Virus record (IMG/VR): IMGVR_UViG_2974607751_000001
Span: 35,533-99,532 of that record
Length of the DNA: 64,000 nucleotides
Source of the DNA: a virus
Taxonomy: Duplodnaviria > Heunggongvirae > Uroviricota > Caudoviricetes > Demerecviridae
Reading direction: 5' to 3' (one strand)
The notes beneath the pieces were generated by a model that made no database searches, was not told the origin of the DNA, and saw nothing but the letters and a program-made list of their open reading frames with translations. Shown one piece after another: positions 1 through 64,000 of this stretch. The translations under genes were made by a program, and so were the position numbers. Positions within the stretch are counted from its first letter, which is position 1; each line of letters begins with the position of its first letter.

Positions 1-590
1 ATACTGTCAGAGTCAATATAGACACCCTGATACTCTTGGTGAGACATAGAAACACCAAGCAGATAACCATCTCGAGCATACAGAGCTGAGGTTTCGGAGT
101 CGAATGCGATAGGTCCGATAACCATGTTATACACCATCTTGATGTATTCTTCAGCTTCGTCTGGATCAGTAATAGGACGATAATCACCGGCTTTTGCAAT
201 CTTCTCACGACCATTGATAATATTGTGAATACTTTCAACAGTTGCATCGAAAACTGGTTTCATTTCAGGTTTAAAGTGTAGCTGAGCTGGACTAATACTT
301 GCAATCCAGTTGGCATAGCCACCATGCTCTACACGTTTACCAGTATAATCACCGATACCTTTCTTACCTGCGAAATACAGGAAAGGTTCAGCACCAACTA
401 GTACAACAAAATCGTAATCGTTCGGATCGAACGGATTATCTGGAGTTCCGATTGTAATATGCTTTTTCAGCAAACGACCAGATAACTTCTCGTTACACAT
501 ATGGAATACATCAACTTCCTCACCGTAAAGCTGGAAGTGTTTATCATAACGAGTGTTATTTAGAGCTTTATCAACTACTGCAATTTTCAA
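1..590 (-). CDS. DNA polymerase (family A) N-terminal 3'-5' exonuclease part, truncated by the window edge; TTG start
   Basis: The reverse-strand ORF begins MKIAVVDKALNNTRYDKHF. An Exo I motif FDSETSALY and a GGAGA RBS sit upstream. The ORF runs off the left edge, so the 6-frame track omits it. Confidence 0.7.
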   Translation of the reverse strand, partial: MKIAVVDKALNNTRYDKHFQLYGEEVDVFHMCNEKLSGRLLKKHITIGTPDNPFDPNDYDFVVLVGAEPFLYFAGKKGIGDYTGKRVEHGGYANWIASISPAQLHFKPEMKPVFDATVESIHNIINGREKIAKAGDYRPITDPDEAEEYIKMVYNMVIGPIAFDSETSALYARDGYLLGVSMSHQEYQGVYIDSDS

Positions 591-652
591 ATTTAGTCTC
601 CTTTTGGTAAGTAAGTATAACTTCAGTGTTTCTTCTCTAACTTACCAATATA

Positions 653-1543
653 TTATACCAAATCTTTGAGCGATTCGGCAACTAAAATTTCAATACGTTG
701 AGCCAACATATCGATCTCTTCTTTATTTAAATCACCTGGGTCTTTGCCTTCTGGAAGAAGGAAGTTACCAACTACAGGTGTTAAACGTGTTTTTGTACGA
801 ATTAACTTCGCCAGTGCTTGTGCGGCTTTATTACCAGAAGCATCATTATCTAATAAGATAACTACTACTCTTACTCCAGCAATAATGTAAGGACTAAACT
901 TATCCGCAATGTTATCAGGTGTAAACTGATGTGTACCAAAGCAGCAAGAAGCATAATCCACACCGTTATCTTCTAGATTTAACATATCAAAGATACCTTC
1001 AACTAGAACAAGAACTGGTGTATTATATCGTACAGGGAAAATCGGTGGTGAAACTTGTTTTGGTTTTACTAAGTATTTAGGAGGGGCAGAACTGTTTATA
1101 GAACGTCCCAGGAATAGGATATTGCGTCCAACAGCATCTGTTATTGGGAATACAATTCTGCCTTCCCAGTCTGCTTGATGTTGGAAAGCAAAATATTTCT
1201 TCAAGGTCTTAGAACTGATACCTCGGAAATCACCTTCGAAAAGGTAAGCAGATTCAGGAATTGCAAGATTCGTAGATCCATTCCTAATCTCTGAAATCTT
1301 TTTACGTACTTGTGACAATCTTGGTGACTGTCTGTACTGAGTCTCATTAAAATAATGGTAAATGCTCGGTATTCCTCTACCGAAGCCACAACTCAAGCAA
1401 TGCATAATGCCTGATTCAGGATCAATACGCAAACTTGGGTGTTTATCATCATGATCTGGATTGAGACAACAGATGAGGATGTCCCCACCTGTGTCTTTGT
1501 ATTCAATGCCTTTCAGATCAAGTAGTTCTGTTATTCTACTCAT
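653..1543 (-). CDS. DnaG-type DNA primase (zinc ribbon + TOPRIM)
   Basis: A CHC2-type zinc motif CLNPDHDDKHP...HCLSCGFGRG is present. TOPRIM acidic motifs are LVEGIFDML and ILLDNDASG. Confidence 0.8.
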   Translation of the reverse strand: MSRITELLDLKGIEYKDTGGDILICCLNPDHDDKHPSLRIDPESGIMHCLSCGFGRGIPSIYHYFNETQYRQSPRLSQVRKKISEIRNGSTNLAIPESAYLFEGDFRGISSKTLKKYFAFQHQADWEGRIVFPITDAVGRNILFLGRSINSSAPPKYLVKPKQVSPPIFPVRYNTPVLVLVEGIFDMLNLEDNGVDYASCCFGTHQFTPDNIADKFSPYIIAGVRVVVILLDNDASGNKAAQALAKLIRTKTRLTPVVGNFLLPEGKDPGDLNKEEIDMLAQRIEILVAESLKDLV

Positions 1544-3063
1544 ATATCGCTGGCCTGTTCACCTGTTGAATTTTCAGCTTTGTCTTTCTTAGCACGTTTA
1601 GGTTGAGCTGGTTTATCCTTTTCAATAGGAATAACGAACTCAGCTTCCATTTGCGCAATATCTTCCATTGCTAGGTTGGTAGTGTTATCCATTCGTAGAG
1701 TTTCCCAGTTCATCTTAGGCATAAACTTCACACTATCAGAGGAACGAGTCTTAACGAAATCAAACATAATAGCACCTTGACCATTATCAGCTTTTGCAGC
1801 ATTAAGATTAGCAGCCATATCTGCGGAATCAAGAATCCCTTTAGACATACGCGTTCTACCATCTTGGTCAATCTGGTAAGGGGCAACACCAGCCACGTTA
1901 TGTTTCTGGCAGATAGATTTGAAAGATGAACTAACAACCATCTGTTCTTTCCAGTCATACATGTCAATGGTCTTTGAATCTGGAAGTCTTGTTTGGTTAA
2001 TATAGTCTAGAAGAGCTACAGTAACCTTATCACCATACTTAGCAACTAGTTTATTTAATTCTACGTCAACCGTCGTAATAGACAGTTCAGGATCGTAAAC
2101 GATGATCATAGGAGTGTGAAGCTCATAGCCTTCAAGGAGTTTACTTTCCATATCATAGAAGTCACTCATTTTAGCCATAGTGTATTGCTTAACGAAGTTA
2201 TCGAAAAGTTCTTCACCACCATTAAACATTCTAGCCCTAGTTCTGGCTAATCTCAACAGAGCAGCACCTTCAAGAGTGTTATTACGCATTGCTAATGCAG
2301 ATACTCCAGCTAACATAGCCAGATTACGCCTAAACACTTCGTGCTCTTTCATCTCAATTGAGAAATATGGAGCAATGTCTCCATTCAAATATTGCTGAAC
2401 CTGTATGTTTGAACAGATAATGGATTTACCAGTACCACGCCAACCACCAAGCAGTAACGTTTCTGTGCGAGCTAAACCAATTTGAGCGTCGAACTCATTA
2501 CAAATACCAAGAGCGATCAAGTTCAGTTTGGTATCTTCTTCTCTCTGGAAAATACGCATTGTGTCTGCGTTGAATACCTTTCCAGTATTCGTTACTTTCT
2601 CTTCTAATTTTAAGTGAAGGGAGGCAACTCGGTTGAGAATTTCTCCCTGATCCAGCATTGTTAAATCTTGAAGCACGTCTGTTTCTAGAAGTTTCAGGAA
2701 TAGATCCTGTGTATATTCAGCTTCTAGGACTTCAAGTGCCTGTTCCATGCTCACTTCTGGAATTTGAGTGTTAGCTAAGACGACAAGAGCTTGAGAAAGG
2801 CGGGCGTTCCTATTGGCCTCAAGCATCAGTGCGTCAATGGACGGCATTGCGTTATATTTCTTATAATAATTCTGGACGGCTTGGTAAATTGAGGAGAAAG
2901 CGTCATTAAAATGATCTTTATGCAGTTTTGAGAATGTTTCCAATGCTATTTGCTTCTGTTCAGAAGCGAGAAGCATCTTCAACACTACAGCTTGCACGTT
3001 AAACAAGGTCATTCTCCTTTGCACGCTTTCGTGCCTTCTAAATGCAAAAAGGGGAAGGAGCAT
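1540..3063 (-). CDS. DnaB-like replicative helicase
   Basis: A Walker A-like motif GGWRGTGKS is present. The protein has a RecA-like C-terminal domain and sits next to the primase. Confidence 0.75.
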   Translation of the reverse strand: MLLPLFAFRRHESVQRRMTLFNVQAVVLKMLLASEQKQIALETFSKLHKDHFNDAFSSIYQAVQNYYKKYNAMPSIDALMLEANRNARLSQALVVLANTQIPEVSMEQALEVLEAEYTQDLFLKLLETDVLQDLTMLDQGEILNRVASLHLKLEEKVTNTGKVFNADTMRIFQREEDTKLNLIALGICNEFDAQIGLARTETLLLGGWRGTGKSIICSNIQVQQYLNGDIAPYFSIEMKEHEVFRRNLAMLAGVSALAMRNNTLEGAALLRLARTRARMFNGGEELFDNFVKQYTMAKMSDFYDMESKLLEGYELHTPMIIVYDPELSITTVDVELNKLVAKYGDKVTVALLDYINQTRLPDSKTIDMYDWKEQMVVSSSFKSICQKHNVAGVAPYQIDQDGRTRMSKGILDSADMAANLNAAKADNGQGAIMFDFVKTRSSDSVKFMPKMNWETLRMDNTTNLAMEDIAQMEAEFVIPIEKDKPAQPKRAKKDKAENSTGEQASDI

Positions 3064-3094
3064 AGCCCCCTCCCCTTAGGTTTAATTTACCAGA

Positions 3095-3862
3095 TTATTC
3101 AGCAGCCGCAGCTTTTGCATCCAGTTTAGCACGCTTAGCGGCACCATCATAGTCCTTAGCAACCAGACCACGACGAGACAGCATAGATTTAACACCGCGC
3201 TCAGACTTACCAGTTTTCTCAGCGATCTCAGCAACAGTCATGTTAGCCAGATCCAGACCTTCTAACAGATCTTCACGAGTTTTAGCACTTGAAGTTTCCT
3301 GTACCGGCATAGCAGCGATACGACCTTCACGAAGCAGGCTCAGAGCTTTACCACGGATCTGCTTAATATTGCGACCGAAGTGAGCAGCGATAGCTTCAAT
3401 AGTAGCACCAGCAACAACCTGATTAACGAAATCAGTTTCTTCGTCAGGAGTGAAGGAACGAACAGCAGCAGCTTTTTCAGTTGGCTTAACAGAAGCGGTC
3501 ATTTCCAGACTCAGGATCTTACCTTGTACCTGCTTAGCACCGAACTGACCACCAGCTACAGCAGCAGCGATTTCAGCGTAAGTATACTGACCAGCATGAG
3601 CGTTCAGGAAATCAACTAGTTCAGCTTCCTGCTCAGGAGTCCACGGGGATTTCTGTACTTCGTTAGCTTTCTGTACTTCGAAACCTTCTTTACGCAGCTT
3701 AGAGCCAACAGAGCGAGCGGTAACGTCTTTACCAGTCTCGGTAGCCAGTTCAGCAGCGATAGCAGCTACTTGTTCTTGAGAGATTACAGCAACACCCAGA
3801 GCAGTGGCTTTTGCTTTCAGAGACTCGGTTACACCTTCTACGTTCCAGTTCAGTTTAGACAT
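3095..3862 (-). CDS. Protein with four ~45-aa HTH-like internal repeats (putative DNA-binding); host-like codon usage
   Basis: The repeat xxEIAxxxGKxxRxVxSKLRKEG occurs four times. GC content is about 50%, well above flanking genes. Confidence 0.5.
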   Translation of the reverse strand: MSKLNWNVEGVTESLKAKATALGVAVISQEQVAAIAAELATETGKDVTARSVGSKLRKEGFEVQKANEVQKSPWTPEQEAELVDFLNAHAGQYTYAEIAAAVAGGQFGAKQVQGKILSLEMTASVKPTEKAAAVRSFTPDEETDFVNQVVAGATIEAIAAHFGRNIKQIRGKALSLLREGRIAAMPVQETSSAKTREDLLEGLDLANMTVAEIAEKTGKSERGVKSMLSRRGLVAKDYDGAAKRAKLDAKAAAAE

Positions 3863-4637
3863 TATTATTTTTCTCCAATAGTTCTTTAATCGACAGGATT
3901 TCTATCCCATTCGTTTCGGCTTTCTTATAAGATGAGGAAGAACGTTTTGATTCATCCTCACAGATTAGGTATTTAACGTCTTTGGTAACGGACTTCTTAA
4001 CCGTATATCCTAGACTTTCTAAATAGTTTGTTGCATCCGTTCGATTTGCAAAATCTTGCAAAGATCCGGTAATACAGACCGTGATTCCATTTGGCTGGGC
4101 AACTAAATCATCTGTAATGATGATATCAGCTTTAGCACCTCGAATACCGGTTGAGAATTTCCACGGTAATTCAATAACATCCTTGCCTTGTGGGGAGTTT
4201 AGCCAGGTTTTGTAATTTTCTCCAGCCTTGCCGTCAGCCTTCACATCGTGGAAGCTAGTGCAATTTTGGGACAGTTTCTTTGCTGCAACCTCTCCAATAA
4301 GAGGAATTCCTAAAGAACCGAGAACTGAACCAAAGTCAATGTCTCCGCGAACCTTAGTATTTAACTCGCTAATCAACTTAGCGGCAACCTTGCTACCCAC
4401 AGCTCCGACCAAATCTTCTTCGGTCAGGTAAAACAGTTCTGAGATCTTAGTCAGCTCCAGCTTCTCAATAGTTTTCGGGCCAAAGCCCTTTAACTTCATT
4501 TTTGTGCAGAAGTTCTCGATTAACTTACTTGATTGCGCTGGACAGTTGGACTTATTCCTACAGAATAATTGCCCGTTGACAAGATCTAGCTTAGAACCAC
4601 AAGAGGGACATTGTGTTGGAATTTCGATTTTCATCAA
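3855..4637 (-). CDS. ligB: NAD-dependent DNA ligase subunit B (Zn-finger, HhH, BRCT part)
   Basis: A C4 zinc finger CPSCGS...CRNKSNCPAQ is followed by a helix-hairpin-helix region and a BRCT-like C-terminus. It has its own promoter and RBS (AGGAAGAAAtttgATG). Confidence 0.8.
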   Translation of the reverse strand: MMKIEIPTQCPSCGSKLDLVNGQLFCRNKSNCPAQSSKLIENFCTKMKLKGFGPKTIEKLELTKISELFYLTEEDLVGAVGSKVAAKLISELNTKVRGDIDFGSVLGSLGIPLIGEVAAKKLSQNCTSFHDVKADGKAGENYKTWLNSPQGKDVIELPWKFSTGIRGAKADIIITDDLVAQPNGITVCITGSLQDFANRTDATNYLESLGYTVKKSVTKDVKYLICEDESKRSSSSYKKAETNGIEILSIKELLEKNNNV

Positions 4638-4664
4638 ATTTCTTCCTTATCAATTTATATAAAT

Positions 4665-4693
4665 ATTATAGCAAGTATTTAAGCATTTAGCAA
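4665..4693 (-). promoter_or_regulatory. T5-type early sigma70 promoter (TTGCTA-17-TATAAT) inside the split ligase, driving ligB
   Basis: Reverse complement reads ttgTTGCTAaatgcttaaatacttgcTATAATatttatataaattgataaggaag. Confidence 0.6.
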
Positions 4694-4836
4694 CTACAAT
4701 TTTAACTAACTTTGCTTACCCTCGCCATAACTTTCTATCCCTCAACTGAATGATAATAGTATATACCTAAGCGGCGAAAATGTCAATAACCACTTTATAA
4801 TTCCGACATGGTAAACGGGTAGCAAAGGGTTACTAA

Positions 4837-5808
4837 TTAGTCGTATACTCGCTCCACTATACAAGGGATTACACCACCAGCACGAATCACTCGAATCTGG
4901 CAACCGATCTCTAAATCGAGAGCGTTAATATAATCAACGTTATTAAGAGTTGCTTTAACGATTGTGGCATCATCAATAATCACCGGTTCGAAATAACCAA
5001 CTGGAGTTACTTTACCAGAAGCCCCTACTTGCCATTCAACTTTAACAAGAGTGGTAATTTCGCCTTCTTCATCCTCTTTAATAGCAAACGCACCACGAGG
5101 AAATTTATTAGTCCAACCTTCACGGAAGAATTTATTGTTGTCATTAATACGAACAACTTTACCGTCCGTCGGAATCCACTTAAAGAAGGAACGAACATTA
5201 ACAACTGTTAAGAAGTTCTCATTCTCTAGCCAAAGCATATCTTTTAAATAGGCTTCTGTAATACCGACCGTTTCCGCTGAACACTGGATACCATATGCAA
5301 CGAAGATTAAACCGCCTTCACCAATACGTTGCATGAAATCATCACTATCTTTCAGGTTAATAGCACCGGAAGCATAGTTACGTTTGTTCTCTACTTCTTT
5401 AGTAATGAGAACTTCCCCAGTGATTTGAGTTGGTACTTTTTGGGAAATAGTTTTAGGAATGTTCAGCATTTTAACATTATGCGTTACATCATTTCCTAGA
5501 ATACCGTTACCCCGAGTTAATGCTTGAACAAATTCACCATTAATATATAATAGAGAAATCGCACAACCATCTAACTTATCAGTTTCAACCTGACCAAGTG
5601 GATTGAACGGAGCTTTATCACCACGACCGTAATAGACTTTCTGTAAAGAATACATACGATACAAATGAGGGATATCACCTTTCGGTCCGATTTCTTCCTC
5701 TAGTGGGAATCTTTTAGTCAGACGATCATATTCTTCATCGGAAATAAGACTCATTCCCTGGTAGTACGCTTCTTGACAACGTTTGATAAAGTCTTTTACA
5801 TTATTCAT
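4837..5808 (-). CDS. ligA: NAD-dependent DNA ligase subunit A (adenylation + OB domains)
   Basis: KLDGCA is the KxDG adenylation motif. An Ia-like N-terminus DEEYDRL is present. Confidence 0.8.
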   Translation of the reverse strand: MNNVKDFIKRCQEAYYQGMSLISDEEYDRLTKRFPLEEEIGPKGDIPHLYRMYSLQKVYYGRGDKAPFNPLGQVETDKLDGCAISLLYINGEFVQALTRGNGILGNDVTHNVKMLNIPKTISQKVPTQITGEVLITKEVENKRNYASGAINLKDSDDFMQRIGEGGLIFVAYGIQCSAETVGITEAYLKDMLWLENENFLTVVNVRSFFKWIPTDGKVVRINDNNKFFREGWTNKFPRGAFAIKEDEEGEITTLVKVEWQVGASGKVTPVGYFEPVIIDDATIVKATLNNVDYINALDLEIGCQIRVIRAGGVIPCIVERVYD

Positions 5809-6019
5809 CGTCTGCGATTTCCATTTTGAGTTCTTTATTATACTGAGCAGCCATACCAGCTAAATCAGCAGCTTCTTTCAACCACGCATCTTTGTACGCT
5901 TTCTGGTTTGGAGTGCCGATACTATCCTGATAATTGATTCTTGCTATGGAGAGCAAATTAAGTTTTGCTTGAATCTTTGGAAGTGTTATTGTCATTGCCA
6001 TAATTGATCCTCTCATCAA
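5801..6019 (-). CDS. hypothetical small protein
   Basis: The ORF is preceded on the minus strand by TTGCTT-17-TATAAT and the leader ataaattgatgagagg. Confidence 0.4.
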   Translation of the reverse strand: MMRGSIMAMTITLPKIQAKLNLLSIARINYQDSIGTPNQKAYKDAWLKEAADLAGMAAQYNKELKMEIADDE

Positions 6020-6086
6020 TTTATATAAATATTATATATGAAAACTGAGTCGAAAGCAAGTACATTTATAAAGAAAAAGCCAAGAA

Positions 6087-6395
6087 CTAGGCATTCTTGG
6101 CTTTGAGTTCTTCAGCTCGTTTCTGTACTTCATGCAAGACCTCGGATTCACTGAGGATTTGCGTAAAAGCGTAGAATAGCTGTGATGTAGTTTCTAGGGT
6201 ATAAGGAAAAGAGAAGCCGGATTTCGTTGGAAACCACTCTCCAGTAATATCTTGGAGCCAGTAACGAATTCCCATGTATAGATTCCCACGAAATTCAGAT
6301 ACGGTTAGTCTTACTTGTTCCCCCTCCTTCTCCCAAAGCATGATGGACTGGTCGTCAACGTGTCCTTCATAGTTTTGATTTACCTGATCGCTCAT
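6087..6395 (-). CDS. PC4/p15-like ssDNA-binding protein
   Basis: The segment LTVSEFRGNLYMGIRYW...GEWFPTKSGFSFP matches the PC4/YdbC fold pattern. T5 is known to encode a PC4 homolog. Confidence 0.55.
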   Translation of the reverse strand: MSDQVNQNYEGHVDDQSIMLWEKEGEQVRLTVSEFRGNLYMGIRYWLQDITGEWFPTKSGFSFPYTLETTSQLFYAFTQILSESEVLHEVQKRAEELKAKNA

Positions 6396-6416
6396 TTACA
6401 TATCCCAAATACACAA

Positions 6417-6440
6417 AAAGCCCCATATAGGGGCTAATTG
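6417..6440 (-). terminator. rho-independent terminator (minus strand)
   Basis: Reverse complement is agcccctatatggggcttttt. Confidence 0.5.
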
Positions 6441-6445
6441 GTTTC

Positions 6446-6742
6446 TTATCGGCCTACTGGCGAAGCACGATCTAACTCTGACTGGAGGCTCGTCACACGG
6501 CGAACTTTCGCAACAGGAATGAAACGGAAGCTATCGTTAGTACGAGAGAAAACGAGGATTTCATCTTCTTTCGGCTTACGGATGCGCTCACGTTTAATAC
6601 GCTCAGCCAGGTATTTATCCTGAGCTGGATCAAACTCCATCGTACCCTGAAGGTACGTGGTTCCTTTCTGACGAAGTTTTTCGTAATGAAGATAAAACTC
6701 ACCAAATTTTTCGCATTGAGCAATAATTTCAGCTTTATTCAT
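6446..6742 (-). CDS. hypothetical protein
   Basis: Intact ORF collinear with neighbouring early genes. Confidence 0.45.
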   Translation of the reverse strand: MNKAEIIAQCEKFGEFYLHYEKLRQKGTTYLQGTMEFDPAQDKYLAERIKRERIRKPKEDEILVFSRTNDSFRFIPVAKVRRVTSLQSELDRASPVGR

Positions 6743-6778
6743 AACTGTATTCCTTGTGTTGGTGGATTTATCTAAGAA

Positions 6779-7189
6779 TTACTTAGTGATAGCTCGGATA
6801 GCTTCTGCCAGATGAGCAGCTGCTTTACCGGTCAGCTTGTCGATGATTGCGTCGTCCAGGAAGTCCGGTGCTAAGCCAGCATCGGAGAATGCAGAGCGAA
6901 GATCGGAGTGAGCCTGAGCTTTGGAAGTACGGGAACCACCAGAAGCTTTTTCTCCAGTAGATGCGCTTGATTTAGAAGTAGAGCCAGCAGCTTTCTTGAT
7001 ATACAGACCTGCTTTGGTCAGCTTCATACGGAAACCGTTCGGAGTTACACCATTTTCCTGAGCAATTTCGCTAACAATTTCCATGCTAACGCCCGGACGC
7101 TCATCTTCTGGGAATTGCTCCATACGAGCAACGTAGTCGGAAGACATTTTTTCGAACAGTTCATCAGTCCACTGAGTTGGAGTAGTCAT
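6779..7189 (-). CDS. hypothetical protein (Ser/Gly-rich linker)
   Basis: Intact ORF with host-like GC-rich codons. Confidence 0.45.
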   Translation of the reverse strand: MTTPTQWTDELFEKMSSDYVARMEQFPEDERPGVSMEIVSEIAQENGVTPNGFRMKLTKAGLYIKKAAGSTSKSSASTGEKASGGSRTSKAQAHSDLRSAFSDAGLAPDFLDDAIIDKLTGKAAAHLAEAIRAITK

Positions 7190-7296
7190 ATTTTTCGATT
7201 TCCTTAATTAAGAATTAAACAGAATAGTTCTTTCAAACTATGAGAATATTATATCAAGAATTATAGGATTAAGCAACTGAAATTTTTCAGTAACTG

Positions 7297-7551
7297 CTAC
7301 ACATCTAGTTCAACGATCTCCCAATCGTCGGCCAGAGCTTCGTCTAGAGTTAGCTCAGTGGTTTTCCACGATGCATCGTCTAGCGTGAGTTTAGTACGCC
7401 CATCTTTAGACCACCACCAAGTAAATTCTATAATGTCATTATTATCAACATCTACTTTGATAATAGTGGTGGAATAAGTATTATTTTCCCAGCTATCTCG
7501 CTGGAGATATTTTACGTCTCCAGCTTTTAACAGATCAGTTAGTTTACTCAC
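7297..7551 (-). CDS. hypothetical protein
   Basis: ORF abutting the next gene by overlap. Confidence 0.4.
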   Translation of the reverse strand: MSKLTDLLKAGDVKYLQRDSWENNTYSTTIIKVDVDNNDIIEFTWWWSKDGRTKLTLDDASWKTTELTLDEALADDWEIVELDV

Positions 7552-8248
7552 GGCGTTTTCCTTTCTCTTTATCGAGTTTCAAGGCAGCTTTAACAGCTTC
7601 ATTAACCAATGTGATAACTTCTTCACGGCTCCACTTAAAGCCCAGAGCCTTAACATCAACACCCAGCTTTTCCAGATGTTTAACAGAAGCTAATTCGTAG
7701 TGCATATAGTGAACGTTCTGTTGTTTACCTTCTGATAACAACCAAACACGATAGCAACCAACTGGGTTAGTCATTGCTTTCTTGATTTCACCAATACACT
7801 GGTAGCCAGGAACCCAAACAAGTTCACCAACTTCAAATTCTTCTGCCATTGCATCATCAGGAATCAACGGAGGATTCAATGGATCAACAATATCGTTTAA
7901 ACGAAGCAGAGCACCGTAACGCTCCAGAACAGATTTAATCATCGCTACAGAACGATAGTTACGATCAGCAATTTCTTCAAAAGAATCACCAGAAAGATAC
8001 TGTTCAATTACGTTTGCAAGCTCAACACCTTCAATCAGTGTTCCACGCTTCTTCTTTTTCATTTCCGCAACCTGAACCTGACGATCTCTCCATTCTTCTA
8101 TCATTCGTTCCATAGTTGGGTTAGAAGAAACACCGAGCATTTCACATGCTGCTTTCTTAGTACCACCATTCTCCAGATGTTCAATAACCTTTTTAAAGGT
8201 TTCATCAGGGATTTCATGGATAAGTTTCTTTCTACGAGAACCAGCCAT
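7544..8248 (-). CDS. HTH DNA-binding protein (putative regulator)
   Basis: The N-terminus LENGGTKKAACEMLGVSSNPTMERMI is HTH-like. Confidence 0.5.
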   Translation of the reverse strand: MAGSRRKKLIHEIPDETFKKVIEHLENGGTKKAACEMLGVSSNPTMERMIEEWRDRQVQVAEMKKKKRGTLIEGVELANVIEQYLSGDSFEEIADRNYRSVAMIKSVLERYGALLRLNDIVDPLNPPLIPDDAMAEEFEVGELVWVPGYQCIGEIKKAMTNPVGCYRVWLLSEGKQQNVHYMHYELASVKHLEKLGVDVKALGFKWSREEVITLVNEAVKAALKLDKEKGKRRE

Positions 8249-8316
8249 ATTTAAACTCCTCTCTCAAATTTATGAATCTATTATACAGAAAATTTTTCCT
8301 GAAAGCAAATAAATTT

Positions 8317-8550
8317 TTATGATTCTTTGAGCAAAGAAGCAAGTTCAGCATAGACTTTATCTAACTCAAAGCCAATGCGAAGAGACACACGGGTCTTCCG
8401 TTGTTTAAGTAACCATATGGAGACATTAGGGATGCCAGCGAGGCGAGGCGGTACAACCCTACATAGTTTCTCCGCAGTATCGTAAACAGAAGTTTTACGT
8501 TCTTTTACGGGAAACTTCCTTGTTTCCCACTTTTTATTCTTCACTGTCAT
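8317..8550 (-). CDS. hypothetical small protein (internal Met start chosen)
   Basis: The track ORF 8317..8601 overlaps the 3' end of the large upstream gene, so the downstream Met (MTVKNKK) was used. Confidence 0.3.
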   Translation of the reverse strand: MTVKNKKWETRKFPVKERKTSVYDTAEKLCRVVPPRLAGIPNVSIWLLKQRKTRVSLRIGFELDKVYAELASLLKES

Positions 8551-11323
8551 TTCTAGCCCCCAATTCAGCAAGAGCTTCCTCATGCATCTGACGTTCTTCA
8601 TCTGTCATAAACTTAACTGGAACCGGCATACATTCGATTTTACAGTAAGTTCTGTACCAGTCCACAATCTTTTCCGTATTCAGATCTTTACCAATACCCA
8701 TCATGCCTAGATACATACGAGCATATTTTGAGTTAGCACTTTGACCTGTCTTAAGGAAGAAATCCTTCTTCTTATTCTTAAGAGCTTCAATAAATGGTTT
8801 GATTGTTACATTTGAACACTTCTTAATATCTTCCCAGAACATATCGTGCATCTTATGGAAGAATGCAGCTCTATCGTTTGGTTTATCCTTGATATACTGT
8901 TCAACGTGTTCCACTGTTACGTCTTTGATAGAATCCAGATGATAATAACGTACCAATAGTAACTTAGCTTCATATGCATCTGCATGACGTGGTGCGCAGT
9001 ATTCAGGAGTTGAGTATAGAATAGCTTTGATTCGCTCTTCAATATATTCTTTACCTGCTCCCTCGATAGTTCCCCAGCTTTCACTGAAAATATCGATAGT
9101 TGCACCCTGATCAAGCAGATAATAACGCAAGGTGCTAGTATAGTTCCTAGATTCCAGCTCACGACGGCGTGCGTACAGTTGCTGAGCTAACTCGACCCAA
9201 CCCTCATCGATATTATATTGCTCGGAACCAGCAGAGAATCCACTCGTAGATTTATCAATAAAATAATAAATGTTCTGAGCACCACGGTCGCGCCTGATTG
9301 CCTGAAAACGCATGTTTGGTGCTTGGTTTGAGGTTCGAGTGATAACAAATACGTTATCAAAATAGTTAAAGTCAACACCACTTGTTACAGATGGACTACA
9401 TAATAAACAATCAATCTGTTGATCAATTAGCTCATTAGTTGTATAATCCAGAATACGTCGGATATCTACATCAGACGTAGAGTTTGAGTGAATTTCTTTA
9501 ACTAACGCACCCGTATTACGACGTAATGCCATTCCTTTTTCATTCAGTTCATCTGGTCCGCAGTCAGATACTAGGATCGATTTCTCACCCATCTCTAGGG
9601 ATGTTTGAAGTGCAACCCAAATACTGGATTCATCAGGGAACTCATAAGCATGAGCTTTTGACAGCATTTTACGGTGATGGTTATAGAACGCAACTGGTTT
9701 ATCAAACTCAATCAAAGAACCATAGGCTTCAATCGTTTCAGCACTAATATCACCATCAGATAGAATTATGATTTTTGCAGTTGCAAGAATATCTCGAAGA
9801 ACCTGAATACATTCACGACGGTTTTTAACAACTGGGGCGAATAATAGGTCATTCATTACTGCGTCACATTCATCAATAAAGATGGCATCGATCTGACCAA
9901 TAAAGCTTTTGAACTTATGTAAGGAGTGGATAGTGGTTGACATACGATTAATCGCACCACGCTTGAAATTAAGCATGTCTACTGATTTATCATATTGACC
10001 AGCACCGAATTTCTTCGCATTTGAAGATACTAATGCCCGGGTATTCGTGATAGCAAGGAAATTACCTTCAATAACTCCAGAGTCTAGCCAACGTACAACC
10101 GCAGTGGTCTTACCAGTACCAAGACTAGCTTTTACAAACGTCATATGGTTTTCTGGTGGCACTGTATTTAACTTCAGGAAGTTATCCGTTTCCAGAGAGT
10201 TAGTTTCTAGTCTACGAAGTGGAACTCCTTTCAGAACTTCTGGAATCTCACGTTTAGAATTATTCACAAACGCTTTCAATGCCTGTTTACGACCATTATT
10301 GAAGTAGTCTTGAATATTACGGCTGTTATCTTTAGTTGCAATATACTCAGATAGAGCTGGTCTAATTTCCTTTTCTAACCAACCAAAATCAACACCGTCC
10401 TCTAAAGCTCTATGATAAAGTTTTGGAATAATACGTAAATACACTCCATCATCAGCTTCTTCTAACTCACTAATGGTTTCTTCTACCTTATCTGAGGCTG
10501 CTTTCTTACCCTTAATTTGATCTAACAAAGAGAAGAACTCCTCTTTAAACTCACCTCTAGTTGTTTCATAGTCCACTAGGTTATTAGGTAAATTTACTTT
10601 CGAACCCTTAACAAACACCAAACGTGACGCACCCTCCGCCTTAAACGGATCGACTATACCATCAATAAATAAGGGATCTGCGAAATAGTGAAGCTGAACT
10701 GAAGAGTAATAAGCTAAGTCGGCAATATCAAAACCGTACTTTTGTCTACTACTTTCATTGATAGATGTGAAAAGGAACTTGATCTGCCCTTGTGTTACCT
10801 TGACGTTAGATTCTAGTATTAAGTGCATTCGAATACCTGGTTTTAAGCCAGCTGAAGATGATGCATGAGCAATAAACCCGGCATCAAGAGGAAACATATC
10901 CTCACTAATACTATTTAACATCTTGATAATATGACGTGCCATGCCAACAAGATCAAACTTGTTACAACCACCTGTATCTACAATACCATCAACGTCCATT
11001 GCAATAATGTGACTTGGGTTAGATACATTAAAGTTGCCCTTCTTACGTCGCACATTAATTTTGGGTGCAAGACAACGACCTCGTACCGCAACGATATGAG
11101 GGTCAGACGTTAAACGTCTCATAAGAGGAAGCATTTCTACTAGGGACTGCGGATCAACCTCATCAATTACATCGAATTTGAATGGCATAGATACCGGTTT
11201 ACCTTCTGGATGAGACGCAGAGAACTGCTTAGCAAAGGTATGATCCTCTACCTTAATCTCTTTCCATAAACCTGTACCTAGATCGCGTGAAAATCCTGCG
11301 TGACCTTGTAGGATGGAAAACAC
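8534..11323 (-). CDS. Large P-loop NTPase / helicase-like replication protein (putative origin-binding or primase-helicase)
   Basis: 929 aa with Walker A LGTGKTTAVV and helicase-like C-terminal motifs. The N-terminal region contains IIAMDVDGI. Confidence 0.55.
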   Translation of the reverse strand: MFSILQGHAGFSRDLGTGLWKEIKVEDHTFAKQFSASHPEGKPVSMPFKFDVIDEVDPQSLVEMLPLMRRLTSDPHIVAVRGRCLAPKINVRRKKGNFNVSNPSHIIAMDVDGIVDTGGCNKFDLVGMARHIIKMLNSISEDMFPLDAGFIAHASSSAGLKPGIRMHLILESNVKVTQGQIKFLFTSINESSRQKYGFDIADLAYYSSVQLHYFADPLFIDGIVDPFKAEGASRLVFVKGSKVNLPNNLVDYETTRGEFKEEFFSLLDQIKGKKAASDKVEETISELEEADDGVYLRIIPKLYHRALEDGVDFGWLEKEIRPALSEYIATKDNSRNIQDYFNNGRKQALKAFVNNSKREIPEVLKGVPLRRLETNSLETDNFLKLNTVPPENHMTFVKASLGTGKTTAVVRWLDSGVIEGNFLAITNTRALVSSNAKKFGAGQYDKSVDMLNFKRGAINRMSTTIHSLHKFKSFIGQIDAIFIDECDAVMNDLLFAPVVKNRRECIQVLRDILATAKIIILSDGDISAETIEAYGSLIEFDKPVAFYNHHRKMLSKAHAYEFPDESSIWVALQTSLEMGEKSILVSDCGPDELNEKGMALRRNTGALVKEIHSNSTSDVDIRRILDYTTNELIDQQIDCLLCSPSVTSGVDFNYFDNVFVITRTSNQAPNMRFQAIRRDRGAQNIYYFIDKSTSGFSAGSEQYNIDEGWVELAQQLYARRRELESRNYTSTLRYYLLDQGATIDIFSESWGTIEGAGKEYIEERIKAILYSTPEYCAPRHADAYEAKLLLVRYYHLDSIKDVTVEHVEQYIKDKPNDRAAFFHKMHDMFWEDIKKCSNVTIKPFIEALKNKKKDFFLKTGQSANSKYARMYLGMMGIGKDLNTEKIVDWYRTYCKIECMPVPVKFMTDEERQMHEEALAELGARNDSEE

Positions 11324-11822
11324 AACAATACTCCTGTGTTGGAAATGAAATAAGTTTTCTTTAGGACTATTCAGAAAGAATAGAACAACTGTTACTGTTA
11401 ATCTTCGAACAAAAGAATCTCAAATACTGAAGTGGGGTGGCAACTTCCACTTTCACGCTGCGCTGCTGCTTCACTATATCGCACAAATCCTTGAGGAAAG
11501 CCGCTAAGCCAGATTTGCTCACCTAATGCTTCATGTACAAGCTCATACTAGATGCAATATAACTTACAGAATCACGTCTCGGAGTTTTTCACTCCTCCCG
11601 TCTCACTTCACAACCACCTCTATCTAGGTTGCTTCGAGGCCTTACCAGGGTTCCTACGGGACGCAGATCGCTAAGTATTCTATTAATTATTTGTTTAAAA
11701 ACTAACACGTAACAGTTAAAACAACCTTTAATGGGGCAGCCTAACTGTTCCGTATTGCGGATTGTAAACAAGAAAAATTAGCAAAATCAATTTTTACTAA
11801 TGTCTCTCAATTCAATATAAAT

Positions 11823-11851
11823 ATTATATCAAGATTTTGAGCGTCCTGCAA
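11823..11851 (-). promoter_or_regulatory. early promoter (TTGCAG-17-TATAAT) starting a ~500-nt leader for the 929-aa gene
   Basis: Reverse complement reads TTGCAGgacgctcaaaatcttgaTATAATatttatattgaattgagagac. Confidence 0.5.
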
Positions 11852-11942
11852 GTAAAATTTTCCGGATGGTGCTATTAGTGTCTTTGAACACAGTGAAAAC
11901 CGAGCCAAATTGACTCGGTAATCAGGATTGGGCTAATGAAAA

Positions 11943-12353
11943 TCAATCATCATTTAGGCCTGGTACATAGATCCCAACACTATCTAATTGAATTTTAGCT
12001 TCTTCGAGGATCTTAGGATCATACTCCCAAACCCCATCATCAGCTACTAAAAGGTATGGGGACTCGCCAACATGGGGGTCACGTGCAATGGCCAAACCAC
12101 GTGGGTGGAATATAGAGAAGTTAAGGGCAACAATTAAACCCATCTCTGATAATTCATTCCAGTCCATCTCCACATACTCAATATCTTCGTTATCAGGTAC
12201 ATATATCTTGAGGAATATCCCTAGACTATGATCATCTACCTGTACATCAGGAAACGTTACACTAGCTTCAAGTGCACCTAACCAACGTGCAAGGAGCCCT
12301 TCAGCACGCTCTACCAAACTAGGATCTATCTGACGCCAAAATACTTGTTCCAT
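11943..12353 (-). CDS. hypothetical protein, paralog of the next gene
   Basis: It shares SEMGLIVALN and the C-terminal IYVPGLN pattern with the 12363..12791 ORF. Confidence 0.5.
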   Translation of the reverse strand: MEQVFWRQIDPSLVERAEGLLARWLGALEASVTFPDVQVDDHSLGIFLKIYVPDNEDIEYVEMDWNELSEMGLIVALNFSIFHPRGLAIARDPHVGESPYLLVADDGVWEYDPKILEEAKIQLDSVGIYVPGLNDD

Positions 12354-12362
12354 TCTGCCTCC

Positions 12363-12791
12363 TTAAGCAGTTAAACCTGGGATCATATACCCGAAACGAC
12401 GAAGTTTCTGAATCCCCTCATTTACTTCTTCGGGCGAATATGACCAGCCCTCACGTTCATTTACCTGGAAAGCAGGAGCTTCACCAGTGCGATAATTTAC
12501 AATAAGACGGTGATTTGCAGGCATAAATAGCTTATGGTTCAAGGCAAAAACCAGACCCATTTCATCGAGTTCTTTCCAGTCTACAATCTCTTCTACTCCC
12601 TCACCTAAATCCACACTAACTCCAATACACGGGGCTTCCTCTAGCGGGCCTTTAAAAGACAGGAAGATATCATTATTCTCACACCAAATCTTGAGCAGAT
12701 TGATAGTTTCATTATACATACCATTAGGGAGAGAACGCCAGAAGTTGAGGAGTATAGGGTTTACTTCTTTCATGAAAATATTATTGAACAT
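12363..12791 (-). CDS. hypothetical protein, tandem paralog
   Basis: DEMGLVFALN and a C-terminal YMIPGL match the neighbouring ORF. Confidence 0.5.
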   Translation of the reverse strand: MFNNIFMKEVNPILLNFWRSLPNGMYNETINLLKIWCENNDIFLSFKGPLEEAPCIGVSVDLGEGVEEIVDWKELDEMGLVFALNHKLFMPANHRLIVNYRTGEAPAFQVNEREGWSYSPEEVNEGIQKLRRFGYMIPGLTA

Positions 12792-12793
12792 AC

Positions 12794-13333
12794 TTACACC
12801 TTGAGTTTCTGAAGAGCCTTACACATTTCAAGATCTGGACTAAACTCCAGCATATAGCTGATAGCATTTAAATCTTGAAGGTTTATTCCAGTCCTGCCAT
12901 TTACAATAACAGTAGGGAATTGGTACATCATCGCACCAGCATCGTCTAAGACGCACCAATGCTTGAGCTTATGTTTTTCTACGAAACGTAAAACAGAATT
13001 ACCACGAGATAAACCGCCTCCAGTAAAATCTGTTGTACCAAGAAAACGATCGATCAAACCAAGACTGGTCATAATCTGAACGTTCTCCATTTCATTTTTC
13101 ACAGAAAACCACGAGGATACCCCAACAATCATTATTGGGGAGGGTTTAAGGAAGTTCTGAAAAGCCTGGAGTAATGGCTTATAAACCCAATCACTGCCAA
13201 AGAACAGCTTTTCATTATTCGGAGCATGATGGTGAGAGATGCTCGAATTGAGCACCCCATCAATATCCAGGAAAATCACAGGAGTATTACTTATTTCCAC
13301 CAGTAGCATCCCACGTCCAGACTTTAACTTCAT
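12794..13333 (-). CDS. HAD-superfamily phosphatase
   Basis: FLDIDGVLN is HAD motif I (DxDG). Confidence 0.55.
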   Translation of the reverse strand: MKLKSGRGMLLVEISNTPVIFLDIDGVLNSSISHHHAPNNEKLFFGSDWVYKPLLQAFQNFLKPSPIMIVGVSSWFSVKNEMENVQIMTSLGLIDRFLGTTDFTGGGLSRGNSVLRFVEKHKLKHWCVLDDAGAMMYQFPTVIVNGRTGINLQDLNAISYMLEFSPDLEMCKALQKLKV

Positions 13334-13472
13334 CAGTAAAAGGAACTGGAACCTTCAATTCACCTTTACCCCACATAACAGATATGAATAGAGAATAAAT
13401 GGTAATCATACCGATTAGGTTGACAAACCATACTAGACCCTTCCAGATACCCTTAAAAATCTTCTTTATCAT
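13287..13472 (-). CDS. small membrane protein
   Basis: Single predicted TM segment. Confidence 0.3.
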   Translation of the reverse strand: MIKKIFKGIWKGLVWFVNLIGMITIYSLFISVMWGKGELKVPVPFTDEVKVWTWDATGGNK

Positions 13473-13684
13473 TCGTTCTCCTCTAGGAACACCTTATGTT
13501 CCGGGGTGTCGATATAGATTACACAGAAATCATCTGACATATAATCCATTTCCCACAACTCTTCACGATAGCACCATGTTTTATCTGGCCATACAATTAT
13601 ATCATCAGGGTGTCTTTTAGGTGATTTGTAAAATCGGGGGTCTGATCCCATATCTCCCATTTTACCCTTATTAGGATGCGACAT
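13469..13684 (-). CDS. hypothetical small protein
   Basis: Short ORF packed tightly between neighbours. Confidence 0.35.
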   Translation of the reverse strand: MSHPNKGKMGDMGSDPRFYKSPKRHPDDIIVWPDKTWCYREELWEMDYMSDDFCVIYIDTPEHKVFLEENE

Positions 13685-14513
13685 AAATAGTTCCTTCCAT
13701 AAAGGCTTCTACTTGACCAATGAAGTGTTTGTTACCAAAAACTTCGGCAGCCCCAGCACGCCATACAGTAACACCACGTTTCTCATACTCAAGCTGTTCG
13801 TCATAACGAACTTGTGGGTTAACAACCATCATCTTAGTTCCACGACATACAGCAGGAAATAGCTCCCAGTTGAAGTCGATTACTTGGTTGCTACAACCTA
13901 CTACAATAACCATATCATTGCTAGTAAGTGTATCAAACAGGTTAATCTGACCCATATACCACGGAGCCGTCTCACCAAAGAATGTTACGTTTGGTTTGAC
14001 CCATTCGTAATCTTCAGGGGCAATCGCAGTATACCCAACATCTTCGATGATTTGGTTGCGACCCTGACGATAGATCACCTCTTTCAAGTACCCGTGAGCG
14101 TGAATGATTTCATCACGAGGGATACCAGCACGTTCCAGAAGGTCATCAACGTTAGTAGTGAAGTTCTTCACGCTATCCGCACCATAACGCTGGAACCATT
14201 CTGCAACTCGCATATGGGCAATGTTAGGCTCAACAGTCTGTAATTCCTGACGACGCATATTGTAGAACTCATGAGTCTTGAGATACAGATCGTTACCATC
14301 TTCATCAATGCCAGGGAAACGAGCACTGAAGTAGTTAGGATCATCTTCACCACAGAAGCGACGGAAGCCAGCTTCAAAGTTAGGCAAGCTACATACTTCC
14401 TCTAGATCGTACTCATCCCACAAGGATTTCCCACTAGCAGTATCAGTACGGAAAGCACGAACACCACTATCTACACTCAAACCTGCACCACTAACAACGA
14501 TTAGTCTACGCAT
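13671..14513 (-). CDS. Sir2/sirtuin-family NAD-dependent protein
   Basis: VVSGAGLSVDSGVRAFR matches GAGIS.ESGIP.FR. Motifs NVDDL..HG, VVGCS and VNP follow the sirtuin order. Confidence 0.7.
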   Translation of the reverse strand: MRRLIVVSGAGLSVDSGVRAFRTDTASGKSLWDEYDLEEVCSLPNFEAGFRRFCGEDDPNYFSARFPGIDEDGNDLYLKTHEFYNMRRQELQTVEPNIAHMRVAEWFQRYGADSVKNFTTNVDDLLERAGIPRDEIIHAHGYLKEVIYRQGRNQIIEDVGYTAIAPEDYEWVKPNVTFFGETAPWYMGQINLFDTLTSNDMVIVVGCSNQVIDFNWELFPAVCRGTKMMVVNPQVRYDEQLEYEKRGVTVWRAGAAEVFGNKHFIGQVEAFMEGTIYVAS

Positions 14514-14791
14514 TATACGATTCCTTGCTTGAATCCTTCGATGATATTTTGGAGCAGAATTGCTTCTTCTGGGCGAACCTTCTCTTGCTTAATAAGCATA
14601 TCCAAACCAGCAATACAGGTAGCTACTCCAGCATTATACCCAGCATTCCACTGCTCCATGAGCATATTTTCTAAATTACTTTTTAGATTCTGATTCAAGA
14701 AGTCCATAAAGTTTTTCCTCCAATTCCATAATACGATTTTCGTAAGAAGCACGCAGCTTCTCGATGGACAAAGCACGAACTGTAACTTCAT
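14513..14791 (-). CDS. hypothetical small protein (true start probably the internal Met)
   Basis: This ORF overlaps 14676..14879 in another frame. Confidence 0.3.
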   Translation of the reverse strand: MKLQFVLCPSRSCVLLTKIVLWNWRKNFMDFLNQNLKSNLENMLMEQWNAGYNAGVATCIAGLDMLIKQEKVRPEEAILLQNIIEGFKQGIV

Positions 14792-14879
14792 CTGAATTGA
14801 TCGCTAGCTGAGCTAGATCTTCTGTTTCCATACGTCCGTTGTAAATTAAGCGATATTTAAGATGTTTTACGTTTTTCAT
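14676..14879 (-). CDS. hypothetical small protein
   Basis: Short ORF in the run of minus-strand early genes. Confidence 0.35.
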   Translation of the reverse strand: MKNVKHLKYRLIYNGRMETEDLAQLAINSDEVTVRALSIEKLRASYENRIMELEEKLYGLLESESKK

Positions 14880-14888
14880 TCTTGTTCC

Positions 14889-15170
14889 TTAGTTCTGTAC
14901 TGTAAATTCATTCTTATCACAGTGAGCATAATAATACCCATACATACGATAAATTTTCACAGCCTTAGTAGACCCCTTCGATTCTTCATAATCAATCCAG
15001 AGCCACTTGTCTTTACCTACATAATGTACCCGAAACTTCTTAACTTTCTTATCATTCCATGTTGCAACAACACGACGATAATCAAATCCGCCCAACCAAT
15101 CTAGAGCCTTACGTTCTTCACTAGGCTCTCCAAGATGGGAAACATCTACTTTCGGAAGCAATTCGCTCAT
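14889..15170 (-). CDS. hypothetical protein
   Basis: Intact ORF preceded on the minus strand by an RBS. Confidence 0.45.
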   Translation of the reverse strand: MSELLPKVDVSHLGEPSEERKALDWLGGFDYRRVVATWNDKKVKKFRVHYVGKDKWLWIDYEESKGSTKAVKIYRMYGYYYAHCDKNEFTVQN

Positions 15171-15268
15171 AGCTTTCTCCTCTCAAATTTATAAATCAAT
15201 TATACATAAGTTTTAGCTCGAAAGCAAATAAAATAAAAGCCAGGTCGACTAGCAACCTGGCTGATTCA

Positions 15269-17143
15269 TTATTTAGCGCGAATGTCTTGATGTTTCACTC
15301 GACCCATAACCTCATGCTGTTTGCCTGGGTTAAATGGACGAGCACCTGGATTTCCGAGATATCCACAAACTCGACGAGTTACCTCAAGAGTCTCAGGATC
15401 ATGGTTGCCACAGATAGGGCATTTGAAACCATCCTCAGAAGCTATAGTTTCACCCAAGAACCCACATTCCCCACAAGAGTCTACTGGAGTATTAATACCG
15501 AAATAATGAACTTTACTTGCAGCATAGTTAATAACCCATTCCAGTGCATCTGGGAATCGTTTCATGTCTGGCAATTCCACATAGGAAATGCACCCACCAG
15601 AAGCAATTGGAGTAAAGTTAGACTCATAATCAAACTTCACGTTTGGAGCAACCTTACGCTCCACATCAAGGTGATGGGAGTTAGTGTAGTATCCTTTAGC
15701 CAGAATATCTTCATGCTCTGGGAAATACTCACGGTCTAGACGACAGAAGCGATCACACAGAGATTCAGATGGTGTAGCATATAGACTATAACCTAATTGA
15801 GTCTCTTCCTTCTTCTGATCAGCACGATCACGCATATACTGTAACACACGTTGAACGAACTTGATACAAGACTCAGACATTGTATCTACGTCTTTACCAA
15901 ACATGAACTGCAACATTTCGTGACAGCCTATATATCCTAGAGATACAGAAGCACGCTTGTAGAAATGATCAAATACATATTCATCTGGCCCCAGACGTAA
16001 TCCAAAGGCTCCTGACATATAGAGGATGGGCGCAGCTTTAGCTTGAATGTATTTTAAGCGATCAACCCTCCACTCCAATGCTTTTAACGCAGTATCAACA
16101 CGCAGCTCGAGCAGATCGAAGAATAGATCAATATTTCCTTCTGCTTCAATAGCGATTCGAGGAAGGTTTACAGAGACAACGCCTAAATTGTTACGACCAG
16201 AAGTCTCCCCATCTTCTGCAGCAGCTAAGAATGAACGACAGCCCATAGAGACTTTGTAGTCGCCAGTAACTTCTACAACCTTATCATAACTGATATAGTC
16301 AGGATACATACGTTCAGCAGTACATTTCATAGCTAACTTCTTGATATCATAGTTGACATCTCCAGGTTTCATATTTACGCCATCTTGCAGAACAAATACT
16401 AGTTTAGGGAAGATAGCTGTACGTTTATTAATACCCAAACCATCCATGCGCACTTCTAGGATTGCTTTCTGTACAAGACGTGCTTCCCAAGAAGTTCCTA
16501 GACCAAAACCAAAGGTAATAAATGGACTCTGACCATTAGAGTTGAACATCGTATTGATTTCGTACTCTAGACCTTGACAGGCATCGTAAACTTCCTTCTC
16601 AGTCATTTCCGTAGCCATTACAGATGCTTTGGCTTCATCCTTAGTCCAACGTTTTGCAAACGCATGATTCTTATCATAAGACTTACGAACATAGGGAGCC
16701 AATACTTCATCTAATCGGTCTACAGAAGTACCACCATACTGATGGGAGCTAACTTGAGTGATAATCTGAGCTGTAATAGCAGCCGCAGTAGTAATAGAGT
16801 TTGGTGTACTGATTTCAGCATTACCAACCTTCATACCATTCTTCAACATATCTTCCAAAGCAACCAGGCAACAGTTAGTCATACCTAACGCAGCGTAATC
16901 AGCATCATGGAAGTGAATATCACCAATCATGTGAGCATTTCGAATCTGGATTGGCATTTCTTCCAGAATCAGATATTTACTCAATTCCCCTGCAAGCATA
17001 TCCCTTTGTGTAGGGAAACGTTCTGAGGGCTTATTGGCATTATTAAACAGCAGCTCTTCATCTGCTGAACCTTCGATAATTTCTTTGCAGTTTCGAATCA
17101 AGGACTGCATTCCTTTATATTTTAGTTCTTCATTGCGATTCAT
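15269..17143 (-). CDS. nrdD: Anaerobic ribonucleoside-triphosphate reductase (class III, glycyl radical)
   Basis: The C-terminal glycyl radical motif is TRRVCGYLG. A Zn ribbon CGECGF...CPICG lies just upstream of it. Confidence 0.9.
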   Translation of the reverse strand: MNRNEELKYKGMQSLIRNCKEIIEGSADEELLFNNANKPSERFPTQRDMLAGELSKYLILEEMPIQIRNAHMIGDIHFHDADYAALGMTNCCLVALEDMLKNGMKVGNAEISTPNSITTAAAITAQIITQVSSHQYGGTSVDRLDEVLAPYVRKSYDKNHAFAKRWTKDEAKASVMATEMTEKEVYDACQGLEYEINTMFNSNGQSPFITFGFGLGTSWEARLVQKAILEVRMDGLGINKRTAIFPKLVFVLQDGVNMKPGDVNYDIKKLAMKCTAERMYPDYISYDKVVEVTGDYKVSMGCRSFLAAAEDGETSGRNNLGVVSVNLPRIAIEAEGNIDLFFDLLELRVDTALKALEWRVDRLKYIQAKAAPILYMSGAFGLRLGPDEYVFDHFYKRASVSLGYIGCHEMLQFMFGKDVDTMSESCIKFVQRVLQYMRDRADQKKEETQLGYSLYATPSESLCDRFCRLDREYFPEHEDILAKGYYTNSHHLDVERKVAPNVKFDYESNFTPIASGGCISYVELPDMKRFPDALEWVINYAASKVHYFGINTPVDSCGECGFLGETIASEDGFKCPICGNHDPETLEVTRRVCGYLGNPGARPFNPGKQHEVMGRVKHQDIRAK

Positions 17144-17172
17144 TATACCCTCCTTCTCTAACTAAGACTACT

Positions 17173-17201
17173 ATTATAACTCATTCGAAGGCGGATGTCA
17201 A
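17173..17201 (-). promoter_or_regulatory. nrdD promoter, perfect consensus TTGACA-17-TATAAT
   Basis: Reverse complement reads TTGACAtccgccttcgaatgagtTATAATagtagtcttagttagagaaggagggtataATG. Confidence 0.6.
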
Positions 17202-17250
17202 TATAATTTTTCTCTTAACATATGACAATTGATTTTAGTCAAAATTGTGT

Positions 17251-17279
17251 TTGCTTTCATGCTCTATTTTAGATATAAT
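17251..17279 (+). promoter_or_regulatory. early promoter P1 for the phoH-nrdAB operon
   Basis: Sequence is TTGCTTtcatgctctattttagaTATAAT. Confidence 0.55.
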
Positions 17280-17391
17280 CACGCACCCGTGTACGCGATA
17301 TAAAATGATTATCTAGTACCACACATCTCCCAATAAAAGCAAGCAAATTTTTTATTTAAATGCAATATCATAGGCTTATTTAAAATTGTAG

Positions 17392-17420
17392 TTGCTTTCT
17401 CCCGCATATATTGGTATAAT
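17392..17420 (+). promoter_or_regulatory. early promoter P2 for the phoH-nrdAB operon
   Basis: Sequence is TTGCTTtctcccgcatatattggTATAAT. Confidence 0.55.
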
Positions 17421-17493
17421 ATATTTGTAAGTTGATAAACAAGATCTTTTTGTTGATCCTCTGTTAGCGAAGTACACTATAGGAGTGTTATTT

Positions 17494-18246
17494 ATGGGAA
17501 AAGCACGTCAAAAAAGAGAGAACCGCAATGGTTCAAGAAAGCGTGGCAACAAGTACGAGAGTAACGTAATTCAAGCAGATTTCTCTGGTGATTACGCCAA
17601 TCCAGTTGCTAAATCCCTAGTTGGTAAAAACCGTGAGCAAAAATCATATATCAATATGATCAAGAACAACACAGTGACTGTGGGTATCGGTGAACCAGGT
17701 ACTGGTAAAACCTTTATTCCATCCGTTCTTGCAGCTCAGGAACTCGTAGACATTCACTCAGATATTGAGCAAGTGATCCTCGTGCGTCCGAACGAACCTC
17801 TAGGTAAATCTCTTGGTATGCTCCCAGGTGATCTGGCAGAAAAGCTAGAGCCTTGGTTGGAACCAATAGCCGATGGCATGAAATGGGCAATCGGTGATCA
17901 CGCCTACAAAGGGTATGTCGAACGTCAGAAAATCAAATTCCTGGCTATCGAACATGCCCGTGGCCGAACTTTCAACAACTCCTATGTAATTGTCGATGAA
18001 GCTCAGAATATCTCCGTTGAAGCAATGATCTGTCTCCTGACTCGTGTAGGACAAGATTGTCGTTTAATTATCTGTGGGGATATAGCTCAGAAAGACATCA
18101 AGGGTGATTCAGGTCTAGCACTTCTTATGGAAGTCTATGAGAAGTACGAAAACTCTCCTTTCTCTATGATCGAACTGATCGACAACGTTCGCTCACCAGA
18201 GTCTAAAGCATTCTACGATATCTTTAAGGATATGGGGAAGGTGTAA
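17494..18246 (+). CDS. phoH: PhoH-like ATPase
   Basis: Walker A GEPGTGKTF and Walker B VIVDEAQN are present. Confidence 0.85.
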   Translation: MGKARQKRENRNGSRKRGNKYESNVIQADFSGDYANPVAKSLVGKNREQKSYINMIKNNTVTVGIGEPGTGKTFIPSVLAAQELVDIHSDIEQVILVRPNEPLGKSLGMLPGDLAEKLEPWLEPIADGMKWAIGDHAYKGYVERQKIKFLAIEHARGRTFNNSYVIVDEAQNISVEAMICLLTRVGQDCRLIICGDIAQKDIKGDSGLALLMEVYEKYENSPFSMIELIDNVRSPESKAFYDIFKDMGKV

Positions 18247-18247
18247 T

Positions 18248-18490
18248 ATGGGAAACGTCGTACATCTACACCGCAAAACTAAGATCCACCGTACTTCACT
18301 GAGTGCTGCTAATATGATTACACGTAAGGAAGGAGAAGAAAGTCCTAAGACTACCCTAGCGTGGAAAATTGTAGCCTCTAATCCAAATCGGCCTTTCAAC
18401 TATAATGAACTAAGTACTTCTATAGACATTCTAATGGCTAAGGAAATACGACAGAAACTAACTGATATGACCGATAAACTTAAACGGTAA
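18248..18490 (+). CDS. hypothetical small protein
   Basis: ORF directly after phoH, followed by a terminator. Confidence 0.4.
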   Translation: MGNVVHLHRKTKIHRTSLSAANMITRKEGEESPKTTLAWKIVASNPNRPFNYNELSTSIDILMAKEIRQKLTDMTDKLKR

Positions 18491-18497
18491 GACAGAC

Positions 18498-18530
18498 GAG
18501 CCTGGGTATGAAAATATCCGGGCTCTTTTT
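18498..18530 (+). terminator. rho-independent terminator
   Basis: Sequence is gagcctgggtatgaaaatatccgggctcttttt. Confidence 0.6.
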
Positions 18531-18613
18531 ATCTGTAAAATTGTACTTGCAAAATGACCCAAAACAAAGTAGAATATTTCCTAAATCCTGATAACTACAA
18601 AAAGGAAAGCCAA

Positions 18614-20944
18614 ATGAGCCATCGCATCGAAAAAGTAATTAAACGTGACGGTACTGTTCAGGACTTTGCTCCTGAAAAACTCAATGATTGGGCTGCATGG
18701 GCATGTAAAGATACTGACGTAAGTTGGTCTGCCGTAGTTATGGCTGCCCTGAAAAATCTACCCAAAGGTGTTGTAGACTCCGATACACTCCAAGATGTGT
18801 TAATTAAAGCTGCTGAAGGTCTTATCAAAGACAACCCAGCATATGATACTGTAGCAAAGGAATTACGTCTTGCGCAGATGCGTAAACGCCTATATGATTC
18901 CTTTGAACCTCCTTCTCTGCGTTTCTTCCACGATCATATGGTTCGTGTCGGCGCTTGGGAAGACATGAGTGCATGGATTAGCGATGATCAGTTTGACGCT
19001 CTGAACCAAGTTATTGATCATGATCGTGATCGTTTATTCACCAGTGGTGGACTGAAACAGTTCTTCGACAAGTATTCTCGTCGTAATATTGCAACTGGTG
19101 AAATTTATGAAACTCCGCAGTTTGCCTACATGGGTATGGCAATGGCGATGTTATCTCAACCTAACTGGACAATTCTAGATGCAATCGACCTCTACAATGC
19201 AATGTCGCTCCACAAAATCAACGTTCCTACGCCGCCACTGGTTGGCCTGCGCTCTAGTGACCGTGGATTTGCTAGTTGCTGCCTCGTGGATTCCACTGAC
19301 ACGCTGGATTCAATCGACACAGCCGAGCACATCGTCTTCAAAATGGTCGCAGCCAGAGCGGGAATCGGGTATCATCTTGAAAGCCGATCAATTGCTGATC
19401 CGGTGCGAAATGGGGCATTCCCGCATTCCGGAAAACTGCCATATTATCGACACATTGACCGATCAGTAAAAGCTAACACTCAGCAAACCCGTGGTGGTTC
19501 TGCTACTGTGTCTTACCCATACTTCGATCCTGAAATCATTCAGTTGATGCAGGTTAAGCAGCAACGTGCTACAGACGAGAATAAAATCGATAAGATGGAT
19601 TACTCTCTGAGCTTTAACAACCTTCTGTTAAAACGTTACCTGAAAAATGAAGATATTACGCTAATGTCCTACTTCTACGCACCAGAAGTTCATGAAGCGT
19701 TTTATGGTGAAGATGAGGCTAAGTTTGAAGAAATCTACGTGGCAGCGGAGAAACGTGTGGCATCTCTTACAAAGATCGACCACGAAGGAAAAACAATTCC
19801 AGCAGCTCCTAGAATCTCTGCAAAAGAAATCCTAGATACTTGGTTACGTATCCGTATGGAAACAGGGCGTATGTATGCTCATCACATTGGTGAATCTAAC
19901 CGTCACGGTAACTTCCTTGACCCGATTCGTATGACCAACCTTTGTGTAGAGATTACTCAGCCTACTCGTCCATTCCAGCACATTACGGAACTGTACAAAA
20001 CTGCGGATCAATTAGATGATATGCGTCCAGAAGATATTGGTGAAGTATCCCTGTGTAACTTAGGTGGTGTTGTACTAGGTCGCATGGAATCTCTGGCTGA
20101 ATGGGAGAAAACTTGCTACATTCTTCTGAAATTCGTTGATACAATCATCGAGATTCAGGATTACCCATTCCCAACTATGGAGTACACGGCTAAGAAACGT
20201 CGTAACGTTGGTATTGGTCTGATGAACGCAGCAGGTGCAATGGCAGCAGAAGGTTTGGCTTACGAAGGTGTTGAAGCCCGTAACTGGATTCACCGTGAAG
20301 CTGAAAAGCTGTCCTACTTCCTACATAAAGCCTCTGTACGTCTGGCTAAAGAACAAGGTGCATGTGACTGGTTTAATCGTACTAAGCCTTCGCAAGGAAC
20401 TCTGGTAATCGACACGTACAAGAAAACTGTTGATGAACTGGTAACTGTAGGTCTAGAAATGGATTGGGAATCTCTGCGTGCAGATATTCTGAAATATGGT
20501 ATGCGCAACTCTGTTCTGACTGCTCAGATGCCAGGTGAAAGTTCCTCTGTACTGCTAGGTGTTACTAACTCTATCGAACCACCTCGTAAGATCGTATCTA
20601 TCAAGGGTAGTGCAGTGAATAAAGTAATTGCAATTGCTCCAGGTGCAACTGATTGGGATACATTAATGAGCTATAAACTGGCTTATGATGTAGATCGTAT
20701 CGAGTGGATCAAATGGGTAGCAACCATGCAGAAATTCTTCAGTCAGTCTATCAGTACGAATATGTACTATGACTACACCAAGTTTGAGAATGAAATCATT
20801 CCTGGTCCAGTAGTAGTTCGTGATTTCATGACTGCTGTTAAGTACGGTTGGAAAACTTGGTACTACGCTAACTTCAACACTGAAAATGGTGGTGGAGCTG
20901 GTGAAGAAGCAGCAGGTTGTGCATCAGGCGGTTGTAACCTGTAA
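18614..20944 (+). CDS. nrdA: Class Ia ribonucleotide reductase alpha subunit
   Basis: The ATP-cone motif VIKRDGTVQDF is present. The RBS is aaaaggaaagccaaATG. Confidence 0.9.
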   Translation: MSHRIEKVIKRDGTVQDFAPEKLNDWAAWACKDTDVSWSAVVMAALKNLPKGVVDSDTLQDVLIKAAEGLIKDNPAYDTVAKELRLAQMRKRLYDSFEPPSLRFFHDHMVRVGAWEDMSAWISDDQFDALNQVIDHDRDRLFTSGGLKQFFDKYSRRNIATGEIYETPQFAYMGMAMAMLSQPNWTILDAIDLYNAMSLHKINVPTPPLVGLRSSDRGFASCCLVDSTDTLDSIDTAEHIVFKMVAARAGIGYHLESRSIADPVRNGAFPHSGKLPYYRHIDRSVKANTQQTRGGSATVSYPYFDPEIIQLMQVKQQRATDENKIDKMDYSLSFNNLLLKRYLKNEDITLMSYFYAPEVHEAFYGEDEAKFEEIYVAAEKRVASLTKIDHEGKTIPAAPRISAKEILDTWLRIRMETGRMYAHHIGESNRHGNFLDPIRMTNLCVEITQPTRPFQHITELYKTADQLDDMRPEDIGEVSLCNLGGVVLGRMESLAEWEKTCYILLKFVDTIIEIQDYPFPTMEYTAKKRRNVGIGLMNAAGAMAAEGLAYEGVEARNWIHREAEKLSYFLHKASVRLAKEQGACDWFNRTKPSQGTLVIDTYKKTVDELVTVGLEMDWESLRADILKYGMRNSVLTAQMPGESSSVLLGVTNSIEPPRKIVSIKGSAVNKVIAIAPGATDWDTLMSYKLAYDVDRIEWIKWVATMQKFFSQSISTNMYYDYTKFENEIIPGPVVVRDFMTAVKYGWKTWYYANFNTENGGGAGEEAAGCASGGCNL

Positions 20945-20952
20945 TAAAAACA

Positions 20953-20976
20953 AGGAGATCTTCGGGTCTCCTTTTT
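20953..20976 (+). terminator. rho-independent terminator
   Basis: Sequence is ggagatcttcgggtctccttttt. Confidence 0.6.
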
Positions 20977-20990
20977 CTTTGAAATTTTAC

Positions 20991-21019
20991 TTGCTAATCG
21001 CTACCAGATTTGCTATAAT
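20991..21019 (+). promoter_or_regulatory. early promoter upstream of nrdB
   Basis: Sequence is TTGCTAatcgctaccagatttgcTATAAT. Confidence 0.5.
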
Positions 21020-21050
21020 ATTCCTGAAATAGTGAGAAAGAGGAAAATCA

Positions 21051-22196
21051 ATGACTACTTTACTAAACCTGAATTGGGATCATACTAACGCTGATCTTTT
21101 CCTGGGCGATTCTCTTGGTATCGCAGACTACGTTCGTGTAGCGCATCCTGAACTTGAGCGTCTAGCACTTCTGCAACGTTCTCAATTCTGGACTGAAACT
21201 GAAATCAGTCTAGAGGCCGATAAAAAGCAATGGCCTAATCTACCTCGTGATATTCAGGAAATTACTCTCCTGAACTTAGCATGGCAAACTCAAACAGATT
21301 CTTTCATTAGTCGTGCTCCTGAAGCAGCTATTATGCCACTTGTAAGCCGTCCTGAACTGGAAGGTATGCTCAAGCAGTGGAGCTACTTCGAAGATCTGCA
21401 CAGCCGTGCGTATAGTAACATTATTCGTAACGTTCTGACTGATCCAGCAGAATTTATTGATTCTGTAACCAAAAACCAAGAAGCATTTGCACGTATTGCA
21501 GATTCTGTTGAACTGTTTGATGAACTGTATCTATTAGGTCAGTATTTCCTCGCAGTACGTGATCATCAGGGTGATAATACTTATCCAGAAACTGAGTTCC
21601 CTGAAGTTAAACGTGAAACTCAGGCTAAACTGTTAGATGCTTACTTTGCAATCTACGGTCTGGAAGCAATGCAGTTCTACGCATCTTTTGCATGTACCTT
21701 TGCTCTAGCAGAGAACGATATTCTGCAAGGTATTGCTAAAAACCTGCAATTAATCGCTAAAGACGAAGCTCTGCATACTCAAATGTCTAAAGCTATCATC
21801 CAGATTATGTTCCAGCAGTTTGATAAAGATCTGGTAGATGAAGCATTAGCTAAAGCACCAGCACAACTCCTGAAAACTCTGAAAACTGAGATTGAATGGG
21901 GTCACTTTATCTTTAAAGGCCGCAGTCTGATTGGTTTGAACGCAGAACTGCTCGAAGAATACCTTTACTTTGTAGGACGTAACGCATTTATGCACATCGG
22001 TGTTGAATGGCCAAGCCACTTACCTGTAATCATGAAGAACCCTATTCCGTGGATTATGAACTGGTTAGATACTACATCTTTACAACCTGCTCCTCAGGAA
22101 ATTCAGATTGGTGCAGCCTACCGTGTAGGTCAAGTAACTGAAACCTCTGCTGATACTCTGAAAGATCTTGGCAACGAATTTGAGGACATGTTCTAA
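21051..22196 (+). CDS. nrdB: Class Ia ribonucleotide reductase beta subunit
   Basis: Ferritin-like di-iron motifs include EALHT. Confidence 0.85.
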   Translation: MTTLLNLNWDHTNADLFLGDSLGIADYVRVAHPELERLALLQRSQFWTETEISLEADKKQWPNLPRDIQEITLLNLAWQTQTDSFISRAPEAAIMPLVSRPELEGMLKQWSYFEDLHSRAYSNIIRNVLTDPAEFIDSVTKNQEAFARIADSVELFDELYLLGQYFLAVRDHQGDNTYPETEFPEVKRETQAKLLDAYFAIYGLEAMQFYASFACTFALAENDILQGIAKNLQLIAKDEALHTQMSKAIIQIMFQQFDKDLVDEALAKAPAQLLKTLKTEIEWGHFIFKGRSLIGLNAELLEEYLYFVGRNAFMHIGVEWPSHLPVIMKNPIPWIMNWLDTTSLQPAPQEIQIGAAYRVGQVTETSADTLKDLGNEFEDMF

Positions 22197-22726
22197 TGAT
22201 TGCAGCAATATACGCAACTGGGCCGAATGGGGAGTTCGGCCTCAATGGTAAGCTCCCCTGGGGTTCTTTCAAAGAAGAACTAGATACTTTCTACGCTACT
22301 TTGGATTCTCTAGCACCTGATAATATTATTGTAGGAGCAGGAACTTGGTTAGCCTTCCCTGAGACTCTGCAAAAAAGAATACTAGGAGATTCTGACCTAT
22401 TTATTTATGCAAATAGACCACTACCTAACTCTGTAGGATCAGCCACACGCATAAGTAATATTGGATACAGTCTGCCTGATTTCCTCAAGGAAGAAGTAAC
22501 TATAGTATTAGGAGGAGCAACTCTGCTTCTTGAAATGTATGTCAAAAATCATCTAGATATGGCGTATATCTCTACTATTACTTCAGCTACACCATTATCT
22601 GCTGATGTACATCTGCATCATCACATTACTTTAACTAATTCAACGGCAACTAGAATGGACTATGTAGCAGGACAGAATGCAGATAAAACGCTTTCTTTCT
22701 TACAAGAATTGGTGATATTTAAATGA
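22196..22726 (+). CDS. frd: Dihydrofolate reductase
   Basis: [23 protein letters not shown] matches the DHFR N-terminal pattern. The gene lies next to thyA. Confidence 0.65.
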
Positions 22727-23577
22727 AGCAATATATCGAAACGGGAAAACGTATTCTTGAAGAGGGTGTATGGGTAACAAATCCTAGAACGGGGGTTCGT
22801 TGCCTAACCATTATTGATGCAGACTTTACTTTTAACGTAGGAGCTGGAGAGCTGCCACTAGTAACTACTCGTAAAGCATTTGCTAAACAAGCAATAATGG
22901 AAATGATCGGGTATCTACGTGGGTATGACTCAGCAGCACAATTCCGTGCTATTGGAGTTAATACTTGGAATGCTAATGCCAATGAAAACATTGCATGGCT
23001 GGATAATCCATATCGTAAAGGCGAAGATGATATGGGACGAGTCTATGGTGTTCAAGGACGTCATTGGACTAACTCCGATGGTCTGATGTTTGACCAGTTG
23101 GCCAAGATCTACCGTAATCTGAAAAGAGGTATTGATGATCGTGGGGAAATTCTAACTTTCTGGAACCCAGGAGAATTTTCTAAGGGTTGCTTACGTCCAT
23201 GTATGCATACCCATCAGTTCTCTATTTTAGGTGATACACTATACCTAAACTCTTTCCAGAGGTCTAATGATTTCTTGCTGGGCCAAGTATTTAATATGGT
23301 GCAATGCTATGCACTTCTAGCTATTATGGCACAGATTACAGGTCTTAAGCCAGGTATTGCTCGTCAAAAGATTATCAATCTTCATATCTATGAAGATCAG
23401 CATAATGTTCTGATGGAACACAAGCAATTCGATCGTGAACCTTTTGCACCTCCTACTTTAGAAATTAATCCGAATATTCGAACTTTGGATGATGTATTAA
23501 CGTGGGTAAGTAAAGATGATTTTACTGTTCGTGGCTATGAACACCATCCTGCTATTGCATATCCATTCACAGTCTAA
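22723..23577 (+). CDS. thyA: Thymidylate synthase
   Basis: The active-site region [11 protein letters not shown] is present. The N-terminus is TS-like. Confidence 0.85.
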
Positions 23578-23583
23578 TTCAAA

Positions 23584-23601
23584 TAGCCCTTCGGGGCTAT
23601 T
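23584..23601 (+). terminator. rho-independent terminator
   Basis: Sequence is tagcccttcggggctatt. Confidence 0.5.
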
Positions 23602-23675
23602 ATATTTAAATTTCATTTGCTTATTAAGTGAAATTCAAATATAATATACTTCTAATTTGACAGAAGGATTTAATA

Positions 23676-24254
23676 ATGACAGCCATAGTAGCATTTAAAT
23701 ATAAAGATAAAGTATACTTAGCTGGTGATCGTATGGGTTCTAATGGCTATACGAAACTGCTGGTTAAAAATCCGAAAGTATTCAAAATCTCTGATGATTT
23801 GTACTTTGGATACACTAGTTCCTTCTACATGGGACAATTACTAGAACATAGCTTTACTATACCACCACGTTTAGCAGATATTTCCGACGATAAATATTTA
23901 TACACGGAAATAGTACTTAAACTACGTGATATGTTCAACCAGAAAGACTTTGGCGAAAAGAAAAATGAAAAATATGCTGAACCTAATCTGGGACAATTTA
24001 TTATGCTCTACAAAGGAAGAATCTTTATTTTCCAATCTAATGCTTCTATTCTAGAAGTTGAATATGCCGGTGTAGGTTGTGGAGGAGAGGATGTACTTTC
24101 CAGTATCCGTACAGGTTTAGCTATTGCGGATTGTCGAGCTACAGATTTAGATGTAGATGATATATTCGAAATCATTGATCTGGCTTTTACGCATTGTGCA
24201 GATTATATGTGTGGTGTATCTTCCCAACATGATATTTTAGTAATTGGAGAATAA
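23676..24254 (+). CDS. HslV/proteasome-beta-like Ntn-hydrolase
   Basis: MTAIVAFKYKDKVYLAGDRMGSNG follows the HslV N-terminal pattern TTIV.V..G.V.AGD.Q.T.G with Thr2 as nucleophile. A later GCGGE segment resembles the HslV GSGG region. Confidence 0.45.
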   Translation: MTAIVAFKYKDKVYLAGDRMGSNGYTKLLVKNPKVFKISDDLYFGYTSSFYMGQLLEHSFTIPPRLADISDDKYLYTEIVLKLRDMFNQKDFGEKKNEKYAEPNLGQFIMLYKGRIFIFQSNASILEVEYAGVGCGGEDVLSSIRTGLAIADCRATDLDVDDIFEIIDLAFTHCADYMCGVSSQHDILVIGE

Positions 24255-24257
24255 ATA

Positions 24258-24527
24258 ATGTCTATTCTTTTATCTGCTTTAGAAGCAAAGCAAAATACTA
24301 TTGCTAGTATTAAAAAGGAAGTAATTGATCTGGAATCACTTATCGCCGTAGAAATCGATAAAGCCATTAAAGATAAGGAATTTAATTGCCACATTCAGGG
24401 ACTGACCGAATACTCAGAAAACGCTAGAAATAGCGTTATGCAAAAACTTAGCAAACTAGGTTATGTTGTAGAAGCTAAGTATGAACAGCGTGAAGGTTTT
24501 TGGCTTGAAATTGATTGGAGCAAATAA
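24258..24527 (+). CDS. hypothetical protein
   Basis: ORF overlaps the rnh start by 1 nt. Confidence 0.4.
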   Translation: MSILLSALEAKQNTIASIKKEVIDLESLIAVEIDKAIKDKEFNCHIQGLTEYSENARNSVMQKLSKLGYVVEAKYEQREGFWLEIDWSK

Positions 24528-25003
24528 TGTCGGTTTTCCACATATATACAGATGGTGCATGTAAAGGCAATCCTGGTTTAGGTGCGTGGGGATTCGTTGT
24601 CTATAATGATAATGATGATCGTATTGGCTCTAAATCTGGCTTCAGCCCTAAAACTACTAATAACGAAATGGAACTTACTGCAATTGTAGAAGTTCTTCGT
24701 TGGTCTACTAAGAAAGATAATCGTCCAGTAATTATCTATACTGATTCTGCTTACTGCAAAAATGGTATGGAAAGCTGGATGTGGTCTTGGCAGAAGAAAG
24801 GCTGGAAGAAGGGAGATGGTGAAACTCCTCTTAATCTAGAACTCTGGCAAGAAGCATTTAAACTAACTCAACAGTATATTAATTTCCATGATACCAATCC
24901 AACCTTTGTTAAGGTTAAAGGTCATTCAGGTATTCGTGGTAACGAAGAAGTTGATGTTCTATGCAATACTGTAATTACTGAGCAAGAACTTGCTGAGATG
25001 TAA
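24527..25003 (+). CDS. rnh: Ribonuclease H
   Basis: HIYTDGACKGNPGLGAWGFVV, ELTAI and TDS catalytic motifs are present. Confidence 0.85.
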   Translation: MSVFHIYTDGACKGNPGLGAWGFVVYNDNDDRIGSKSGFSPKTTNNEMELTAIVEVLRWSTKKDNRPVIIYTDSAYCKNGMESWMWSWQKKGWKKGDGETPLNLELWQEAFKLTQQYINFHDTNPTFVKVKGHSGIRGNEEVDVLCNTVITEQELAEM

Positions 25004-25023
25004 TAAATAAATTAAAAATTCAC

Positions 25024-25052
25024 TTGCTTAAAGCCCTCAAATTTAGTATAAT
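25024..25052 (+). promoter_or_regulatory. PN25-type early promoter
   Basis: Sequence is TTGCTTaaagccctcaaatttagTATAAT. Confidence 0.55.
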
Positions 25053-25079
25053 ATTCGTATTGAAAGTGAGGAGGGCTTT

Positions 25080-25358
25080 ATGCGAATTTACAACTCAAAT
25101 TCATTAGGATTTAAACCTTTGAGAAAACGCGCACAATCTCCGCGTCAGATCAGAAAGGCAAATATTGGTGAGCCAGAAACTAGGCTTCCACCACCTCCGG
25201 AGCAACGTCTAGTTTACCTAGATGAAGAATTAGCCGAAAGGGAACGCAAAGCTCAAGAAGAAATTGAGCGTAAGAAACTGTGTACTGCTCCTGCGTATAA
25301 TAAAGGTGGTTATCAGTATGTTTCCAGTGAGGAACAAGCTAAGATGATCGGCAGATAA
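25080..25358 (+). CDS. hypothetical protein
   Basis: Promoter-driven small ORF. Confidence 0.4.
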   Translation: MRIYNSNSLGFKPLRKRAQSPRQIRKANIGEPETRLPPPPEQRLVYLDEELAERERKAQEEIERKKLCTAPAYNKGGYQYVSSEEQAKMIGR

Positions 25359-25374
25359 TTTTTAAAAAATTCAT

Positions 25375-25403
25375 TTGCTAAACGCTTCAAAATTTCGTAT
25401 AAT
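25375..25403 (+). promoter_or_regulatory. PN25-type early promoter
   Basis: Sequence is TTGCTAaacgcttcaaaatttcgTATAAT. Confidence 0.55.
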
Positions 25404-25441
25404 ATATCTCATAAATTGATCAACAAAAAGGAAAACAAATA

Positions 25442-25957
25442 ATGGCTAAGCAGAAAAACGCAAAAACTCAGGCAGCTCCAGCAGTTAAAACTTTCGCTCA
25501 GACCGAAGCCAATCGTAAGGCTCGTCTGGAACGTCATCTGCGTAAGCATCCTACTGATGCTCAGGCTCAGACTGCCCTGAAGTCTCCGGCTCCGGTTCGT
25601 CAGAAGCCGAAGGCTAAGAACTCCACTCGCGCAACTGCTAAGCAGGTTGTGTTCATCAAGGGTGAAGGCCATAAGTCTGTACCGGTAACTCTGAGCTTTA
25701 ATGGCGGTGCTGAGATGTTCGCCCGCAATGGTATGGCTCTGAAGGATTATGAAAAAGCAGTCAATCAGAAGCGTAAGCCAATGGCTGACGTAATGCGTGA
25801 ATCCCGTGGTCAGTTTGGCTCCGTTAAGCCGAATATCTTCGGTGTAGAATATAGCCGTGACAACGTTCGCGCGCTGTGCTATGGTATCGGTATTAAGTTT
25901 ACCGGTGTTTCTGATCGTAAATTCGCTAAACCTGCTCGTAAGCGTAAAGCGAAGTAA
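25442..25957 (+). CDS. Highly basic Lys/Arg/Ala-rich protein (putative nucleic-acid binding), host-like codon usage
   Basis: GC content is about 50% with CGT/GCT/CTG codon bias. A terminator follows. Confidence 0.5.
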   Translation: MAKQKNAKTQAAPAVKTFAQTEANRKARLERHLRKHPTDAQAQTALKSPAPVRQKPKAKNSTRATAKQVVFIKGEGHKSVPVTLSFNGGAEMFARNGMALKDYEKAVNQKRKPMADVMRESRGQFGSVKPNIFGVEYSRDNVRALCYGIGIKFTGVSDRKFAKPARKRKAK

Positions 25958-25963
25958 TGATTG

Positions 25964-25980
25964 ATGGGGCGAAAGCCCCA
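25964..25980 (+). terminator. terminator hairpin ggggcgaaagcccc
   Basis: GNRA-type loop stem; a second copy at 26243..26262. Confidence 0.5.
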
Positions 25981-26019
25981 TATACTAACTCTTTCTCTGA
26001 CTAATCAAGGATATTTTTT

Positions 26020-26235
26020 ATGTTCTCTAAGAAACCACGTTCCGTTACTGAAATCGTTGCTTCCTTTACCACTATTACTGATGAACTTCAAGCTCGTATT
26101 GAAGCTGACCAGAAAACTGCTGCTGATATTCAGAAACAGCAGGAAGAACTCGCTCTGAAACTGGCTGAAACCAATAAGAGTGAAAAATCTGCTCAAACTA
26201 TTAAGGAAAATATCCTTAAACTGCTGGGCAAGTAA
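26020..26235 (+). CDS. hypothetical small protein
   Basis: Coiled-coil-like sequence. Confidence 0.4.
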   Translation: MFSKKPRSVTEIVASFTTITDELQARIEADQKTAADIQKQQEELALKLAETNKSEKSAQTIKENILKLLGK

Positions 26236-26276
26236 TTTAAATCAGGGGGCGAAAGCCCCTCTTATTTGGAGAAACT

Positions 26277-26489
26277 ATGCGTAACTTCGTTGCAAAGAAT
26301 GATTTTAACCGTGCTAGCACTCATAAGTCTGCTAGAGACTACACTCGTCTTTCTAAACACGAGCTTCTAGAAGAAATTATGGAAGAAAACTGGGATGTTA
26401 ATGAAAATGGAACAGACCTGTTTGAAGAGGAGGAACTTCCTCTGAAAGACCCCAAGAAGTGGGAGTCTATTAAAGAGATGGCTCTTTAA
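26277..26489 (+). CDS. hypothetical small acidic protein
   Basis: Short intact ORF. Confidence 0.4.
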   Translation: MRNFVAKNDFNRASTHKSARDYTRLSKHELLEEIMEENWDVNENGTDLFEEEELPLKDPKKWESIKEMAL

Positions 26490-26519
26490 TAGTTTTCTAC
26501 AACAATAAAGGACATAATT

Positions 26520-27221
26520 ATGAAATTCAAGCCCTTTGGTATGCTGGACATTGAATCTCTAGGTACTCCAGGAAATTGTGGTACTACTCATATCGCAATG
26601 CCTTCTTTCGCTTTTGTAGCGATGCACGGAATTGATAAAGATCCTGATCTGGTATTCATTACTCTAGACGTTCAAGATCAACTTAATGCAGGTGCTAAAG
26701 TTACAGCATCTACTATTGCATTTTGGATGGAACAAGCTAGACTGAGCACTTCAGCTTGCCATATAGTAGAAGCATTGACTAATCGCAATCCAAAACTGAT
26801 TGCCTTCCGTGATGGTAAGCATCACTGCACTAATGACGTAGGTTCTAACTATGCTGCCTTCTCTATGGCTCAGAACATTATGGAATTGTCTCTAGGAGAT
26901 AATGCTCTGTATTACGGCAATGGCCCAGAGTTTGATATGACTATCTACTCTGCAAATACATTCCATGCCGGAACCCATGAAGAAATAGTTCCATGGAAAT
27001 TCTGGAACTTAGGTAACGTTCGATCTTTCCGTAATCAGTGGATGCAAGCTGGTTATAGCTATAAAGATCTAGAAGCCGAAGGTGCTAGCTGGGCAAAAGC
27101 TAAAATGGAAAAGATGGACACCATTCGTTATGGAATCTATCCTGTGAAGCATGATCCAGCATTCGATGCTTTAGTTGAAAGTTATTGTGTAGCCGTCATG
27201 CTCGAAAAAATCAAAATTTGA
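26520..27221 (+). CDS. DEDDh-family 3'-5' exonuclease
   Basis: LDIESLG is the exo I DxE motif. HDPAFDA is the exo III H-x4-D motif. Confidence 0.55.
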   Translation: MKFKPFGMLDIESLGTPGNCGTTHIAMPSFAFVAMHGIDKDPDLVFITLDVQDQLNAGAKVTASTIAFWMEQARLSTSACHIVEALTNRNPKLIAFRDGKHHCTNDVGSNYAAFSMAQNIMELSLGDNALYYGNGPEFDMTIYSANTFHAGTHEEIVPWKFWNLGNVRSFRNQWMQAGYSYKDLEAEGASWAKAKMEKMDTIRYGIYPVKHDPAFDALVESYCVAVMLEKIKI

Positions 27222-27222
27222 T

Positions 27223-27251
27223 TTGCTTTCAGCTCCAAAATTTTGTATAAT
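27223..27251 (+). promoter_or_regulatory. PN25-type early promoter
   Basis: Sequence is TTGCTTtcagctccaaaattttgTATAAT. Confidence 0.55.
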
Positions 27252-27291
27252 ATATTCATAAATTTGAGAGAACAACAAAAGGAAAATAATT

Positions 27292-27474
27292 ATGCCAGTA
27301 TCTAAAAACGTCCGTAAAAATGGTAAAGTAGCAAAACGTAACCTGGGTCTGCGTCGTATGGCTGAACGTCAGTCCGGCATCCAGAAAATCTTTAACGTAC
27401 TGAATCGCGCCAATCCGAATATTGATAACAGTTCTGATACTGTTCTGCGCACTCTGCTGGCAATCGGTCTGTAA
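27292..27474 (+). CDS. hypothetical small basic protein
   Basis: Short ORF directly downstream of the promoter. Confidence 0.4.
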   Translation: MPVSKNVRKNGKVAKRNLGLRRMAERQSGIQKIFNVLNRANPNIDNSSDTVLRTLLAIGL

Positions 27475-27529
27475 TAGACCGTTTTTTAAAACAAATTCAA
27501 ATCTCAAACTTCATATAAGGAAGCAAATA

Positions 27530-28168
27530 ATGACTACTCGTATCTCTAAAACTCGTGCTCTGGCAACTATCAAGTCTCTGGAAGCTAAAATCCGTAAAGC
27601 TACTGAACAACAGCTTTTGATCGCTGTTGGTGAAGGTAAGGACAAGAACCAAGTTGTAGTTGGCGCTGCAATCGAAGTAGATGCTCTGTCTGCTCGTATT
27701 AAGACTGATTTCCAGTCTCTGCTGGATATGATGTCCCAGCGCGATCGTCTGAAAGCTGCGCTGATCAAGAGCAATGCTGAAACTGTTGTAGAGATCGGTT
27801 CTCGCTCTATGACTGTTGCGGAAGCAATCGAAGCTAAGCGTTCTATGGAACTCAAGGCTCAGTTGCTGGCTAACATGCGTAAGCAGTTCCATGCTGCTAC
27901 TGTTAAGTTTAACACTCAGAAGGCTCAGTTTGATGCCAAGTATGAGCGTCTGCAGGATACCATGGCTACCCGCGACAAGAAGACTTCCGAGGATGAAGTT
28001 AAGATGCAGCTTAACCTGCTGGAACTCAAGAACACTCCGTTCCTGATCGATCCGCTGGAACTGGAAAAGCTGATCAAGCAACACGACGAAGAATACCAGG
28101 ACTTTGCAACTAACGTTGACTTTGTTCTGTCTGAGTCCAACGCCTCTACTTTTATCGAAGTAGAGTAA
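27530..28168 (+). CDS. coiled-coil protein, host-like codon usage
   Basis: The internal Met MTTRISK was chosen over the track start; the RBS is aaggaagcaaataATG. Confidence 0.5.
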   Translation: MTTRISKTRALATIKSLEAKIRKATEQQLLIAVGEGKDKNQVVVGAAIEVDALSARIKTDFQSLLDMMSQRDRLKAALIKSNAETVVEIGSRSMTVAEAIEAKRSMELKAQLLANMRKQFHAATVKFNTQKAQFDAKYERLQDTMATRDKKTSEDEVKMQLNLLELKNTPFLIDPLELEKLIKQHDEEYQDFATNVDFVLSESNASTFIEVE

Positions 28169-28548
28169 TAATTTAAAAGACTAGTAAATCGGTAGACGAA
28201 AGCCCAAGCATCTTACCTCGCAGCAGCGGTTGAAATACGAGGTTAAATAAGACCGCTGACCATACTATAAAGTATAATCTATTGGAGATTATGTTTATTA
28301 CACCAGCCTCTTAAGCTGAACTGTAAAAACGGTCGTTGGTAGTACCAACACAACTTCAAAGATCAACGCTCAAGTATGAAAGCTGAAAAGTTAAAAGCAC
28401 TCAAACTTCTAACCTTCTAAAGCTAAAAGATGCAAAGTATTCGTTGATGATTCAAACCCTAGATCAAAGGTACATGGCTCATAAGATATGGCCTGTGGCG
28501 CCTCTAGGCTGTTTATCGGTTTACTAGTCTCTCAATTTAAAAATGTAT

Positions 28549-28577
28549 TTGCTAATTAGTTTAGTTTTCTGTATAAT
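28549..28577 (+). promoter_or_regulatory. PN25-type early promoter
   Basis: Sequence is TTGCTAattagtttagttttctgTATAAT, followed by the leader aaattgatgagacgagg. Confidence 0.55.
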
Positions 28578-28607
28578 ATATTTTTAAATTGATGAGACGA
28601 GGCTATT

Positions 28608-28925
28608 ATGATTTTTCATATTCTGATTGATGATGTGCGTAACCTACATGGAATGGACATTATCATTCGAACCCCCGAAGCCGCTGTTGAGTTTCTGAAT
28701 AAAACCGATACCACAGGTCATTTCGTTTATATGGATAACGATCTGGCTGTAGATGGTATGGAAGGTTATCAAATTCTTCGTTTACTCCTGGAATTTGGTC
28801 AGAGACCCAAGAAAGTGGTACTAGTAACCTCGAACCCAGTAGCTAAAGAGACCATGCGTAATGATCTCCTAGACGAAGGGTATCAAGAAAGCCCTAATCG
28901 TATTGAGTACGATTGGCCGGAGTAA
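28608..28925 (+). CDS. Stand-alone receiver (REC/CheY-like) domain protein
   Basis: HILIDDV, an acidic pocket VYMDNDLAVDGMEGY, VLVTSN (conserved T/S) and PVAK (conserved K) appear in REC order. Confidence 0.45.
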   Translation: MIFHILIDDVRNLHGMDIIIRTPEAAVEFLNKTDTTGHFVYMDNDLAVDGMEGYQILRLLLEFGQRPKKVVLVTSNPVAKETMRNDLLDEGYQESPNRIEYDWPE

Positions 28926-28930
28926 ATAAA

Positions 28931-29380
28931 ATGAAGGCAGCTTTGCTTTTAATAGCTGCCCTAACCTATAGCTTCAATAGTCATGCGACCTACGACTCAA
29001 AGCAGATTGATTGCATTGCAAAAAATATCTACTTCGAAGCACGAGGTGAGGGCACTAAAGGAATGATCGCAGTTGCACAGGTTACTAAAAATCGTGTTAA
29101 CTCTGGTACTTTTCCTGATTCTTACTGTAAAGTAGTATATCAGTCTAACCAGTTCTCTTGGGTGGCCAAGAGACCAAAAGTTGATAAAACCGATGAGGCT
29201 TGGCAAGTTGCTAAGAATTTAGCTAGAGTGATATACTACGTTGATTTACCACAAGATCCAACACATGGAGCGTTATACTTCCATAGTGGTAAAGATAAAC
29301 CATACTGGACAAAGAAGTTTAAGAAAACAACGAAGATTCAAGGCCATACGTTCTACAAGCCTGTGGTTAAGAAAACTTAA
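28931..29380 (+). CDS. Secreted SleB/CwlJ-type cell-wall hydrolase (Hydrolase_2 family)
   Basis: A signal peptide MKAALLLIAALTYS is followed by IYFEARGEGTKGMIAVAQVTKNR. Confidence 0.6.
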   Translation: MKAALLLIAALTYSFNSHATYDSKQIDCIAKNIYFEARGEGTKGMIAVAQVTKNRVNSGTFPDSYCKVVYQSNQFSWVAKRPKVDKTDEAWQVAKNLARVIYYVDLPQDPTHGALYFHSGKDKPYWTKKFKKTTKIQGHTFYKPVVKKT

Positions 29381-29388
29381 AAATTCGA

Positions 29389-29417
29389 TTGCTTAAAGCC
29401 TTAAATTTCTGTATAAT
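29389..29417 (+). promoter_or_regulatory. PN25-type early promoter
   Basis: Sequence is TTGCTTaaagccttaaatttctgTATAAT. Confidence 0.55.
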
Positions 29418-29448
29418 ACTTTCATAAATTAATGAGAGGAAGCGAAAT

Positions 29449-29619
29449 ATGAAATCAGTTGTAATTATTGGTGTTAATACTCATGGTATCCGTAATACGA
29501 AAACAGTTAAAACTACTAACGTTGCTGAAATTACTACAAACCCTAAGAAGTTTGATTTCGCCAAAGTCTCGGCAGTTATGACAGAACAATCTTTTAACCA
29601 AGCACTGGGAATTAAATAA
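29449..29619 (+). CDS. hypothetical 56-aa protein
   Basis: Below the track length cutoff; the RBS is gaggaagcgaaatATG. Confidence 0.35.
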   Translation: MKSVVIIGVNTHGIRNTKTVKTTNVAEITTNPKKFDFAKVSAVMTEQSFNQALGIK

Positions 29620-30068
29620 TGGAAGAGAATATTCTAGATGTTTTGCGTAGGGCTTTGCAGGAATCTAAGGTTGATGGTTCTGATAAAGAAGTAGCTAAAA
29701 GCTACCAGACCATAATCGGAGATCTTCAGCGTGTTGATAAAGACTTCATTACTTCTGAACAGTTTGTATCTTATCTAAAAGCTCAACTGAAAAGCATTAA
29801 TCAGACGAAAGCTAAACTTCACGGTCAAGACCCTGATAACTATAGCTTGCAGTCTGCTCAGTATGAATATATACTGAACAAATGGTTACAACAATATCTG
29901 CCGCCTCAGCTTTCTGATTCTGAGATTCGCAAATACTTTGCAGAATTAGTCAAGCTGAACCCTGGAATTACAAAAGGTATGCTGATGAGAGCGATTAAGG
30001 AAGAGTTTCCTGGTCGTTACGACGGTGGCATTGCTGCTCAGGTTGCTGGCGAATTTAATAAAAATTGA
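29619..30068 (+). CDS. GatB/YqeY-domain protein
   Basis: YLPPQLSDSEI...KGMLMRAIKEEFPGRYDGGIAAQVAGEF matches the YqeY C-terminal pattern. Confidence 0.55.
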   Translation: MEENILDVLRRALQESKVDGSDKEVAKSYQTIIGDLQRVDKDFITSEQFVSYLKAQLKSINQTKAKLHGQDPDNYSLQSAQYEYILNKWLQQYLPPQLSDSEIRKYFAELVKLNPGITKGMLMRAIKEEFPGRYDGGIAAQVAGEFNKN

Positions 30069-30098
30069 TTTGCTAAATGCTTCAAAATTCTGTATAAT
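30069..30098 (+). promoter_or_regulatory. PN25-type early promoter (TTGCTA-18-TATAAT) followed by ~830 nt with no ORF
   Basis: Sequence is TTGCTAaatgcttcaaaattctgTATAATagattcataaattagagaacagcg. This is very close to the classical T5 PN25 initial transcribed sequence. Confidence 0.6.
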
Positions 30099-30104
30099 AG
30101 ATTC

Positions 30105-30935
30105 ATAAATTAGAGAACAGCGAGCCGATTACGCTGAGTGAGCTTTAGCGATTCACCTAGTGATAGCTTCTGACACTGAATAGATTCGGTGAGTTGGAGA
30201 CTAGTAAGTACTCTGAGAGAGGCTACGAGCTAACGCTTATTGCTATTGATAGGGAACTGAAAATCTGCGGAAAACTCGGGAGCTGTCCCGAAATCTCGTA
30301 AACTCTTCTCTAGTTTATGTTAGTGGGGTGTCGAACTGACTTATGTGATAACACTGCCAGATGCTCACAGGCTGACATTGAGCTTTACTGCTCCTTCTGG
30401 AAAGAATCGGATAACTCGGGCTTATACCGGATAAGCATTCGCTGCTGGAGTACATACTATGACGGTTCAGGAGGTACGCCGCCTGATCAGTATTAGGTTA
30501 GAATCGAAACAGCTAAACCACGAGGAAACCTGACGGCCTCAACCAAACTCGGAACTCGGGATCACTGCCTAGTGTGTACCCCGTTTAACCTGAGACTAGG
30601 CATCCAGCTTCGCATCGAAAATCGGAGGTGCGATTCTAACAGACCGCGTGAATATGAGAGTGGGAAATGGTAAACCTTCACGGAGGAGCCTTAATGGCAC
30701 GACTAAAGAGCTAGGAAGAACTCGAGATAACTTCCTAGCCGGTGAGTAAAGAGCGACGAGGAGTCATGACCTAAGAGCTGCCGATCAGCCTTAGCTGAAT
30801 AACCACAAAGTCACCCTGACTTAAACTGGAAGATATTGTCTGACGGAAGGGCTGCAGAGCTTAATCTGAGGTGGCTGACCCTACCTACCGCCGGGTATCT
30901 TTAAGGACTTTTACGAGAGTTCTTAAAAATACCTA
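30105..30935 (+). ncRNA. Candidate large structured noncoding RNA (~830 nt), promoter-driven, GC-enriched, no ORF longer than 60 aa in any frame
   Basis: Local hairpins include ctaggaag...cttcctag, gcctagt...actaggc, cggga-gctg-tcccg and gcttat-accgg-ataagc. The aactcggg motif recurs four times. GC content is clearly above flanking genes. Confidence 0.5.
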
Positions 30936-30950
30936 ACAAAAGGAATCAAT

Positions 30951-31460
30951 ATGAATCTAGGAACAACTTGTATCTTTGATCATCAAGAAATGTGTTGCCC
31001 TCGTATTCTGCATATAGCACATTTTCCAGAACGCCTGACACTTGATCAAGCTCGTGAGAAAATGAGTGAGATTACAGGATACAATCTTCGAGAAGGTGAA
31101 TACTTTAGCGTAGCTTTGGATTACATCGACAATACTCGTCTTTATCACCTAGTTCAGCTTGGTGAAGAAACTGATGAAATAAAAATGGCGAAAGATACAT
31201 TACGTCGTTATCGCCCTCAGATTCTAGAGCGTACACTTCGTGGAGAGCCTAGTGATTACTTCTATATGCGCTGTTACGATGCAGATGCACAAGAATACAT
31301 GGCACATCAACGTTTCTACCATGATATTAAAGAGTTCGTTAATATCAAGTATGACAAGCTATTGATTGACTCTAAAGCACGACGTGCTGCTAGGGATGCT
31401 GAGAAATCAGCTAAAGCAGCGCTAGAAAGCCAAACCAAACTGAACGAAATCATTAAGTAA
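30951..31460 (+). CDS. hypothetical protein
   Basis: The RBS is aaaggaatcaatATG. Confidence 0.5.
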   Translation: MNLGTTCIFDHQEMCCPRILHIAHFPERLTLDQAREKMSEITGYNLREGEYFSVALDYIDNTRLYHLVQLGEETDEIKMAKDTLRRYRPQILERTLRGEPSDYFYMRCYDADAQEYMAHQRFYHDIKEFVNIKYDKLLIDSKARRAARDAEKSAKAALESQTKLNEIIK

Positions 31461-31467
31461 TTTATTC

Positions 31468-31542
31468 TCGGGGTGTAGTCTAAGGGATAGGCAGGAGTCT
31501 TCTAAATTCCTTTATGCAGGTTCGAATCCTGTCACCTCGGCC
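31468..31542 (+). tRNA. tRNA-Arg (anticodon TCT)
   Basis: Acceptor cggggtg/cacctcg with G-CCA. Anticodon loop cttctaa. T-loop ggttcgaatcc. Confidence 0.6.
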
Positions 31543-31576
31543 AATTTTATTAACTGTAACTAAACAAAGGAAATAT

Positions 31577-32521
31577 ATGTTTACTAAAAACACTAAAGAA
31601 CTGACTTCTGAGCAAAAAGTAATTCGTACTATTAAACGTTGGGGTGTTGGTGCTGCTGTTGGTCTTGGTGCTCTTATTCTGGCTCTCAATTCCTATACAG
31701 TTGTTCAGGATGGTACTGTTAAGACTCAAACCTTCCTGGGTAAAGTTAGCCCTAATCCTGTATTGCCAGGCTTCCATATTGTTAACCCATTTGCTTCTTT
31801 TGATACTTTTAGTACGAAAGATATTTCCATGAAACTGGATAAACTTCAGGTTCCTAGCCAGGATAAGTTTAAGTCTACTGTTGACATTACCGTTATGTTG
31901 CAGTTTGATGGTGCTAAAGCTCCTATGAACCGTGTTAACGCAGGTACTCAGGATCAGGCTCTGAACAAATACGTTGAAGAGAAGATGCTGTCTACGATTC
32001 GTGAGTTTGGTAAGTCCGTACCAAAAGCACAAGATCTGTTCGACGCTAAGATTCAGGCTCAACTGCAAACCGCTATTCAGCAAGAAGTAGAAGAATATGC
32101 GCGCCCTTATGGTTACACCGTTAAGCAAGTATTCCTTCAAGATATTACTCTGCCACCGGTAATCATGGAACAGGTACAGAACACCAAAGTTCGTGAAGAA
32201 CAAGTTAACGCTGCAAAAGCGGAACTGGCTCGTGTTGAACAAGAAGCACAGCAGAAGGTTAAGCAAGCTGAAGCAGATCGTTCCGCTCGTGAAAACATGG
32301 CAGTAGCTAACGAACGTGACGCAGATGCTAAACTGTATGCAGCTAAGAAAGAAGCTGAAGCTAACGCCGCTTTACAACGTACCATTACTCCTGAAATGAT
32401 TCGTTGGAAGCAGCTGGAAGTTGAAATGCTTCGTGCTGAAAAATACCAAGGTGGTGTACCACAGACTGTTGTTGGTACTGGCTACGATGGTCAAATGATC
32501 ATGGATATGCGTAACAAGTAA
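31577..32521 (+). CDS. SPFH/band-7 (prohibitin/HflC-like) membrane protein
   Basis: An N-terminal TM is followed by an SPFH core and a long coiled-coil Ala/Gln-rich tail. The track start 31514 overlaps the tRNA, so the start was moved. Confidence 0.6.
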   Translation: MFTKNTKELTSEQKVIRTIKRWGVGAAVGLGALILALNSYTVVQDGTVKTQTFLGKVSPNPVLPGFHIVNPFASFDTFSTKDISMKLDKLQVPSQDKFKSTVDITVMLQFDGAKAPMNRVNAGTQDQALNKYVEEKMLSTIREFGKSVPKAQDLFDAKIQAQLQTAIQQEVEEYARPYGYTVKQVFLQDITLPPVIMEQVQNTKVREEQVNAAKAELARVEQEAQQKVKQAEADRSARENMAVANERDADAKLYAAKKEAEANAALQRTITPEMIRWKQLEVEMLRAEKYQGGVPQTVVGTGYDGQMIMDMRNK

Positions 32522-32524
32522 TAG

Positions 32525-32572
32525 TTACACGTAATCTTCAAACCAAGCCCGCGTTTCCTCCGAGAGCGCGGG
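32525..32572 (+). terminator. rho-independent terminator
   Basis: Sequence is gcccgcgtttcctccgagagcgcgggctttt. Confidence 0.65.
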
Positions 32573-32584
32573 CTTTTCTGTATT

Positions 32585-32630
32585 TAAGGCAAAAGAAAAG
32601 CCCCTTACCTTTCGGCAGGGGCTTTGTTTT
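32585..32630. terminator. bidirectional terminator
   Basis: aaaagcccct...aggggctttgttttt has U-tracts on both strands. It separates the plus-strand genes from the minus-strand island. Confidence 0.6.
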
Positions 32631-32838
32631 TGGTTTAGAACCATACTCTCGGTGTACAGCAACCACCCATACGGGAGACCAATCTTGACTGAAAATCTAC
32701 TCTAGGGGGCAGGATAAGAGTAGGCTTAAAGGCAAAGGGATTGAACACCGGTATTTGTGTAAACATTGCTGGAGAGCAACAACGTGCTACAGGCATAGGA
32801 CAGCATGACACGGGTTTTCTACAACACATAATTTCTCC

Positions 32839-33273
32839 TTAGGAGTTATTACCCCCATTCTGAGCTTTTGCAACCTGACTCTGACAGAAGCTGTTAAACT
32901 TACCCATAAGTGATACAAGTTGCTTCCCATCCTCTGTTTTAGCGAAGTCTTCGAAAAGGGCTAGAACAGCCTGTCCTTCCGCAGATACCTGCGGATGTTG
33001 GAGTTGTTGAACTTGCTGCTGTTGAGGCATTTGTTGCATTTGCTGCATCTGAGGCTGCATTTGTTGAGGCATTTGCGGCTGCCCTACCATTTGCTGTTGC
33101 ATCATCTGCATAGGGTTAGCAGCTCCAGGTTGTTGGAACTGCTGTTGCATATTTTGTGCTTCTGCCAAACGCTGTTGCAACTGTTGTAAGTAAGGGTTAT
33201 CCAGACCCGGAACGGGCTGTTGGGAGCCCATTTGTTGATTAAATCCGTTGTTCACAAAACCATATTTACTCAT
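32839..33273 (-). CDS. Gln-rich low-complexity protein with structured C-terminal domain
   Basis: MQQQFQQPGAANPMQMMQQQM... fills about 90 aa. The C-terminus reads VLALFEDFAKTEDGKQLVSLMGKF. Confidence 0.5.
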   Translation of the reverse strand: MSKYGFVNNGFNQQMGSQQPVPGLDNPYLQQLQQRLAEAQNMQQQFQQPGAANPMQMMQQQMVGQPQMPQQMQPQMQQMQQMPQQQQVQQLQHPQVSAEGQAVLALFEDFAKTEDGKQLVSLMGKFNSFCQSQVAKAQNGGNNS

Positions 33274-33295
33274 AATGGGCTCCTCCCCTTAATTA

Positions 33296-34336
33296 TTAAG
33301 CCGGCAGTTTAGCCTGCAGACCAGCTAGAGCTTGAGTGATAGAACCCAGGCTTACAGCGATTTGGTTGATTACCTGACCGTTAGCACCGCTACCCTGAGC
33401 GATTGCTTCACGAAGACGGCATTCGTCTAATTCATCTTGAATACGCGCAGTAGTTACACCAGCGATTGCAGTCTGAAGTTCACAGCAACATTCAGCGATC
33501 TGACGTTCCAGAGCGTTCTGGTTAGCGCACGCCTGTGCAGCTACAGCAGCGAACTGGTTGTTAGTCTGAATAGTCTGCTGGAAAGCAATCTGAGCAGCAT
33601 CAAACTTGTCTTGAGCACGAGCGATCTGGTTAGCCGCGAAGGACTGATCGATCTGGAGAGACAGGTCAAACTGTCCAGCTAATACGCTACGAGTTTCGGA
33701 ACAAATCTGGTTGGACAGGTTAGCACCAGTACCATACAGAGAAGTCAGAACCTGTTGAGTGCTAGCAGCTTGAGCAGCACCTACACCGTTAACAGCGCTC
33801 AGTACAGCACCAGTTCCCTGGTTTGCTTCAGTACGAGTAGTGTTGATTGCAGCTAGAATACTGGAGGTATTCTGATTACTTAGAACAGTTTCCACACCTG
33901 TTAGCTCCGCAGCAGCGCCAGCAGCACCGCGACCGAAACCACCGAAACCACCAAATCCGCCTGTTAATAGAGCACCGATTAGGATAGCTCCGAATAGACC
34001 CATACCTTCTCCACCGAAAGCACCTGCGTTAGCTGGGAATGCACCCATGCCAGGAAAGCCGTTAGTGAATACGTTTACTGGTTCTTGCATTTTTCTTTCT
34101 CCATATTTGTGATAACCATGATGTTCATGTTCATCTTCTTCTTCGTCGTCTTCATCATCTTCCTCATAGTGTTCATGATGGTGATGGTGATGATGATAAT
34201 GATGCTCGTCAGCTCGCTCTTGAGCTTTAAGCTTTTCCCACTTTTTCTTGTCTGATTCTTCGTGACGATGCAGTTCTGCTGCTACTTCACTTAGAGATTC
34301 AGGTTTCTTAGCTACTTCTTCTGTCATTTTTGACAC
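33296..34336 (-). CDS. His-rich/acidic N-terminus, Gly-rich TM-like middle, Ala/Gln-rich Cys-containing C-terminal protein
   Basis: Segments HHYHHHHHHHEHYEEDDEDDEEEDEHEHH, GGFGGFGGFGRG and ECCCEL are present. Confidence 0.5.
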   Translation of the reverse strand: MSKMTEEVAKKPESLSEVAAELHRHEESDKKKWEKLKAQERADEHHYHHHHHHHEHYEEDDEDDEEEDEHEHHGYHKYGERKMQEPVNVFTNGFPGMGAFPANAGAFGGEGMGLFGAILIGALLTGGFGGFGGFGRGAAGAAAELTGVETVLSNQNTSSILAAINTTRTEANQGTGAVLSAVNGVGAAQAASTQQVLTSLYGTGANLSNQICSETRSVLAGQFDLSLQIDQSFAANQIARAQDKFDAAQIAFQQTIQTNNQFAAVAAQACANQNALERQIAECCCELQTAIAGVTTARIQDELDECRLREAIAQGSGANGQVINQIAVSLGSITQALAGLQAKLPA

Positions 34337-34599
34337 CTCCTAGTATATAGAAAATGTGTGTCTCTTTGATCACTCATCCATAACATATACTTTACACTAC
34401 CCCAGCGAAAATGTCAAGGGGTCTTTAAAAATTGCCCCCGGATTTTTAGTGGGGGTACAAAATCTCTGGGTACTCTCTAAAGTGCCCTCGAATTGTGCTC
34501 CTAATATTTGCTTTCCTGTACTTTTAAAATTAAGTTGATAAATTATGTACTCTATAATATAATAAGTTTATGTATTTTTAAAAGACTATGGAGATACTT

Positions 34600-34833
34600 A
34601 TGATAAAATTCAAAGATCTTGTATTTAAGGATTTAAAGCATGACATAGATGCAATACGTTGTATCCCGTGCTGGGGACAAGGTACTGTTCCTACTTCAAC
34701 GGAAGATAATGTTATTTTAAAATCAGATCCATGCCCTTTCTGTGGAGGATCTGGTATTAATCATCATTACGAAGTAAAACATACAGAAACTATTCATGGT
34801 ACTAAAGTATTTATTATTACTAAAATCAAATAA
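34600..34833 (+). CDS. DnaJ-CR-like zinc-finger mini-protein
   Basis: CIPCWGQG...CPFCGGSG is two CxxCxGxG repeats. Confidence 0.45.
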   Translation: MIKFKDLVFKDLKHDIDAIRCIPCWGQGTVPTSTEDNVILKSDPCPFCGGSGINHHYEVKHTETIHGTKVFIITKIK

Positions 34834-34846
34834 ATTAAAAATTCAA

Positions 34847-34875
34847 TTGCTTAGACGCCAAAATCTCTGTATAAT
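34847..34875 (+). promoter_or_regulatory. PN25-type early promoter
   Basis: Sequence is TTGCTTagacgccaaaatctctgTATAAT, followed by ataaatttgagagaggaatcaaatATG. Confidence 0.55.
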
Positions 34876-34905
34876 ATATTTATAAATTTGAGAGAGGAAT
34901 CAAAT

Positions 34906-35961
34906 ATGATTAAGACTGGTCTAGTAATTGGTAAGTTCGCACCATTAACGCGTGGCCATATTAACTTAATTAACACAGCAGCAACTATGTGTGAACGAGT
35001 TATTGTTGTAGTTAGTCATGATAATCGCTGGCTGGATAAGCAAAACACACGTGATCAGGAAGTCTTACAATTAAAGAACCGTTTACGTTGGTTAGAACAA
35101 ACCTATGCTGATATCGAACATGTATCAGTAGAATATATTATAGAAGATGATATTCCTGAGTATCCTAATGGTTGGCCAGAATATGCTAGAATACTGAATG
35201 ATAATTATGGCCATTTGCCTGAAATTACCATTTTCTCTAGCGAACTAGACTATGATGCAGAATATAAGAAATATCTGCCGAAGTTCGGACATTATATTGT
35301 AGACTCTGATCGGACTCGTGTTCCAATCTCAGCTACTATGATTCGTAATGATCTTATGAAGTATTGGGAATTTCTTCCTAGCGTAGTTCGTAAAGACTAT
35401 GTGCGTAAGGTTGTTATCATTGGTACGGAAAGCTCCGGCAAAACAACTTTAACAAAGTACCTTGCGAAATTATATAATACTTCGTGGGTAGAAGAATATG
35501 GACGTACTTACTGTGAAGTTGATCTAGTTGGTAATGAAGAACTCCTGACTAGCGAGGACTATAATAAAATTGCATTCAGGCACAAAGAGCTAGAGTTTGA
35601 AGCAGAACGTACTGCAAATAAGATCATGTTTGTGGATACCAATGCTTTCATTACTGAATTCTATCACAGGCTCTATGAACATCGTAAAAATCCGGTTGTA
35701 ACAGCTATTGCTAAAGAAGAGCATTATGATTTAGTTATAGTTTTAGCACCTACTGTTAAGTGGGTAGATGATGGTTTACGTATTAACTCCGATCGTTCAA
35801 TTACTTCTGAACTGTTCGAGCAGATGAAGAAAGAATTTCCTAATCAGTTCCCAGAAGGGCGTACTGTGTATATTGACTCCCCGGACTATAAAGTTCGTAT
35901 GGACGAAGCAGTAAACGCAGTAGATTGGCTGATTCATCACTTTAACGTTGGAGAGTTTTAA
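34906..35961 (+). CDS. nadR: NadR-type bifunctional NMN adenylyltransferase / ribosylnicotinamide kinase (lacks the HTH repressor domain)
   Basis: Segments align with E. coli NadR. GKFAPLTRGH matches GKFYPLHTGH. RLRWLEQTY and EYPNGWPEY are shared. Walker A is GTESSGKTTL. The C-terminal block is HYDLVIVLAPTVKWVDDGLR. Confidence 0.85.
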   Translation: MIKTGLVIGKFAPLTRGHINLINTAATMCERVIVVVSHDNRWLDKQNTRDQEVLQLKNRLRWLEQTYADIEHVSVEYIIEDDIPEYPNGWPEYARILNDNYGHLPEITIFSSELDYDAEYKKYLPKFGHYIVDSDRTRVPISATMIRNDLMKYWEFLPSVVRKDYVRKVVIIGTESSGKTTLTKYLAKLYNTSWVEEYGRTYCEVDLVGNEELLTSEDYNKIAFRHKELEFEAERTANKIMFVDTNAFITEFYHRLYEHRKNPVVTAIAKEEHYDLVIVLAPTVKWVDDGLRINSDRSITSELFEQMKKEFPNQFPEGRTVYIDSPDYKVRMDEAVNAVDWLIHHFNVGEF

Positions 35962-35962
35962 T

Positions 35963-36640
35963 ATGACTAACTATCTTGTAAATGACTTTAAAAACTGGAA
36001 ATCTTTGGAATATTTGTGGCTGTTCATAGCAGTTGCCTTTATTAGCTTAGCAAATTATAACGGTACAGCTCTAGACTGGGCTACCGCAATAACCAACGTG
36101 GTTTGTGTTATTCTGGTTGCAAAAGGGCGTGTTTCCAACTATATTTGGGGCTTAGTTGGTGTTCTTACCTATGGTATTACAGCTTTAAATGCAGATCTTT
36201 ATGGTAACGCTGCACTAAACCTGCTATACTACGTTCCTATGCAGTTTTATGGTATGTATTTATGGCATAAAAATAAGCCAAGTAATCTGCCAGACGTTCC
36301 GACTAAGATTCTGACTAAAGCCCAAGCTTTGTTGACTCTAGGGGTTCTAGCAGTAGCTACTTTAGGTTACGGCAGCTTCCTTGCTACCACAGCTGATCCA
36401 TTCCCAATGCTTGACGCATTTACTGCGGTTGGTAGTGTGATTGCTATGTGGCTTATGGTTAAGCAATATGCTGAACAATGGCTGATCTGGATTGCTATTA
36501 ACATTGGTACTGTGTACATTTGGCTTGTAACTGCTCAATCTACAGGTGCATCTTACGCAATCCTAGCAATGTGGCTAGTATTCTTAGGTAACTCTATTCT
36601 TGGAGCTTATAAAGGATACTTTGTACGCGTTAACAAATAA
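35963..36640 (+). CDS. pnuC: PnuC nicotinamide riboside transporter
   Basis: A ~225-aa polytopic membrane protein with NY.WG...V..Y and a W-rich pattern like PnuC. It overlaps the nadR stop codon. Confidence 0.7.
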   Translation: MTNYLVNDFKNWKSLEYLWLFIAVAFISLANYNGTALDWATAITNVVCVILVAKGRVSNYIWGLVGVLTYGITALNADLYGNAALNLLYYVPMQFYGMYLWHKNKPSNLPDVPTKILTKAQALLTLGVLAVATLGYGSFLATTADPFPMLDAFTAVGSVIAMWLMVKQYAEQWLIWIAINIGTVYIWLVTAQSTGASYAILAMWLVFLGNSILGAYKGYFVRVNK

Positions 36641-36687
36641 AGTAGTTATAGCCCTCTAAGCGAGGGCTATTATACAGAAATTTTCAC

Positions 36688-36716
36688 TTGCTTAATATAG
36701 AAAATTTCTGTATAAT
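36688..36716 (+). promoter_or_regulatory. PN25-type early promoter
   Basis: Sequence is TTGCTTaatatagaaaatttctgTATAAT. The leader is identical to the 34.87 kb copy over about 35 nt. Confidence 0.55.
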
Positions 36717-36746
36717 ATATTTATAAATTTGAGAGAGGAATCAAAC

Positions 36747-37043
36747 ATGAAACGCATCGTACTTGCATTGACTCTAGTATCTACTTCTGTATTTGCTGCT
36801 CCACAACAGGAACTTTGTCAAGTTCAAGTTTGTAATAAGCTAGAACGATTTACTCTAGACATTTGGTCACACATTAAAGATAATATGGGTGAACAGTGTT
36901 TTGATATTGTTCTGCCAAAAGAACAAGCTGTTCCTGGTGCTGTTCTCAGCTCAGAATCACGTTGGTGGCAGGGTTCTTCTATCAATCCAACTAAGAAGTC
37001 AGTGACACGTATCAAACAAGTATATCAGTGCAATGTTCAGTAA
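36747..37043 (+). CDS. Secreted small protein (signal peptide)
   Basis: The signal peptide is MKRIVLALTLVSTSVFA-APQ. Confidence 0.5.
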   Translation: MKRIVLALTLVSTSVFAAPQQELCQVQVCNKLERFTLDIWSHIKDNMGEQCFDIVLPKEQAVPGAVLSSESRWWQGSSINPTKKSVTRIKQVYQCNVQ

Positions 37044-37051
37044 AATTTCAC

Positions 37052-37080
37052 TTGCTTAATGCCGAAATTTTCTGTATAAT
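37052..37080 (+). promoter_or_regulatory. PN25-type early promoter driving tRNA genes
   Basis: TTGCTTaatgccgaaattttctgTATAAT is followed directly by two tRNAs. Confidence 0.55.
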
Positions 37081-37094
37081 ATATTCATAAATTT

Positions 37095-37188
37095 GGAAGA
37101 TTAACCCTAAAGGTAAGGGAGCTGTTTGCTAAACAGCCAGTAGCTGTGGAGACACGGTGTGCCAGTTCGAGTCTGGCATCTTCCTCCA
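37095..37188 (+). tRNA. tRNA-Ser (GCT), type II
   Basis: Acceptor ggaagat/atcttcc. Anticodon loop tgctaaa. Long variable arm. CCA is encoded. Confidence 0.6.
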
Positions 37189-37193
37189 AATTT

Positions 37194-37271
37194 GGTTCTC
37201 AAGCTCATTTGGTATGAGCCGTCGCCTCATAAGCGAAAGGTAGGTAGGTTCGAATCCTCCGGGAGCCACCA
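37194..37271 (+). tRNA. tRNA with CAT anticodon (Met/fMet/Ile2), copy 1
   Basis: Acceptor ggttctc/gggagcc with G-U pairs. Anticodon loop ctcataa. Confidence 0.5.
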
Positions 37272-37288
37272 ATTAACTAGGAGACTAT

Positions 37289-37477
37289 ATGTCTAAGTTT
37301 CGAGAGCTTAAACAAGAACTAGAAGAACTCGCCTGCCCTCATTGTTTTGGAAGAGGCGAGAAAGATGATGCAGAACCTGGAGATATATTTTGTAGAACAT
37401 GGACTTGTCCAGTCTGCGAGGGTACTGGGATTAATCCTCTTTATACTGTTTCTCTTTTTGTAGGAGTTGCTAAGTAA
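37289..37477 (+). CDS. DnaJ-CR-like zinc-finger mini-protein (paralog of 34600)
   Basis: The motif is CPHCFGRG...CPVCEGTG. Confidence 0.45.
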   Translation: MSKFRELKQELEELACPHCFGRGEKDDAEPGDIFCRTWTCPVCEGTGINPLYTVSLFVGVAK

Positions 37478-37809
37478 TGGATATCTATACTACTCCAGCA
37501 GTAAACCTGATTGGCTCTTGCCTTGTGCATTTCCGCTTCTTCCAGACGGATGATAGCAAAGAGGAAGTTACACATCCTCTGATGGATTTTCAGATCGAGG
37601 ACTTCTTCCGTGAAGTTCGTAATATTTCTGAAAACTTCTACTACGGTATGGATAAGGAAGATTTCGACATTGAATTTCCTACAATCTCTCGTTATTTCCT
37701 AGAGCAGTCTGATGCTCGGTTTGAGAAGATTGAACATATGGAAGTAGTTTGGGCAATTCAGTTTGAAATTACTGGTTTTGCTCGATACATTCAAGGCTAC
37801 GAACTCTAA
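37477..37809 (+). CDS. hypothetical protein
   Basis: Translationally coupled to the upstream ORF (ATG overlaps its stop). Confidence 0.45.
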   Translation: MDIYTTPAVNLIGSCLVHFRFFQTDDSKEEVTHPLMDFQIEDFFREVRNISENFYYGMDKEDFDIEFPTISRYFLEQSDARFEKIEHMEVVWAIQFEITGFARYIQGYEL

Positions 37810-37818
37810 AGATTACAT

Positions 37819-37895
37819 GGGGGTGTAATCGAATTGGCATAGGTACTGGACTTAAAATTCAGGTTTTGTGGGTTCGAGTCCCACCACCCCTACCA
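37819..37895 (+). tRNA. tRNA with TAA anticodon (Leu) on a type-I scaffold
   Basis: Acceptor gggggtg/cacccct. Anticodon stem ctgga/ttcag with loop cttaaaa. Short 5-nt variable region. CCA is encoded. Confidence 0.45.
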
Positions 37896-38046
37896 AATTA
37901 AGGAAATAAAATGAAAGCTATTAAGAAAGCACTACGTAAATTTATGTACTGTCGTTTTCATAGCATCAAGGCTTCAACTAATGGTACGACTTACGATCGC
38001 TATGATCCTAAGTTTGGCTTACATTCTAAACAACTGGAGAAAACAA

Positions 38047-38253
38047 ATGGCTAATCCTGAAATTACGGCACAACGCTTTATGCTGAAAGGAATTATTGCT
38101 GAAGCAGGCATGACAGAAGAAGTTGCAGATTTTCAAAAGCAATTCCTCAATATTCTCACTCAAGCCAAAGAGCTAGGAGAGAAAGAACATGGCGCGGCTA
38201 TTATGGCAATCACGTTGGTTGGGCTTGATCTGGCTGAAGAATCCGGAGTTTAA
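38047..38253 (+). CDS. hypothetical small protein
   Basis: The RBS is ggagaaaacaaATG. A 45-aa ORF at 37911..38048 lies upstream. Confidence 0.4.
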   Translation: MANPEITAQRFMLKGIIAEAGMTEEVADFQKQFLNILTQAKELGEKEHGAAIMAITLVGLDLAEESGV

Positions 38254-38343
38254 CTCCCCCAAGCAGAAATTTTAAAAATGTACTTGCTTTTTACTTAAGA
38301 TTTCTGCTATAATAGTTATATAAATTGATGAAGGAGTTAACGA

Positions 38344-38619
38344 ATGTCAAAACGTGTTACTGCAACTGGTGTTGAAAGTGCTGTTTGTAAATCCTGGGGT
38401 GGCTGGGAAGGTGAGATTGAATGGCTTTATTTCTACGATGTAGAACTTCTGCCGGAAATCAAAGCTAAATGTGTGGAAGCTGGTATGGCCCCTGATGCAA
38501 AGGCTGATATCGAAATCACCATGACTAAGCTAGAAGGTCGTGTAATTACGCTCAATGATGATTATGAAGAAGTGTTCGAGCTTCCATTCAAACTGAGTGT
38601 CACTCCTAGCTTCGAGTAA
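38344..38619 (+). CDS. hypothetical protein
   Basis: A promoter TTGCTT-18-TATAAT lies at about 38284-38313. Confidence 0.45.
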   Translation: MSKRVTATGVESAVCKSWGGWEGEIEWLYFYDVELLPEIKAKCVEAGMAPDAKADIEITMTKLEGRVITLNDDYEEVFELPFKLSVTPSFE

Positions 38620-38809
38620 CTGATATAGCACTGAGCAAGTTCTTTAAAATTTGACTTGCTCAGTCCTTCAAAACTTGATATAATAGTTATCTAATTTGGA
38701 AAACATATCTGAATGAGAAGTAACTAAGCGAGTTGCTTTTAGGGGTAAAGTCAGGAAATCCTGAAATATTCCACCTTGGGTTTAACCGACTTACTTTTCA
38801 TTCAAATAT

Positions 38810-38900
38810 GTTGGATTAGTATCGTAGAGGTAGCGAAGCAGACTGTAAATCTGCCGACTCGGAAGGGTCTCGGGTGGTTCGACTCCATCATCCAACACCA
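38810..38900 (+). tRNA. tRNA-Tyr (GTA), type II
   Basis: Acceptor gttggat/atccaac. Loop ctgtaaa. Long variable arm. Confidence 0.65.
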
Positions 38901-38907
38901 AATTTAA

Positions 38908-38984
38908 GTCCTGTTAGACAAACTGGTAAAGTCACTACCCTTTCAAGGTAGGATTTGCGGGTTCGATCCCCGCACAGGACGCCA
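38908..38984 (+). tRNA. tRNA-Glu (TTC)
   Basis: Acceptor gtcctgt/acaggac. Anticodon arm ctacc-ctttcaa-ggtag. Confidence 0.65.
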
Positions 38985-38992
38985 ATTTCTGC

Positions 38993-39069
38993 ATTCCTAG
39001 AGTGTTACTGGACAGCATGTCGGTCTCCAAAACCGTACGGTCTAGGTTCGAGTCCTAGTAGGTTTGCCA
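38993..39069 (+). tRNA. degenerate tRNA-Trp-like (CCA anticodon), acceptor stem with U-U mismatches
   Basis: T-arm ctagg-ttcgagt-cctag. Loop ctccaaa. The acceptor pairs poorly. Confidence 0.35.
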
Positions 39070-39075
39070 ATATTT

Positions 39076-39150
39076 GCACCTTTAGCTGAGATGGATTAGC
39101 GCTTGCCTGAAGAGCTTGAGAGGTTCGTTCGATACGAACAGGGTGCACCA
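39076..39150 (+). tRNA. tRNA-Phe-like (GAA), anticodon stem with two U-U mismatches
   Basis: Acceptor gcacctt/agggtgc. T-arm gttcg-ttcgata-cgaac. Loop ctgaaga. Confidence 0.4.
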
Positions 39151-39167
39151 ATTTGGAGGAGATGCTG

Positions 39168-39440
39168 ATGCATCCTAAAAACTTCTTTATTTACTGTGCG
39201 GATAAGTCACTGAAACGCAGAATTAACAAAGTCTATCATTATCGTGCTAGTCAACAGCCTTATGTTTATGCTTTTGACGGAGATTACATTCCACTAGATC
39301 AGTTGGCCTGTGATTACATGGTATTGAAGAACTTTGACGAGACAAAGATCTCAAGCGTTCATAATCTACAGAACCCGTTAACGTGGAAGTATAAGAAGAA
39401 AAAGAAAGGCATCACATTTCTGAAAAATGTAGTTGCTTAA
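39168..39440 (+). CDS. hypothetical protein
   Basis: The RBS is ggaggagatgctgATG. Confidence 0.4.
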   Translation: MHPKNFFIYCADKSLKRRINKVYHYRASQQPYVYAFDGDYIPLDQLACDYMVLKNFDETKISSVHNLQNPLTWKYKKKKKGITFLKNVVA

Positions 39441-39490
39441 CCGCTTAAAGTTCTGTATAATTATTACATAAATTGAACTGGAGAAGCAAC

Positions 39491-39715
39491 ATGACTGAAC
39501 AAGAATTGAAAGAACGTAAGCTGGTAATGCTTCGTTTACTAAACATTTTCTCTGGTATGGATGGTGGTATTGACTTCATGCAACTACGTTGCTTTGTAGA
39601 AGAAGCAGAAGGCGAGGCTATCACTAGAATTCTTAAACATATGGGTTTGTTACTAGATGCTGCTAATGTGGCTACTCAATATAAACTCGAAGATTTACCG
39701 GAGCGTGTTGGATGA
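39491..39715 (+). CDS. hypothetical small protein
   Basis: A promoter lies at about 39428-39460. The RBS is ctggagaagcaacATG. Confidence 0.4.
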   Translation: MTEQELKERKLVMLRLLNIFSGMDGGIDFMQLRCFVEEAEGEAITRILKHMGLLLDAANVATQYKLEDLPERVG

Positions 39716-39903
39716 AAAAGTTAGTTAAATTTAAGTGTTGTGGCTCTGAACATATCTTTACACGTCTACGTGAGTTTAAGATGTGTAAGTGTGGTAAATC
39801 AGGCTATGATGCTGGAGACGGTTATTACTCCCGTACTCTAGGAGACTTCAACGATTTAGAGTTCGTTGATCTCGAAAAACAAGATAAATCGACCGTTGGC
39901 TGA
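39712..39903 (+). CDS. small zinc-ribbon protein
   Basis: The motif is CCGSEH...CKCGKSG. Its 3' end overlaps the next tRNA by about 14 nt. Confidence 0.4.
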   Translation: MKKLVKFKCCGSEHIFTRLREFKMCKCGKSGYDAGDGYYSRTLGDFNDLEFVDLEKQDKSTVG

Positions 39904-39965
39904 ATGGCTTAGGCGGAGGCCTGCAAAACCTCTTTATGTGAGTTCGAATCTCATGCGGTCGTCCA
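39890..39965 (+). tRNA. tRNA-Cys (GCA)
   Basis: Acceptor cgaccgt/gcggtcg. Loop ctgcaaa. T-arm gtgag-ttcgaat-ctcat. Confidence 0.55.
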
Positions 39966-39972
39966 AATTTTA

Positions 39973-40055
39973 GGGTCGTTAGCCAAGCGGTTTGGCGGTG
40001 GACTGTTAATCCATGTCGAAAGACAACGTAGGTTCGAATCCTACACGGCCCGCCA
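39973..40055 (+). tRNA. Type-II-architecture tRNA carrying an Asn anticodon (GTT), discriminator G73
   Basis: Acceptor gggtcgt/acggccc. 3-bp D-stem gcc/ggc. Anticodon arm gtgga-ctgttaa-tccat. 13-nt variable arm gtc-GAAA-gac. Confidence 0.5.
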
Positions 40056-40082
40056 ATTTCATTAACAACTGAGGAAATAGAT

Positions 40083-40268
40083 ATGACAACTCGTGCAATT
40101 GCTCGACTAGAAGCTGACCGTGATAATCTAATTAATAATATTAAGGTCTGGGATCAAGAAATTGAAAACCAAAAACTGACGTTAATACAAGATATGCAGC
40201 AACAGAATGCACGTCGTGAAGCTCTAAAAGAGGTTGAGGAAGCTATCGAAAAACTCAAAGCTGAGTAA
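40083..40268 (+). CDS. hypothetical small coiled-coil protein
   Basis: Short ORF between tRNA blocks. Confidence 0.4.
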   Translation: MTTRAIARLEADRDNLINNIKVWDQEIENQKLTLIQDMQQQNARREALKEVEEAIEKLKAE

Positions 40269-40277
40269 ACAAATTAT

Positions 40278-40354
40278 GCGATCGGGGCTGGCTTGGTAAT
40301 GGTACTCCCCTGTCACGGGAGAGAATGTGGGTTCGAATCCCATCGGTCGCGCCA
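40278..40354 (+). tRNA. tRNA-Asp (GTC)
   Basis: Acceptor gcgatcg/cggtcgc. Loop ctgtcac. Confidence 0.65.
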
Positions 40355-40360
40355 AATAAT

Positions 40361-40436
40361 ACATCCATAGCTCAATGGTTAGAGCTACCGCCTCTTAAGC
40401 GGAGGGTTCTAGGTTCAAGTCCTAGTGGGTGTACCA
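40361..40436 (+). tRNA. tRNA-Lys (CTT)
   Basis: Acceptor acatcca/tgggtgt. D-arm gctcaatggttagagc. Loop ctcttaa. Confidence 0.55.
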
Positions 40437-40442
40437 AATAAA

Positions 40443-40566
40443 CATTCTAGCGTGGTGGAGAGGGGACACCAGCTTGCCGAGGGTAGAAGCTCGTTCGATT
40501 CGAGTGAAAGAATGGTTCTCGTAAATCCGCACAAGTGATAGCAGGTTCAAGTCCTGCCTAGATTGA
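40443..40566 (+). ncRNA. ~120-nt tRNA-like element (acceptor-like ends and T-arm gcagg-ttcaagt-cctgc, but oversize core, no CCA)
   Basis: Ends cattcta/tagattg pair. There is an internal second T-loop-like gctcg-ttcgatt-cgagt. The size fits no standard tRNA class. Confidence 0.3.
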
Positions 40567-40574
40567 CTTATTAT

Positions 40575-40648
40575 GCGTTCGTAGTTAAAAGGTATAATTT
40601 TTGGTTGCCAACCAGAAGTTGAGGGTTCGATTCCCTCCGACCGCACCA
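40575..40648 (+). tRNA. tRNA-Gly (GCC)
   Basis: Acceptor gcgttcg/cgaccgc with one mismatch. Anticodon arm tttgg-ttgccaa-ccaga. Confidence 0.55.
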
Positions 40649-40960
40649 AATTTAGGTTTCTGCTTCCTAGAGAACGGACTCCTAGATAAACAAGGCGATG
40701 AGTTTCCGGCCGGTTCTAGTCGCTGAAAATCCTCCCGACCAGGTAGGTGTAAGTAAACAAAAGTTTACTTATTGAGTAGGTTCCGATAGATCGGCGGGTC
40801 TATTCTGGCATTTAAGAGAAGTCTCGCAAACTTCTTTGTCAGCAGAGCGTTTGAAGCGTGAGGTGGCCTACACAATAAGTAAATTTATTAAAAACTCATT
40901 TGCTATTTCGCTTAATTCTCTATATAATATATTTTATAGAGTGAAGAGAAGGAAAGTTAA

Positions 40961-41470
40961 ATGAAATATAATAAAGGCGAATCAAAAAGTCTATATGAAC
41001 TACTATCTACTGGTTCAGTATCGGGAGATATTACACCAGAAAATATAAGGTTCTTAGTAGAAAATATAACTAATAAAGAATCTTGTGATAAATTTAAGGT
41101 TTCTTGTTCGCCCCATAATTATGCTAGAAAAATAAGGCATTTTGAGCAGATAGTAGCAAGAGATTTATTAAAATTCTACCATAAAGAGAATAAATCGTCA
41201 GGATTAGACGCAGGGTATGTATATTTAATATCTAACCCTGCATGGGAAGAATTTAAAGTAGGGTGTGCTATTGATGTATATGATAGATTAAAATCGTATC
41301 AAACGTATAGCCCTTACAGAGATTATAGCTTAGAGTTTTATTTCTTCTCATTTCAAAGAAGAGAAGATGAATCTAAAGTGCTAGAGTTCTTTAACTCCAC
41401 AGGAGAATGGATTTCTTCCCCAAAAGAAGAAATTATTGCCTTTATGAAAACTTTAGCTAAATATAGATAA
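40961..41470 (+). CDS. T5orf172 / GIY-YIG-like domain protein (putative homing-type endonuclease) inside the tRNA cluster
   Basis: GYVYLISNPAWEEFKVGCAIDVYDRLKSYQT matches the GIY...YIG-like core of the T5orf172 family. Confidence 0.55.
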   Translation: MKYNKGESKSLYELLSTGSVSGDITPENIRFLVENITNKESCDKFKVSCSPHNYARKIRHFEQIVARDLLKFYHKENKSSGLDAGYVYLISNPAWEEFKVGCAIDVYDRLKSYQTYSPYRDYSLEFYFFSFQRREDESKVLEFFNSTGEWISSPKEEIIAFMKTLAKYR

Positions 41471-41546
41471 CAGTGCGTAGCGCAGTTGGTAGCGTGGGAG
41501 CCTTGGATGCTTCGGGTCGCAGGTTCGAGTCCTGCCGCACTGACCA
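41471..41546 (+). tRNA. tRNA-Pro (TGG)
   Basis: Acceptor cagtgcg/cgcactg. Loop cttggat. It starts 1 nt after the ORF stop codon. Confidence 0.65.
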
Positions 41547-41552
41547 AACAAT

Positions 41553-41630
41553 CGCGGGTTAGATCTCTGGTAGAGATCGCTAGTCTCATAAGCTAGAAAG
41601 AGGTAGGTTCGATTCCTGCACCCGCTTCCA
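41553..41630 (+). tRNA. tRNA with CAT anticodon, copy 2, with a 1-72 C-U mismatch (initiator-like top pair)
   Basis: Acceptor cgcgggt/acccgct. Anticodon arm ctagt-ctcataa-gctag. Confidence 0.5.
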
Positions 41631-41818
41631 ATTTAATAGAAGGATTTCGAAATGAAATTATTTCATTTAAAGGTAAGTGATTTACGTTCTAGCAAAGATC
41701 GTAAGAAGTATCCACTAGCTCACTACGGTAAAGATGAAAACGAAGTGATGGCGGAATTTGGTATTAATCATCCTTACTTGAGAGTTTATTCTATTAAAGA
41801 AGTATACATGTATTAAAT

Positions 41819-41897
41819 AGATCGCTAGCTCAATTGGTTTAGCAGCACCCGGCTTTTAACCGGAAGGTTCTGGGTTCGAGTCCCAGGCGGTCTACCA
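41819..41897 (+). tRNA. tRNA-Lys (TTT)
   Basis: Acceptor agatcgc/gcggtct. Anticodon arm ccgg-cttttaa-ccgg. Confidence 0.6.
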
Positions 41898-41914
41898 ATT
41901 TAAAGGAATTTGTT

Positions 41915-42232
41915 ATGAATATTAACAAAGTTCTAGAAACAATATCAGAAATGTCTGGCAGAGCTGGAAAACGCTTTACTGAACTGTGTATTAAAAATCA
42001 AAAAGTACCAGAACATCAGTGTCATTATTGTCGAGACTGTGAACAATACCATGAAATGTGTATGGTTGAAGATCGGGTCTGGGATCAGATAAGAAAAGAG
42101 CAGCCCAAAGATATTGTTCTATGTTTCACTTGTATGGAACGACGCTTAGGACGTAAAATTACTCTTAAAGATCTTAAACATGTTCCGTGTAATGCACCTT
42201 ACTTCATTGGCTTTAGAATGGAGAGATTTTAA
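41915..42232 (+). CDS. Cys-rich zinc-finger protein
   Basis: Motifs include CHYCRDCEQYHEMC...CFTCMERR. Confidence 0.45.
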   Translation: MNINKVLETISEMSGRAGKRFTELCIKNQKVPEHQCHYCRDCEQYHEMCMVEDRVWDQIRKEQPKDIVLCFTCMERRLGRKITLKDLKHVPCNAPYFIGFRMERF

Positions 42233-42365
42233 TGACTATCTGGTTTTATTTAATGAAGCAGAAAATAAAAGACTCCTACGTATTCTCTGCTGATTTTACA
42301 ATAGGTATGTTTATAGCAGGTTTCTGTGAATTTGTAGTTGAAGCCTACATTATAGGTAGATTACT

Positions 42366-42439
42366 GCTCGGTTAGTTTAATGGGAGAACCCCGTCTTTAC
42401 ACGGCGGTTGCGATAGTTCGATTCTATCACCGAGTACCA
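42366..42439 (+). tRNA. tRNA-Val (TAC)
   Basis: Acceptor gctcggt/accgagt. Anticodon arm ccgtc-tttacac-ggcgg. Confidence 0.6.
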
Positions 42440-42458
42440 ATTAACTCAAAATAAGGAA

Positions 42459-42818
42459 TTGCAAATGCAATTATCAAGCAAGGTTCAAGGCTATTTCGGC
42501 CATGTAACAATGGAGTTCGCTATCTCTAAAGGTTGGGACTTCGAACAAGATTTAGCTGAGTTCTACAAAGATATTGATCTGAACGTACCGTACATGGGAC
42601 TCTCTACTGGTCAGGAGATCACAGAAGGCGATGTGTTCAAGGCAAGTCAAGGTGAGGTAACACCTAGTTTTGCCAAGTTCTGGTTAGGTATCACACTGAA
42701 AGAAGATGCACCAGATAGTGGAGTACTAATGACTAGTATGCACTCTGGAAGCTCTGATTACCTTTTCGTTAGTGACGTTAAGGAAATACAAGAAATCTGC
42801 AAAAATGTACTTGCTTGA
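42459..42818 (+). CDS. hypothetical protein
   Basis: The RBS is aaggaattgcaaATG. Confidence 0.45.
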   Translation: MQMQLSSKVQGYFGHVTMEFAISKGWDFEQDLAEFYKDIDLNVPYMGLSTGQEITEGDVFKASQGEVTPSFAKFWLGITLKEDAPDSGVLMTSMHSGSSDYLFVSDVKEIQEICKNVLA

Positions 42819-43082
42819 TGCTTAATTTCTTGTTATAATATTTATATAAATTGATGAGGAGAAATCCTCATCAAAGTTCACTAAGGTATTAGCTCGACCT
42901 AGGACTGGCTGCCAAAAAGCACGATCCCTACGACTCGGGAGAAGTTCTAGATTAGTCCACTAGATTCAGCGGCAACTGAATAGTGTATCGGGTTTGTGAA
43001 GAGCGATTATCCTCTACTGGCTAATGTCTGAGGGTAAGACGCGCACCGAGCTAATAGCCTTAGTAAACTAGAAGGAATATCT

Positions 43083-43346
43083 ATGTTTGATCTGAAAGAT
43101 ATGGCTAAGAAACTAATGTCGCAACGTTATCAACAAAGAACACTCCATAAACGAGTTTCCGATATGAAGAAACGTTGCAATAATGCTAAGTATTATAATA
43201 GTCTTAATAAACTATCTGATGTAGATCTTGCTAAAACTGAAGCAATATATAATCACTTAGTAGTAGAATCTGATATAGTGGATAAAGATATTGCTAGGCT
43301 AGAAGCTCAGATTGTAGCAACTGTTCTTGATATGTATAGAGAATAA
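43083..43346 (+). CDS. hypothetical small protein
   Basis: It follows a ~230-nt structured leader. Confidence 0.4.
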   Translation: MFDLKDMAKKLMSQRYQQRTLHKRVSDMKKRCNNAKYYNSLNKLSDVDLAKTEAIYNHLVVESDIVDKDIARLEAQIVATVLDMYRE

Positions 43347-43355
43347 ATAAATTTT

Positions 43356-43434
43356 GGGGAATGGGTCTGCTTGGAGTGGACACCTCGCTTGCACCGAGGA
43401 TATCAGAAGAGTTCGAATCTCTTATTCTCCACCA
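43356..43434 (+). tRNA. tRNA-Ala (TGC), G3:U70
   Basis: Acceptor ggggaat/attctcc. Anticodon arm cctcg-cttgcac-cgagg. Confidence 0.55.
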
Positions 43435-43440
43435 AAATTC

Positions 43441-43516
43441 GGGGTCATAGGTTATTTGGTTAAACTTACTGCCTTGCAAGCAGTGGAACTCAGTTCAATT
43501 CTGAGTGACTCCACCA
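43441..43516 (+). tRNA. tRNA-Ala (TGC) second copy, G3:U70
   Basis: Acceptor ggggtca/tgactcc. Anticodon arm actgc-cttgcaa-gcagt. Confidence 0.55.
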
Positions 43517-43523
43517 AACAAAT

Positions 43524-43604
43524 GGGGATGTGGCGAAATTGGCAGACGCGCTAGATTTAGGTTCTAGTCTTCGGGTGTGGGTTCGAGTCCCTCCATCCCT
43601 ACCA
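43524..43604 (+). tRNA. tRNA-Leu (TAG)
   Basis: Acceptor ggggatg/catccct. Anticodon arm ctaga-tttaggt-tctag. Extended variable region. Confidence 0.5.
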
Positions 43605-43791
43605 TTTTAAAATAGGATTAATTAATGTTAAAGACGCCAGTAAAACATATTTGGTTAGCTAGAAATAGGGCTACTAATGAGTTTGTCTTTATAGATACAG
43701 GAATGACATATGATCAACGAATATATGATCTTCTGTATTCCGTGTCTGCCGAAGAAGTACACAAATTAATTCTAAAAGATGCAACATAATT

Positions 43792-43884
43792 GGAAGAGCA
43801 AATCGATCTGGTGACGAAAACCGCTTGGAAAGTGGCTGACTTGTGAAAGCAGGCTTGAGAGTTCGAATCTCTCTTCTTCCGCCA
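43792..43884 (+). tRNA. tRNA-Ser (GGA), type II
   Basis: Acceptor ggaagag/ttcttcc. The anticodon arm is like E. coli Ser(GGA) with loop ttggaaa. Long variable arm. Confidence 0.55.
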
Positions 43885-43891
43885 AACAACT

Positions 43892-43981
43892 GGAAGTACG
43901 GGCGTAGTGGTATGCAACTAGTCTTGAAAACTAGCCCGCTGTAGCGATATGGTGATGGTTCGACTCCATGTGCTTCCGCCA
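43892..43981 (+). tRNA. tRNA-Ser (TGA), type II
   Basis: Acceptor ggaagta/tgcttcc. Anticodon arm ctagt-cttgaaa-actag. Confidence 0.55.
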
Positions 43982-44001
43982 ATTAACTATAAGAAAACCT
44001 T

Positions 44002-44175
44002 ATGAGCAAAACAGTTACTGTAACAATGAAAGACGGTGAAAAGTTTAAAGCATGTCTTCATGAAACAGATAATGGGTGGAAGGCTTATTTGCCTCACCTA
44101 GATTCTACTGGTCATGGAATGACACAACGTGAAGCTATTGTTGATGCTTTAAATGAGGCTTCTGCTGGTTTATAA
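44002..44175 (+). CDS. HicB/UPF0150-like small protein (57 aa)
   Basis: MKDGEKFKACLHETDNGWKAYLPHLDSTGHGMTQREAIVDALNEA resembles the HicB antitoxin-like fold. It is below the track size cutoff. Confidence 0.35.
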   Translation: MSKTVTVTMKDGEKFKACLHETDNGWKAYLPHLDSTGHGMTQREAIVDALNEASAGL

Positions 44176-44493
44176 AAATTCTTGAAGTATGCCGGAATCG
44201 GTAGACGGGGCTTCCTAAAGGGCGTAAGGGGAACATCCACTCCTCATAAGATACCCGAAAACGAGGCTGAGATAAATGGTCTATCTCGTGAAGGTTCAAG
44301 TCCTTCTGCTTCTTGATACATCAATGGCTCAAAGAGTAACGGTGCACCTTTCTAGAGAATTTCCTGGGCGAGAATCCAGGTGTAATCAACTAGTTGTTAG
44401 TGTGATGAGTTTCGGAGAGCCGCCACAATTGAAGTCTTTAGAATGGGTATCGCCCTTTAGCCCCTACGAAAGGGATAACTAGAGATTTCAATT

Positions 44494-44570
44494 GTGGCTA
44501 TATCATAATTGGTTAATGATCCTGATTGTGAATCAGGCCTATGTGGATTCGAATTCCACTAGCCACCCCA
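44494..44570 (+). tRNA. tRNA-His (GTG)
   Basis: Acceptor gtggcta/tagccac. Anticodon arm cctga-ttgtgaa-tcagg. Confidence 0.65.
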
Positions 44571-44576
44571 AATATT

Positions 44577-44651
44577 GCGTCCTTATTTCAATGGAAAGAA
44601 TGTAAAGCTACGAACTTTACGATCGGGGTTCGATTCCCTGAGGATGCACCA
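44577..44651 (+). tRNA. tRNA-Arg (ACG) carrying a G3:U70 wobble pair
   Basis: Acceptor gcgtcct/aggatgc. Anticodon arm taaag-ctacgaa-cttta. Confidence 0.55.
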
Positions 44652-44675
44652 ACTAACTTAAACAGGAAATAAAAT

Positions 44676-44876
44676 ATGGCTGATTTCTGCAAAGAATGCT
44701 CTATCGATATGTGGGGCAAAGATACTGGTGATCTTTCTGGTCTGATTACAGAAGCCGAAGTTAAAGAAGGCTACGGTGCTGTTGTAATCTGTGAAGGTTG
44801 TGGCATCATTCGTGTTGATCATAATGGCAAACGTCTAGAAGAACCAGATCCAATCGCCACGGTTCCTGTAGAATAA
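44676..44876 (+). CDS. hypothetical small Cys-containing protein
   Basis: The RBS is acaggaaataaaatATG. Confidence 0.4.
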   Translation: MADFCKECSIDMWGKDTGDLSGLITEAEVKEGYGAVVICEGCGIIRVDHNGKRLEEPDPIATVPVE

Positions 44877-44884
44877 AAAATTAT

Positions 44885-44960
44885 TGGGATGTAGATCAAT
44901 TGGCAGATCATCGGCCTCTGACTCCGAAGGTTCCACGTTCGATCCGTGGCATCCCAGCCA
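44885..44960 (+). tRNA. tRNA-Gln (CTG)
   Basis: Acceptor tgggatg/catccca. Loop ctctgac. Confidence 0.6.
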
Positions 44961-44966
44961 AATACT

Positions 44967-45042
44967 TGGAGAGTAGTGTAACGGTTAGCACAACGGCCTT
45001 TGACTCCGTTAATGGTAGGTTCGATTCCTCCTTCTCCAGCCA
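44967..45042 (+). tRNA. tRNA-Gln (TTG)
   Basis: Acceptor tggagag/ttctcca. Loop ctttgac. Confidence 0.6.
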
Positions 45043-45058
45043 ATTTATGCGTGATTAG

Positions 45059-45133
45059 TTCAGTGGCTAGAATAACTGGCTTCCAACCAGTAGACACGAG
45101 TTCGACTCTCGTATCCCGCACCAATTTAAGGAA
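45059..45133 (+). tRNA. tRNA-Gly (TCC)
   Basis: Acceptor gcgtgat/atcccgc with one mismatch. Anticodon arm actgg-cttccaa-ccagt. Confidence 0.55.
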
Positions 45134-45138
45134 ACGTT

Positions 45139-45375
45139 ATGCACGTTTTTGAGTTTCGTAATAAAAACCCCAATAGACGAGTTTTAATTATTGGTGAAAC
45201 ATATCGAGCTTATGAGCAAGAAGATGGTTCGGTTTTATTAAATGATGAAAAGCAAGGCTATAGCTTTCATCCAGAAGAAACATATGAAGAATTTCGTAAA
45301 CAATTTAGTCTAGACTGGAGAAAGCTAGTTACTAGCAGTTCGTTACCTGCTTCTATCAGTATGAGTTCACTATAA
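45139..45375 (+). CDS. hypothetical small protein
   Basis: Intact ORF between tRNA blocks. Confidence 0.4.
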   Translation: MHVFEFRNKNPNRRVLIIGETYRAYEQEDGSVLLNDEKQGYSFHPEETYEEFRKQFSLDWRKLVTSSSLPASISMSSL

Positions 45376-45549
45376 ATGGCTGATAATCTAAAGCTAAAGG
45401 TAGATAAACAAATGAAGTGCGTTGAGGTTGAGTTAGGCGAAGAACGTTTAAAACTCTCCTTCGAATTTCTACAGCAGTTGGCTATGACAGTAATGTCTGA
45501 TAAGTCTCCTGTATTTGAAAAAGAAATCCCGTTGAAATAACGGGCTAAT

Positions 45550-45636
45550 GCTGGGTTGGCAGAAAGGCTGAATGCACCTGACTTGTAATCAGAAGGAGCA
45601 ATCCCGTTGCAGGTTCGAATCCTGTGCCCAGCACCA
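45550..45636 (+). tRNA. Type-II-architecture tRNA carrying a Thr anticodon (TGT), discriminator A73
   Basis: Acceptor gctgggt/gcccagc. 3-bp D-stem gca/tgc with an 11-nt D-loop. Anticodon arm ctga-cttgtaa-tcag. 15-nt variable arm gga-GCAA-tcc. Confidence 0.5.
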
Positions 45637-45651
45637 ATTTAAGGAAACCTA

Positions 45652-46074
45652 ATGCAAGAAACGTTATACGAAAGGCTTGGGGGCATATTTGCTATAGCGG
45701 CAATAGTAAATCATTTTAGTGATGCACTTATCACTAATCCAGTAGTAGGACAGCATTCTGCTAATAAAGCTCTAGCTGATTGGCATAACAATAGTTTAGC
45801 TAATTTACCTGGTCTTAAATGGATGCGTACTCTTTGGGTTGCTAGTATTACAGGTGGGCCATACACTTATGTTGGAACTAAACCTGATGCTTCTCCTCTA
45901 GGATTACAGAATGCACATGCCAGATTTAAGATTACCTCAGAAGAGTTTGATGCTGTTGCGGGCGAGCTATTAAAAACTCTAAAGATTGGTAAAGTTGGTG
46001 ATAAAGAAATTCAGGAAGTTATGGGTGCATTTGCTGCTCATAAGAATGAAGTTATTGCTGGTTCTAAAATTTAA
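45652..46074 (+). CDS. Truncated (2/2) hemoglobin
   Basis: N-terminal LYERLGG..AIAAIV, a second Gly-Gly SITGGPY and a proximal-His region NAHARFKITSEEFDA follow the trHb layout. The RBS is aaggaaacctaATG. Confidence 0.6.
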   Translation: MQETLYERLGGIFAIAAIVNHFSDALITNPVVGQHSANKALADWHNNSLANLPGLKWMRTLWVASITGGPYTYVGTKPDASPLGLQNAHARFKITSEEFDAVAGELLKTLKIGKVGDKEIQEVMGAFAAHKNEVIAGSKI

Positions 46075-46141
46075 AAATTCATTTGCCTTCTCTCTTATTT
46101 CTTGTTATAATATTTATATAAATTAATGAGAGGGAAACCAA

Positions 46142-46435
46142 ATGAAACGTTATCTTTCTGTCGTATTCCAAACAGGTGGCCAACGCTACACTTACGAATT
46201 TCCTGAGTCTTGGAAAATAAAAGAAGGCGATCAAGTTGTTGTACTAACTCCTCGTGAAGGCTTCAAAGTAGTAACGGTTAAACAAGTATTTCCAAAAGAT
46301 CACGAACCATCTAAGTCTATTCAGTACAAGATGATTCACGGTCTGGTACGAAAAGTACCTAGAACAGAAGTCGAAGTAGATAAAACTGGGGAAGCTAAAT
46401 ACCAGTATACCTCTTACTTAGACGAAATGATGTAA
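46142..46435 (+). CDS. hypothetical protein
   Basis: A PN25-type promoter lies at about 46085-46113. Confidence 0.45.
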   Translation: MKRYLSVVFQTGGQRYTYEFPESWKIKEGDQVVVLTPREGFKVVTVKQVFPKDHEPSKSIQYKMIHGLVRKVPRTEVEVDKTGEAKYQYTSYLDEMM

Positions 46436-46436
46436 T

Positions 46437-46512
46437 GCTCTGATAGTTCAACAGGTTAGAACAGACGACCGATAATCGTCAAATCTTGGTTCGATCCCAA
46501 GTCGGAGTACCA
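46437..46512 (+). tRNA. tRNA-Ile (GAT)
   Basis: Acceptor gctctga/tcggagt. Anticodon arm gacga-ccgataa-tcgtc. Confidence 0.55.
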
Positions 46513-46518
46513 AATTAT

Positions 46519-46594
46519 AGTTAGTTGGCAGAGTGGTTATGCACCTCCTTCATACGGAGCGACTACAGTGGTTCAAATCCACTACTAACTACCA
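46519..46594 (+). tRNA. tRNA with CAT anticodon, copy 3
   Basis: Acceptor agttagt/actaact. Anticodon arm ctcc-ttcatac-ggag. Confidence 0.55.
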
Positions 46595-46997
46595 AACATG
46601 CAGTGAGCTTCGGGAGAAGCAGCGCGGTGACACTATAAGGTCTAAGTGCGAAAAGCTGTGATGAGAAGAGAGTCCACATTCTATAAATGGCCGGGCGTGA
46701 CAGCAGGAAGTAGACTGCAACTCCATGCTATCCAGGAGTCTAAATGTAGAAGCTAAGACTTTAGATAGTCATTGTCTTAGCGTGAGCAATCACGTAGTTG
46801 CAACAGACCTGGAAGATCGCAACGTTAAAATCAAAGTTCCAGTGCTTATTTATCTAATCGAGACCATCAATCTCACCGGAACGCTAGCACCCCAACAGTA
46901 GCTAGTGATTAGATAGTAAGCAAGCCTGCCTTCCAGTTTTTATCTTGCTTCTGGGTTAACAAAAAGCTGAGCCAAATTCTAACATCAGGGAGATCTA

Positions 46998-47366
46998 ATG
47001 AAAGCATATCAAAGTCTTAAGTCTGGCGTAATTAACATTGTTCATAACAATCAGATCATTCAACTATATTCTAAAGATGGTGAACTTAAACAGAAAGTTC
47101 TAGTCGAAGATCTAGAAGGTATCACACCTCACTTTGACCCTGAGGCCTTTCGCATTGTAGATGTGGAAGTGGTTCCTCAAGTCGAGGGTGGTCAGCACCT
47201 AAATGTCAATGTGTTAAGCCGTGATCAGCTTTTGGATGCGCAGAAACATCCTGAAAAATATCCTCAGTTGACCATCCGTGTCTCTGGCTATGCTGTTCGA
47301 TTTAACGCATTGACGCGTGAACAACAGAACGACGTTATTAGTCGTACATTTACTCAGGCGATATAA
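46998..47366 (+). CDS. grcA: GrcA/YfiD-like autonomous glycyl radical cofactor
   Basis: The C-terminus [56 protein letters not shown] is near-identical to the E. coli GrcA/PFL C-terminal glycyl radical domain, including RVSGY. Confidence 0.8.
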
Positions 47367-47447
47367 TGGGGTTTGGATACGATTTCTCCCAGCTACGCAA
47401 GGTAGTCGAGCAAACTCCATTTATCTCCCAAGTTTTAGGAGAAATGT

Positions 47448-47741
47448 GTGGATCGAGCATTAAGACGCCATCACCGGCAACGTGTGAAAAACAATCGCAA
47501 GAAGTATTGGACAGTCTTCCCACAAGAAGAAAGTCCTAAGCGATTAGGCATTATCACTACCACTCCTTGCATCTGTTCTTGTTGGATGTGTGGGAATCCT
47601 CGCAAGTACTATAAGAATAGTAAAGCAGGCATGAAAATCTCGGAGATTAAAAAGATGGATGCAATGATCTTAGGTATCGGATATGGCGAAGGTATTTCAA
47701 ATGATGAATTTGATGGCTTCGTAGGTTTCGGAGAAGGTTAA
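47448..47741 (+). CDS. Cys-rich hypothetical protein (GTG start)
   Basis: The RBS is aggagaaatgtGTG. A terminator follows. Confidence 0.4.
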   Translation: MDRALRRHHRQRVKNNRKKYWTVFPQEESPKRLGIITTTPCICSCWMCGNPRKYYKNSKAGMKISEIKKMDAMILGIGYGEGISNDEFDGFVGFGEG

Positions 47742-47752
47742 TTAATAATAAA

Positions 47753-47784
47753 CCCCAGCTATTGAATAAGTAGTCTGGGGTTTT
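47753..47784 (+). terminator. rho-independent terminator
   Basis: Sequence is ccccagctattgaataagtagtctggggtttt. Confidence 0.6.
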
Positions 47785-48050
47785 CTTGTATATAGGATTT
47801 TCGAAATGAAAATTTTTAAAGTGAACTATAGTGGCCTGTGGTTAGGTGGTACAGCTATTGTTGTTGCAGAAACTGCAGAAGAAGCAATCGAACTGGCCAG
47901 AAACCATAGAAGTTCTATAGAATTCGAGAATGTGACAGTAGAAGAACTCCCCAGCAGTGGGGTAGTATACAACGACAACGGAGATTACTGATGTTATATT
48001 TTGAAGTTCGTCCACATTAAGTTAATTTAAAAAGACTTAATGGAGGTAAT

Positions 48051-48398
48051 ATGAGCCGTACATATCGTAAACAATCTGGTGATCAGTGGTGGAAATCTAA
48101 AGCTAAGTATACTCAGGAGTACACATTCCTTAAAGGGAGTGGCTACTGGATTCGAGTTACTTATGCTAAATCCTGGGATGAAGTAGAACAGGAGATGAAG
48201 GAAGCAACTATCCGCAATGAGAAAAAGGATGGCTACAACTGGGATTCTGTTAGCAAGAATGTTAAGTGGCATTCTAACAAAATGGTTCGTCAAGGGAATC
48301 GCCAAGAACTCCACCGTGTAATGAGAGATCCAGAAAATTACGACTATAATCGCGACCATGACATGCGTAAGCGTGGTTTATGGTGGTGCTACGACTAA
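48051..48398 (+). CDS. hypothetical basic protein
   Basis: Intact ORF; a 61-aa ORF lies upstream at 47806..47991. Confidence 0.45.
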   Translation: MSRTYRKQSGDQWWKSKAKYTQEYTFLKGSGYWIRVTYAKSWDEVEQEMKEATIRNEKKDGYNWDSVSKNVKWHSNKMVRQGNRQELHRVMRDPENYDYNRDHDMRKRGLWWCYD

Positions 48399-48474
48399 TT
48401 TCGTAAATAATTCATTTGCTAAAACCCTCTCCTTTTGATATAATATTTATATAAATTGATGAGAGGGCTTTGAA

Positions 48475-48750
48475 ATGAAAACTTCTAACGAACTTAAAGA
48501 AGAGGCCAAAGTATTTGTTAATGGTTTTATTGCAGGATCTTGCAATTCCTTTGACTACTCTTTAACTGTGTTTACAGAAGAACATCCAGAAGTAAATAAA
48601 GATATTCTAGAAACTATTCTTAACAAAGCTATCGAAGAAGCTGAAATATTCCTGTGTGACTCTTGTGGATGGTGGTGCTGGGCACATGAACGTTCTTGGA
48701 ATGATTATGATACATGTCGAGACTGTGATCCTGAAGAGGAGGAAGATTAA
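48475..48750 (+). CDS. hypothetical Cys-rich protein
   Basis: A PN25-type promoter lies at about 48412-48440. Confidence 0.45.
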   Translation: MKTSNELKEEAKVFVNGFIAGSCNSFDYSLTVFTEEHPEVNKDILETILNKAIEEAEIFLCDSCGWWCWAHERSWNDYDTCRDCDPEEEED

Positions 48751-48954
48751 TGGAAACTAATTACGCAATTATCTTTGGTAAGTGGTATGATGGGTTTGCA
48801 GTAGTCTTCACTGATTCAGCAGAAAAAGCAGTTGAAATGCTGAAAAATAAAGCAGCTTTTAAAGAGCGTGAAGAGTGGGATCAAGAAATCCAAGAAGTTA
48901 TTGAGCTACCACGCGAAACAGTACACTGCACTATAGTTTACAACGGAGACTAAC

Positions 48955-49254
48955 ATGAATAAGTTTATTATTGCTCTGGTAATTTCAGTAGTTAGTTTCG
49001 GTTCCCTGGCATCTACCAAAGTTTCTATGAAAAATGGTAATGTTAAAGTTCAGCAGAACGGCATTACCACCGAATATGGTAAAGTACGTGATGTTAAAGA
49101 ACGTAATGGCAAAGTAGAAATATATACTAATAAAAACTTCTCTACTCCGGCTGTTACTGTTAGCAAACGTGGTGAAATCACTACTCAACGTACTGATAGT
49201 TCTGATTCTTTTACTTGCCGTTATGACTGTGGCTTTGAAGGTGAAGATGAGTAA
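48955..49254 (+). CDS. secreted small protein (signal peptide)
   Basis: The signal peptide is MNKFIIALVISVVSFGSLAS. Confidence 0.45.
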   Translation: MNKFIIALVISVVSFGSLASTKVSMKNGNVKVQQNGITTEYGKVRDVKERNGKVEIYTNKNFSTPAVTVSKRGEITTQRTDSSDSFTCRYDCGFEGEDE

Positions 49255-49666
49255 TTTAGACCCCAGAATTAAACATGCAGTTGAAGAAATCCAAGATCAA
49301 ATCGATGAGGACTTCACTATTTGGTCAAGATTTGGTAATGGTGAAGGTTGTCAGCTTTATAGTATGAAAATGGGTATCTCGATTGAACTTAGTATCAATC
49401 CCGAAGGCAACATAGAAGCCCAACCCATGTTCAGTGTTCCAGGCTTCTCTGGATTTGTTATGGGTATGAAGTTATGTCTACCAAACAAACATCTTTACCG
49501 TGTTATCTGTCAGCTAGAGACAATTAAACATTTCTTACCCGAAGGTAACATTAATGATTATTATCATGAAGTTGTGGCAGCTTACATGATGGAAGAACGC
49601 AAACGTCGGAGAGAAGAACGTGAAAGAGCTAAATCTCAACAGTCTAGTACAGATTCCAGCAACTGA
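49247..49666 (+). CDS. hypothetical protein
   Basis: The internal Met MSNLDPR was chosen; its ATG overlaps the upstream stop. Confidence 0.4.
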   Translation: MSNLDPRIKHAVEEIQDQIDEDFTIWSRFGNGEGCQLYSMKMGISIELSINPEGNIEAQPMFSVPGFSGFVMGMKLCLPNKHLYRVICQLETIKHFLPEGNINDYYHEVVAAYMMEERKRRREERERAKSQQSSTDSSN

Positions 49667-49909
49667 TGCTGTACTAGAGTATCTTAGAAAGGATCATGTT
49701 AAGTTCTGGACTGATTATAGTTATGAGCACAATTCAGATTTAGCTACCGATTTTGCAAATAAACGAATAGCTGAGTATACAGATCCTAGAGTTAAAAATG
49801 GTATGATTACCTTACCACTTTGGGATGTAATGGAAAAGTTTGGTAAAGATTTGTGCCCTGGTTGTATACCATTGTTTGTTACTATTCTAATTGACGAAAA
49901 GGATCTTAA

Positions 49910-50194
49910 ATGATTATCTCTCCATTTGCTTTGTGGTTTGTTATTGGTGCAGTTGTCGCGATTTACAGTCTGATTGATGATCTGTACATCTCTAAAAATA
50001 AAGATGTTATTATTTATGTAATAAATAAATATCGTCCACCAGAACTAGCAGAATTTGACGATGAAAAGATGTTCAAATTCATTATGTCAGGTATGCTTAT
50101 TATGGATACCTTGTTCGGGCCAGTAGCCACTTATTTCTTCTTCCGTAAAACTCGTAAGATGAAAAAGTTCCGTGCTGAAATGCAGAACAAGTAA
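49910..50194 (+). CDS. small membrane protein
   Basis: Two TM segments; a 97-aa ORF lies upstream at 49620..49913. Confidence 0.4.
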   Translation: MIISPFALWFVIGAVVAIYSLIDDLYISKNKDVIIYVINKYRPPELAEFDDEKMFKFIMSGMLIMDTLFGPVATYFFFRKTRKMKKFRAEMQNK

Positions 50195-50310
50195 AGAACT
50201 CGCGTAGGACCGAGTTGCGTCACCTGCAACTGTTACGGATAAGGGAGTCGTGCCCCTTAGTGCGGTAAGTGGTGAGTTGGTCGCTGACCTCAACTTTAAC
50301 TGGAGATATC

Positions 50311-50658
50311 ATGAGCTTTATTTTATTCATTGTAGCAGCATGGTTTATTATTGGTTTAGGCTATGCTATTGCAGTTATTCGTCATCTGGATGAATATTCT
50401 GCTGAATGGTTTATTAAGTACCTACGTTTAGACGATCAAGAACACGAGTTCGACAGTGCTGAGGAAAGGCAGGCTGTCCAGTTAATGACTCCCAAAGAAT
50501 GCTTGCTTTACATGCGTGTAATTGGTTTCTTTGGACTGTTGGTAGCGGGGCCTATAGGTCTTACTATTGCTCCCTACAAAGAAGTTGTTGACGACATTAA
50601 ACTATGGAGAACCGCTGGATCGCTACGTCGTGCTAGAGAATTAAGTAAACAAGAGTGA
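50311..50658 (+). CDS. membrane protein
   Basis: The RBS is ggagatatcATG. Predicted TM helices. Confidence 0.4.
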   Translation: MSFILFIVAAWFIIGLGYAIAVIRHLDEYSAEWFIKYLRLDDQEHEFDSAEERQAVQLMTPKECLLYMRVIGFFGLLVAGPIGLTIAPYKEVVDDIKLWRTAGSLRRARELSKQE

Positions 50659-50693
50659 TGATAATCACCTCCTAGCAAGAATAATAATGACAA

Positions 50694-50728
50694 AGCCCAG
50701 CCTGCAATTTTGCGACTGGGCTATTTTT
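50694..50728 (+). terminator. rho-independent terminator
   Basis: Sequence is agcccagcctgcaattttgcgactgggctattttt. Confidence 0.6.
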
Positions 50729-50803
50729 GTAATAAAATTTCAGTTGCTCAGATGCCACAAGTATTGTATAATATGTTTATAGATTGAGGCAAAAGGATAA
50801 TTT

Positions 50804-51502
50804 ATGAGAATCATTTCAAAGTTCAATGATGTATACGATTTGCAGAATAGTTTATTTGATCCAGATCGTGTCTGGGAGCGTAAAACTGAAGAGCTGCTGG
50901 TAAAAGTAACTGACGATGTAGAAAAGAACATTGTTCATAATCGTCAGGTGTTTCGTGAAGGTTCCTTATCCTTCCGTGGTGACTTCGAATACTCAGTAAA
51001 TCCACTGTTTATTGCAGGTGAAGTTTACTGGTTACATGAGCTGTCTTGCTGGCATCCGGCATTCAGTTTCAAAACGTTCAACATCGATGCTGTGTTCGAT
51101 AAAATGGAAGAAATGGGATTACACGCCCGTTCTTACTTACTAGATAAGAATCGTGGTGATGTTCGTGAAACTATGCGAGATATGTTGGTTGAAGCAAAAC
51201 CTAAAGCAGAACGTATCTTATCTGAACTGCGTGTACCAATTGCGTATGTGAAAGGTATTAAAAAGAACGATAACGATGATGTTCGTAACTTCGTAATTCA
51301 GACAAACATTCGTTTCCACCAGTCAGGTATTCCGTGGCAGGAAATTGAAAGTAACTTATACCGTTTACACCAAGTTCTCGAACAGTATATCTTCGGTGTA
51401 CTAGGAACTGGTGAGCCTGATATGATTACCGTATCAGATAAAGACAGGTTAGCAGCACATGGATTTGATACAAAAACTTCTTTCAGGAATATGGCAAGGT
51501 AA
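50804..51502 (+). CDS. hypothetical protein
   Basis: A promoter lies at about 50741-50770. Confidence 0.45.
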   Translation: MRIISKFNDVYDLQNSLFDPDRVWERKTEELLVKVTDDVEKNIVHNRQVFREGSLSFRGDFEYSVNPLFIAGEVYWLHELSCWHPAFSFKTFNIDAVFDKMEEMGLHARSYLLDKNRGDVRETMRDMLVEAKPKAERILSELRVPIAYVKGIKKNDNDDVRNFVIQTNIRFHQSGIPWQEIESNLYRLHQVLEQYIFGVLGTGEPDMITVSDKDRLAAHGFDTKTSFRNMAR

Positions 51503-51908
51503 GGGGTATATCCTGGGAGCTGGTCTTGCGATAGGTATCGGATTCGGTGCTTATCACTTAGTAAATAAGGTTGAAACTCTAGCTGGAGATCTTGCAGTTG
51601 CGACTAAAAAGATCTCCACTCTAGAGACTTCTCTTAATAAGGTGAAAACTGAGAGTGAACTTCGTGAGACTCGAATGAATCAGTATTTCACAATGAATAA
51701 TATTTCGCAAGCAGATCTAGACAAAAAGATTAAGCAGCTAGATAAAGCTCTTAGTCGTCAAGATGTTATCGCTGCAAAGCCTGGATTGGTAACATTAATT
51801 GCTAAAAAGCAGAATAAAGAGTTCGAGGAAAGATTAGCATGTTTAACTGGAAACTTGGAGTACTGCTCGCAGCCGCAATCACAATCACAGGCTGTGCAGA
51901 AGAAATAA
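51459..51908 (+). CDS. membrane-anchored coiled-coil protein
   Basis: N-terminal TM. Confidence 0.4.
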   Translation: MDLIQKLLSGIWQGKGYILGAGLAIGIGFGAYHLVNKVETLAGDLAVATKKISTLETSLNKVKTESELRETRMNQYFTMNNISQADLDKKIKQLDKALSRQDVIAAKPGLVTLIAKKQNKEFEERLACLTGNLEYCSQPQSQSQAVQKK

Positions 51909-52192
51909 AACCAGAGCCGTCACATGAGTTAAAGCAAGCTCATGTCGATTGGCCTAAAGGACTTCAGCCGTGTAGCTTTGATTTCAAATTCGAAAAGAAA
52001 TTAGCTACAAATGGTGAAGATGGCGTAGTAGTTGTTGTACCTTACAAAGATTGGAATGCAAAAGCAAAATGCGAGGAAGCAGTTTACTCTTACATTTCAC
52101 GACTGACCGGTATGGTTTGCTTCTATCGTCAAGATTTACAAGAAAAACGTTGCTTAGTTTACTATCCACCCATTACAAATAGGAAAGATTAA
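51839..52192 (+). CDS. lipoprotein
   Basis: The lipobox is LAAAITITG-C. Confidence 0.45.
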   Translation: MFNWKLGVLLAAAITITGCAEEIKPEPSHELKQAHVDWPKGLQPCSFDFKFEKKLATNGEDGVVVVVPYKDWNAKAKCEEAVYSYISRLTGMVCFYRQDLQEKRCLVYYPPITNRKD

Positions 52193-52944
52193 TGTCAGTA
52201 TTAGTCGGTTTACATGGTGAGGCTGGTGCGGGAAAAGATACCGTTGCAGAATTAATGATCGACTGGTGTAACGACACGTTCCCAACGTGTTTATCCCGTC
52301 GTTACAGTTTTGCTAAACCCGTTTACGAACTTGCATCCGTAATCCTCGGAGTAACTCCAGAGTTTCTGGGAGAGCGCAGGGGAAAAGAGATTGACCAATG
52401 GTTTACGGTCACACAATCTCAATTGGAGCGAGCTAGAGACGTATGGTTTAAGTATGGTATCGATAAGTTTGAGGACTTCTCGTACGTTTGGCCGATTTTT
52501 GAAGGAAAATACCTTGATCCTCAGCAGTTAATTGGGCAAGCTGATGATGCGCTATATAGTGTGTTTATCTCCCCAAGAAAAATGCTACAACTTGTAGGTA
52601 CTGAGTTAGGAAGGCAGCTGGTGCATGAACGCATTTGGCTCATAATTCTGGAGCAATCCATCGATAAAGACGACCCAGACGTCGCAATCGTTACCGATGT
52701 GCGTTTCCCCAATGAGGGAGAGCTAATCATGGAAACCAATACTCTAGATATGGATTCCATGCTTATTAAGGTTGAATCTGGTATTACTAATAAGTATCGC
52801 ATCGAGACAGATCATCCGTCTGAAAGCGGTATTCCTGAAAAATACATTTCTCATAAATTTGAGAATACCTTCAACGGACTTGATGCACTTCGTACCGATG
52901 TGTACCACTTCTGTGACTTAGAGCTAGAACCACTAGTTGGATAA
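52192..52944 (+). CDS. dnk: deoxynucleoside monophosphate kinase
   Basis: The P-loop is GLHGEAGAGKDT. It is 250 aa, matching the T5 dNMP kinase. Confidence 0.65.
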   Translation: MSVLVGLHGEAGAGKDTVAELMIDWCNDTFPTCLSRRYSFAKPVYELASVILGVTPEFLGERRGKEIDQWFTVTQSQLERARDVWFKYGIDKFEDFSYVWPIFEGKYLDPQQLIGQADDALYSVFISPRKMLQLVGTELGRQLVHERIWLIILEQSIDKDDPDVAIVTDVRFPNEGELIMETNTLDMDSMLIKVESGITNKYRIETDHPSESGIPEKYISHKFENTFNGLDALRTDVYHFCDLELEPLVG

Positions 52945-52956
52945 TTAAGGATCACT

Positions 52957-53556
52957 ATGACTAATAAGAAAGAAGAAAAGACTAACCTGTTTCACACTGT
53001 TCGCCAATCTAACGAATATACCTTTTTCTTTGACGAAGAATTAGGTTCACCAGATGAGTATCGTGACCTATCCATGATACTGATGCAGGCTGGTGAAGAA
53101 GATGAAATTAATCTGATGATTAATGGGCCAGGTGGTTATGTTGATACTGCTGCACAGCTATCTAACCTAATCGCTAACTGTCGTGGAACGGTTATTGGAC
53201 ACCTGCTCGGTCCTAGTGCTTCTGCTTACTGCACAATCTTCCTGTCTTGCCACGGTTGGGTTGTACATCCACATGCTACGCTTATGGGACATACGTTCTC
53301 TGGCGGATTCTGTGAGAAAGGTCAAGAAATCAAGAAAGCCTATGAATCTTACAACCAGTTTGTAGAAGATATGATGCTCGATGTTTACTTCCCGTTCTTC
53401 TCTATTGACGAGATCGAGGATATGGTAAAAGAGAATAAGAATATCTATCTCAACAGCAAAGAAATCAATAAGCGTATTGAAATTTTGGCGAATTATCGCA
53501 AAGAGCAATATAGTAAAGCTCAAGCTCCGCATCCAGAAGAACATGGAGAAGTGTAA
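52957..53556 (+). CDS. ClpP-like serine peptidase
   Basis: INGPGGYVDTAAQLSNLI is ClpP-like. Ser region GPSASAYCTIFLS and His HPHATLMGH are present. Confidence 0.5.
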   Translation: MTNKKEEKTNLFHTVRQSNEYTFFFDEELGSPDEYRDLSMILMQAGEEDEINLMINGPGGYVDTAAQLSNLIANCRGTVIGHLLGPSASAYCTIFLSCHGWVVHPHATLMGHTFSGGFCEKGQEIKKAYESYNQFVEDMMLDVYFPFFSIDEIEDMVKENKNIYLNSKEINKRIEILANYRKEQYSKAQAPHPEEHGEV

Positions 53557-53567
53557 GTAGTTTTAAG

Positions 53568-53602
53568 CCAGAGTTTAACGACTCTGGCTTTTCTTTTGCC
53601 TA
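53568..53602 (+). terminator. rho-independent terminator
   Basis: Sequence is aagccagagtttaacgactctggctttt. Confidence 0.6.
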
Positions 53603-53653
53603 AAATTCTTCTTGACAACGACAAAAAATTGTGCTCCAGAAGTGAACTTTAAA

Positions 53654-53686
53654 AACACGTTGTAATTTTCCTCTAGAATTAGTATA
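53654..53686 (+). promoter_or_regulatory. sigma70-type promoter TTGTAA-17-TATAAT for the lysis cassette
   Basis: Sequence is ttgtaattttcctctagaattagTATAAT. The architecture differs from the PN25-type early promoters. Confidence 0.45.
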
Positions 53687-53712
53687 ATGGTAATGGTTAG
53701 AGGAGGTTACAA

Positions 53713-54369
53713 GTGGAAAAGTTTCTACAACTATTAACGGTACTGCTCCAAGAAGCGAAAGATCCAGCTTCGCTACTAAAACGTCTGCTAACTATCTTAG
53801 TTGCTGTCATTATTTTCTTGTTTGTAAGTAACACTAGCGAGGTGATGTCATTTTTAAAGACTTTCTCCACGTCTGCGGTTTTACAGGATGTTCAAACCCA
53901 AAGGATAGATAACTTTCCTAATGTAGCACGAGAAAAGAGCATGGTTCTTTTCTCTCAGACGGGTGCGGATGCTGTTTTTGTAGTCAAGTATAAACCCGAT
54001 GCTATAAACGATTATTCGAACATTATTGCATGGGAAAGCAATGCGCAATTGGATAGGGCTGACTTGGCCGATAAAGCAGTAAACAAGACGTCTGAACTTT
54101 ATAGACGTCACCTAGAAGGCTTTAACTACGCTTCGGATTTAAGTGTAAAAGTAAATAAATATATGGGGTCAAATATACCCGCGTTTAAGAATGTTACTTT
54201 TAATTACGTCTACACTTGTCCGTATTTCAACCTAAATAATATCTATGCTGGATACATAGGTATTGCCTGGAAGGATAAACCCGTAGATACAGCTGACTCA
54301 GAACAATTTAATGAGTACTTAACAAAGCTCTGTTCCCCACAACAGAGATCATTAGGTAGATCTATATGA
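53713..54369 (+). CDS. hol: holin (218 aa, single TM) with GTG start
   Basis: The RBS is gaggaggttacaaGTG. TM segment LLTILVAVIIFLFV. It sits immediately upstream of and overlapping the endolysin. Confidence 0.55.
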   Translation: MEKFLQLLTVLLQEAKDPASLLKRLLTILVAVIIFLFVSNTSEVMSFLKTFSTSAVLQDVQTQRIDNFPNVAREKSMVLFSQTGADAVFVVKYKPDAINDYSNIIAWESNAQLDRADLADKAVNKTSELYRRHLEGFNYASDLSVKVNKYMGSNIPAFKNVTFNYVYTCPYFNLNNIYAGYIGIAWKDKPVDTADSEQFNEYLTKLCSPQQRSLGRSI

Positions 54370-54779
54370 GTTTTAAATTTGGTAAAAATAGCGAAAAACA
54401 ATTAGCAACTGTTAAGCCCGAGCTACAGAAGGTAGCTCGTAGGGCTTTAGAATTATCCCCGTATGATTTCACAATCATACAGGGTATTCGTACAGTAGCA
54501 CAAAGTGCCCAAAACATTGCTAATGGTACTTCATTTTTGAAAGACCCTAGCAAGAGTAAGCATGTAACTGGAGACGCTATCGATTTTGCACCATATATTA
54601 ATGGTAAGATTGATTGGAAAGACCTGGAAGCATTTTGGGCTGTTAAGAAGGCTTTTGAACAAGCTGGTAAGGAACTTGGTGTCAAACTTCGTTTTGGTGC
54701 CGACTGGAATAGTTCTGGTGATTATCATGATGAGATTGATCGTGGTACTTACGACGGTGGTCACGTAGAATTAGTCTGA
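54366..54779 (+). CDS. lys: Endolysin, L-alanyl-D-glutamate peptidase (M15 family), 137 aa
   Basis: HVTGDAIDF and DWNSSGDYHDEIDRGTYDGGHVEL are Zn-binding H..D...H motifs of M15 peptidases. Confidence 0.85.
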   Translation: MSFKFGKNSEKQLATVKPELQKVARRALELSPYDFTIIQGIRTVAQSAQNIANGTSFLKDPSKSKHVTGDAIDFAPYINGKIDWKDLEAFWAVKKAFEQAGKELGVKLRFGADWNSSGDYHDEIDRGTYDGGHVELV

Positions 54780-54789
54780 TAATAAATCA

Positions 54790-54811
54790 AGGCGGGGTAA
54801 TTCCCGCCTTT
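54790..54811 (+). terminator. rho-independent terminator
   Basis: Sequence is gcggggtaattcccgcctttt. Confidence 0.6.
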
Positions 54812-54854
54812 TAAAGCAAAGGGGGCTTTAAAAACTTAATGATAGGAGAAAGCC

Positions 54855-55271
54855 ATGTTTGCAGAACTATTCACCATGATGTTACTAGGAATATGGAAGA
54901 TAAGCCTAGTAGTCTTCATATTAATGATAATTCTTACGGTTGTCGCACTAGTTACCCAAAATGACACACTAAAGAAAGTCGTTCATGGGCTAGAGTATAT
55001 AATTATGGGCACATTCGGCGTTTGCAAATGCAACTGCCAGAGAAATACGAAATATTGTTGGCTTTGGATGGAGTTAGAGAACTGCGTCACAGTAGCCCTG
55101 GCTGTCTCATTCGGTATGATTCTTATGGCCCTTACTCTAGCATTGATACCACTGATGTTAGCTGGGGGAGTCACGGCTTATTTCACCCTTTTCTCCCCTA
55201 TACTTATGTATTCAATATATCCAATAACTATGTATTTAGTTAGGAAGAGATTCCCACATCAAGCACATTAA
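54855..55271 (+). CDS. polytopic membrane protein
   Basis: Three to four TM helices. Confidence 0.4.
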   Translation: MFAELFTMMLLGIWKISLVVFILMIILTVVALVTQNDTLKKVVHGLEYIIMGTFGVCKCNCQRNTKYCWLWMELENCVTVALAVSFGMILMALTLALIPLMLAGGVTAYFTLFSPILMYSIYPITMYLVRKRFPHQAH

Positions 55272-55346
55272 TATAAAAAAGTAGTTGACTTTCCGCTGAA
55301 ATTTTTATATAATATTTGTATAAATTGAATCAGAGGAGTTTCACAA

Positions 55347-55754
55347 ATGTCAGATCGTTACTATACTCAGATGGCTAACCATTACAATATGGCTCCGTAT
55401 GAATTGAACATCGCATTACGTGACCTCGATTCACCAGAGCGTGCAAAACTTGAGAAAAAGGCGGGAATTCGTATGTCTAGCAAGGGCAAGAAACTTACTC
55501 GTATTGACTTAAATACCATGCTAATGGAAGAGCTTGGCGTGAATATTGAAGGTCAGAAGTTGCCTCTCAATGTTCTTGAAACGATGCTGGATAAAGTCAA
55601 AAAGAAAACTTATAAGAAAGTACAAGTACCGGAAGGCAGGCTAAAAGCCCCTTATCAGGCTGCTGTATCTGAGTGCTTAGGTGTTACTTTAGATCTTAGC
55701 ACTGCAACTGTTAAAGTGATGAAGGCATTTTTGGAGGCCATTAATAAACTGTGA
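55347..55754 (+). CDS. hypothetical protein
   Basis: A PN25-type promoter lies at about 55283-55311. Confidence 0.45.
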   Translation: MSDRYYTQMANHYNMAPYELNIALRDLDSPERAKLEKKAGIRMSSKGKKLTRIDLNTMLMEELGVNIEGQKLPLNVLETMLDKVKKKTYKKVQVPEGRLKAPYQAAVSECLGVTLDLSTATVKVMKAFLEAINKL

Positions 55755-56257
55755 TAACTAGGGAAAGATTATTAGAGGTACTAGAGTACCACGAAGATGG
55801 TACTCTAACCTGGAAACCTAGACCAGAAGGGACAAGAGGCTGGAATACCAGTCTCAATAACACACCTGCTGGATCTATTAATGCTGATGGCTATCTAATG
55901 CTCTCTATTGATGGAGAACGAATACTTGCGCATAGAGCAATTTTCTTTATGCACAAAGGTTATCTGCCGGATATAGTAGATCATGATGATACCAATACAT
56001 TAAATAATCGTATTGGTAACTTAAGAGAAGCTACAAAAGCTCAAAATGCTTTTAATAGAAAATCGGCTAATAAAAATAACCTATTGGGACTAAAAAATAT
56101 ATCTCAAAGAGGGAAGTCTTTTAGAGTAAAAATCTCTAGGGCAGGAATTAACTATATGAAAACATGCAGTTCTTTGGAAGAAGCAATTGCATGGAGAGAT
56201 GAAAAACTAGAAGAACTCCACGGTGAGTTTGCCAGTAAAGGAAATAAAAATGTCTAA
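55751..56257 (+). CDS. HNH homing endonuclease (HNH_3 + AP2-like DNA-binding domain)
   Basis: The catalytic region is INADGYLMLSIDGERILAHRAIFFMHKGYLPDIVDHDDTNTLNNRIGNLREATKAQN, an HNH N...H...N architecture. Confidence 0.75.
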   Translation: MITRERLLEVLEYHEDGTLTWKPRPEGTRGWNTSLNNTPAGSINADGYLMLSIDGERILAHRAIFFMHKGYLPDIVDHDDTNTLNNRIGNLREATKAQNAFNRKSANKNNLLGLKNISQRGKSFRVKISRAGINYMKTCSSLEEAIAWRDEKLEELHGEFASKGNKNV

Positions 56258-56540
56258 ATTAGTCTATCTATTAAAAGGTTCCACTTGCAACCCATGTAAA
56301 CTTTTCGAGCCTGTATTTGATAAAGTAGTACAGGACTACAGTCTAGAAGTTCATAAAGAGACTGATAACACAGAACTTATGCAGAAATTTGGCGTTCGTC
56401 AGGTTCCTGTAGTAGTTCTAGCAGATCGTCTCCCGAATGGCCGTGTGGAAGCCAACCACATTCTGATTGGTCGTCAGCTTCGTAAAGAAACTATGCACGA
56501 TGCAATCAAAAACTTCCTGGAAGATAATCCAGAAGATTAA
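56250..56540 (+). CDS. thioredoxin/glutaredoxin-like protein (CxxC)
   Basis: The active site reads LLKGSTCNPCK. The motif VPVVVL is present. Confidence 0.5.
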   Translation: MSKLVYLLKGSTCNPCKLFEPVFDKVVQDYSLEVHKETDNTELMQKFGVRQVPVVVLADRLPNGRVEANHILIGRQLRKETMHDAIKNFLEDNPED

Positions 56541-56548
56541 TAAATCCA

Positions 56549-56577
56549 ACCCAGATCTTAGCTGATCTGGGTTTTTT
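56549..56577 (+). terminator. rho-independent terminator
   Basis: Sequence is acccagatcttagctgatctgggtttttt. Confidence 0.6.
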
Positions 56578-56642
56578 ATTACTTGCTTTCTGCTAAAAAT
56601 TTTGATATAATATATGTATAAATTGATGAGAGGAGTATCACA

Positions 56643-57023
56643 TTGAATTACGCATATCTTATAATACATAACAACGTGGTCTGTGGTACTCGTGCTGTAG
56701 AGATGGGAATCACAGAAGAAAAGTATAAGTCACTGCCTGAAAAGGAGCAAGAATATTATGTTGAGCAAGCTGCTTGGGAATATGCTGAGGCTTATCCCGA
56801 AGAACGTGAAGGCCGTGTTACTATTGTTGTTACTCTGGGGCTGGTGGGCTGTGATACCGAAGTTGATACAGATCTAGAAACACTTGAAGAATGGGAAGAG
56901 TTGGATATTGCAGAACAAAATGCTATCATCCGTCAATCTTTCTGGGAAGCAGTAGACTGTCACGTTGTCTTTGAGCCAAACGATACAGAAGCTGAAAAAC
57001 ACACTAATTGGATGACTCGATAA
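56643..57023 (+). CDS. hypothetical acidic protein (TTG start)
   Basis: The RBS is gagaggagtatcacaTTG. Confidence 0.35.
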   Translation: MNYAYLIIHNNVVCGTRAVEMGITEEKYKSLPEKEQEYYVEQAAWEYAEAYPEEREGRVTIVVTLGLVGCDTEVDTDLETLEEWEELDIAEQNAIIRQSFWEAVDCHVVFEPNDTEAEKHTNWMTR

Positions 57024-57886
57024 TGAAAAAAGAATTTAACCTGCACGAAATGTTAGTAGTACCAGACGATGTTAACCTGTTCTTCGTAGGGGATATTCAC
57101 GGCTGTAATGATATGCTGGAAAATGCTCTTAAACTAGCAGGGTATAAAGAGAAGCGTGATTATGTTGTCTGTGTTGGCGACCTAATTGACCGTGGCCCGC
57201 AGAACTTACAGGTTCTAGCCAAATTCTTATATAACCCACGCTTCCGTAGCGTTCGTGGCAACCATGATCAGTTTATGATTGCTGGTGACTATGCTAACTG
57301 GATGTATAATGGTGGAATGTGGGCAATGAATGATCTGGATACCGATACAATTAAAGGTATCGCAGAAGATATGGCAGTTAAAATGCCGGTATTCATGACT
57401 GTACTCCATCGTGGCAAGAAATATGGTGTTGTTCATGGTGGAATACCATTCCAATATAAAGATGCTGGATTCGATGTACATACACCTAACTGGGATGATA
57501 TTATTGATCATATCGCTGCAAGTGAAAATGATCCTAATGACCATCCTAGTTATTACATTGAACCATATTTGTGGGATCGTGATGTAATTCAGGAAATTGG
57601 TTTTCATCTGTCTAAGCAAGGTGCAGAACATCCTTATTTCCAGCGTTATGCAGGCTTTAAAGATGAATTGATGGTGGAAGTACCAGAAGTTGAAAGTGTA
57701 GATTTCATATTCCACGGCCATACTGGGGTTCCTTACCCGATTCTATATAAGAACCGTGTTTATCTTGATACTGGCGGTGTTTTCAACGGGCAGTTGACGG
57801 TTGCGCAAGTTAATGATGAAGCTGGTAAGATTATGACATTTACCACTGACAAAGATGATAGCTGTGGTGTACAGAGGATTCTATAA
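57023..57886 (+). CDS. Ser/Thr protein phosphatase (PPP/calcineurin-like)
   Basis: Metallophosphatase motifs GDIHG, GDLIDRG and GNHD are present. Confidence 0.85.
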   Translation: MKKEFNLHEMLVVPDDVNLFFVGDIHGCNDMLENALKLAGYKEKRDYVVCVGDLIDRGPQNLQVLAKFLYNPRFRSVRGNHDQFMIAGDYANWMYNGGMWAMNDLDTDTIKGIAEDMAVKMPVFMTVLHRGKKYGVVHGGIPFQYKDAGFDVHTPNWDDIIDHIAASENDPNDHPSYYIEPYLWDRDVIQEIGFHLSKQGAEHPYFQRYAGFKDELMVEVPEVESVDFIFHGHTGVPYPILYKNRVYLDTGGVFNGQLTVAQVNDEAGKIMTFTTDKDDSCGVQRIL

Positions 57887-58254
57887 TGGAACGTGAAGAA
57901 CGTTATGTAGTTATAAAGTTGAGCGACATTGAAGAAGGTTTAAAACTAGGACATATCAGCCCTAGTACTGTTACCACACTAGAACATATCGTAACTACGG
58001 TATGGTTTAGTAGAGCACAACGTGGAAAAGAAGATCTCAAAACAGTTGTAGTAGAGCATGATTGGCCAGAGTATGAAGAAGTCTGGAAAATGCTGGAGAA
58101 TCGTGTTGATTTTGAGCAAGCACGACAGGAAGAGCTTGACAAAGGATATCAAGAAGCAAAAGAACATCACGAGATTCATGATGAGATATTCAAACTTCGT
58201 GGTATTAGTAGTTACTGCCAGGGCTGGAATAAATATGCGGAGGAAGTTCTGTAA
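57886..58254 (+). CDS. hypothetical protein
   Basis: Translationally coupled to the upstream phosphatase gene. Confidence 0.45.
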   Translation: MEREERYVVIKLSDIEEGLKLGHISPSTVTTLEHIVTTVWFSRAQRGKEDLKTVVVEHDWPEYEEVWKMLENRVDFEQARQEELDKGYQEAKEHHEIHDEIFKLRGISSYCQGWNKYAEEVL

Positions 58255-58460
58255 TGAAGAGATTACTTCTATTATCAGTACTAATACTAGCTGGGTGTGA
58301 CCCTTATTATAATAGTATAAGATTCACCGCAGAAGATACTAGACACTTGTGTGACGTAGCTGGAGGTGAGCTAGACAATTCCAGCATTCAAATCGGGCTC
58401 ACAAAAGGTATATTCTACGATAGCTATACTATTACCTCTACTTGTGTAAGGAATAAATAA
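58254..58460 (+). CDS. small lipoprotein
   Basis: The lipobox is LILAG-C. Confidence 0.45.
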   Translation: MKRLLLLSVLILAGCDPYYNSIRFTAEDTRHLCDVAGGELDNSSIQIGLTKGIFYDSYTITSTCVRNK

Positions 58461-58625
58461 TGAAAGTTAAATTCTGGTCGGATACAATATTTATAGCAAT
58501 AGGGATAGTAGTCCTTATCTCTTTCTTTACTGGCCTAGGATTAGGCCTTTTATTTTAAAACTTCATTTGCTAAAATGCTTAGTTTTCTGTATAATTACTT
58601 TATAAATTGATGAGAAGGAATCAAA

Positions 58626-59057
58626 ATGCAAAAGATTGATAAAGCACTTTTAATCGCAACAGCAGATAAGTTTGAGCAAGTTAAAGCTACTTTTAGAGCA
58701 GTCTTTCAGTCCTATGTTCAAGACAAATCGAACCCGATTTCTGAGCGTTTGATGATGTGGGAATGTTTTGCTTGCAATGCTCTGCTAATTTCCGATTATA
58801 AGGGAGAAGTATCTGAGGAATTGCATGAGATCTTTATTAATGAGGATACTCCACGCTATCAGTTAGTGAACTTCCAAGATCTAGCTGAGCAAGTTATTCC
58901 TGATGATCTTTGGGACAAGTATTACGGTGATCCTGAAGAAGATGGTATGGAACCTGAGAAGTGCATTGAACTGATCTGTAAAGATCATCCTGAAATTGCT
59001 GAGAAATTTGAGTTGGTATTTGCTTCTGAATTCTCAGGTTTCGTTAACGATTGGTAA
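58626..59057 (+). CDS. hypothetical protein
   Basis: A PN25-type promoter lies at about 58570-58598. Confidence 0.45.
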   Translation: MQKIDKALLIATADKFEQVKATFRAVFQSYVQDKSNPISERLMMWECFACNALLISDYKGEVSEELHEIFINEDTPRYQLVNFQDLAEQVIPDDLWDKYYGDPEEDGMEPEKCIELICKDHPEIAEKFELVFASEFSGFVNDW

Positions 59058-59117
59058 GTAATTAAAAAATTCAGTTGCTTTTAGCTTTAAAATTCTGTAT
59101 AATAAGTTCATAAATTA

Positions 59118-59387
59118 ATGAAAGAGGAAATTCTAATGGAAAACATGACTAAAACTGAAATGGCTAACGTTCTGGCAATTCTCCTCGATATGCAGGGTTT
59201 TGAAGGTCAGCTCATGAAGATGTCTATTCCGGCAATGAAAAAGATGTACGATTCTCTGAACAAGAATGCTATGGCATTCAACCTCGCAAAACAGGAAGCA
59301 CGTTTTGCGAAAGAGCATCAGGCAACTGCGGAACGTCGTGCAGCATCTTTTGAGCGTGAAGTTAAACAACTGAAAGGTAAGAAATAA
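59118..59387 (+). CDS. hypothetical protein
   Basis: A promoter lies at about 59078-59106. Confidence 0.4.
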   Translation: MKEEILMENMTKTEMANVLAILLDMQGFEGQLMKMSIPAMKKMYDSLNKNAMAFNLAKQEARFAKEHQATAERRAASFEREVKQLKGKK

Positions 59388-60690
59388 TGGAGGCTAAGTT
59401 AAATATATTAGTAGTAGTTTTAGCTTTCCAAGCAATGGTATTAGGGTTTATTCACGGTAAAGTATCCCATTTAGAGGATTCAGTGAAGGAATTAAAAGTA
59501 GAAATGTGTAAAACCGTCTCAGATAATGAAAAATGCAGGAGCACTTAATGATTACAGAAATTTTAATTGGATTGCTGGTTCTCACGACTTTAGCAGCAAT
59601 TGGTGGAATCATTGGCATTATTAATGCTAATAAAAATATGGAAGCAATGAAGGCCACCAACAATGCGCTCTGGGAAAAGTATATAGCTGCTGAGAAGGAT
59701 ATCGAGGACACACAAAGACGTTCAGATCTTCTCAAAGAAAAGCTAAAGAATGTTGAAGCTCTTGTTGGTAACACTAAACTTCCTATTAAAGTCCTGCGCG
59801 CTCAGGTAATCACGGAGATTAAGAAATGACGTTAATTATCTTAGCTTTTTATCTGGTTATTGTTGGTATTCTGGTTACTAAGTATCACACCTGGACTCCG
59901 AAGAACGTTGGTAAAGTAGCGCTGTTTGTTCTGCCAGTTCCGATTATCATCATTGCTATGCTGTTCACGATGTTGGCAGGTAAAGTGACAAGAACTGACG
60001 TTAAACGCATTGTAGACGAACTACAGCAATCTTCTGACATGATCGAGGATATTCTGAAAGATGAAGCTTAATTTTAGTGAATTAACCCTGCTGGACGAGT
60101 TTCTAGGTTTTGTTACTGAACGTGGGTTTATTAACGTAGACCCTCAGACACTAGAAGTCCTGCAATCCATCCAGAATAAAACTAAAACAGATCTGGAAGA
60201 CTTATGGCGACCGCTTTCTGAGTTAACTCCTCTTAATATGAAAGTGATTGTTAAAAATATTGAAACTGGTGAAGAACGTGAAATGGTTCGTAAAGAACTG
60301 GCTAATAGTTATTCTCCAGAGTCCCTAGTGATGCATCATGACGATGAACCAGAAACACTTTGGACAGCCCATTACGTTTGGCGTCTGCCTTGATTGATTT
60401 AACAACTGTTACGGCAATCCTAATCTTCGGTTTAGTGGTTGCCGTTTTCATAATCATTGAGCAGGCCAAAGTAATACGGAGACTTAAAAATAGATGATTA
60501 ATTTTTATAACCCTAACTTGCAGAAAGCAACGTGGGATTACTTTATAATTCTACCAGCTTTTATGTTAAGTTGTGCAATCATTAACATTATGTATCAAGA
60601 AGCTGGTTGGACAGTTCAAGATTTCCACATTTCACAAATTCTTCCTTTCATGTATGAAGGCGTTATCGCAGCAATAAATGGAGTTCGTAA

Positions 60691-61158
60691 ATGACAGCAC
60701 TGCAAAGATTACAGAATTATTGGTTTGATGGCCAATTTAATGATTTATTCATCCAGTTGTTTGTCGAAACGAACGGACGTTTTAATTACCGCTTCTTTAA
60801 TACTTTCCATGATACGAAGTTCTCGCATACAGAGATTAATGCAGCGATTCAAGATCTCACTGGTTCTAAGGTAATTCCTTATCGTGATGTAGATTTTGCA
60901 CCTGACTGTTTTGGTTTTGAACTATTTAAGAAAGCATATAAGTTCGGTAAGTTCGAAGATGCACGACATTGGGTTCATGACTTCTGGTATAACACCGATA
61001 TCGTTCCTAGCCGTGTACTGATCCTCAACTGGATTGCTAAACAACATCCGCCGAAGGCACAATCGGCATTCCTTCCAACTGATACAGGAAATCTTTACCA
61101 TGACACAAAAGAAAAATCCAGTGCTAGAGCAGATGAAGCAGTTGGAGAAGCAGATTGA
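60691..61158 (+). CDS. hypothetical protein
   Basis: One of a run of short collinear ORFs (59548..60694), probable membrane or small proteins. Confidence 0.4.
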   Translation: MTALQRLQNYWFDGQFNDLFIQLFVETNGRFNYRFFNTFHDTKFSHTEINAAIQDLTGSKVIPYRDVDFAPDCFGFELFKKAYKFGKFEDARHWVHDFWYNTDIVPSRVLILNWIAKQHPPKAQSAFLPTDTGNLYHDTKEKSSARADEAVGEAD

Positions 61159-61483
61159 AGAAGGAAGCGTTGATGGACAGTCAATTGTCAATCATGCTTT
61201 CGATCTTACAGTAGGATGTGCTAATCCGCTGGTGGCGGGTGAAACAGCAGATATTCTTGGGCTTTTAATGGCAGTTGGCCAGTTAATTGAGATTACCCAA
61301 GAAGAGCTAGATAATGATGAAGAAGTAACTGTTCATGATGTTCTCGGTGCTCTAGATCTGATTGTTAATGCTTATGCCTTTAAACGCCGCCACTCAATTG
61401 ATGAATATCTAGTTTCTCGTGAGATTACCGAATCTCTTCTGGAAACTGCTGATATGGCCTTAAACGGCAAGCAACTTCACTAA
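61100..61483 (+). CDS. hypothetical protein (start uncertain)
   Basis: The track ORF 61034 overlaps the upstream gene, so the internal Met MTQKKNPV was used. Confidence 0.3.
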   Translation: MTQKKNPVLEQMKQLEKQIEEGSVDGQSIVNHAFDLTVGCANPLVAGETADILGLLMAVGQLIEITQEELDNDEEVTVHDVLGALDLIVNAYAFKRRHSIDEYLVSREITESLLETADMALNGKQLH

Positions 61484-61489
61484 TCCTAG

Positions 61490-61517
61490 AGGCCAGGACT
61501 TAATTGTTCTGGCCTTT
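61490..61517 (+). terminator. rho-independent terminator
   Basis: Sequence is ggccaggacttaattgttctggccttt. Confidence 0.55.
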
Positions 61518-61527
61518 CGTGTATACT

Positions 61528-62046
61528 ATGAGAGATAAAATAAACGAATTACTTTATGAGGAAGCACTACAATTCCCCATAAATAGATTCACTAAGTCAG
61601 ATGGATCTATTAATAGAACTAAGCTCAAACAACTTCATCCAGACTTCCAACAAGATGCACTTAATCTTATCTTTATCAGGAGAGCTGTTGAAGCACATGG
61701 TAAGTTCTTTGGATACGAGAGAGTTAAGTACAGAACTATGCAACAGCAAGTTGAGATCTATTGCCCAGATCACTATGGTTACTTCTTGCAAACTGCACGG
61801 TCTCACTTAGAAGGACACGGTTGCCGATTATGTGCCCATAAAGTTGTGACACGCTTAACAGAATATGGAGTGTACACCGTACCAGCACCTTTCCACAAAT
61901 TTGTAGTTGACGGTGAGCATATAATTTGGTATAATAAAGATCAAAAGTTAAAACAGGAGTTAAAGAAAGATGGAGTACGTAGTTTGGTCAAACCCATTAG
62001 CTCTACTATCCCACAAACTGTTCAAGACGACGTGGGGAAGGAATGA
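61528..62046 (+). CDS. Zn-binding endonuclease-like protein, possibly disrupted (overlaps out-of-frame ORF 61970..62254)
   Basis: YCPDHYGYFLQTARSHLEGHGCRLC is a Cys/His cluster. The downstream ORF overlaps by 77 nt in another frame. Confidence 0.3.
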   Translation: MRDKINELLYEEALQFPINRFTKSDGSINRTKLKQLHPDFQQDALNLIFIRRAVEAHGKFFGYERVKYRTMQQQVEIYCPDHYGYFLQTARSHLEGHGCRLCAHKVVTRLTEYGVYTVPAPFHKFVVDGEHIIWYNKDQKLKQELKKDGVRSLVKPISSTIPQTVQDDVGKE

Positions 62047-62673
62047 GATAACTGTTAATGAGAATCCCCTTAATCATCAACATCCTTTAGTCCCAACTCT
62101 CTATAAGATTATTATAAATGGTACAGAATACTTATTAGATGATTTTGGTAAAGAGTTTGTACAAGAAGCCATAGACGACAATAATGTTTCTATGGGCGAA
62201 TTAATTAATAGAGCATCCAACTTTGATAAGAGTTGGATGCTAATCTGGGGTTAATATGGAAATTATAGCAAGTGTCTTAGTAGTTATGTTATTCATCGTA
62301 ATACTTGTATCTTTCGTTATTATGCGTAGAGCCAGAGAACTAGCAGAGGATGTAATGAAGTTACGTGGCGAGGTGGCTACTCTTAAACTACAACGTGAAT
62401 CTCTCAAGTTATTCGTAGCTCAAGGTAGCTTAGAACATACAGCGGAAGACTTCATCGTATATCTTAAACGTTACATGGGAATCAAATAATGGAAACCTTA
62501 CTTCTTGTATTACTAGGCGGTTCACTCTTAACCATTCTAGGCTTGATAATTATATGCAGTCGCCTCAATGTTAAGAATCTAGAATTAAATAGTGAGAATC
62601 AGATTCTTAACCGAGAAATTAAACAACATAATATCGCAGCTCGTAAGCTGTTAGATAAACTGGAGAATAGATA

Positions 62674-63285
62674 ATGTTTACACAACAAACCATTAAAGTA
62701 GTTGCAGATCATGAACTCGATACATGGGATTACAGCTTTAAAGATCTGACTGCTACAGTACAGTTTAAATCTATGCAACTGTCGTTTTTGCACATTGATA
62801 TTCAGGCTTGTAAAGAGTTTCAGGTTAAACTCATGAATGCTCGTAAGATCTTTGGCACGGCTCGCATCCCTGCTGATAATCTGATTAATGCACTAATCGA
62901 TGCTGGGTACAAACTCGTGAAGACTGAGGTGAATCGCCCAAGTACTCCAGTAACTATTCGAGATCCGTGGCAGTCAGGGCCAATCGCAATGCTGAATAAT
63001 TCTGATAAAAGATTAATGTCGGATATGCACAATATTCCATGTGGTGGTGTGGTAAGTAATACGCAAACCTATAAGTTTGGGGAAGATTGCAGTCCTTCTG
63101 TACAATTGAAACATACTCAAGAAGCTCTCGAATCTGATATGCGAAGCGTAGCACCTGCGGATGCCGGAGTTTCTAGGAACTCATATACTATTCACCTGAG
63201 CACACCATCTAGTAAGAATGAGAGCTTTGCTGATGCAGTTATGGAAGCTCTTGTTGATCTGACTAACAGTAAGGGTTTTAATTAA
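62674..63285 (+). CDS. hypothetical protein
   Basis: It follows two small TM peptides (62256..62489 and 62489..62674). A terminator lies at 63296-63313. Confidence 0.45.
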   Translation: MFTQQTIKVVADHELDTWDYSFKDLTATVQFKSMQLSFLHIDIQACKEFQVKLMNARKIFGTARIPADNLINALIDAGYKLVKTEVNRPSTPVTIRDPWQSGPIAMLNNSDKRLMSDMHNIPCGGVVSNTQTYKFGEDCSPSVQLKHTQEALESDMRSVAPADAGVSRNSYTIHLSTPSSKNESFADAVMEALVDLTNSKGFN

Positions 63286-63355
63286 TTAACACATAAGCCT
63301 CTACGGAGGCTTTAAAATAAAAAGCAGGTCATCTGACCTTAAAAAGGAAACACAA

Positions 63356-64000
63356 TGAGTACATATAATTTTAAAGACAAACTGAGACAAAATGCTGGTA
63401 GGGGAAAAGCTAAGGAAACAAATAATATTCCAAATGCTAAGATCCTACCATTTCCTGAGCTAACCCAAGAAGAAAAAGATAAGCTAGCATTTATGTTTGA
63501 TACCTTGCTAGGACTGAACGGACGTTTATACTCTAGTCTCTCTTTAAATGAGAAGCGTTTAGTAGAGTTCTTCGGAAAACGTTATCAAGTTACATCTAAA
63601 GGTAACGCTCTCAAAGAAGGAGAAAAACCCTACACAGTTATTAAGATTAGTGCATATGCACATCGTTTCTTAATTCGTGCGCTAGAGACGGAATACTTCA
63701 CATTGCCTTCATTTAGTGCATTCCACATCTTCGAAGATGAACGAATGAATATTGATGATTTATATGGAGATCGTTATCAATATTCTGGAAGCCCGTTCCA
63801 TGATGCCTTAAGAAGCTACCCAAATTGTTATCTTCCAATTAGAGCATCACAAGGTAAAGCAAGTGTCTTTGCAGTGTACTCAGGGTCTAAAGCATCAGAT
63901 CTAGAAACTTATATTTATAAAGAACGTAGATCTGCTATTCCAGAAGAAGCACGTTATGAAAATCCAATCCTGCCAACTAAAGAAGTCAAGGAAACCAAAA
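63356..64000 (+). CDS. hypothetical protein, 3'-truncated by the window edge
   Basis: The RBS is aaaggaaacacaATG. The ORF is open to the end of the window. Confidence 0.4.

What the first reader, a model, noticed from the sequence alone, without database searches (positions are those of the whole stretch)
30069..30950. ~830-nt promoter-driven, ORF-free, GC-enriched, helix-rich segment: candidate large structured ncRNA
A near-canonical T5 PN25-type promoter (TTGCTA-18-TATAAT with an 'agattcataaattagagaa' initial transcribed sequence) fires into about 830 nt with no ORF longer than 60 aa in any frame. The genome is otherwise about 90% coding. The segment is visibly richer in G+C than the flanking AT-rich genes. 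It holds many perfect local hairpins, including ctaggaag-N12-cttcctag at 30711-30738, gcctagt-N21-actaggc at about 30565-30600, cggga-gctg-tcccg at about 30286-30299 and gcttat-accgg-ataagc at about 30419-30436. The octamer aactcggg recurs at 30283, 30413, 30546 and 30553. The next ORF (30951) has an RBS but no promoter of its own, so the RNA is either a very long structured leader or a processed stable RNA. Its size and phage/tRNA-cluster context recall giant ornate RNAs such as GOLLD, ROOL or HEARO, which are unknown in T5-like coliphages.
Basis: seen in the sequence. Interest (0 to 1): 0.8.

Follow-up and report, generated by a model that had tools for sequence, protein, structure and literature searches.

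The report
T5 "RNAX" large structured RNA homologue
This gene-free stretch of Salmonella phage STG2 encodes a roughly 830-nucleotide folded RNA, the counterpart of a "stable RNA of unknown function" (RNAX) annotated long ago in phage T5; it is conserved across the T5-like phage family but has never been characterised.

Summary
Window 30070-30098 is a TTGCTA-17-TATAAT promoter, and about 830 nt follow with no ORF above 59 aa and a raised G+C content. The window is Salmonella phage STG2, whose record annotates nothing here. The same slot in phage T5 (YqeY-like gene, promoter P16-17, ORF-free stretch, tRNA-Arg) is annotated as misc_RNA rnaX, "stable RNA with unknown functions". STG2 shares T5's core motifs in the same order. 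So do Klebsiella Sugarlandvirus and Pectobacterium phage DU_PP_V; Proteus phage 2 keeps them in a different order.

Covariation is strong. In the central domain 96.6% of cells pair, against 33-44% in slid controls, and 16 of 37 pairs change on both sides. One long-range helix has three independent compensatory variants. G.U pairs favour the + strand.

No Rfam family matches, so it is not GOLLD, ROOL, HEARO, OLE, raiA, tmRNA, RNase P RNA or an intron. Most relatives embed a tRNA-like domain; STG2 has a plain stem-loop there. The T5 st0 deletion removes rnaX, so it is dispensable in the laboratory.

Verdict: a real, large, modular structured RNA. It is a new member of an annotated but unstudied family, and its function is unknown.

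The parts
30070..30098 (+). Sigma-70 early promoter of the T5 P16-17 / PN25 type: TTGCTA, 17-nt spacer, TATAAT
   Evidence: scores it 10/12 with a 17-nt spacer. T5 annotates 'promoter P 16-17' and S114 a 'P16-17-like promoter' at the same site. Paralogous promoters occur elsewhere in the window.
30105..30933 (+). The RNA itself: the STG2 homologue of T5 RNAX, about 829 nt. The 5' end is inferred from the promoter. The 3' limit is set at the end of the terminal hairpin.
   Evidence: ORF-free. Core motifs run in the same order as in T5, Sugarlandvirus and DU_PP_V. The whole-RNA consensus has 140 pairs, 94.1% paired against 36-45% when slid.
30105..30117 (+). P1, 5' strand (AUAAAUUAGAGAA). It pairs with 30306-30318 and so sequesters the 5' end.
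   Evidence: 13 bp in STG2. In T5 the same two strands form a simple hairpin. Relatives with an extra GA in the 5' strand carry an extra UC in the 3' strand.
30118..30305 (+). Optional 5' domain inserted in P1. It includes hairpins CAGCG/CGCUG (30118-30136) and UCGGGA/UCCCGA (30276-30291).
   Evidence: Absent in T5 (L028) and L026; replaced by an HNH endonuclease ORF in L007 and L046. CAGCG/CGCUG becomes CAGCA/UGCUG in DU_PP_V and Proteus phage 2. The 30276-30291 hairpin has 5 of 6 pairs with changes on both sides.
30306..30318 (+). P1, 3' strand (UUCUCUAGUUUAU)
30321..30358 (+). Conserved 'block B' (UAGUGGGGUGUCGAA..ACUUAUGU..AACACUGCC). It holds the 5' strand of the domain-closing helix (GUGG, 30323-30326) and the 5' strand of helix P-B (30336-30349).
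   Evidence: Many of its columns are invariant across 28 sequences. Model R1 finds one copy per phage.
30336..30419 (+). Helix P-B: 30336-30349 pairs with 30406-30419 as three 4-bp segments separated by 1x1 internal loops. It encloses the slot where relatives carry the tRNA-like domain.
   Evidence: 12 pairs, 7 with changes on both sides, 99.7% of cells paired.
30357..30400 (+). STG2-specific replacement of the tRNA-like domain: closing stem CCAGA/UCUGG plus hairpin GCUCA..UGAGC
   Evidence: Alignment A1 shows that only STG2 and L005 (SH9) have this. All other sequences carry a tRNA-like element that scores 29-38 bits on Rfam tRNA and that ARAGORN calls Ser(act) or SeC(tca). No tRNA hit falls here in STG2.
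30420..30436 (+). Hairpin GCUUAU-ACCGG-AUAAGC
   Evidence: helix 7: 3 of 6 pairs change on both sides (for example GGUUCU/CGAACC in Sugarlandvirus).
30444..30513 (+). Helix GCUG (30444-30447) : CAGC (30510-30513), enclosing variable hairpins
   Evidence: It becomes GCGG:CCGC in L036 and GCUA:UAGC in DU_PP_V; 3 of 4 pairs change on both sides.
30505..30556 (+). Invariant island of 52 nt. It contains CCAC (30518-30521), which pairs with GUGG (30323-30326) to close the central domain.
   Evidence: 52/52 nt identical between STG2 and Klebsiella phage vB_Kpl_K32PH164C1. Compensatory variants are AUGG:CCAU (L045), ACGG:CCGU (DU_PP_V) and AUGGG:CCCAU (Proteus phage 2).
30566..30602 (+). Lineage-variable hairpin (UGCCUAGU..ACUAGGCA)
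   Evidence: Other lineages carry different cassettes here.
30610..30633 (+). Hairpin UCGCAUC-GAAAAUCGGA-GGUGCGA with a conserved loop
   Evidence: UCGCA/UGCGA becomes UCACA/UGUGA in Sugarlandvirus.
30660..30806 (+). Third domain, proposed to be closed by GUGG (30660-30663) : CCAC (30803-30806). It contains hairpin 30711-30738 and the palindromic loop.
   Evidence: Both motifs are conserved in position, and they stay unchanged in L045 where the first GUGG:CCAC pair covaries. The pairing itself is inferred.
30759..30772 (+). Short stem presenting the invariant palindrome GUCAUGAC (30763-30770) in an 8-nt loop
   Evidence: Invariant in all 26 aligned sequences, while the closing and outer stems covary. 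It is the only copy in the 64-kb window.
30809..30821 (+). Conserved hairpin AGUCA-CCC-UGACU
   Evidence: Paired in 25 of 26 sequences; it does not vary.
30894..30933 (+). Terminal 16-bp hairpin. It is the most sequence-conserved part of the RNA. In most relatives tRNA-Arg(UCU) follows 4-5 nt later.
   Evidence: 38-42 nt at 92-100% identity between subfamilies; 94.5% paired, with G.U pairs that would be A.C on the - strand. The C.A mismatch at 30899/30928 is U-A in the T5 type and C-G in Sugarlandvirus. It is not a terminator.
30951..31460 (+). Accessory 169-aa ORF lying between the RNA and tRNA-Arg. It is a neighbour, not part of the RNA.
   Evidence: Present in only some relatives. No Pfam or PHROG family matches.
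31469..31543 (+). tRNA-Arg(UCU), the gene found downstream of the RNA in every intact locus examined (absent from the truncated BF23 locus)

Best explanation
Window 30105-30933 (+) encodes the STG2 member of the RNAX family. T5 annotates its counterpart as rnaX, a 'stable RNA with unknown functions'.

Shown:
- It is non-coding.
- It shares T5 rnaX's position and its core motifs in the same order.
- It is conserved in at least five lineages of Demerecviridae.
- It folds on the + strand into a multi-domain structure. Helices, including long-range ones, are kept through compensatory changes. Peripheral hairpins are swapped as cassettes.

Inferred biogenesis. Host RNA polymerase starts at about A30105 from a strong early promoter. 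The 5' end is locked in the 13-bp helix P1 and the 3' end in a 16-bp terminal hairpin, which suits a long-lived RNA. In T5 and most relatives, RNase P cutting at the 5' end of tRNA-Arg would release the RNA. In STG2 it stays joined to, or is processed away from, the mRNA of a 169-aa ORF, tRNA-Arg and an SPFH-domain gene.

Inferred function (low confidence). It is an accessory, trans-acting scaffold or decoy RNA of the deletable tRNA / anti-defence region. It is dispensable on laboratory hosts but under strong purifying selection in nature. Most relatives display a tRNA mimic at the tip of helix P-B, with an intact acceptor stem, T-arm and D/T elbow but a defective anticodon arm. That points to an interaction with tRNA-binding factors, either host tRNA-directed nucleases or processing enzymes, or a phage protein. 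STG2 has replaced the mimic with a plain stem-loop and kept the rest of the core, so the core must have a role that does not depend on the mimic. The invariant palindromic loop GUCAUGAC could let two copies pair.
For: Identity and synteny:
- 100% match to MK005300.1, with nothing annotated there.
- T5 annotates rnaX and promoter P16-17 in the same slot.
- Motifs run in the same order as in T5, Sugarlandvirus and DU_PP_V.
- A covariance model of the central domain finds exactly one copy per phage: T5 176 bits, DU_PP_V 116, STG2 95.6, BF23 83. Proteus phage 2 scores 64.9 bits and was not in the seed.

Structure:
- A1: 96.6% paired against 33-44% slid; 16 of 37 pairs change on both sides against 1-5; covariation score 0.303 against at most 0.08.
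- A2: 93.6% against 27-51%.
- Whole RNA: 140 pairs, 94.1% against 36-45%; 48 pairs change on both sides against 11-19.
- The GUGG:CCAC helix has three independent compensatory variants.

Strand:
- The promoter is on the + strand.
- G.U cells number 273 against 49 A.C cells, and the alifold energy is -185.5 (+) against -165.6 (-).

Non-coding:
- The longest ORF is 59 aa and is not conserved.

Selection:
- A 52/52-nt island is identical between phages whose neighbouring endolysins are about 65% identical in protein.

Accessory status:
- The T5 st0 deletion (33667-41891) removes rnaX.
- BF23 lacks most of it.
- T5-family phages carry a deletable anti-defence island of about 8 kb.

tRNA mimic in relatives.
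Against: - No expression or stability data exist for STG2. The label 'stable RNA' is a GenBank annotation for T5, and I found no supporting paper.
- Single-sequence folding is not significantly better than shuffles.
- The proposed function is inference from context.
- STG2 lacks the tRNA mimic.
- The YqeY-like neighbour, a possible tRNA-binding partner, is missing from nearly all Klebsiella Sugarlandvirus genomes that carry the RNA (3 records against 82).
- HNH-endonuclease insertions and the BF23 truncation show that large parts can be lost.
- Covariation counts come from related sequences and partly from structures derived on the same alignments, so they overstate independence.
Confidence: 0.85

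Rival explanations
1. It is only a long, structured 5' leader or spacer of the tRNA-Arg (and, in STG2, ORF169) precursor. Its structure serves in cis, to stabilise the precursor, guide RNase P, III or E processing, or tune expression of the downstream tRNA and genes. It has no trans-acting role.
For: - tRNA-Arg(UCU) follows it in every intact locus examined, usually 4-5 nt after the terminal hairpin.
- No terminator separates them.
- The terminal hairpin, which lies next to the tRNA, is the most conserved part.
Against: - A leader does not need 650-1300 nt with long-range helices, invariant 52-nt islands and an embedded tRNA mimic.
- In STG2, DU_PP_V-distant relatives and Sugarlandvirus, one or two ORFs separate it from tRNA-Arg while its core is unchanged.
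- The other 28 tRNAs of the window have no such leader.
Confidence: 0.2
2. It is an RNA-only multimeric particle of the GOLLD or ROOL type. This would be an independent class of large ornate phage RNA that self-assembles, with the invariant palindromic loop GUCAUGAC acting as a kissing contact.
For: - Size is 0.65-1.3 kb, it is phage-encoded, it sits in a tRNA cluster, and relatives embed a tRNA-like element. From my own knowledge, these are the contextual hallmarks described for GOLLD and ROOL.
- The architecture is multi-domain with long-range helices.
- An invariant 8-nt self-complementary sequence sits in a loop closed by covarying stems.
Against: - No sequence or structure match to the GOLLD or ROOL models.
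- The palindrome never varies, so pairing cannot be tested by covariation.
- No other self-complementary loop was found.
- Multimerisation cannot be tested with these tools.
Confidence: 0.12
3. The conservation acts at the DNA level: a replication origin with a primer transcript, a recombination or homing-endonuclease hot spot, or protein-binding sites. It does not reflect a functional RNA.
For: - The region is a mosaic of exchanged cassettes and a landing site for HNH endonucleases.
- The st0 and BF23 deletion end-points lie at or near it.
- A strong promoter feeding a purine-rich transcript resembles primer-RNA origins. This last point is my inference.
Against: - Compensatory changes keep helices intact, and G.U pairs are tolerated only in the + strand reading (273 G.U against 49 A.C cells; terminal hairpin).
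- T5 st0, which lacks the region, replicates normally, so it cannot be an essential origin.
Confidence: 0.04
4. It is decayed coding sequence or a graveyard of dead tRNA genes with no function.
For: - It lies in a region rich in tRNA genes, pseudo-tRNAs and small ORFs.
- Some annotators call small ORFs here.
- STG2 has lost the tRNA-like element.
Against: - No ORF is conserved between lineages.
- The 59-aa ORF has no Pfam match.
- There are no tRNA or other Rfam hits inside the STG2 segment.
- Islands of 90-100% nucleotide identity persist across genera, and the covariation is extensive.
Confidence: 0.02

Closest known systems
Bacteriophage T5 rnaX (RNAX; T5s08 in NC_005859, also annotated in AY734508)
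   Same: - Same slot: after the YqeY-like gene and a P16-17-type promoter, and before tRNA-Arg(UCU).
- ORF-free.
- Same order of core motifs: P1, block B, helix P-B, AAACCAC, GUGGGAAA, GGAGUCAUGACC, AUAACCAC, AGUCACCYUGACU and the terminal hairpin.
- The same covariance model hits both.
   Different: - BLAST aligns only about 20-30% of the STG2 sequence to T5-type copies.
- STG2 has a 190-nt domain inserted in P1 that T5 lacks.
- STG2 lacks T5's embedded tRNA-like domain.
- Several internal cassettes differ.
- In STG2 a 169-aa ORF sits between the RNA and tRNA-Arg.
GOLLD and ROOL RNAs (large ornate RNAs of phages and prophages; Rfam)
   Same: - A large structured non-coding RNA encoded by phages.
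- Located among tRNA genes, and in relatives carrying a tRNA-like element inside.
- Conserved junction nucleotides with variable peripheral helices.
- Function unknown.

The GOLLD and ROOL context features are from my own knowledge.
   Different: - No match to either covariance model at E <= 10.
- Different hosts and phages: virulent siphoviruses of Enterobacterales.
- Multimerisation has not been tested.
Stable RNAs co-transcribed with tRNAs in other phage tRNA clusters: T5 RNAI, RNAIII, RNA1, RNA2 and RNA3, and T4 species 1 and 2 RNAs (own knowledge)
   Same: Non-coding RNAs of unknown function that are made from tRNA operons and released by tRNA processing.
   Different: Those RNAs are 70-170 nt and some are simple tRNA-like molecules. 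RNAX is 5-10 times larger with long-range architecture. Model R1 finds no paralogue among them.
tRNA-mimic-bearing non-coding RNAs (tmRNA, bacterial YrlA / Y RNA, viral tRNA-like structures)
   Same: In most RNAX relatives a tRNA-like domain (acceptor stem, T-arm, D/T elbow) is displayed on a long helix within a larger RNA.
   Different: - ARAGORN finds no tmRNA and Rfam gives no tmRNA or YrlA match.
- The mimic is internal, with no free CCA end encoded.
- STG2 lacks it altogether.

Membership tests
T5 RNAX (rnaX) family | Position: downstream of the YqeY-like gene and a P16-17-type early promoter, and upstream of tRNA-Arg(UCU) | tested here: met
   In STG2 a 169-aa ORF lies between the RNA and tRNA-Arg.
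T5 RNAX (rnaX) family | Sequence and structure homology to T5 rnaX | tested here: met
   Core motifs run in the same order. Model R1 scores 95.6 bits (E 1e-22) in the window and 176 bits in T5 rnaX. Both sequences were in the seed; Proteus phage 2, which was not, scores 64.9 bits.
T5 RNAX (rnaX) family | No protein-coding capacity | tested here: met
   The longest ORF is 59 aa; it is not conserved and has no Pfam hit.
T5 RNAX (rnaX) family | Accumulates as a stable RNA in infected cells | not testable with these tools
   Only the GenBank note for T5 says so. I found no paper.
T5 RNAX (rnaX) family | Embedded tRNA-like domain on helix P-B | tested here: not met
   Present in T5, L002, L003 and L036 at 29-38 bits on Rfam tRNA. 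In STG2 and SH9 a CCAGA/UCUGG stem-loop replaces it. This feature is common in the family but is not part of any formal definition.
GOLLD / ROOL / HEARO / OLE / raiA (Rfam large ncRNAs) | Match to the family covariance model | tested here: not met
   cmscan of 30060-30960 against all 4227 Rfam 15 families at E <= 10 gave 0 matches. None was found at E <= 1 in a 5-kb search either.
tmRNA | tRNA-like domain with a tag reading frame (ARAGORN or Rfam model) | tested here: not met
   ARAGORN finds no tmRNA in the window or in 28 loci. Rfam finds none.
RNase P RNA, group I / II introns, 6S RNA, T-box | Match to the family covariance model | tested here: not met
CsrB-type protein sponge | Strong excess of GGA motifs | tested here: not met
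   21 GGA observed against 18.9 +/- 2.9 in 300 dinucleotide shuffles.
tRNA gene or pseudo-tRNA array | tRNA-model hits along the segment | tested here: not met
   No ARAGORN or Rfam tRNA hit falls in 30069-30950. Model R1 shows only weak cross-hits, and those are to true tRNAs elsewhere.

The most novel reading that the evidence does not exclude
RNAX would be a distinct and so far unrecognised class of large ornate structured RNA. It is 0.65-1.3 kb, multi-domain, has long-range helices, usually displays a tRNA mimic, and is specific to T5-like phages (Demerecviridae). It would act in trans as part of the deletable tRNA / anti-defence island, for example as a decoy or scaffold for tRNA-directed host factors, or as a self-assembling RNA particle. 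It would then be the enterobacterial, genetically tractable counterpart of GOLLD and ROOL, with a natural knock-out (T5 st0) already in laboratory use.
Probability: 0.4. Interest if true: 0.8.

Novelty: new member of a known kind. Interest (0 to 1): 0.6.

Why it matters
Large structured RNAs of unknown function, such as GOLLD and ROOL, are an open problem. They occur mostly in uncultured or hard-to-handle phages. RNAX is comparable in size and context, but it sits in T5 and its relatives, classic phages of E. coli and Salmonella.

Several practical advantages follow:
- T5 st0 is a ready-made natural deletion, and wild-type phage is available for comparison.
- Hundreds of sequenced variants exist for covariation analysis.
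- Natural domain swaps have already happened: the tRNA mimic present or replaced, and the 5' domain present, absent or displaced by a homing endonuclease.

The RNA is not in Rfam, I found no paper on it, and most phage genome records leave the stretch blank or fill it with spurious small ORFs. Recognising it would correct the annotation of about 500 genomes. It would also give an experimentally accessible model for what large phage RNAs next to tRNA clusters do, possibly in the contest between tRNA-targeting host defences and phage counter-measures.

Tried and rejected
- **Known RNA families.** Rfam 15 at permissive thresholds gave nothing on the segment. On five homologous loci only tRNA matched. 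ARAGORN found no tmRNA.
- **CsrA sponge or a trap of Shine-Dalgarno-like (ribosome-binding) motifs.** GGA (21 against 18.9) and GGAGG (3 against 1.2) are not enriched.
- **Conserved small ORFs.** Two candidates are absent from Sugarlandvirus and T5-type copies, so I rejected them. One is a 24-codon ORF from ATG 30459 that covers the invariant island. The other is a Shine-Dalgarno site plus ATG mini-ORF at about 30684-30710.
- **Host mimicry.** There is no blastn match to 5,426 E. coli genomes, on either strand.
- **Cellular origin.** An exact scan with a degenerate block-B pattern found nothing in GTDB genomes. It found 11 metagenome contigs, ten close to known T5-like types and those with long parent contigs (about 105-115 kb) of T5-like size.
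- **Obligate partnership with the YqeY-like protein.** The gene lies just upstream in Markadamsvirinae and Proteus phage 2, and one small ORF away in DU_PP_V. It is absent from nearly all Sugarlandvirus genomes that have the RNA, so I weakened this idea.
- **The AACTCGG repeats as a functional motif.** They are locally enriched, but the copies sit in unrelated structural contexts and are not conserved in other lineages.
- **The RNAalifold pairing of GUGG 30323-30326 with CCAC 30803-30806.** I replaced it with pairing to CCAC 30518-30521, because only that partner covaries in L045.
- **A possible loop-loop contact, UCGG 30622-30625 with CCGA 30781-30784.** Left unresolved, since the support is inconsistent.
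- **Literature.** Searches for RNAX or T5 stable RNAs found no paper on this RNA.
- **Alignment caveats.** In the 3' junction (30822-30893), MAFFT does not align T5-type with STG2-type copies in register, so I scored only the unambiguous helices. For A2, I removed the large internal insertion of four Sugarlandvirus sequences by hand.
Full report
**What is there**

The window is Salmonella phage STG2 (MK005300.1, genus Epseptimavirus). Window 30069-30950 equals record 65601-66482 at 100% identity, and the record annotates nothing there. A promoter, TTGCTA-17 nt-TATAAT, lies at 30070-30098. It is followed by AGATTCATAAATTAGAGAA, which is the -10 and initial transcribed sequence shared by many T5-type early promoters in this window.

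By analogy with the T5 N25 promoter, whose transcript starts AUAAAUUU (my own knowledge), transcription should start at A30105. No ORF longer than 59 aa exists on either strand up to the 169-aa ORF at 30951. G+C is 0.459, against 0.33-0.40 in the flanking genes.

Two coordinates and the promoter spacer needed correction. AACTCGG occurs four times, against 0.06 expected. Folding the single sequence is not significantly better than folding shuffles: z = -1.58 on the + strand and -0.34 on the - strand. No terminator-like site lies before 32545. The unit therefore reads promoter, ORF-free 830 nt, ORF169, tRNA-Arg(UCU), SPFH-domain gene.

**It is already annotated in T5**

In T5 (NC_005859) the syntenic stretch runs from the YqeY-like gene T5.081 and 'promoter P 16-17' to tRNA-Arg. 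It is annotated misc_RNA rnaX (T5s08), 'RNAX, stable RNA with unknown functions', 719 nt. AY734508 carries the same feature. Salmonella phage S114 annotates a 'P16-17-like promoter' at the STG2-equivalent site.

BLAST finds related sequence in 525 phage records, and 115 of them cover at least 80% of the query. T5-type copies align over only about 20-30% of the query. Even so, motif mapping shows the same elements in the same order:
- 5' helix P1;
- UAGUGGGGUGUSGAA..ACUUAUGU..AACACUGCC ('block B');
- a tRNA-like element;
- GGWAAGA..GAUAACU;
- a hairpin;
- AAACCAC;
- GUGGGAAA;
- GGAGUCAUGACC;
- AUAACCAC;
- AGUCACCYUGACUUAAACUGGAA;
- a terminal hairpin.

Klebsiella Sugarlandvirus and Pectobacterium phage DU_PP_V of the Mccorquodalevirinae have the same organisation. 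Proteus phage 2 (Novosibvirus) has an ORF-free 800 nt before tRNA-Arg with the same motifs in an apparently different order.

A covariance model of the central domain finds exactly one copy per phage: T5 176 bits, DU_PP_V 116, STG2 95.6 and BF23 83. Proteus phage 2 scores 64.9 bits (E about 7e-15) and was not in the seed.

The family looks confined to T5-like phages:
- no match in 5,426 E. coli genomes;
- no exact match of a block-B pattern in GTDB genomes;
- 11 metagenome contigs, ten close to known T5-like types and those with long parent contigs of T5-like size.

**It is a structured RNA**

*Central domain* (alignment A1, 28 distinct sequences, window 30319-30444). With a hand-drawn structure, 96.6% of cells pair, against 33-44% when partners are slid. 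Sixteen of 37 pairs change on both sides, against 1-5 in the slid controls. The covariation score is 0.303, against 0.08 at most.

Helix P-B (30336-30349 with 30406-30419) has 12 pairs, 7 of them compensatory, and 99.7% of cells paired.

*3' domain* (alignment A2, 26 sequences). For the helices that align unambiguously, 93.6% of cells pair, against 27-51% slid. One hairpin changes on both sides at all five pairs.

*Whole RNA.* An RNAalifold consensus of 18 full-length copies from four lineages has 140 pairs, 94.1% paired against 36-45% slid. Forty-eight pairs change on both sides, against 11-19.

*Long-range helices:*
- GUGG (30323-30326) pairs with CCAC (30518-30521). The pair becomes AUGG:CCAU in L045, ACGG:CCGU in DU_PP_V and AUGGG:CCCAU in Proteus phage 2. 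A second GUGG/CCAC pair (30660-30663 / 30803-30806) stays unchanged in L045.
- GCUG:CAGC (30444-30447 / 30510-30513) becomes GCGG:CCGC in L036 and GCUA:UAGC in DU_PP_V.
- P1 (30105-30117 / 30306-30318) is a plain hairpin in T5. The STG2 5' domain (30118-30305) is therefore an insertion in P1. Length changes in the two strands match.

*Strand.* The promoter is on the + strand. G.U cells outnumber A.C cells 273 to 49. The + strand alignment folds better, -185.5 against -165.6. The terminal hairpin keeps G.U pairs.

*Caveat.* The sequences are related, and parts of the structures were derived from the same alignments, so these counts overstate independence.

**Selection and modularity**

Islands of 90-100% nucleotide identity link STG2 with Klebsiella phages whose neighbouring endolysin is only about 65% identical in protein. 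One island is 52/52 nt, at 30505-30556. Between the islands, hairpins are exchanged as whole cassettes among lineages. This is the usual pattern of a large RNA with a conserved core and variable periphery.

Most copies carry an internal tRNA-like element at the tip of helix P-B. It has a 7-bp acceptor stem, a canonical T-arm GGUUCGAAUCC and a D-arm with GG, but a 3-bp 'anticodon' stem with a 6-nt loop. It scores 29-38 bits on Rfam tRNA, and ARAGORN calls it Ser(act) or SeC(tca).

Among the 28 aligned sequences, only STG2 and SH9 (L005) have replaced it, with a CCAGA/UCUGG stem plus a small hairpin at 30357-30400. In two fetched loci (L007 and L046, the latter phage SE24) an HNH homing endonuclease ORF replaces the 5' domain. 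BF23 keeps only the first third.

**What it is not**

- No Rfam 15 family matches at E <= 10. That excludes GOLLD, ROOL, HEARO, OLE, raiA, tmRNA, RNase P RNA, 6S RNA, T-box and group I/II introns.
- GGA motifs are not enriched, so it is not a CsrB-like sponge.
- Candidate small ORFs are not conserved.
- The 59-aa ORF has no Pfam family.

**Biology and likely mechanism**

The T5 st0 deletion (33667-41891) removes rnaX together with tRNA-Arg, the Toprim protein now called Rad, and several tRNAs. BF23 has a natural deletion of about 4 kb here. A deletable 'anti-defence island' of about 8 kb has been described in T5-family phages; it holds tRNA-Tyr and Rad (10.1101/2023.03.15.532788). RNAX is therefore dispensable on laboratory hosts yet strongly conserved. 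That is the signature of an accessory function, plausibly in host takeover or counter-defence.

Both RNA ends sit in long helices: P1 at the 5' end and a 16-bp terminal hairpin at the 3' end. This fits a long-lived RNA. In T5 the 3' end would be made by RNase P cutting at tRNA-Arg (inferred).

My best guess is a trans-acting scaffold or decoy. In most relatives its tRNA mimic would engage tRNA-binding factors. STG2 keeps the core but not the mimic, so the core has its own role.

The invariant palindrome GUCAUGAC (30763-30770) sits in an 8-nt loop closed by covarying stems, and it is the only copy in the window. It could mediate pairing between two copies. This is untested.

A YqeY-like gene lies just upstream in Markadamsvirinae and Proteus phage 2, and one small ORF away in DU_PP_V. 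The proteins are only 30-39% identical. The gene is missing from nearly all Sugarlandvirus genomes that have the RNA, so it is not an obligate partner.

**Verdict**

The RNA is not a member of GOLLD, ROOL or HEARO. It is also not unknown in T5-like phages: it is the STG2 member of the annotated but uncharacterised T5 RNAX family. I found no paper on RNAX in the searchable library, and it is absent from Rfam.

Noticed in passing
L048 (Proteus phage 2, MT679222.1) 5647-6450: The ORF-free stretch before tRNA-Arg holds the RNAX core motifs, but apparently in a permuted order. The palindrome loop (6189) comes before block B (6242-6354), and a UAACCAC motif lies near the 5' end (5838). This could be a circular permutation of the fold or a rearrangement.
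   Followed up: partly
L007 slot 44-526 and L046 (Salmonella phage SE24); also PMBT36 (hit H76): A 160-aa HNH homing endonuclease (Pfam HNH_3, E 1e-11) is inserted directly after the P16-17-type promoter. It replaces the 5' domain of the RNA, while the rest of the RNA stays intact.
   Followed up: partly
window 30951-31460: A 169-aa ORF with no Pfam or PHROG family lies between the RNA and tRNA-Arg. It is present in only some relatives (STG2, L003, L004, L029, oselot, bobsandoy, SE24), at 80-100% identity. Sugarlandvirus has two different small ORFs in the same place.
   Followed up: partly
window 29619-30068: STG2 annotates the gene upstream of the RNA as 'recombination related exonuclease'. 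It is in fact a YqeY/GatB-tail-like protein (PHROG 1460 'tRNA amidotransferase', E 1e-45; Pfam YqeY below its cut-off).
   Followed up: partly
window 8262-8290(-), 25374-25417, 27236-27269, 29407-29431, 34866-34893, 36706-36734, 37070-37093, 59084-59117: These are further copies of the same early-promoter -10 and initial transcribed sequence (TATAATAGATTCATAAAT...). They form a family of T5 PN25-like promoters spread through the window.
   Followed up: no
window 32545-32629: Two back-to-back G+C-rich hairpins with T-runs give weak, below-threshold Rfam hits (anti-hemB, ctRNA_p42d, Trp_leader). They correspond to the 'efficient bidirectional rho-independent terminator' annotated in T5 after the SPFH/lipoprotein gene.
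   Followed up: no
L034 2075-2395, L041-L043, L036 1486-2164, L002 2240-2410: Several deposited genomes annotate small 'hypothetical protein' ORFs on either strand inside the RNAX stretch. They are not conserved between lineages and overlap covarying helices, so they are probably spurious calls.
   Followed up: partly
L028 / L030 (T5) RNA positions about 502-620: T5 itself carries an extra copy of the AGUCACCUUGAC(U/A)UAAACUGGAA motif. This looks like a duplication or insertion of about 85 nt in the 3' domain, and it is absent from other Tequintavirus copies such as L026.
   Followed up: no

What the first reader, a model, noticed from the sequence alone, without database searches (positions are those of the whole stretch)
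34906..36640. Phage-encoded NAD+ salvage pair nadR (NMNAT + NR kinase, no HTH) and pnuC, with Sir2-like and NAD-ligase genes elsewhere in the window
The 352-aa ORF aligns block by block with E. coli NadR from the NMN adenylyltransferase HxGH motif through the ribosylnicotinamide kinase P-loop, but lacks the N-terminal repressor domain. The next ORF, overlapping its stop codon, is a PnuC-type NR transporter. Together they can import nicotinamide riboside and convert it to NMN and then NAD+. The same phage carries an NAD-consuming ligase (ligA/ligB, 3855-5808) and a sirtuin-fold protein (13671-14513). NAD+ depletion is the effector mechanism of Thoeris, DSR, SIR2-HerA and other abortive-infection defenses. 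Phage NAD+-reconstitution pathways (NARP1/NARP2) were only recently recognised, and a PnuC-NadR route would be a third, import-based solution. These genes may already be annotated in T5-like genomes, but their role as counter-defense or NAD homeostasis appears unexplored.
Basis: partly seen in the sequence, partly recalled or inferred. Interest (0 to 1): 0.65.

Follow-up and report, generated by a model that had tools for sequence, protein, structure and literature searches.

The report
Phage NAD-rebuilding gene pair, already published
This T5-like Salmonella phage carries a two-gene cassette that imports nicotinamide riboside and turns it into NAD+, but near-identical genes were published in August 2026 as the anti-defence pathway "NARP3", so the finding is correct and no longer new.

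Summary
Window 34906-35961 encodes a 351-aa NadR-type enzyme (NMN adenylyltransferase plus ribosylnicotinamide kinase, no HTH). Window 35963-36640 encodes a 225-aa PnuC transporter. The window is Salmonella phage STG2 (Epseptimavirus, T5-like), where both genes are already annotated.

The two proteins are 98.6% and 97.8% identical to Bas30_86 and Bas30_87 of phage TrudiRoth. Those proteins were crystallised (PDB 9X6H/9X6F), shown to import NR and convert it NR -> NMN -> NAD+, and shown to restore NAD+ and rescue T7 and lambda from Sir2-HerA, with NAD+ also restored against DSR1. That work named the pathway NARP3 (Sci Adv, 12 Aug 2026). Osterman et al. had already proposed the idea in 2024. Every residue the paper mutated is conserved here.

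Small corrections:
- The protein is 351 aa, not 352.
- The motif is TRGH, not HxGH.
- pnuC starts one base after the nadR stop, so there is no overlap.

What I added:
- The cassette sits behind a copy of T5 early promoter P15a.
- T5 itself lacks the cassette yet has the Sir2 and LigA/LigB genes, so those genes are not specifically tied to it.
- A conserved secreted 98-aa protein lies next to nadR-pnuC in three phage lineages. Its function is unknown.

The parts
34837..34905 (+). Early promoter and leader of the cassette. It has -35 TTGCTT (34847-34852), a 17-nt spacer, -10 TATAAT (34870-34875) and Shine-Dalgarno GAGAGAGGA (34890-34898).
   Evidence: Read from the sequence. The block aligns almost base for base with the annotated T5 promoter P15a and closely with P-N25. 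The 39-nt core recurs exactly at 36707-36745, with 0 matches expected by chance, and a third copy lies at 37042-37114. The block is conserved in TrudiRoth.
34906..35961 (+). nadR-like gene encoding a 351-aa bifunctional NMN adenylyltransferase plus ribosylnicotinamide kinase with no HTH domain. It is the orthologue of Bas30_86.
   Evidence: Domain and family matches are. PDB 9X6F/9X6H matches at E 6.5e-239. It is 346/351 identical to Bas30_86. The TRGH motif, the Walker A GTESSGKT (173-180) and all 17 residues named in the paper's structure and mutagenesis work are conserved.
35963..36640 (+). pnuC encoding a 225-aa nicotinamide riboside transporter, the orthologue of Bas30_87. Its own SD GGAGAG (35950-35955) lies inside the 3' end of nadR.
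   Evidence: Family and structure matches are. It is 220/225 identical to Bas30_87. The NR-binding residues N45, Q94 and N180 are conserved at the same numbering.
36648..36670 (+). Terminator-like hairpin closing the two-gene unit. It has a 9-bp stem with six G-C pairs and a 5-nt loop, followed by a weak U tract.
   Evidence: RNA fold gives -17.1 kcal/mol with z = -3.85. In TrudiRoth the stem is identical and the loop differs. A terminator feature lies under the match in phages Stitch and Sw2. The simple consensus scan did not flag it.
36678..37043 (+). Neighbouring unit that may or may not belong to the cassette. It consists of a second copy of the promoter and leader followed by orf98 (36747-37043). 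orf98 encodes a secreted 98-aa protein with four invariant Cys (PHROG 6894, function unknown).
   Evidence: It lies next to nadR(-pnuC) in T5-like, GAP32/Eneladusvirus-like jumbo and Vequintavirinae phages. It is absent near nadR-pnuC in ICP1, KpSz_1 and Aeromonas phage 1233, and it occurs alone in other phages. There is no Pfam match and no fold match.
13671..14513 (-). Context only: a phage Sir2-family protein of CobB-like sirtuin type. It has no CxxC zinc module.
   Evidence: Pfam SIR2 3.6e-21. The best solved match is E. coli CobB 1S5P. It has no PADLOC defence-Sir2 match. It is 51% identical to T5.102. The GAGLSVDSGVRAFR, TNVDD and HAHG motifs were read from the sequence.
3855..5808 (-). 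Context only: a split NAD-dependent DNA ligase. The LigA part is 4837-5808 and the LigB part is 3855-4637.
   Evidence: Pfam DNA_ligase_aden, DNA_ligase_OB, BRCT and HHH. The parts are 96-97% identical to T5 ligA and ligB.

Best explanation
The pair is the phage STG2 copy of NARP3, a two-gene early-expressed cassette. PnuC sits in the inner membrane and lets nicotinamide riboside (NR) from the medium into the infected cell. The HTH-less NadR traps NR by phosphorylating it to NMN with its C-terminal P-loop kinase. Its N-terminal nucleotidyltransferase then adenylates NMN to NAD+. Because it lacks the repressor domain and is driven by a strong T5-type early promoter, the pathway runs constitutively from early infection. 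This refills the NAD+ pool when NADase defence systems (Sir2-HerA, DSR1) empty it, so the phage can complete replication.

Shown here:
- Gene identity and domain content.
- Near-identity to the characterised proteins.
- Conservation of all functionally tested residues.
- The operon layout.

Shown by others, on proteins 98-99% identical:
- NR binding and transport.
- NR -> NMN -> NAD+ catalysis.
- Crystal structures.
- Rescue of T7 and lambda in E. coli.

Inferred:
- Early transcription from the P15a-like promoter.
- That counter-defence is the selective role in the native phage.
For: - The window is phage STG2, and the genes are annotated as NMNAT/RNK and PnuC.
- Solved homologues include Bas30_86, PDB 9X6F/9X6H.
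- The proteins are 98.6% and 97.8% identical to Bas30_86 and Bas30_87.
- All mutated or ligand-contacting residues are conserved: K10, F11, S37, E80, P84, G89, F110, S112, D115, V139, I141, K163, D164, R167, K168, E230 and D275 in NadR, and N45, Q94 and N180 in PnuC.
- The published biochemistry, structures and defence assays are in PMC13464706. The earlier hypothesis is in Osterman et al..
- The promoter is identical in design to T5 P15a and P-N25, and a conserved hairpin follows pnuC.
- NadR and PnuC are kept adjacent in every lineage checked. These are T5-like, KpSz_1, ICP1, Aeromonas 1233 and GAP32-like phages. In Vequintavirinae they lie 1.5-1.9 kb apart.
- 205 phage records carry NadR at >=90% identity and 205 carry PnuC at >=95% identity.
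Against: - Nothing in the sequence argues against the biochemical function.
- The counter-defence role has only been shown by plasmid expression in E. coli challenged with T7 and lambda. The authors state they could not test it in the native phage.
- NARP3 needs exogenous NR, because it cannot recycle the ADPR and nicotinamide that NADases produce. Its benefit therefore depends on the environment.
- The hosts already have their own pnuC and nadR.
- T5, a close relative, does without the cassette.
Confidence: 0.88

Rival explanations
1. The cassette is mainly a housekeeping auxiliary metabolic module. It would raise NAD+ for the phage's own NAD-consuming enzymes (split NAD-dependent ligase, Sir2-type protein) and for general metabolism after host shut-off. 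Protection from NADase defences would be a side benefit.
For: - The phage encodes an NAD-dependent ligase and a CobB-like Sir2.
- PHROGs files both cassette genes under 'moron, auxiliary metabolic gene and host takeover'.
- The native-context defence phenotype is untested.
- Expression is from a general early promoter.
Against: - T5 has the same ligase and a Sir2 homologue but no nadR or pnuC. The phage's own NAD users therefore do not require the cassette.
- The heterologous pair gives about 10^3-10^4-fold rescue against Sir2-HerA and restores NAD+ against DSR1.
- This explanation is not mutually exclusive with the main one.
Confidence: 0.25
2. In T5-like phages the functional unit has three genes. 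The secreted 4-Cys protein orf98 (36747-37043) would act in the periplasm as an accessory to NR uptake, or would protect the pathway.
For: - orf98 has its own exact copy of the nadR promoter and leader.
- It lies within about 1 kb of nadR in three unrelated lineages, with different gene orders.
- Between those lineages it is more conserved (53-66% identity) than NadR and PnuC (34-40%).
- T5 lacks all three genes together.
Against: - Two genes suffice in E. coli.
- orf98 is absent near nadR-pnuC in ICP1, KpSz_1 and Aeromonas phage 1233.
- It occurs without nadR or pnuC within 6-10 kb in Aeromonas T4-like phages, Pseudomonas OBP, Grimontviridae and several metagenomic phages.
- It has no domain or fold match that would suggest a mechanism.
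Confidence: 0.1
3. The genes are decayed or repurposed. Examples would be NadR acting as a regulator, or PnuC carrying another substrate.
For: The TIGR01526 score (272 bits) is below its strict equivalog cut-off of 341. The first motif residue is T rather than H.
Against: - There is no HTH with which to regulate.
- The reading frames are intact, and 205 phage records carry NadR at >=90% and PnuC at >=95% identity.
- The same TRGH sequence is present in the active, crystallised Bas30_86.
- All catalytic and NR-binding residues are kept.
Confidence: 0.02

Closest known systems
NARP3 (Bas30_86/Bas30_87 of Escherichia phage TrudiRoth; Yan et al., Sci Adv 2026, PMC13464706; PDB 9X6H, 9X6F)
   Same: - Same genus (Epseptimavirus).
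- Same promoter, same gene order and the same 1-nt junction.
- Same downstream hairpin and same following orf98.
- Proteins 98.6% and 97.8% identical, with all tested residues conserved.
   Different: - Five amino-acid substitutions in each protein, none at a tested site.
- The upstream neighbourhood differs. STG2 has two reverse-strand genes and an 81-aa zinc-finger ORF between the lipoprotein gene and the cassette.
Bacterial NadR plus PnuC (E. coli, Salmonella, Haemophilus influenzae; PDB 1LW7, 8X7F, 4QTN)
   Same: - Same NMNAT-RNK two-domain enzyme and same PnuC fold.
- Same NR -> NMN -> NAD+ chemistry with trapping by phosphorylation.
- The sequences align end to end.
   Different: - There is no N-terminal HTH repressor domain (model positions 1-64 are missing).
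- The genes are fused into one operon, whereas E. coli pnuC and nadR are at separate loci.
- The motif is TRGH instead of HTGH.
- The match to the solved bacterial NadR and PnuC proteins is distant (E 4e-55, 1.7e-51 and 9e-33).
NARP1 and NARP2 (Osterman et al. 2024) and the KVP40 NadV/NatV salvage pathway
   Same: They are phage-encoded two-enzyme routes that rebuild NAD+ during infection and blunt NADase defences.
   Different: - NARP1 recycles ADPR plus nicotinamide.
- NARP2 uses Nampt plus NMNAT, starting from nicotinamide and PRPP.
- NARP3 needs an imported precursor (NR) and includes a transporter.

Membership tests
NARP3 (phage NadR-like + PnuC-like NAD+ reconstitution cassette) | A NadR-type enzyme with NMNAT and RNK domains and no HTH domain | tested here: met
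   Pfam CTP_transf_like plus AAA_28. NF005988 matches model positions 65-407 of 411. 98.6% identical to Bas30_86.
NARP3 (phage NadR-like + PnuC-like NAD+ reconstitution cassette) | A PnuC-type NR transporter encoded directly downstream in the same transcription unit | tested here: met
   PF04973 at 4e-43 and TIGR01528 at 120 bits. There is a 1-nt gap between the genes. 97.8% identical to Bas30_87.
NARP3 (phage NadR-like + PnuC-like NAD+ reconstitution cassette) | Residues shown by mutagenesis to be needed for NR binding, catalysis and phage rescue | tested here: met
   All 17 NadR residues and 3 PnuC residues named in the paper are present at the same positions.
NARP3 (phage NadR-like + PnuC-like NAD+ reconstitution cassette) | Encoded by a phage | tested here: met
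   The window is 100% identical to Salmonella phage STG2, NC_048089.
NARP3 (phage NadR-like + PnuC-like NAD+ reconstitution cassette) | NR uptake and NR -> NMN -> NAD+ activity, with restoration of NAD+ and phage plating on NADase-defence hosts | not testable with these tools
   This was shown for the TrudiRoth orthologues by heterologous expression. It has not been shown for the STG2 proteins or in any native phage.
Trifunctional bacterial NadR (NCBIfam NF005988) | An N-terminal helix-turn-helix repressor domain | tested here: not met
   The protein starts at model position 65, and residue 3 already aligns to the NMNAT domain.
Trifunctional bacterial NadR (NCBIfam NF005988) | (H/T)xGH nucleotidyltransferase motif and RNK Walker A P-loop | tested here: met
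   T15-R-G-H18 and G173-TESSGKT180. The protein aligns with 1LW7 and 8X7F.
PnuC transporter family (TIGR01528 / PF04973) | A whole-protein score above the curated cut-offs and an end-to-end match to a solved PnuC | tested here: met
   120.4 bits against a cut-off of 42.45, and 147.7 bits against 27.3. 4QTN matches residues 9-215 at 9e-33.
NARP1 / NARP2 | Adps + Namat (NARP1) or Nampt + NMNAT (NARP2) enzyme pairs | not tested
   The cassette contains neither pair. The rest of the window and genome was not scanned for them.

The most novel reading that the evidence does not exclude
In T5-like, GAP32-like jumbo and Vequintavirinae phages the cassette may have a conserved third partner, the secreted four-cysteine protein orf98 (PHROG 6894). 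This protein would work in the periplasm to supply or protect the NR route. Separately, in the native phage the cassette's main job may be NAD+ homeostasis for phage enzymes rather than counter-defence. Neither point is addressed in the NARP3 paper, which tested only two genes on plasmids.
Probability: 0.12. Interest if true: 0.4.

Novelty: already known. Interest (0 to 1): 0.1.

Why it matters
NAD+ depletion is a common bacterial way of aborting phage infection, and phage pathways that rebuild NAD+ decide which phages escape it. This cassette is a third such pathway that depends on import. However, it has already been described biochemically, structurally and functionally for a 98-99% identical gene pair. 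The window therefore adds only one more member.

What remains open:
- Whether the cassette matters in a native T5-like infection.
- How its benefit depends on NR in the environment.
- Whether the neighbouring secreted protein has any part in the pathway.

Tried and rejected
- I looked for a riboswitch or other known RNA, such as the pnuC/NAD+-II motif, around the cassette. Rfam at E<=1 on 34300-37500 found only the two downstream tRNAs.
- I asked whether the phage Sir2 resembles defence-type NADase SIR2 domains. It has no PADLOC match, and its best solved relative is the deacylase CobB.
- I tested the idea that Sir2, the ligase and the cassette form a co-inherited NAD set. I rejected it because T5 has Sir2 and LigA/LigB but no nadR, pnuC or orf98 (motif scan; whole-genome tblastn and HMM).
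- I tried to assign a function to orf98:
  - Pfam finds nothing, and PHROGs lists it as unknown.
  - It has 75 homologue clusters, none with a name or domain.
  - The AlphaFold model has mean pLDDT 76.6.
- The generic promoter scanner did not score the true promoter well, because its -35 is TTGCTT. Alignment to annotated T5 promoters was needed instead.
- The generic terminator scan missed the hairpin after pnuC, so I folded it separately.

Full report
**What is there**

The window is 100% identical to Salmonella phage STG2 (NC_048089/MK005300; Demerecviridae, Markadamsvirinae, Epseptimavirus), a T5-like phage. nadR is 34906-35961 (+) and encodes 351 aa. pnuC is 35963-36640 (+) and encodes 225 aa. 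RefSeq already annotates them as "nicotinamide-nucleotide adenylyltransferase" and "PnuC-like nicotinamide mononucleotide transport". GenBank calls them "ribosylnicotinamide kinase" and "PnuC-like ribosyl nicotinamide transporter".

**Identity of the proteins**

- The first protein has a cytidylyltransferase-like domain (res 7-147) and a P-loop AAA_28 kinase domain (res 168-314).
- It passes the NCBIfam model for trifunctional NadR (254 bits, cut-off 201). It matches only model positions 65-407 of 411, so the N-terminal HTH repressor domain is missing.
- It aligns end to end with the solved NadR proteins 1LW7 and 8X7F.
- Its nucleotidyltransferase motif reads TRGH, the T variant of (H/T)xGH. 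Its Walker A is GTESSGKT.
- The second protein is a clear PnuC: Pfam 4e-43, TIGR01528 at 120 bits against a cut-off of 42, and PDB 4QTN at 9e-33.
- The genes abut. The nadR TAA ends at 35961 and the pnuC ATG starts at 35963, with a GGAGAG Shine-Dalgarno at 35950-35955.

**It is already known**

A literature search found two relevant papers.

- Osterman et al. 2024 state that phage NadR genes usually sit in an operon with PnuC. They say this "would form yet another pathway" for NAD+ reconstitution, which they did not examine.
- Yan et al., Sci Adv, 12 Aug 2026 (PMC13464706), name this pair NARP3. They used Bas30_86/Bas30_87 of the BASEL phage TrudiRoth.

Yan et al. report the following:

- Bas30_87 is a trimeric NR transporter with a Kd of about 0.66 uM. 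The N45A, Q94A and N180A mutants lose NR binding.
- Bas30_86 converts NR to NMN and then to NAD+ in vitro.
- Crystal structures were solved, 9X6H (apo) and 9X6F (NAD+ complex).
- Co-expression of both genes restores NAD+ and raises T7 and lambda plating about 10^3-10^4-fold on E. coli carrying Sir2-HerA. It also restores NAD+ and substantially counteracts DSR1. Neither gene works alone.

I fetched TrudiRoth. The STG2 proteins are 346/351 and 220/225 identical to Bas30_86 and Bas30_87, without gaps. PDB 9X6F is the top structural hit at E 6.5e-239. Every residue the paper names as ligand-contacting or mutated is present at the same position. The DNA alignment shows the same promoter, the same junction, the same downstream hairpin and the same following ORF. 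This is therefore a member of a published, experimentally characterised system.

**Anatomy added here**

- A 73-nt block upstream of nadR (34837-34909) carries -35 TTGCTT, a 17-nt spacer, -10 TATAAT and the leader GAGAGAGGAATCAAATATG.
- This block is repeated before the next ORF (36678-36750) and, in diverged form, before tRNA-Ser (37042-114).
- Aligned with promoters annotated in the T5 reference genome, it is almost identical to P15a and very close to P-N25. From general knowledge, T5 promoters of this type are strong early E. coli RNA polymerase promoters. I therefore infer early, constitutive expression, but I did not show it.
- A stable hairpin (36648-36670; -17.1 kcal/mol, z = -3.9) follows pnuC. 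TrudiRoth keeps the stem and has a different loop.
- No riboswitch or other Rfam family is present.
- The cassette lies at the edge of the tRNA cluster.

**Comparison with T5**

- At the syntenic position in T5, promoter P15a drives T5.076, a 172-aa primase-like TOPRIM protein, instead of nadR-pnuC.
- Whole-genome tblastn and HMM searches of T5 find no NadR, PnuC or orf98.
- T5 does have the Sir2 protein (T5.102, 51% identical) and the split NAD-dependent ligase LigA/LigB (96-97% identical).
However, they are core Markadamsvirinae genes, while the cassette is an accessory cargo in a swappable promoter slot. This weakens the idea that the three form a specific NAD set.
- The Sir2 is CobB-like, with GAGxS, N/D and HG motifs present. 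It has no CxxC zinc module and no match to defence-type SIR2 models.

**Distribution**

- NadR homologues occur in 792 phage records and PnuC homologues in 447.
- 205 records carry NadR at >=90% identity and 205 carry PnuC at >=95% identity. The listed rows at these identities are T5-like phages, mostly of Salmonella.
- NadR and PnuC are adjacent in ICP1, Serratia phage KpSz_1, Aeromonas phage 1233 and GAP32-like jumbo phages. In Vequintavirinae they are 1.5-1.9 kb apart.

**Side observation: orf98**

- The ORF after pnuC (36747-37043) encodes a 98-aa protein with a signal peptide, four invariant cysteines and a conserved SRW(Y/W)QGSSINPTKKSVTR motif. It belongs to PHROG 6894, which has no assigned function.
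- It lies next to nadR in three unrelated lineages, with different gene orders:
  - T5-like phages: nadR-pnuC-orf98.
  - GAP32/Eneladusvirus-like jumbo phages, including Xanthomonas phage XbC2: orf98-(0-1 small ORF)-nadR-pnuC.
  - Vequintavirinae: orf98-small secreted ORF-nadR...pnuC.
- Between those lineages it is more conserved (53-66% identity) than NadR and PnuC (34-40%).
- It is missing near nadR-pnuC in ICP1, KpSz_1 and Aeromonas phage 1233.
- It also occurs without NadR or PnuC within 6-10 kb in Aeromonas T4-like phages, Pseudomonas OBP, Grimontviridae and metagenomic phages.
- The NARP3 paper does not mention it, and two genes suffice in E. coli.
- A structure model with mean pLDDT 76.6 gave no fold match.
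- I rate a functional link as possible but weakly supported.

**Mechanism and confidence**

- Best explanation (0.88): this is an NARP3 cassette. PnuC admits NR. The NadR kinase domain traps it as NMN, and the NMNAT domain makes NAD+. Expression is unregulated from an early promoter, and the cassette buffers NAD+ against NADase defences.
- The biochemistry rests on published work with 98-99% identical proteins.
- The native-phage role is inferred. The authors state it is untested.
- The main rival is general NAD+ provisioning for phage enzymes (0.25, not exclusive).

**Verdict**

The novelty rating is "already known", and interest is low (0.1). The residual novelty lies only in native-context tests and the orf98 linkage.

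Noticed in passing
window 36747-37043 (+); also L006 7001-7315, L007 10001-10315, L031 6001-6306: orf98 encodes a secreted 98-aa protein with four invariant Cys and the motif SRW(Y/W)QGSSINPTKKSVTR (PHROG 6894; no Pfam, name or fold match). It lies next to nadR(-pnuC) in T5-like, GAP32-like jumbo and Vequintavirinae phages. It is absent from other NadR-PnuC phages and also occurs alone elsewhere.
   Followed up: partly
window 34837-34909, 36678-36750, 37042-37114 (+): There are three copies of one promoter/leader block (TTGCTT-17-TATAAT plus GAGAGAGGAATCAAA). They nearly match the annotated T5 promoters P15a, P15b and P-N25. In T5 the P15a slot drives a primase-like TOPRIM gene (T5.076) instead of nadR-pnuC, which suggests a cargo-swapping slot.
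   Followed up: partly
window 33296-34336 (-): This 346-aa protein has a histidine run (HHYHHHHHHHEH), an acidic stretch, a Gly-rich hydrophobic segment and a Q/A-rich C-terminal half with a CCC motif. It is 80% identical to T5.077, which has a much shorter His region. It has no Pfam match.
   Followed up: no
window 34588-34833 (+) and 37289-37477 (+): Two small proteins (81 and 62 aa) carry CxxC...CxxCxGxG zinc-finger motifs of DnaJ/anti-TRAP type. PHROG labels the 81-aa one 'anti-termination protein Q-like'. They flank the cassette region. Among the matching phages listed, only STG2 has the 81-aa ORF at this position.
   Followed up: no
window 13671-14513 (-) and 12794-13333 (-): The phage Sir2 is CobB-like and lacks the CxxC zinc module. 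About 340 bases downstream on the same strand is a protein with a HAD_SAK_2 domain (the HAD domain of 'Swiss Army Knife' RNA-repair proteins). T5 has a Sir2 homologue (51% identical).
   Followed up: partly
window 3855-5808 (-): The NAD-dependent DNA ligase is split into two ORFs about 200 bp apart, one with adenylation + OB and one with HhH + BRCT. This is the same arrangement as T5 ligA/ligB, where the spacer holds promoters P-K28a/b.
   Followed up: no
L007 10300-10587 (Klebsiella Mydovirus phage): A second small secreted protein (95 aa, with a signal peptide) sits between the orf98 homologue and nadR in the Klebsiella Mydovirus phage examined (Vequintavirinae). Its function is unknown.
   Followed up: no

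What the first reader, a model, noticed from the sequence alone, without database searches (positions are those of the whole stretch)
39973..40055. Type-II (long variable arm) tRNA scaffold carrying an Asn anticodon and G73, a possible identity-mismatched tRNA
The tRNA has a 3-bp D-stem, a long D-loop and a 13-nt variable arm folded as gtc-GAAA-gac. These are class II features, used in bacteria only by Ser, Leu and Tyr. The 7-nt anticodon loop ctgttaa reads GUU (Asn). Seryl-tRNA synthetase recognises the long variable arm and G73, not the anticodon. Such a tRNA would be predicted to be serylated and to decode AAC/AAU as Ser, unless host AsnRS also accepts it. Natural anticodon-identity chimeras are rare and functionally interesting.
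Basis: seen in the sequence. Interest (0 to 1): 0.6.

Follow-up and report, generated by a model that had tools for sequence, protein, structure and literature searches.

The report
Phage asparagine tRNA with extra arm
This is a real asparagine tRNA of a T5-like Salmonella phage carrying a small extra hairpin that cellular asparagine tRNAs lack; such tRNAs turn out to be common in phages and almost absent from bacteria, and the hairpin more likely alters how host enzymes see the tRNA than changes the amino acid it carries.

Summary
The tRNA is real: ARAGORN calls tRNA-Asn(GUU), Rfam scores it 59 bits, and the minimum-energy fold is a cloverleaf. Anticodon GUU, G73 and the 13-nt variable hairpin GUC-GAAA-GAC-AAC are confirmed. 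The "3-bp D-stem, long D-loop" is not: the D-stem has 4 pairs and a 7-nt loop.

The window is 100% identical to T5-like Salmonella phage STG2. This is its only Asn tRNA in a 29-tRNA set covering all 20 amino acids.

It is not a one-off. More than 119 viral contigs carry an Asn(GUU) tRNA with a long variable hairpin (about 9% of a sample), against 17 hits in 185,579 bacterial and archaeal genomes. The stems covary.

The Ser mis-identity idea is not supported:
- The arm has the size and geometry of E. coli tRNA-Tyr, not tRNA-Ser.
- The anticodon arm is 15/17 identical to E. coli tRNA-Asn.
- Long-arm Asn tRNAs keep the acceptor and discriminator profile of ordinary Asn tRNAs.

It is not excluded either. 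A GenBank note on an identical tRNA says its CUA-anticodon version still suppresses amber codons.

The same phage's Thr(UGU) tRNA has a similar hairpin. Asn(GUU) and Thr(UGU) are targets of the PARIS nuclease AriB, so defence evasion is a plausible but untested role.

The parts
39973..40055 (+). tRNA-Asn(GUU) gene, 83 nt, CCA encoded
   Evidence: ARAGORN; Rfam tRNA 59 bits; cloverleaf minimum-energy fold; annotated tRNA-Asn in STG2 and hundreds of T5-like phage records.
39973..39979 (+). acceptor stem, 5' strand GGGTCGT (G1-C72, G2-C71, G3-C70)
   Evidence: Pairs with 40045-40051 ACGGCCC (7 pairs, one G-U). Shared by the KpV477 and S133/Bas33 alleles.
39982..39996 (+). D arm GCCA-AGCGGTT-TGGC: 4-bp stem, 7-nt loop with C16, G18 and G19
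   Evidence: Rfam alignment. 15 nt with a pairable 13:22, as in ordinary tRNA-Asn. C at position 16 where E. coli tRNA-Asn has U.
39998..40014 (+). anticodon arm GUGGA-CUGUUAA-UCCAU; nt 36-41 = UAAUCC
   Evidence: 15/17 identical to E. coli tRNA-Asn. UAAUC|C is the AriB cleavage context reported for E. coli tRNA-Asn (PMC12409363).
40005..40007 (+). anticodon GTT (Asn, reads AAC/AAU)
   Evidence: ARAGORN; read from the sequence.
40015..40027 (+). 13-nt variable region: 3-bp hairpin GUC-GAAA-GAC followed by unpaired AAC (C48 can pair with G15)
   Evidence: Minimum-energy fold. Stem covaries in relatives: GUCA/UGAC, AUCC/GGAU, GUUC/GAAC, GGC/GCC. Pair counts on 36 sequences. Same size and geometry as the E. 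coli tRNA-Tyr arm.
40028..40044 (+). T arm GUAGG-UUCGAAU-CCUAC
40045..40051 (+). acceptor stem, 3' strand ACGGCCC
40052..40052 (+). discriminator G73
   Evidence: Read from the sequence. G73 in 95 of 104 long-arm and 116 of 119 short-arm viral Asn tRNAs.
45550..45636 (+). companion: tRNA-Thr(UGU), 87 nt, similar design (15-nt variable region A-GGA-GCAA-UCC-CGUU at 45594-45608; nt 36-41 = UAAUCA)
   Evidence: Long-arm Thr allele found in about 100 T5-like records. Acceptor G1-C72 and C2-G71 as in ordinary tRNA-Thr.

Best explanation
This is a functional phage tRNA-Asn. It is charged by the host AsnRS and reads AAC/AAU as Asn. It differs from cellular tRNA-Asn by a small hairpin (3 bp plus a GAAA loop) inserted in the variable loop, leaving three unpaired nucleotides on the 3' side.

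It is one allele of a large class of long-arm tRNA-Asn(GUU) found almost only in viruses. The class occurs in T5-like, T4-like, phAPEC8-like and phiKZ-like phages and in many uncultivated viral contigs.

Shown:
- the gene, its fold and the covarying hairpin
- the virus-restricted distribution
- an intact AsnRS identity set and a host-like anticodon arm
- an arm of tRNA-Tyr size rather than tRNA-Ser size

Inferred:
- Asn charging
- the value of the hairpin. I propose it makes the phage copy structurally unlike host tRNA-Asn to enzymes that attack host tRNAs, together with C16 in the D loop. It does so without touching the anticodon arm that AsnRS and the modification enzymes need. The best candidate attacker is the PARIS nuclease AriB, which cuts host Lys(UUU), Thr(UGU) and Asn(GUU) at 40|41, three nucleotides before the hairpin begins.

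My confidence that the tRNA carries Asn is about 0.75. My confidence in the defence-evasion role of the arm is only about 0.3.
For: Identity:
- The GUU anticodon plus G73 is the E. coli Asn identity set.
- It is the only Asn tRNA among 29 tRNAs that together cover all 20 amino acids.
- The anticodon arm is 15/17 identical to E. coli tRNA-Asn.
- Long-arm Asn tRNAs have the same 1-72, 2-71 and N73 profile as short-arm ones, unlike Ser, Tyr or Leu. Long-arm Thr tRNAs likewise keep G1-C72 and C2-G71.
- The arm is 3 bp with 3 unpaired 3' nucleotides, as in E. coli tRNA-Tyr. This differs from E. coli tRNA-Ser and from viral tRNA-Ser.

Class:
- In a scan allowing any variable length, 11 of the first 120 viral stretches are long and none is intermediate.
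- Only 17 hits occur in 185,579 genomes, 9 of them inside dense tRNA arrays.
- No significant match in 5,426 complete E. coli genomes (7 marginal hits, E >= 0.7).
- Mean best stem is 3.54 bp against 2.89 (sd 0.07) in shuffles.
- The three central stem pairs hold in 36/36, 33/35 and 29/30 sequences, each with four pair types.

Defence link:
- AriB targets are Lys(UUU), Thr(UGU) and Asn(GUU), and the T5 versions rescue PARIS toxicity.
- T5's alleles are short-armed with changed 39-41 (UAAGUU, UAAGCA). This phage's Asn and Thr are long-armed with the host-like UAAUCC and UAAUCA.
- BASEL phage Bas33 carries long-arm Asn and Thr with intact sites and lacks Lys(UUU). It is reported to be rescued from PARIS by T5 tRNA-Lys alone, whereas T7 needs Lys plus Thr.
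- AriB recognition also depends on features outside the anticodon loop, including U16.
Against: - No aminoacylation data exist for this tRNA with its native anticodon.
- This allele has G1-C72, G2-C71, C11-G24 and G73, which SerRS also uses.
- The depositor's note that the CUA derivative of the identical phage 5 tRNA suppresses amber codons shows anticodon-independent charging by some synthetase.
- For the defence role: among viral Thr(UGU) tRNAs from diverse hosts, a long arm is not associated with keeping UAAUC (5/19 against 30/82, p = 0.44).
- Long arms also occur on Cys, Ile and Met tRNAs, which are not AriB targets.
- C16, rather than the hairpin, could explain any AriB resistance.
- The Bas33 inference is indirect, and phages differ in how sensitive they are to loss of each tRNA.
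- GNRA loops are as common in viral Ser and Leu arms, so the loop says nothing specific.
Confidence: 0.7

Rival explanations
1. The extra arm, G73 and the G1-C72/G2-C71 acceptor make this a SerRS substrate. It would insert Ser at AAC/AAU, fully or alongside Asn (dual identity).
For: - SerRS ignores the anticodon and relies on the variable arm, with support from G73 and the acceptor stem.
- This allele has G1-C72, G2-C71, C11-G24 and G73.
- The CUA derivative of the identical tRNA is an amber suppressor. The CUA derivative of T5's short-arm Asn tRNA is not.
- One third of long-arm Asn tRNAs have an acceptor plus D-arm region that scores best with a tRNA-Ser profile.
- The D arm is 13/17 identical to E. 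coli tRNA-Ser.
Against: - The arm is only 3 bp with 3 unpaired 3' nucleotides. This is the tRNA-Tyr geometry, which SerRS does not accept. From my own knowledge, not re-read here: Himeno 1990 and Asahara 1994 found that tRNA-Tyr needs its arm lengthened to gain Ser acceptance.
- E. coli and viral tRNA-Ser arms are longer, with 0-2 unpaired 3' nucleotides.
- The D loop has no 20a/20b insertion.
- The anticodon arm copies host tRNA-Asn.
- Across the class, acceptor stems are Asn-like: U1-A72 in 65%, and G1C72+G2C71 in only 16% against 87% in Ser.
- The suppressor phenotype is equally explained by TyrRS (CUA is the supF anticodon, on a Tyr-like arm) or by GlnRS (G2-C71, G3-C70, G10, G73, U35).
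- It is the only Asn tRNA of a complete set, and the sequence is identical in more than 200 lytic phage genomes. Proteome-wide Asn-to-Ser substitution would be costly.
Confidence: 0.12
2. A neutral relic. The tRNA descends from a class II tRNA in a phage tRNA array: tRNA-Tyr GUA by A36U plus A73G, or tRNA-Ser GCU by C35U. It changed identity by an anticodon switch. The shortened arm is tolerated baggage with no function of its own.
For: - The arm has the size, geometry and even the stem sequence of E. coli tRNA-Tyr.
- The T arm is 15/17 identical to tRNA-Tyr and the D arm 13/17 to tRNA-Ser.
- The class as a whole has class-II-like D arms: 17 nt, with 13:22 pairable in 37% against 81% in ordinary Asn.
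- Asn, Thr(UGU), Cys, Ile and Met(CAU) anticodons all lie one substitution from a Ser, Leu or Tyr anticodon.
- Phages also carry the converse: 60 of 189 viral Leu tRNAs have short arms.
Against: - The hairpin is kept by compensatory changes across at least four phage families, and the tRNA is identical in more than 200 genomes. That suggests purifying selection, not decay.
- Variable-region length is bimodal with nothing intermediate.
- Gly, Arg and His anticodons are also one substitution away but almost never have long arms.
- The segment similarities are a mosaic on very short sequences. The window's own acceptor plus D-arm region scores best as Val, Asn or Cys.
Confidence: 0.25
3. Not mainly a decoder. 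The tRNA would act as a decoy or competitive inhibitor that ties up a host tRNA-targeting enzyme, or as a processing or punctuation element of the tRNA operon.
For: The PARIS authors raise the possibility that overexpressed viral tRNAs inhibit AriB by competition. The cleavage-site sequence UAAUCC is retained.
Against: The cloverleaf is perfect, CCA is encoded, and all AsnRS determinants and tertiary-pair positions (G15-C48, G18, G19, T loop) are present. It fills the only Asn slot of a complete tRNA set. The CUA derivative works in translation.
Confidence: 0.05

Closest known systems
Bacterial tRNA-Asn(GUU), e.g. E. coli asnT/U/V/W
   Same: GUU anticodon, identical anticodon loop CUGUUAA, 15/17 identical anticodon arm, G73, G15-C48, and a class-I-type 4-bp D-stem.
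   Different: E. coli has a 5-nt variable loop (AUGUC), U1-A72, U16-C17 in the D loop and a different acceptor stem. The phage tRNA has a 13-nt variable hairpin, G1-C72, and C16 with no position 17.
Bacterial class II tRNA-Tyr(GUA)
   Same: 13-nt variable region with a 3-bp stem (GUC/GAC in both) and three unpaired 3' nucleotides. The anticodon loop differs at one base (A36 against U36). The T arm is 15/17 identical.
   Different: tRNA-Tyr has A73, a GUA anticodon and a 3-bp D-stem with an 11-nt loop. G73 is listed as an antideterminant against TyrRS.
Phage T5 tRNA-Asn(GUU), part of the T5 Lys/Thr/Asn set that neutralises PARIS (PMC12409363, PMC11464382)
   Same: Same anticodon, G73 and the same Cys-Asn-Asp position in the T5-like tRNA cluster.
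   Different: The T5 allele is 78 nt and class I (variable GGGUU), with an altered anticodon stem (UAAGUU) and an unrelated body. Its CUA derivative is not a suppressor. The allele tested experimentally is therefore not this one.
Bacterial tRNA-Ser
   Same: G1-C72, G2-C71, C11-G24, G73, and an extra arm closed by a GAAA loop.
   Different: The Ser arm is longer: 16 nt with a 5-bp stem in E. coli, 4-7 bp in viral Ser, with 0-2 unpaired 3' nucleotides. tRNA-Ser also has a 3-bp D-stem with an 11-nt loop and a Ser anticodon.
Class II tRNAs with non-matching anticodons: nematode nev-tRNAs (PMC3333845) and bacterial allo-tRNAs (PMC5389517, PMC7609411)
   Same: A long variable arm on a tRNA whose anticodon is not Ser, Leu or Tyr.
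   Different: Those tRNAs carry Leu, Ser or Ala identity elements and are charged against their anticodon. Here the identity elements agree with the anticodon, and the class keeps Asn-type acceptor stems.

Membership tests
tRNA (Rfam RF00005) | Cloverleaf matching the covariance model above the gathering score | tested here: met
   59 bits against 29, E = 5.7e-13, full model 1-71. ARAGORN agrees.
tRNA-Asn (bacterial type) | Anticodon GUU | tested here: met
tRNA-Asn (bacterial type) | Discriminator G73 (an AsnRS identity element together with the anticodon) | tested here: met
   G at 40052. Identity set from PMC9976931.
tRNA-Asn (bacterial type) | Class I architecture with a 4-5-nt variable loop | tested here: not met
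   13-nt variable region with a hairpin. E. coli tRNA-Asn has 5 nt.
tRNA-Asn (bacterial type) | U1-A72 (typical; needed by GatCAB in the indirect pathway) | tested here: not met
   G1-C72 here. U1-A72 occurs in 65% of long-arm and 71% of short-arm viral-contig Asn tRNAs. Not required by E. coli AsnRS, since the identity set transplants into tRNA-Lys.
tRNA-Asn (bacterial type) | Aminoacylation with Asn by AsnRS | not testable with these tools
   Needs a charging assay.
Class II tRNA architecture (Ser/Leu/Tyr type) | Variable region of 10 nt or more forming a stem-loop | tested here: met
   13 nt: 3 bp plus GAAA. Covariation in relatives.
Class II tRNA architecture (Ser/Leu/Tyr type) | 3-bp D-stem with an unpaired 13:22 and an enlarged D loop | tested here: not met
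   A13-U22 pairs and the loop is 7 nt. The feature is met in sister alleles and in most of the class.
Class II tRNA architecture (Ser/Leu/Tyr type) | Ser, Leu or Tyr anticodon | tested here: not met
   GUU.
SerRS substrates (bacterial tRNA-Ser identity) | Long variable arm of Ser type (stem of about 5 bp or more, 0-2 unpaired 3' nucleotides) | tested here: not met
   3 bp with 3 unpaired 3' nucleotides. E. coli Ser has 5 bp and 1. Of 101 viral Ser tRNAs, 92 have stems of 4-8 bp and 93 have 0-2 unpaired 3' nucleotides.
SerRS substrates (bacterial tRNA-Ser identity) | G1-C72, G2-C71 and G73 | tested here: met
SerRS substrates (bacterial tRNA-Ser identity) | Charging with Ser | not testable with these tools
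   Only an indirect hint: the CUA derivative suppresses amber codons, amino acid unknown.
Phage anti-PARIS tRNAs (T5 Lys/Thr/Asn) | Same anticodon as a host tRNA cleaved by AriB | tested here: met
   Asn(GUU) is a secondary AriB target.
Phage anti-PARIS tRNAs (T5 Lys/Thr/Asn) | Substitutions at or around the 40|41 cleavage site | tested here: not met
   UAAUCC is identical to E. coli tRNA-Asn.
Phage anti-PARIS tRNAs (T5 Lys/Thr/Asn) | Resistance to AriB and rescue of PARIS toxicity | not testable with these tools
   Indirect only. Bas33 carries sister long-arm Asn and Thr alleles and is rescued by T5 tRNA-Lys alone.

The most novel reading that the evidence does not exclude
Phages have a second way to make their tRNAs immune to host tRNA-cutting defences, distinct from mutating the cut site. 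They add a small hairpin to the variable loop, next to the anticodon-stem cleavage site, while keeping a host-identical anticodon arm for the synthetase and the modification enzymes. The long-arm Asn(GUU) and Thr(UGU) tRNAs of this phage would be such shielded tRNAs against PARIS AriB or similar nucleases. The widespread long-arm Asn, Thr, Cys, Ile and Met tRNAs in viral contigs would be the general form of this strategy.
Probability: 0.3. Interest if true: 0.8.

Novelty: new variant of a known kind. Interest (0 to 1): 0.55.

Why it matters
Textbooks restrict long variable arms in bacteria to Ser, Leu and Tyr tRNAs. Here about one viral Asn(GUU) tRNA in eleven carries one, and the form is almost absent from cellular genomes. 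I found no paper describing this in the searchable library.

If the arm protects against tRNA-targeting immunity, it would explain part of why phages carry their own tRNAs. It would also give a ready test substrate for what nucleases such as AriB recognise outside the anticodon loop.

If the tRNA were instead partly serylated, it would be a natural mistranslating tRNA in a well-studied phage group.

Either way, an extra arm that is tolerated by the ribosome and probably by AsnRS is useful for tRNA engineering.

Tried and rejected
- Alternative folds with a Ser, Leu or Tyr anticodon: none. ARAGORN, Rfam and the minimum-energy fold all give GUU.
- Using T5's PARIS experiments directly: rejected. 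T5's own tRNA-Asn is a different, short-arm allele.
- Using Bas34 as a natural test of the long arm: rejected. Its 'tRNA-Asn' is a deletion chimera with a broken acceptor stem.
- A general link between a long arm and keeping the UAAUC site: not found for Thr(UGU) (p = 0.44) or Lys(UUU).
- The GNRA loop as a special signal: rejected. It is equally common in viral Ser and Leu arms.
- Body similarity and acceptor plus D-arm profile classification to decide ancestry: inconclusive. Cross-validated accuracy was only 21% for Tyr and 42% for Asn, and the window tRNA scored as Val, Asn or Cys. Segment identities are a mosaic.
- A copy of the long-arm tRNA in E. coli genomes or their prophages: no significant match.
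- Literature on long-arm phage tRNA-Asn, and on which amino acid the CUA suppressor inserts: nothing found. Himeno 1990 could not be retrieved.

Full report
WHAT IS THERE

The window is 100% identical over 39600-40500 to Salmonella phage STG2, a T5-like member of the Demerecviridae. ARAGORN finds 29 tRNA genes between 31.4 and 46.6 kb. They cover all 20 amino acids, and the only Asn tRNA is at 39973-40055 (83 nt, anticodon GTT). Rfam's tRNA model scores it 59 bits against a gathering score of 29. The minimum-energy and centroid folds are a clean cloverleaf at -30.5 kcal/mol, z = -2.3.

Read from the sequence, the parts are:
- acceptor GGGTCGT/ACGGCCC
- D arm GCCA-AGCGGTT-TGGC
- anticodon arm GTGGA-CTGTTAA-TCCAT
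- variable region GTC-GAAA-GAC-AAC (13 nt)
- T arm GTAGG-TTCGAAT-CCTAC
- G73, then CCA

The D arm is not as described. It has four Watson-Crick pairs and a 7-nt loop, which is a class-I D arm.

IT IS NOT A ONE-OFF

The identical 83-nt sequence occurs in more than 200 phage records. About 285 records are at least 90% identical. The T5-type allele is found in 134 records.

Sister alleles share the acceptor stem but have different, compensating hairpins:
- Klebsiella T4-like phage KpV477: GUCA-GAAA-UGAC
- Epseptimavirus S133 and BASEL phage Bas33: AUCC-GCAA-GGAU

More distant members, with other acceptor stems, also carry compensating hairpins:
- E. coli Phapecoctavirus nepoznato: GUUC-GAAA-GAAC
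- phiKZ-like Pseudomonas phage PA1C: GGC-GAAA-GCC

The same pattern found only 17 stretches in one genome each of 185,579 bacterial and archaeal species. Nine of those lie inside dense tRNA arrays on metagenome-assembled contigs, and several others are not called as tRNAs at all. No significant match was found in 5,426 complete E. coli genomes.

When the pattern allowed any variable length, 11 of the first 120 viral stretches were long, 109 were short and none was intermediate. So roughly 9% of viral-contig Asn(GUU) tRNAs of this sequence type have the arm. I could not run the matching short-loop control on the genome collection. The bacterial denominator is therefore unknown, although class I tRNA-Asn is the textbook cellular form.

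THE HAIRPIN IS UNDER SELECTION

Among 110 distinct long-arm Asn tRNAs, the best variable-region stem averages 3.54 bp against 2.89 (sd 0.07) after shuffling. There are 67 distinct stem sequences.

On an alignment of 36 sequences, the three central stem pairs are formed in 36/36, 33/35 and 29/30 sequences, each with four pair types. Sliding the partner by one column drops pairing over the whole tested structure from 94% to about 44%. One caveat: those 36 sequences were chosen because they have a common hairpin layout.

WHICH AMINO ACID?

Evidence for Asn:
1. The E. coli Asn identity set is the three anticodon bases plus G73. It can be transplanted into tRNA-Lys (PMC9976931). All four elements are present.
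2. The anticodon arm is 15/17 identical to E. coli tRNA-Asn, whose sequence I verified by BLAST. Sister alleles reach 16/17. SerRS has no use for that resemblance.
3. The arm matches E. coli tRNA-Tyr in length (13 nt), stem (GUC/GAC) and three unpaired 3' nucleotides. E. coli tRNA-Ser(UGA) has 16 nt, a 5-bp stem and one unpaired 3' nucleotide. Across viral loci, Ser arms have 4-7 bp and mostly 0-2 unpaired 3' nucleotides. Tyr arms have 3 bp and 3 unpaired. Long-arm Asn has 3-4 bp and 3-4 unpaired. That SerRS rejects the tRNA-Tyr arm until it is lengthened is from my own knowledge (Himeno 1990, Asahara 1994). I could not re-read those papers.
4. At class level, long-arm Asn tRNAs match short-arm Asn tRNAs closely. 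U1-A72 is 65% against 71%. G1C72+G2C71 is 16% against 16%. G73 is 91% against 97%. Viral tRNA-Ser has G1C72+G2C71 in 87%, and viral tRNA-Tyr has A73 in 99%. Long-arm Thr tRNAs keep G1-C72 and C2-G71 (17/19) as ordinary Thr tRNAs do. C2-G71 is listed as an antideterminant against SerRS.

Evidence that keeps the Ser idea alive:
- This allele belongs to the 16% with G1-C72 and G2-C71, and it has C11-G24 and G73.
- GenBank AJ604531 (Salmonella phage 5, annotated by the T5 group) holds a tRNA-Asn identical at 83/83 positions. Its note reads 'replacement of the anticodon with CUA sequence converts this tRNA into amber suppressor'. T5's short-arm Asn carries the opposite note.
- Something therefore charges the tRNA without the Asn anticodon. 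The record does not say with what.
- TyrRS is one candidate, because CUA on a Tyr-like arm resembles supF. GlnRS is another, because of G2-C71, G3-C70, G10, G73 and U35. E. coli tRNA-Asn suppressors are known to insert Gln. SerRS also fits.

I put substantial serylation of the native tRNA at about 0.12.

WHY THE ARM?

PMC12409363 shows that the PARIS effector AriB cleaves E. coli Lys(UUU), Thr(UGU) and, less efficiently, Asn(GUU) between nucleotides 40 and 41. The T5 versions of these three tRNAs rescue cells and phages. Recognition also involves U16 and other features outside the anticodon loop.

In T5 the Asn and Thr alleles are short-armed with altered 39-41 (UAAGUU and UAAGCA). In this window, Asn and Thr(UGU, 45550-45636) both carry a 3-bp hairpin with a GNRA loop. 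Both keep the host-like sites UAAUCC and UAAUCA. Lys(UUU) here has a normal loop and an altered site.

Bas33 (MZ501074) has the long-arm Asn and Thr with intact sites and no Lys(UUU). The paper reports it rescued from PARIS by T5 tRNA-Lys alone, whereas T7 needs Lys plus Thr. This suggests that the long-arm Thr works while AriB is active.

The support is thin, for four reasons:
- Long arm and site retention are not associated among viral Thr(UGU) tRNAs in general (5/19 against 30/82, p = 0.44).
- Long arms also occur on Cys, Ile and Met tRNAs.
- C16 is an alternative explanation for any AriB resistance.
- No cleavage assay exists for these alleles.

A neutral origin by anticodon switching from a class II tRNA is a serious rival. 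The class as a whole has class-II-like D arms, and one third score best as Ser in the acceptor plus D-arm region. The classifier is weak, however, and the segment identities of this tRNA are a mosaic.

KNOWN OR NEW?

The gene is annotated as tRNA-Asn in GenBank, so its existence is known. Seven full-text searches found no description of long-arm tRNA-Asn in phages. The PARIS and anticodon-loop-evasion papers do not mention variable arms. The library lacks most subscription journals, so prior description cannot be excluded.

I classify this as a new variant of a known kind: a tRNA-Asn with a Tyr-type extra arm that belongs to a virus-restricted class.

VERDICT

- The Ser mis-identity reading is unlikely but untested.
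- The more interesting result is the class itself and its possible link to tRNA-targeting immunity.

Noticed in passing
window 45550-45636 (+); variable region 45594-45608: tRNA-Thr(UGU) is 87 nt with a similar extra hairpin (A-GGA-GCAA-UCC-CGUU), a 3-bp D-stem and the host-like UAAUCA at nt 36-41. About 100 T5-like phage records carry this allele. The phage 5 record says its CUA derivative is an effective amber suppressor, unlike T5's short Thr allele.
   Followed up: partly
window 37819-37895 (+): tRNA-Leu(UAA) is only 77 nt with a 5-nt variable loop, so it is a class-I-shaped Leu tRNA. Short-arm Leu tRNAs make up 60 of 189 distinct Leu tRNAs in the viral loci. The phage 5 homologue (1 nt different) is noted as an effective amber suppressor after the CUA swap.
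   Followed up: partly
window 43524-43604 (+): tRNA-Leu(UAG) is 81 nt with a shortened variable region of about 9 nt containing UUCG. The T5 homologue is 85 nt.
   Followed up: no
window 41819-41897 (+): tRNA-Lys(UUU) is 79 nt with a normal 5-nt variable loop but extra nucleotides between the D-stem and the anticodon stem. Its nt 36-41 are UAACCG, against the host UAAUCA. This is the site-mutation route to AriB escape described for T5 tRNA-Lys.
   Followed up: partly
L252 (Escherichia phage SelmaRatti = Bas34, MZ501103) about 12598-12681: The annotated 'tRNA-Asn' of Bas34 is a deletion chimera. It joins the 5' two thirds of a long-arm Asn tRNA, including GTCGAAAGACAAC, to the 3' end of the tRNA-fMet gene. 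Three acceptor-stem pairs are mismatched and ARAGORN does not call it. This could explain why Bas34 needed T5 tRNA-Asn for rescue from PARIS although it 'encodes' one (PMC12409363).
   Followed up: partly
L001 (T5, AY543070) 9953-10030 against window 39973-40055: At the same Cys-Asn-Asp position, T5-like phages carry unrelated Asn alleles. The T5 type is 78 nt with a short arm (134 records). The STG2 type is 83 nt with a long arm (about 285 records). The S133 type is 86 nt with a long arm. A tRNA gene has been replaced at a fixed locus.
   Followed up: partly
viral loci L002-L247: Long variable arms also occur on other normally class I isotypes in viral contigs. In loci picked for a short-arm Asn they occur in Ile 6/26, Cys 4/17, Thr 2/57, Val 2/28 and Met 1/42. 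None was seen in Arg, Gly, Pro, Gln, Glu, Lys, Ala, Phe or Trp there. In the loci first picked for a long-arm Asn, occasional long-arm Lys, Glu, Trp, Pro, Gln, Ala and Phe tRNAs were seen, but still none in Arg or Gly.
   Followed up: partly
window 37095-37188 (+): tRNA-Ser(GCU) has U73 instead of the usual G73. About 20% of viral tRNA-Ser in the sampled loci have U73.
   Followed up: no
L122, L124, L125, L133, L137 (bacterial-genome collection hits): The few 'bacterial' long-arm Asn tRNAs sit in arrays of 10-23 tRNA genes within 8 kb on metagenome-assembled contigs. They may be phage or tRNA-array elements binned with bacterial genomes.
   Followed up: partly
phage records MK972716 (SE8), NC_048786 (SE11), NC_105825 (ECOP18): In some GenBank records the identical 83-nt tRNA is annotated as a hypothetical protein or left unannotated. 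One record labels it tRNA-Asx.
   Followed up: no
window 43356-43434 and 43441-43516 (+): Two adjacent tRNA-Ala(UGC) genes with different bodies. The first is 79 nt with a 7-nt variable loop.
   Followed up: no
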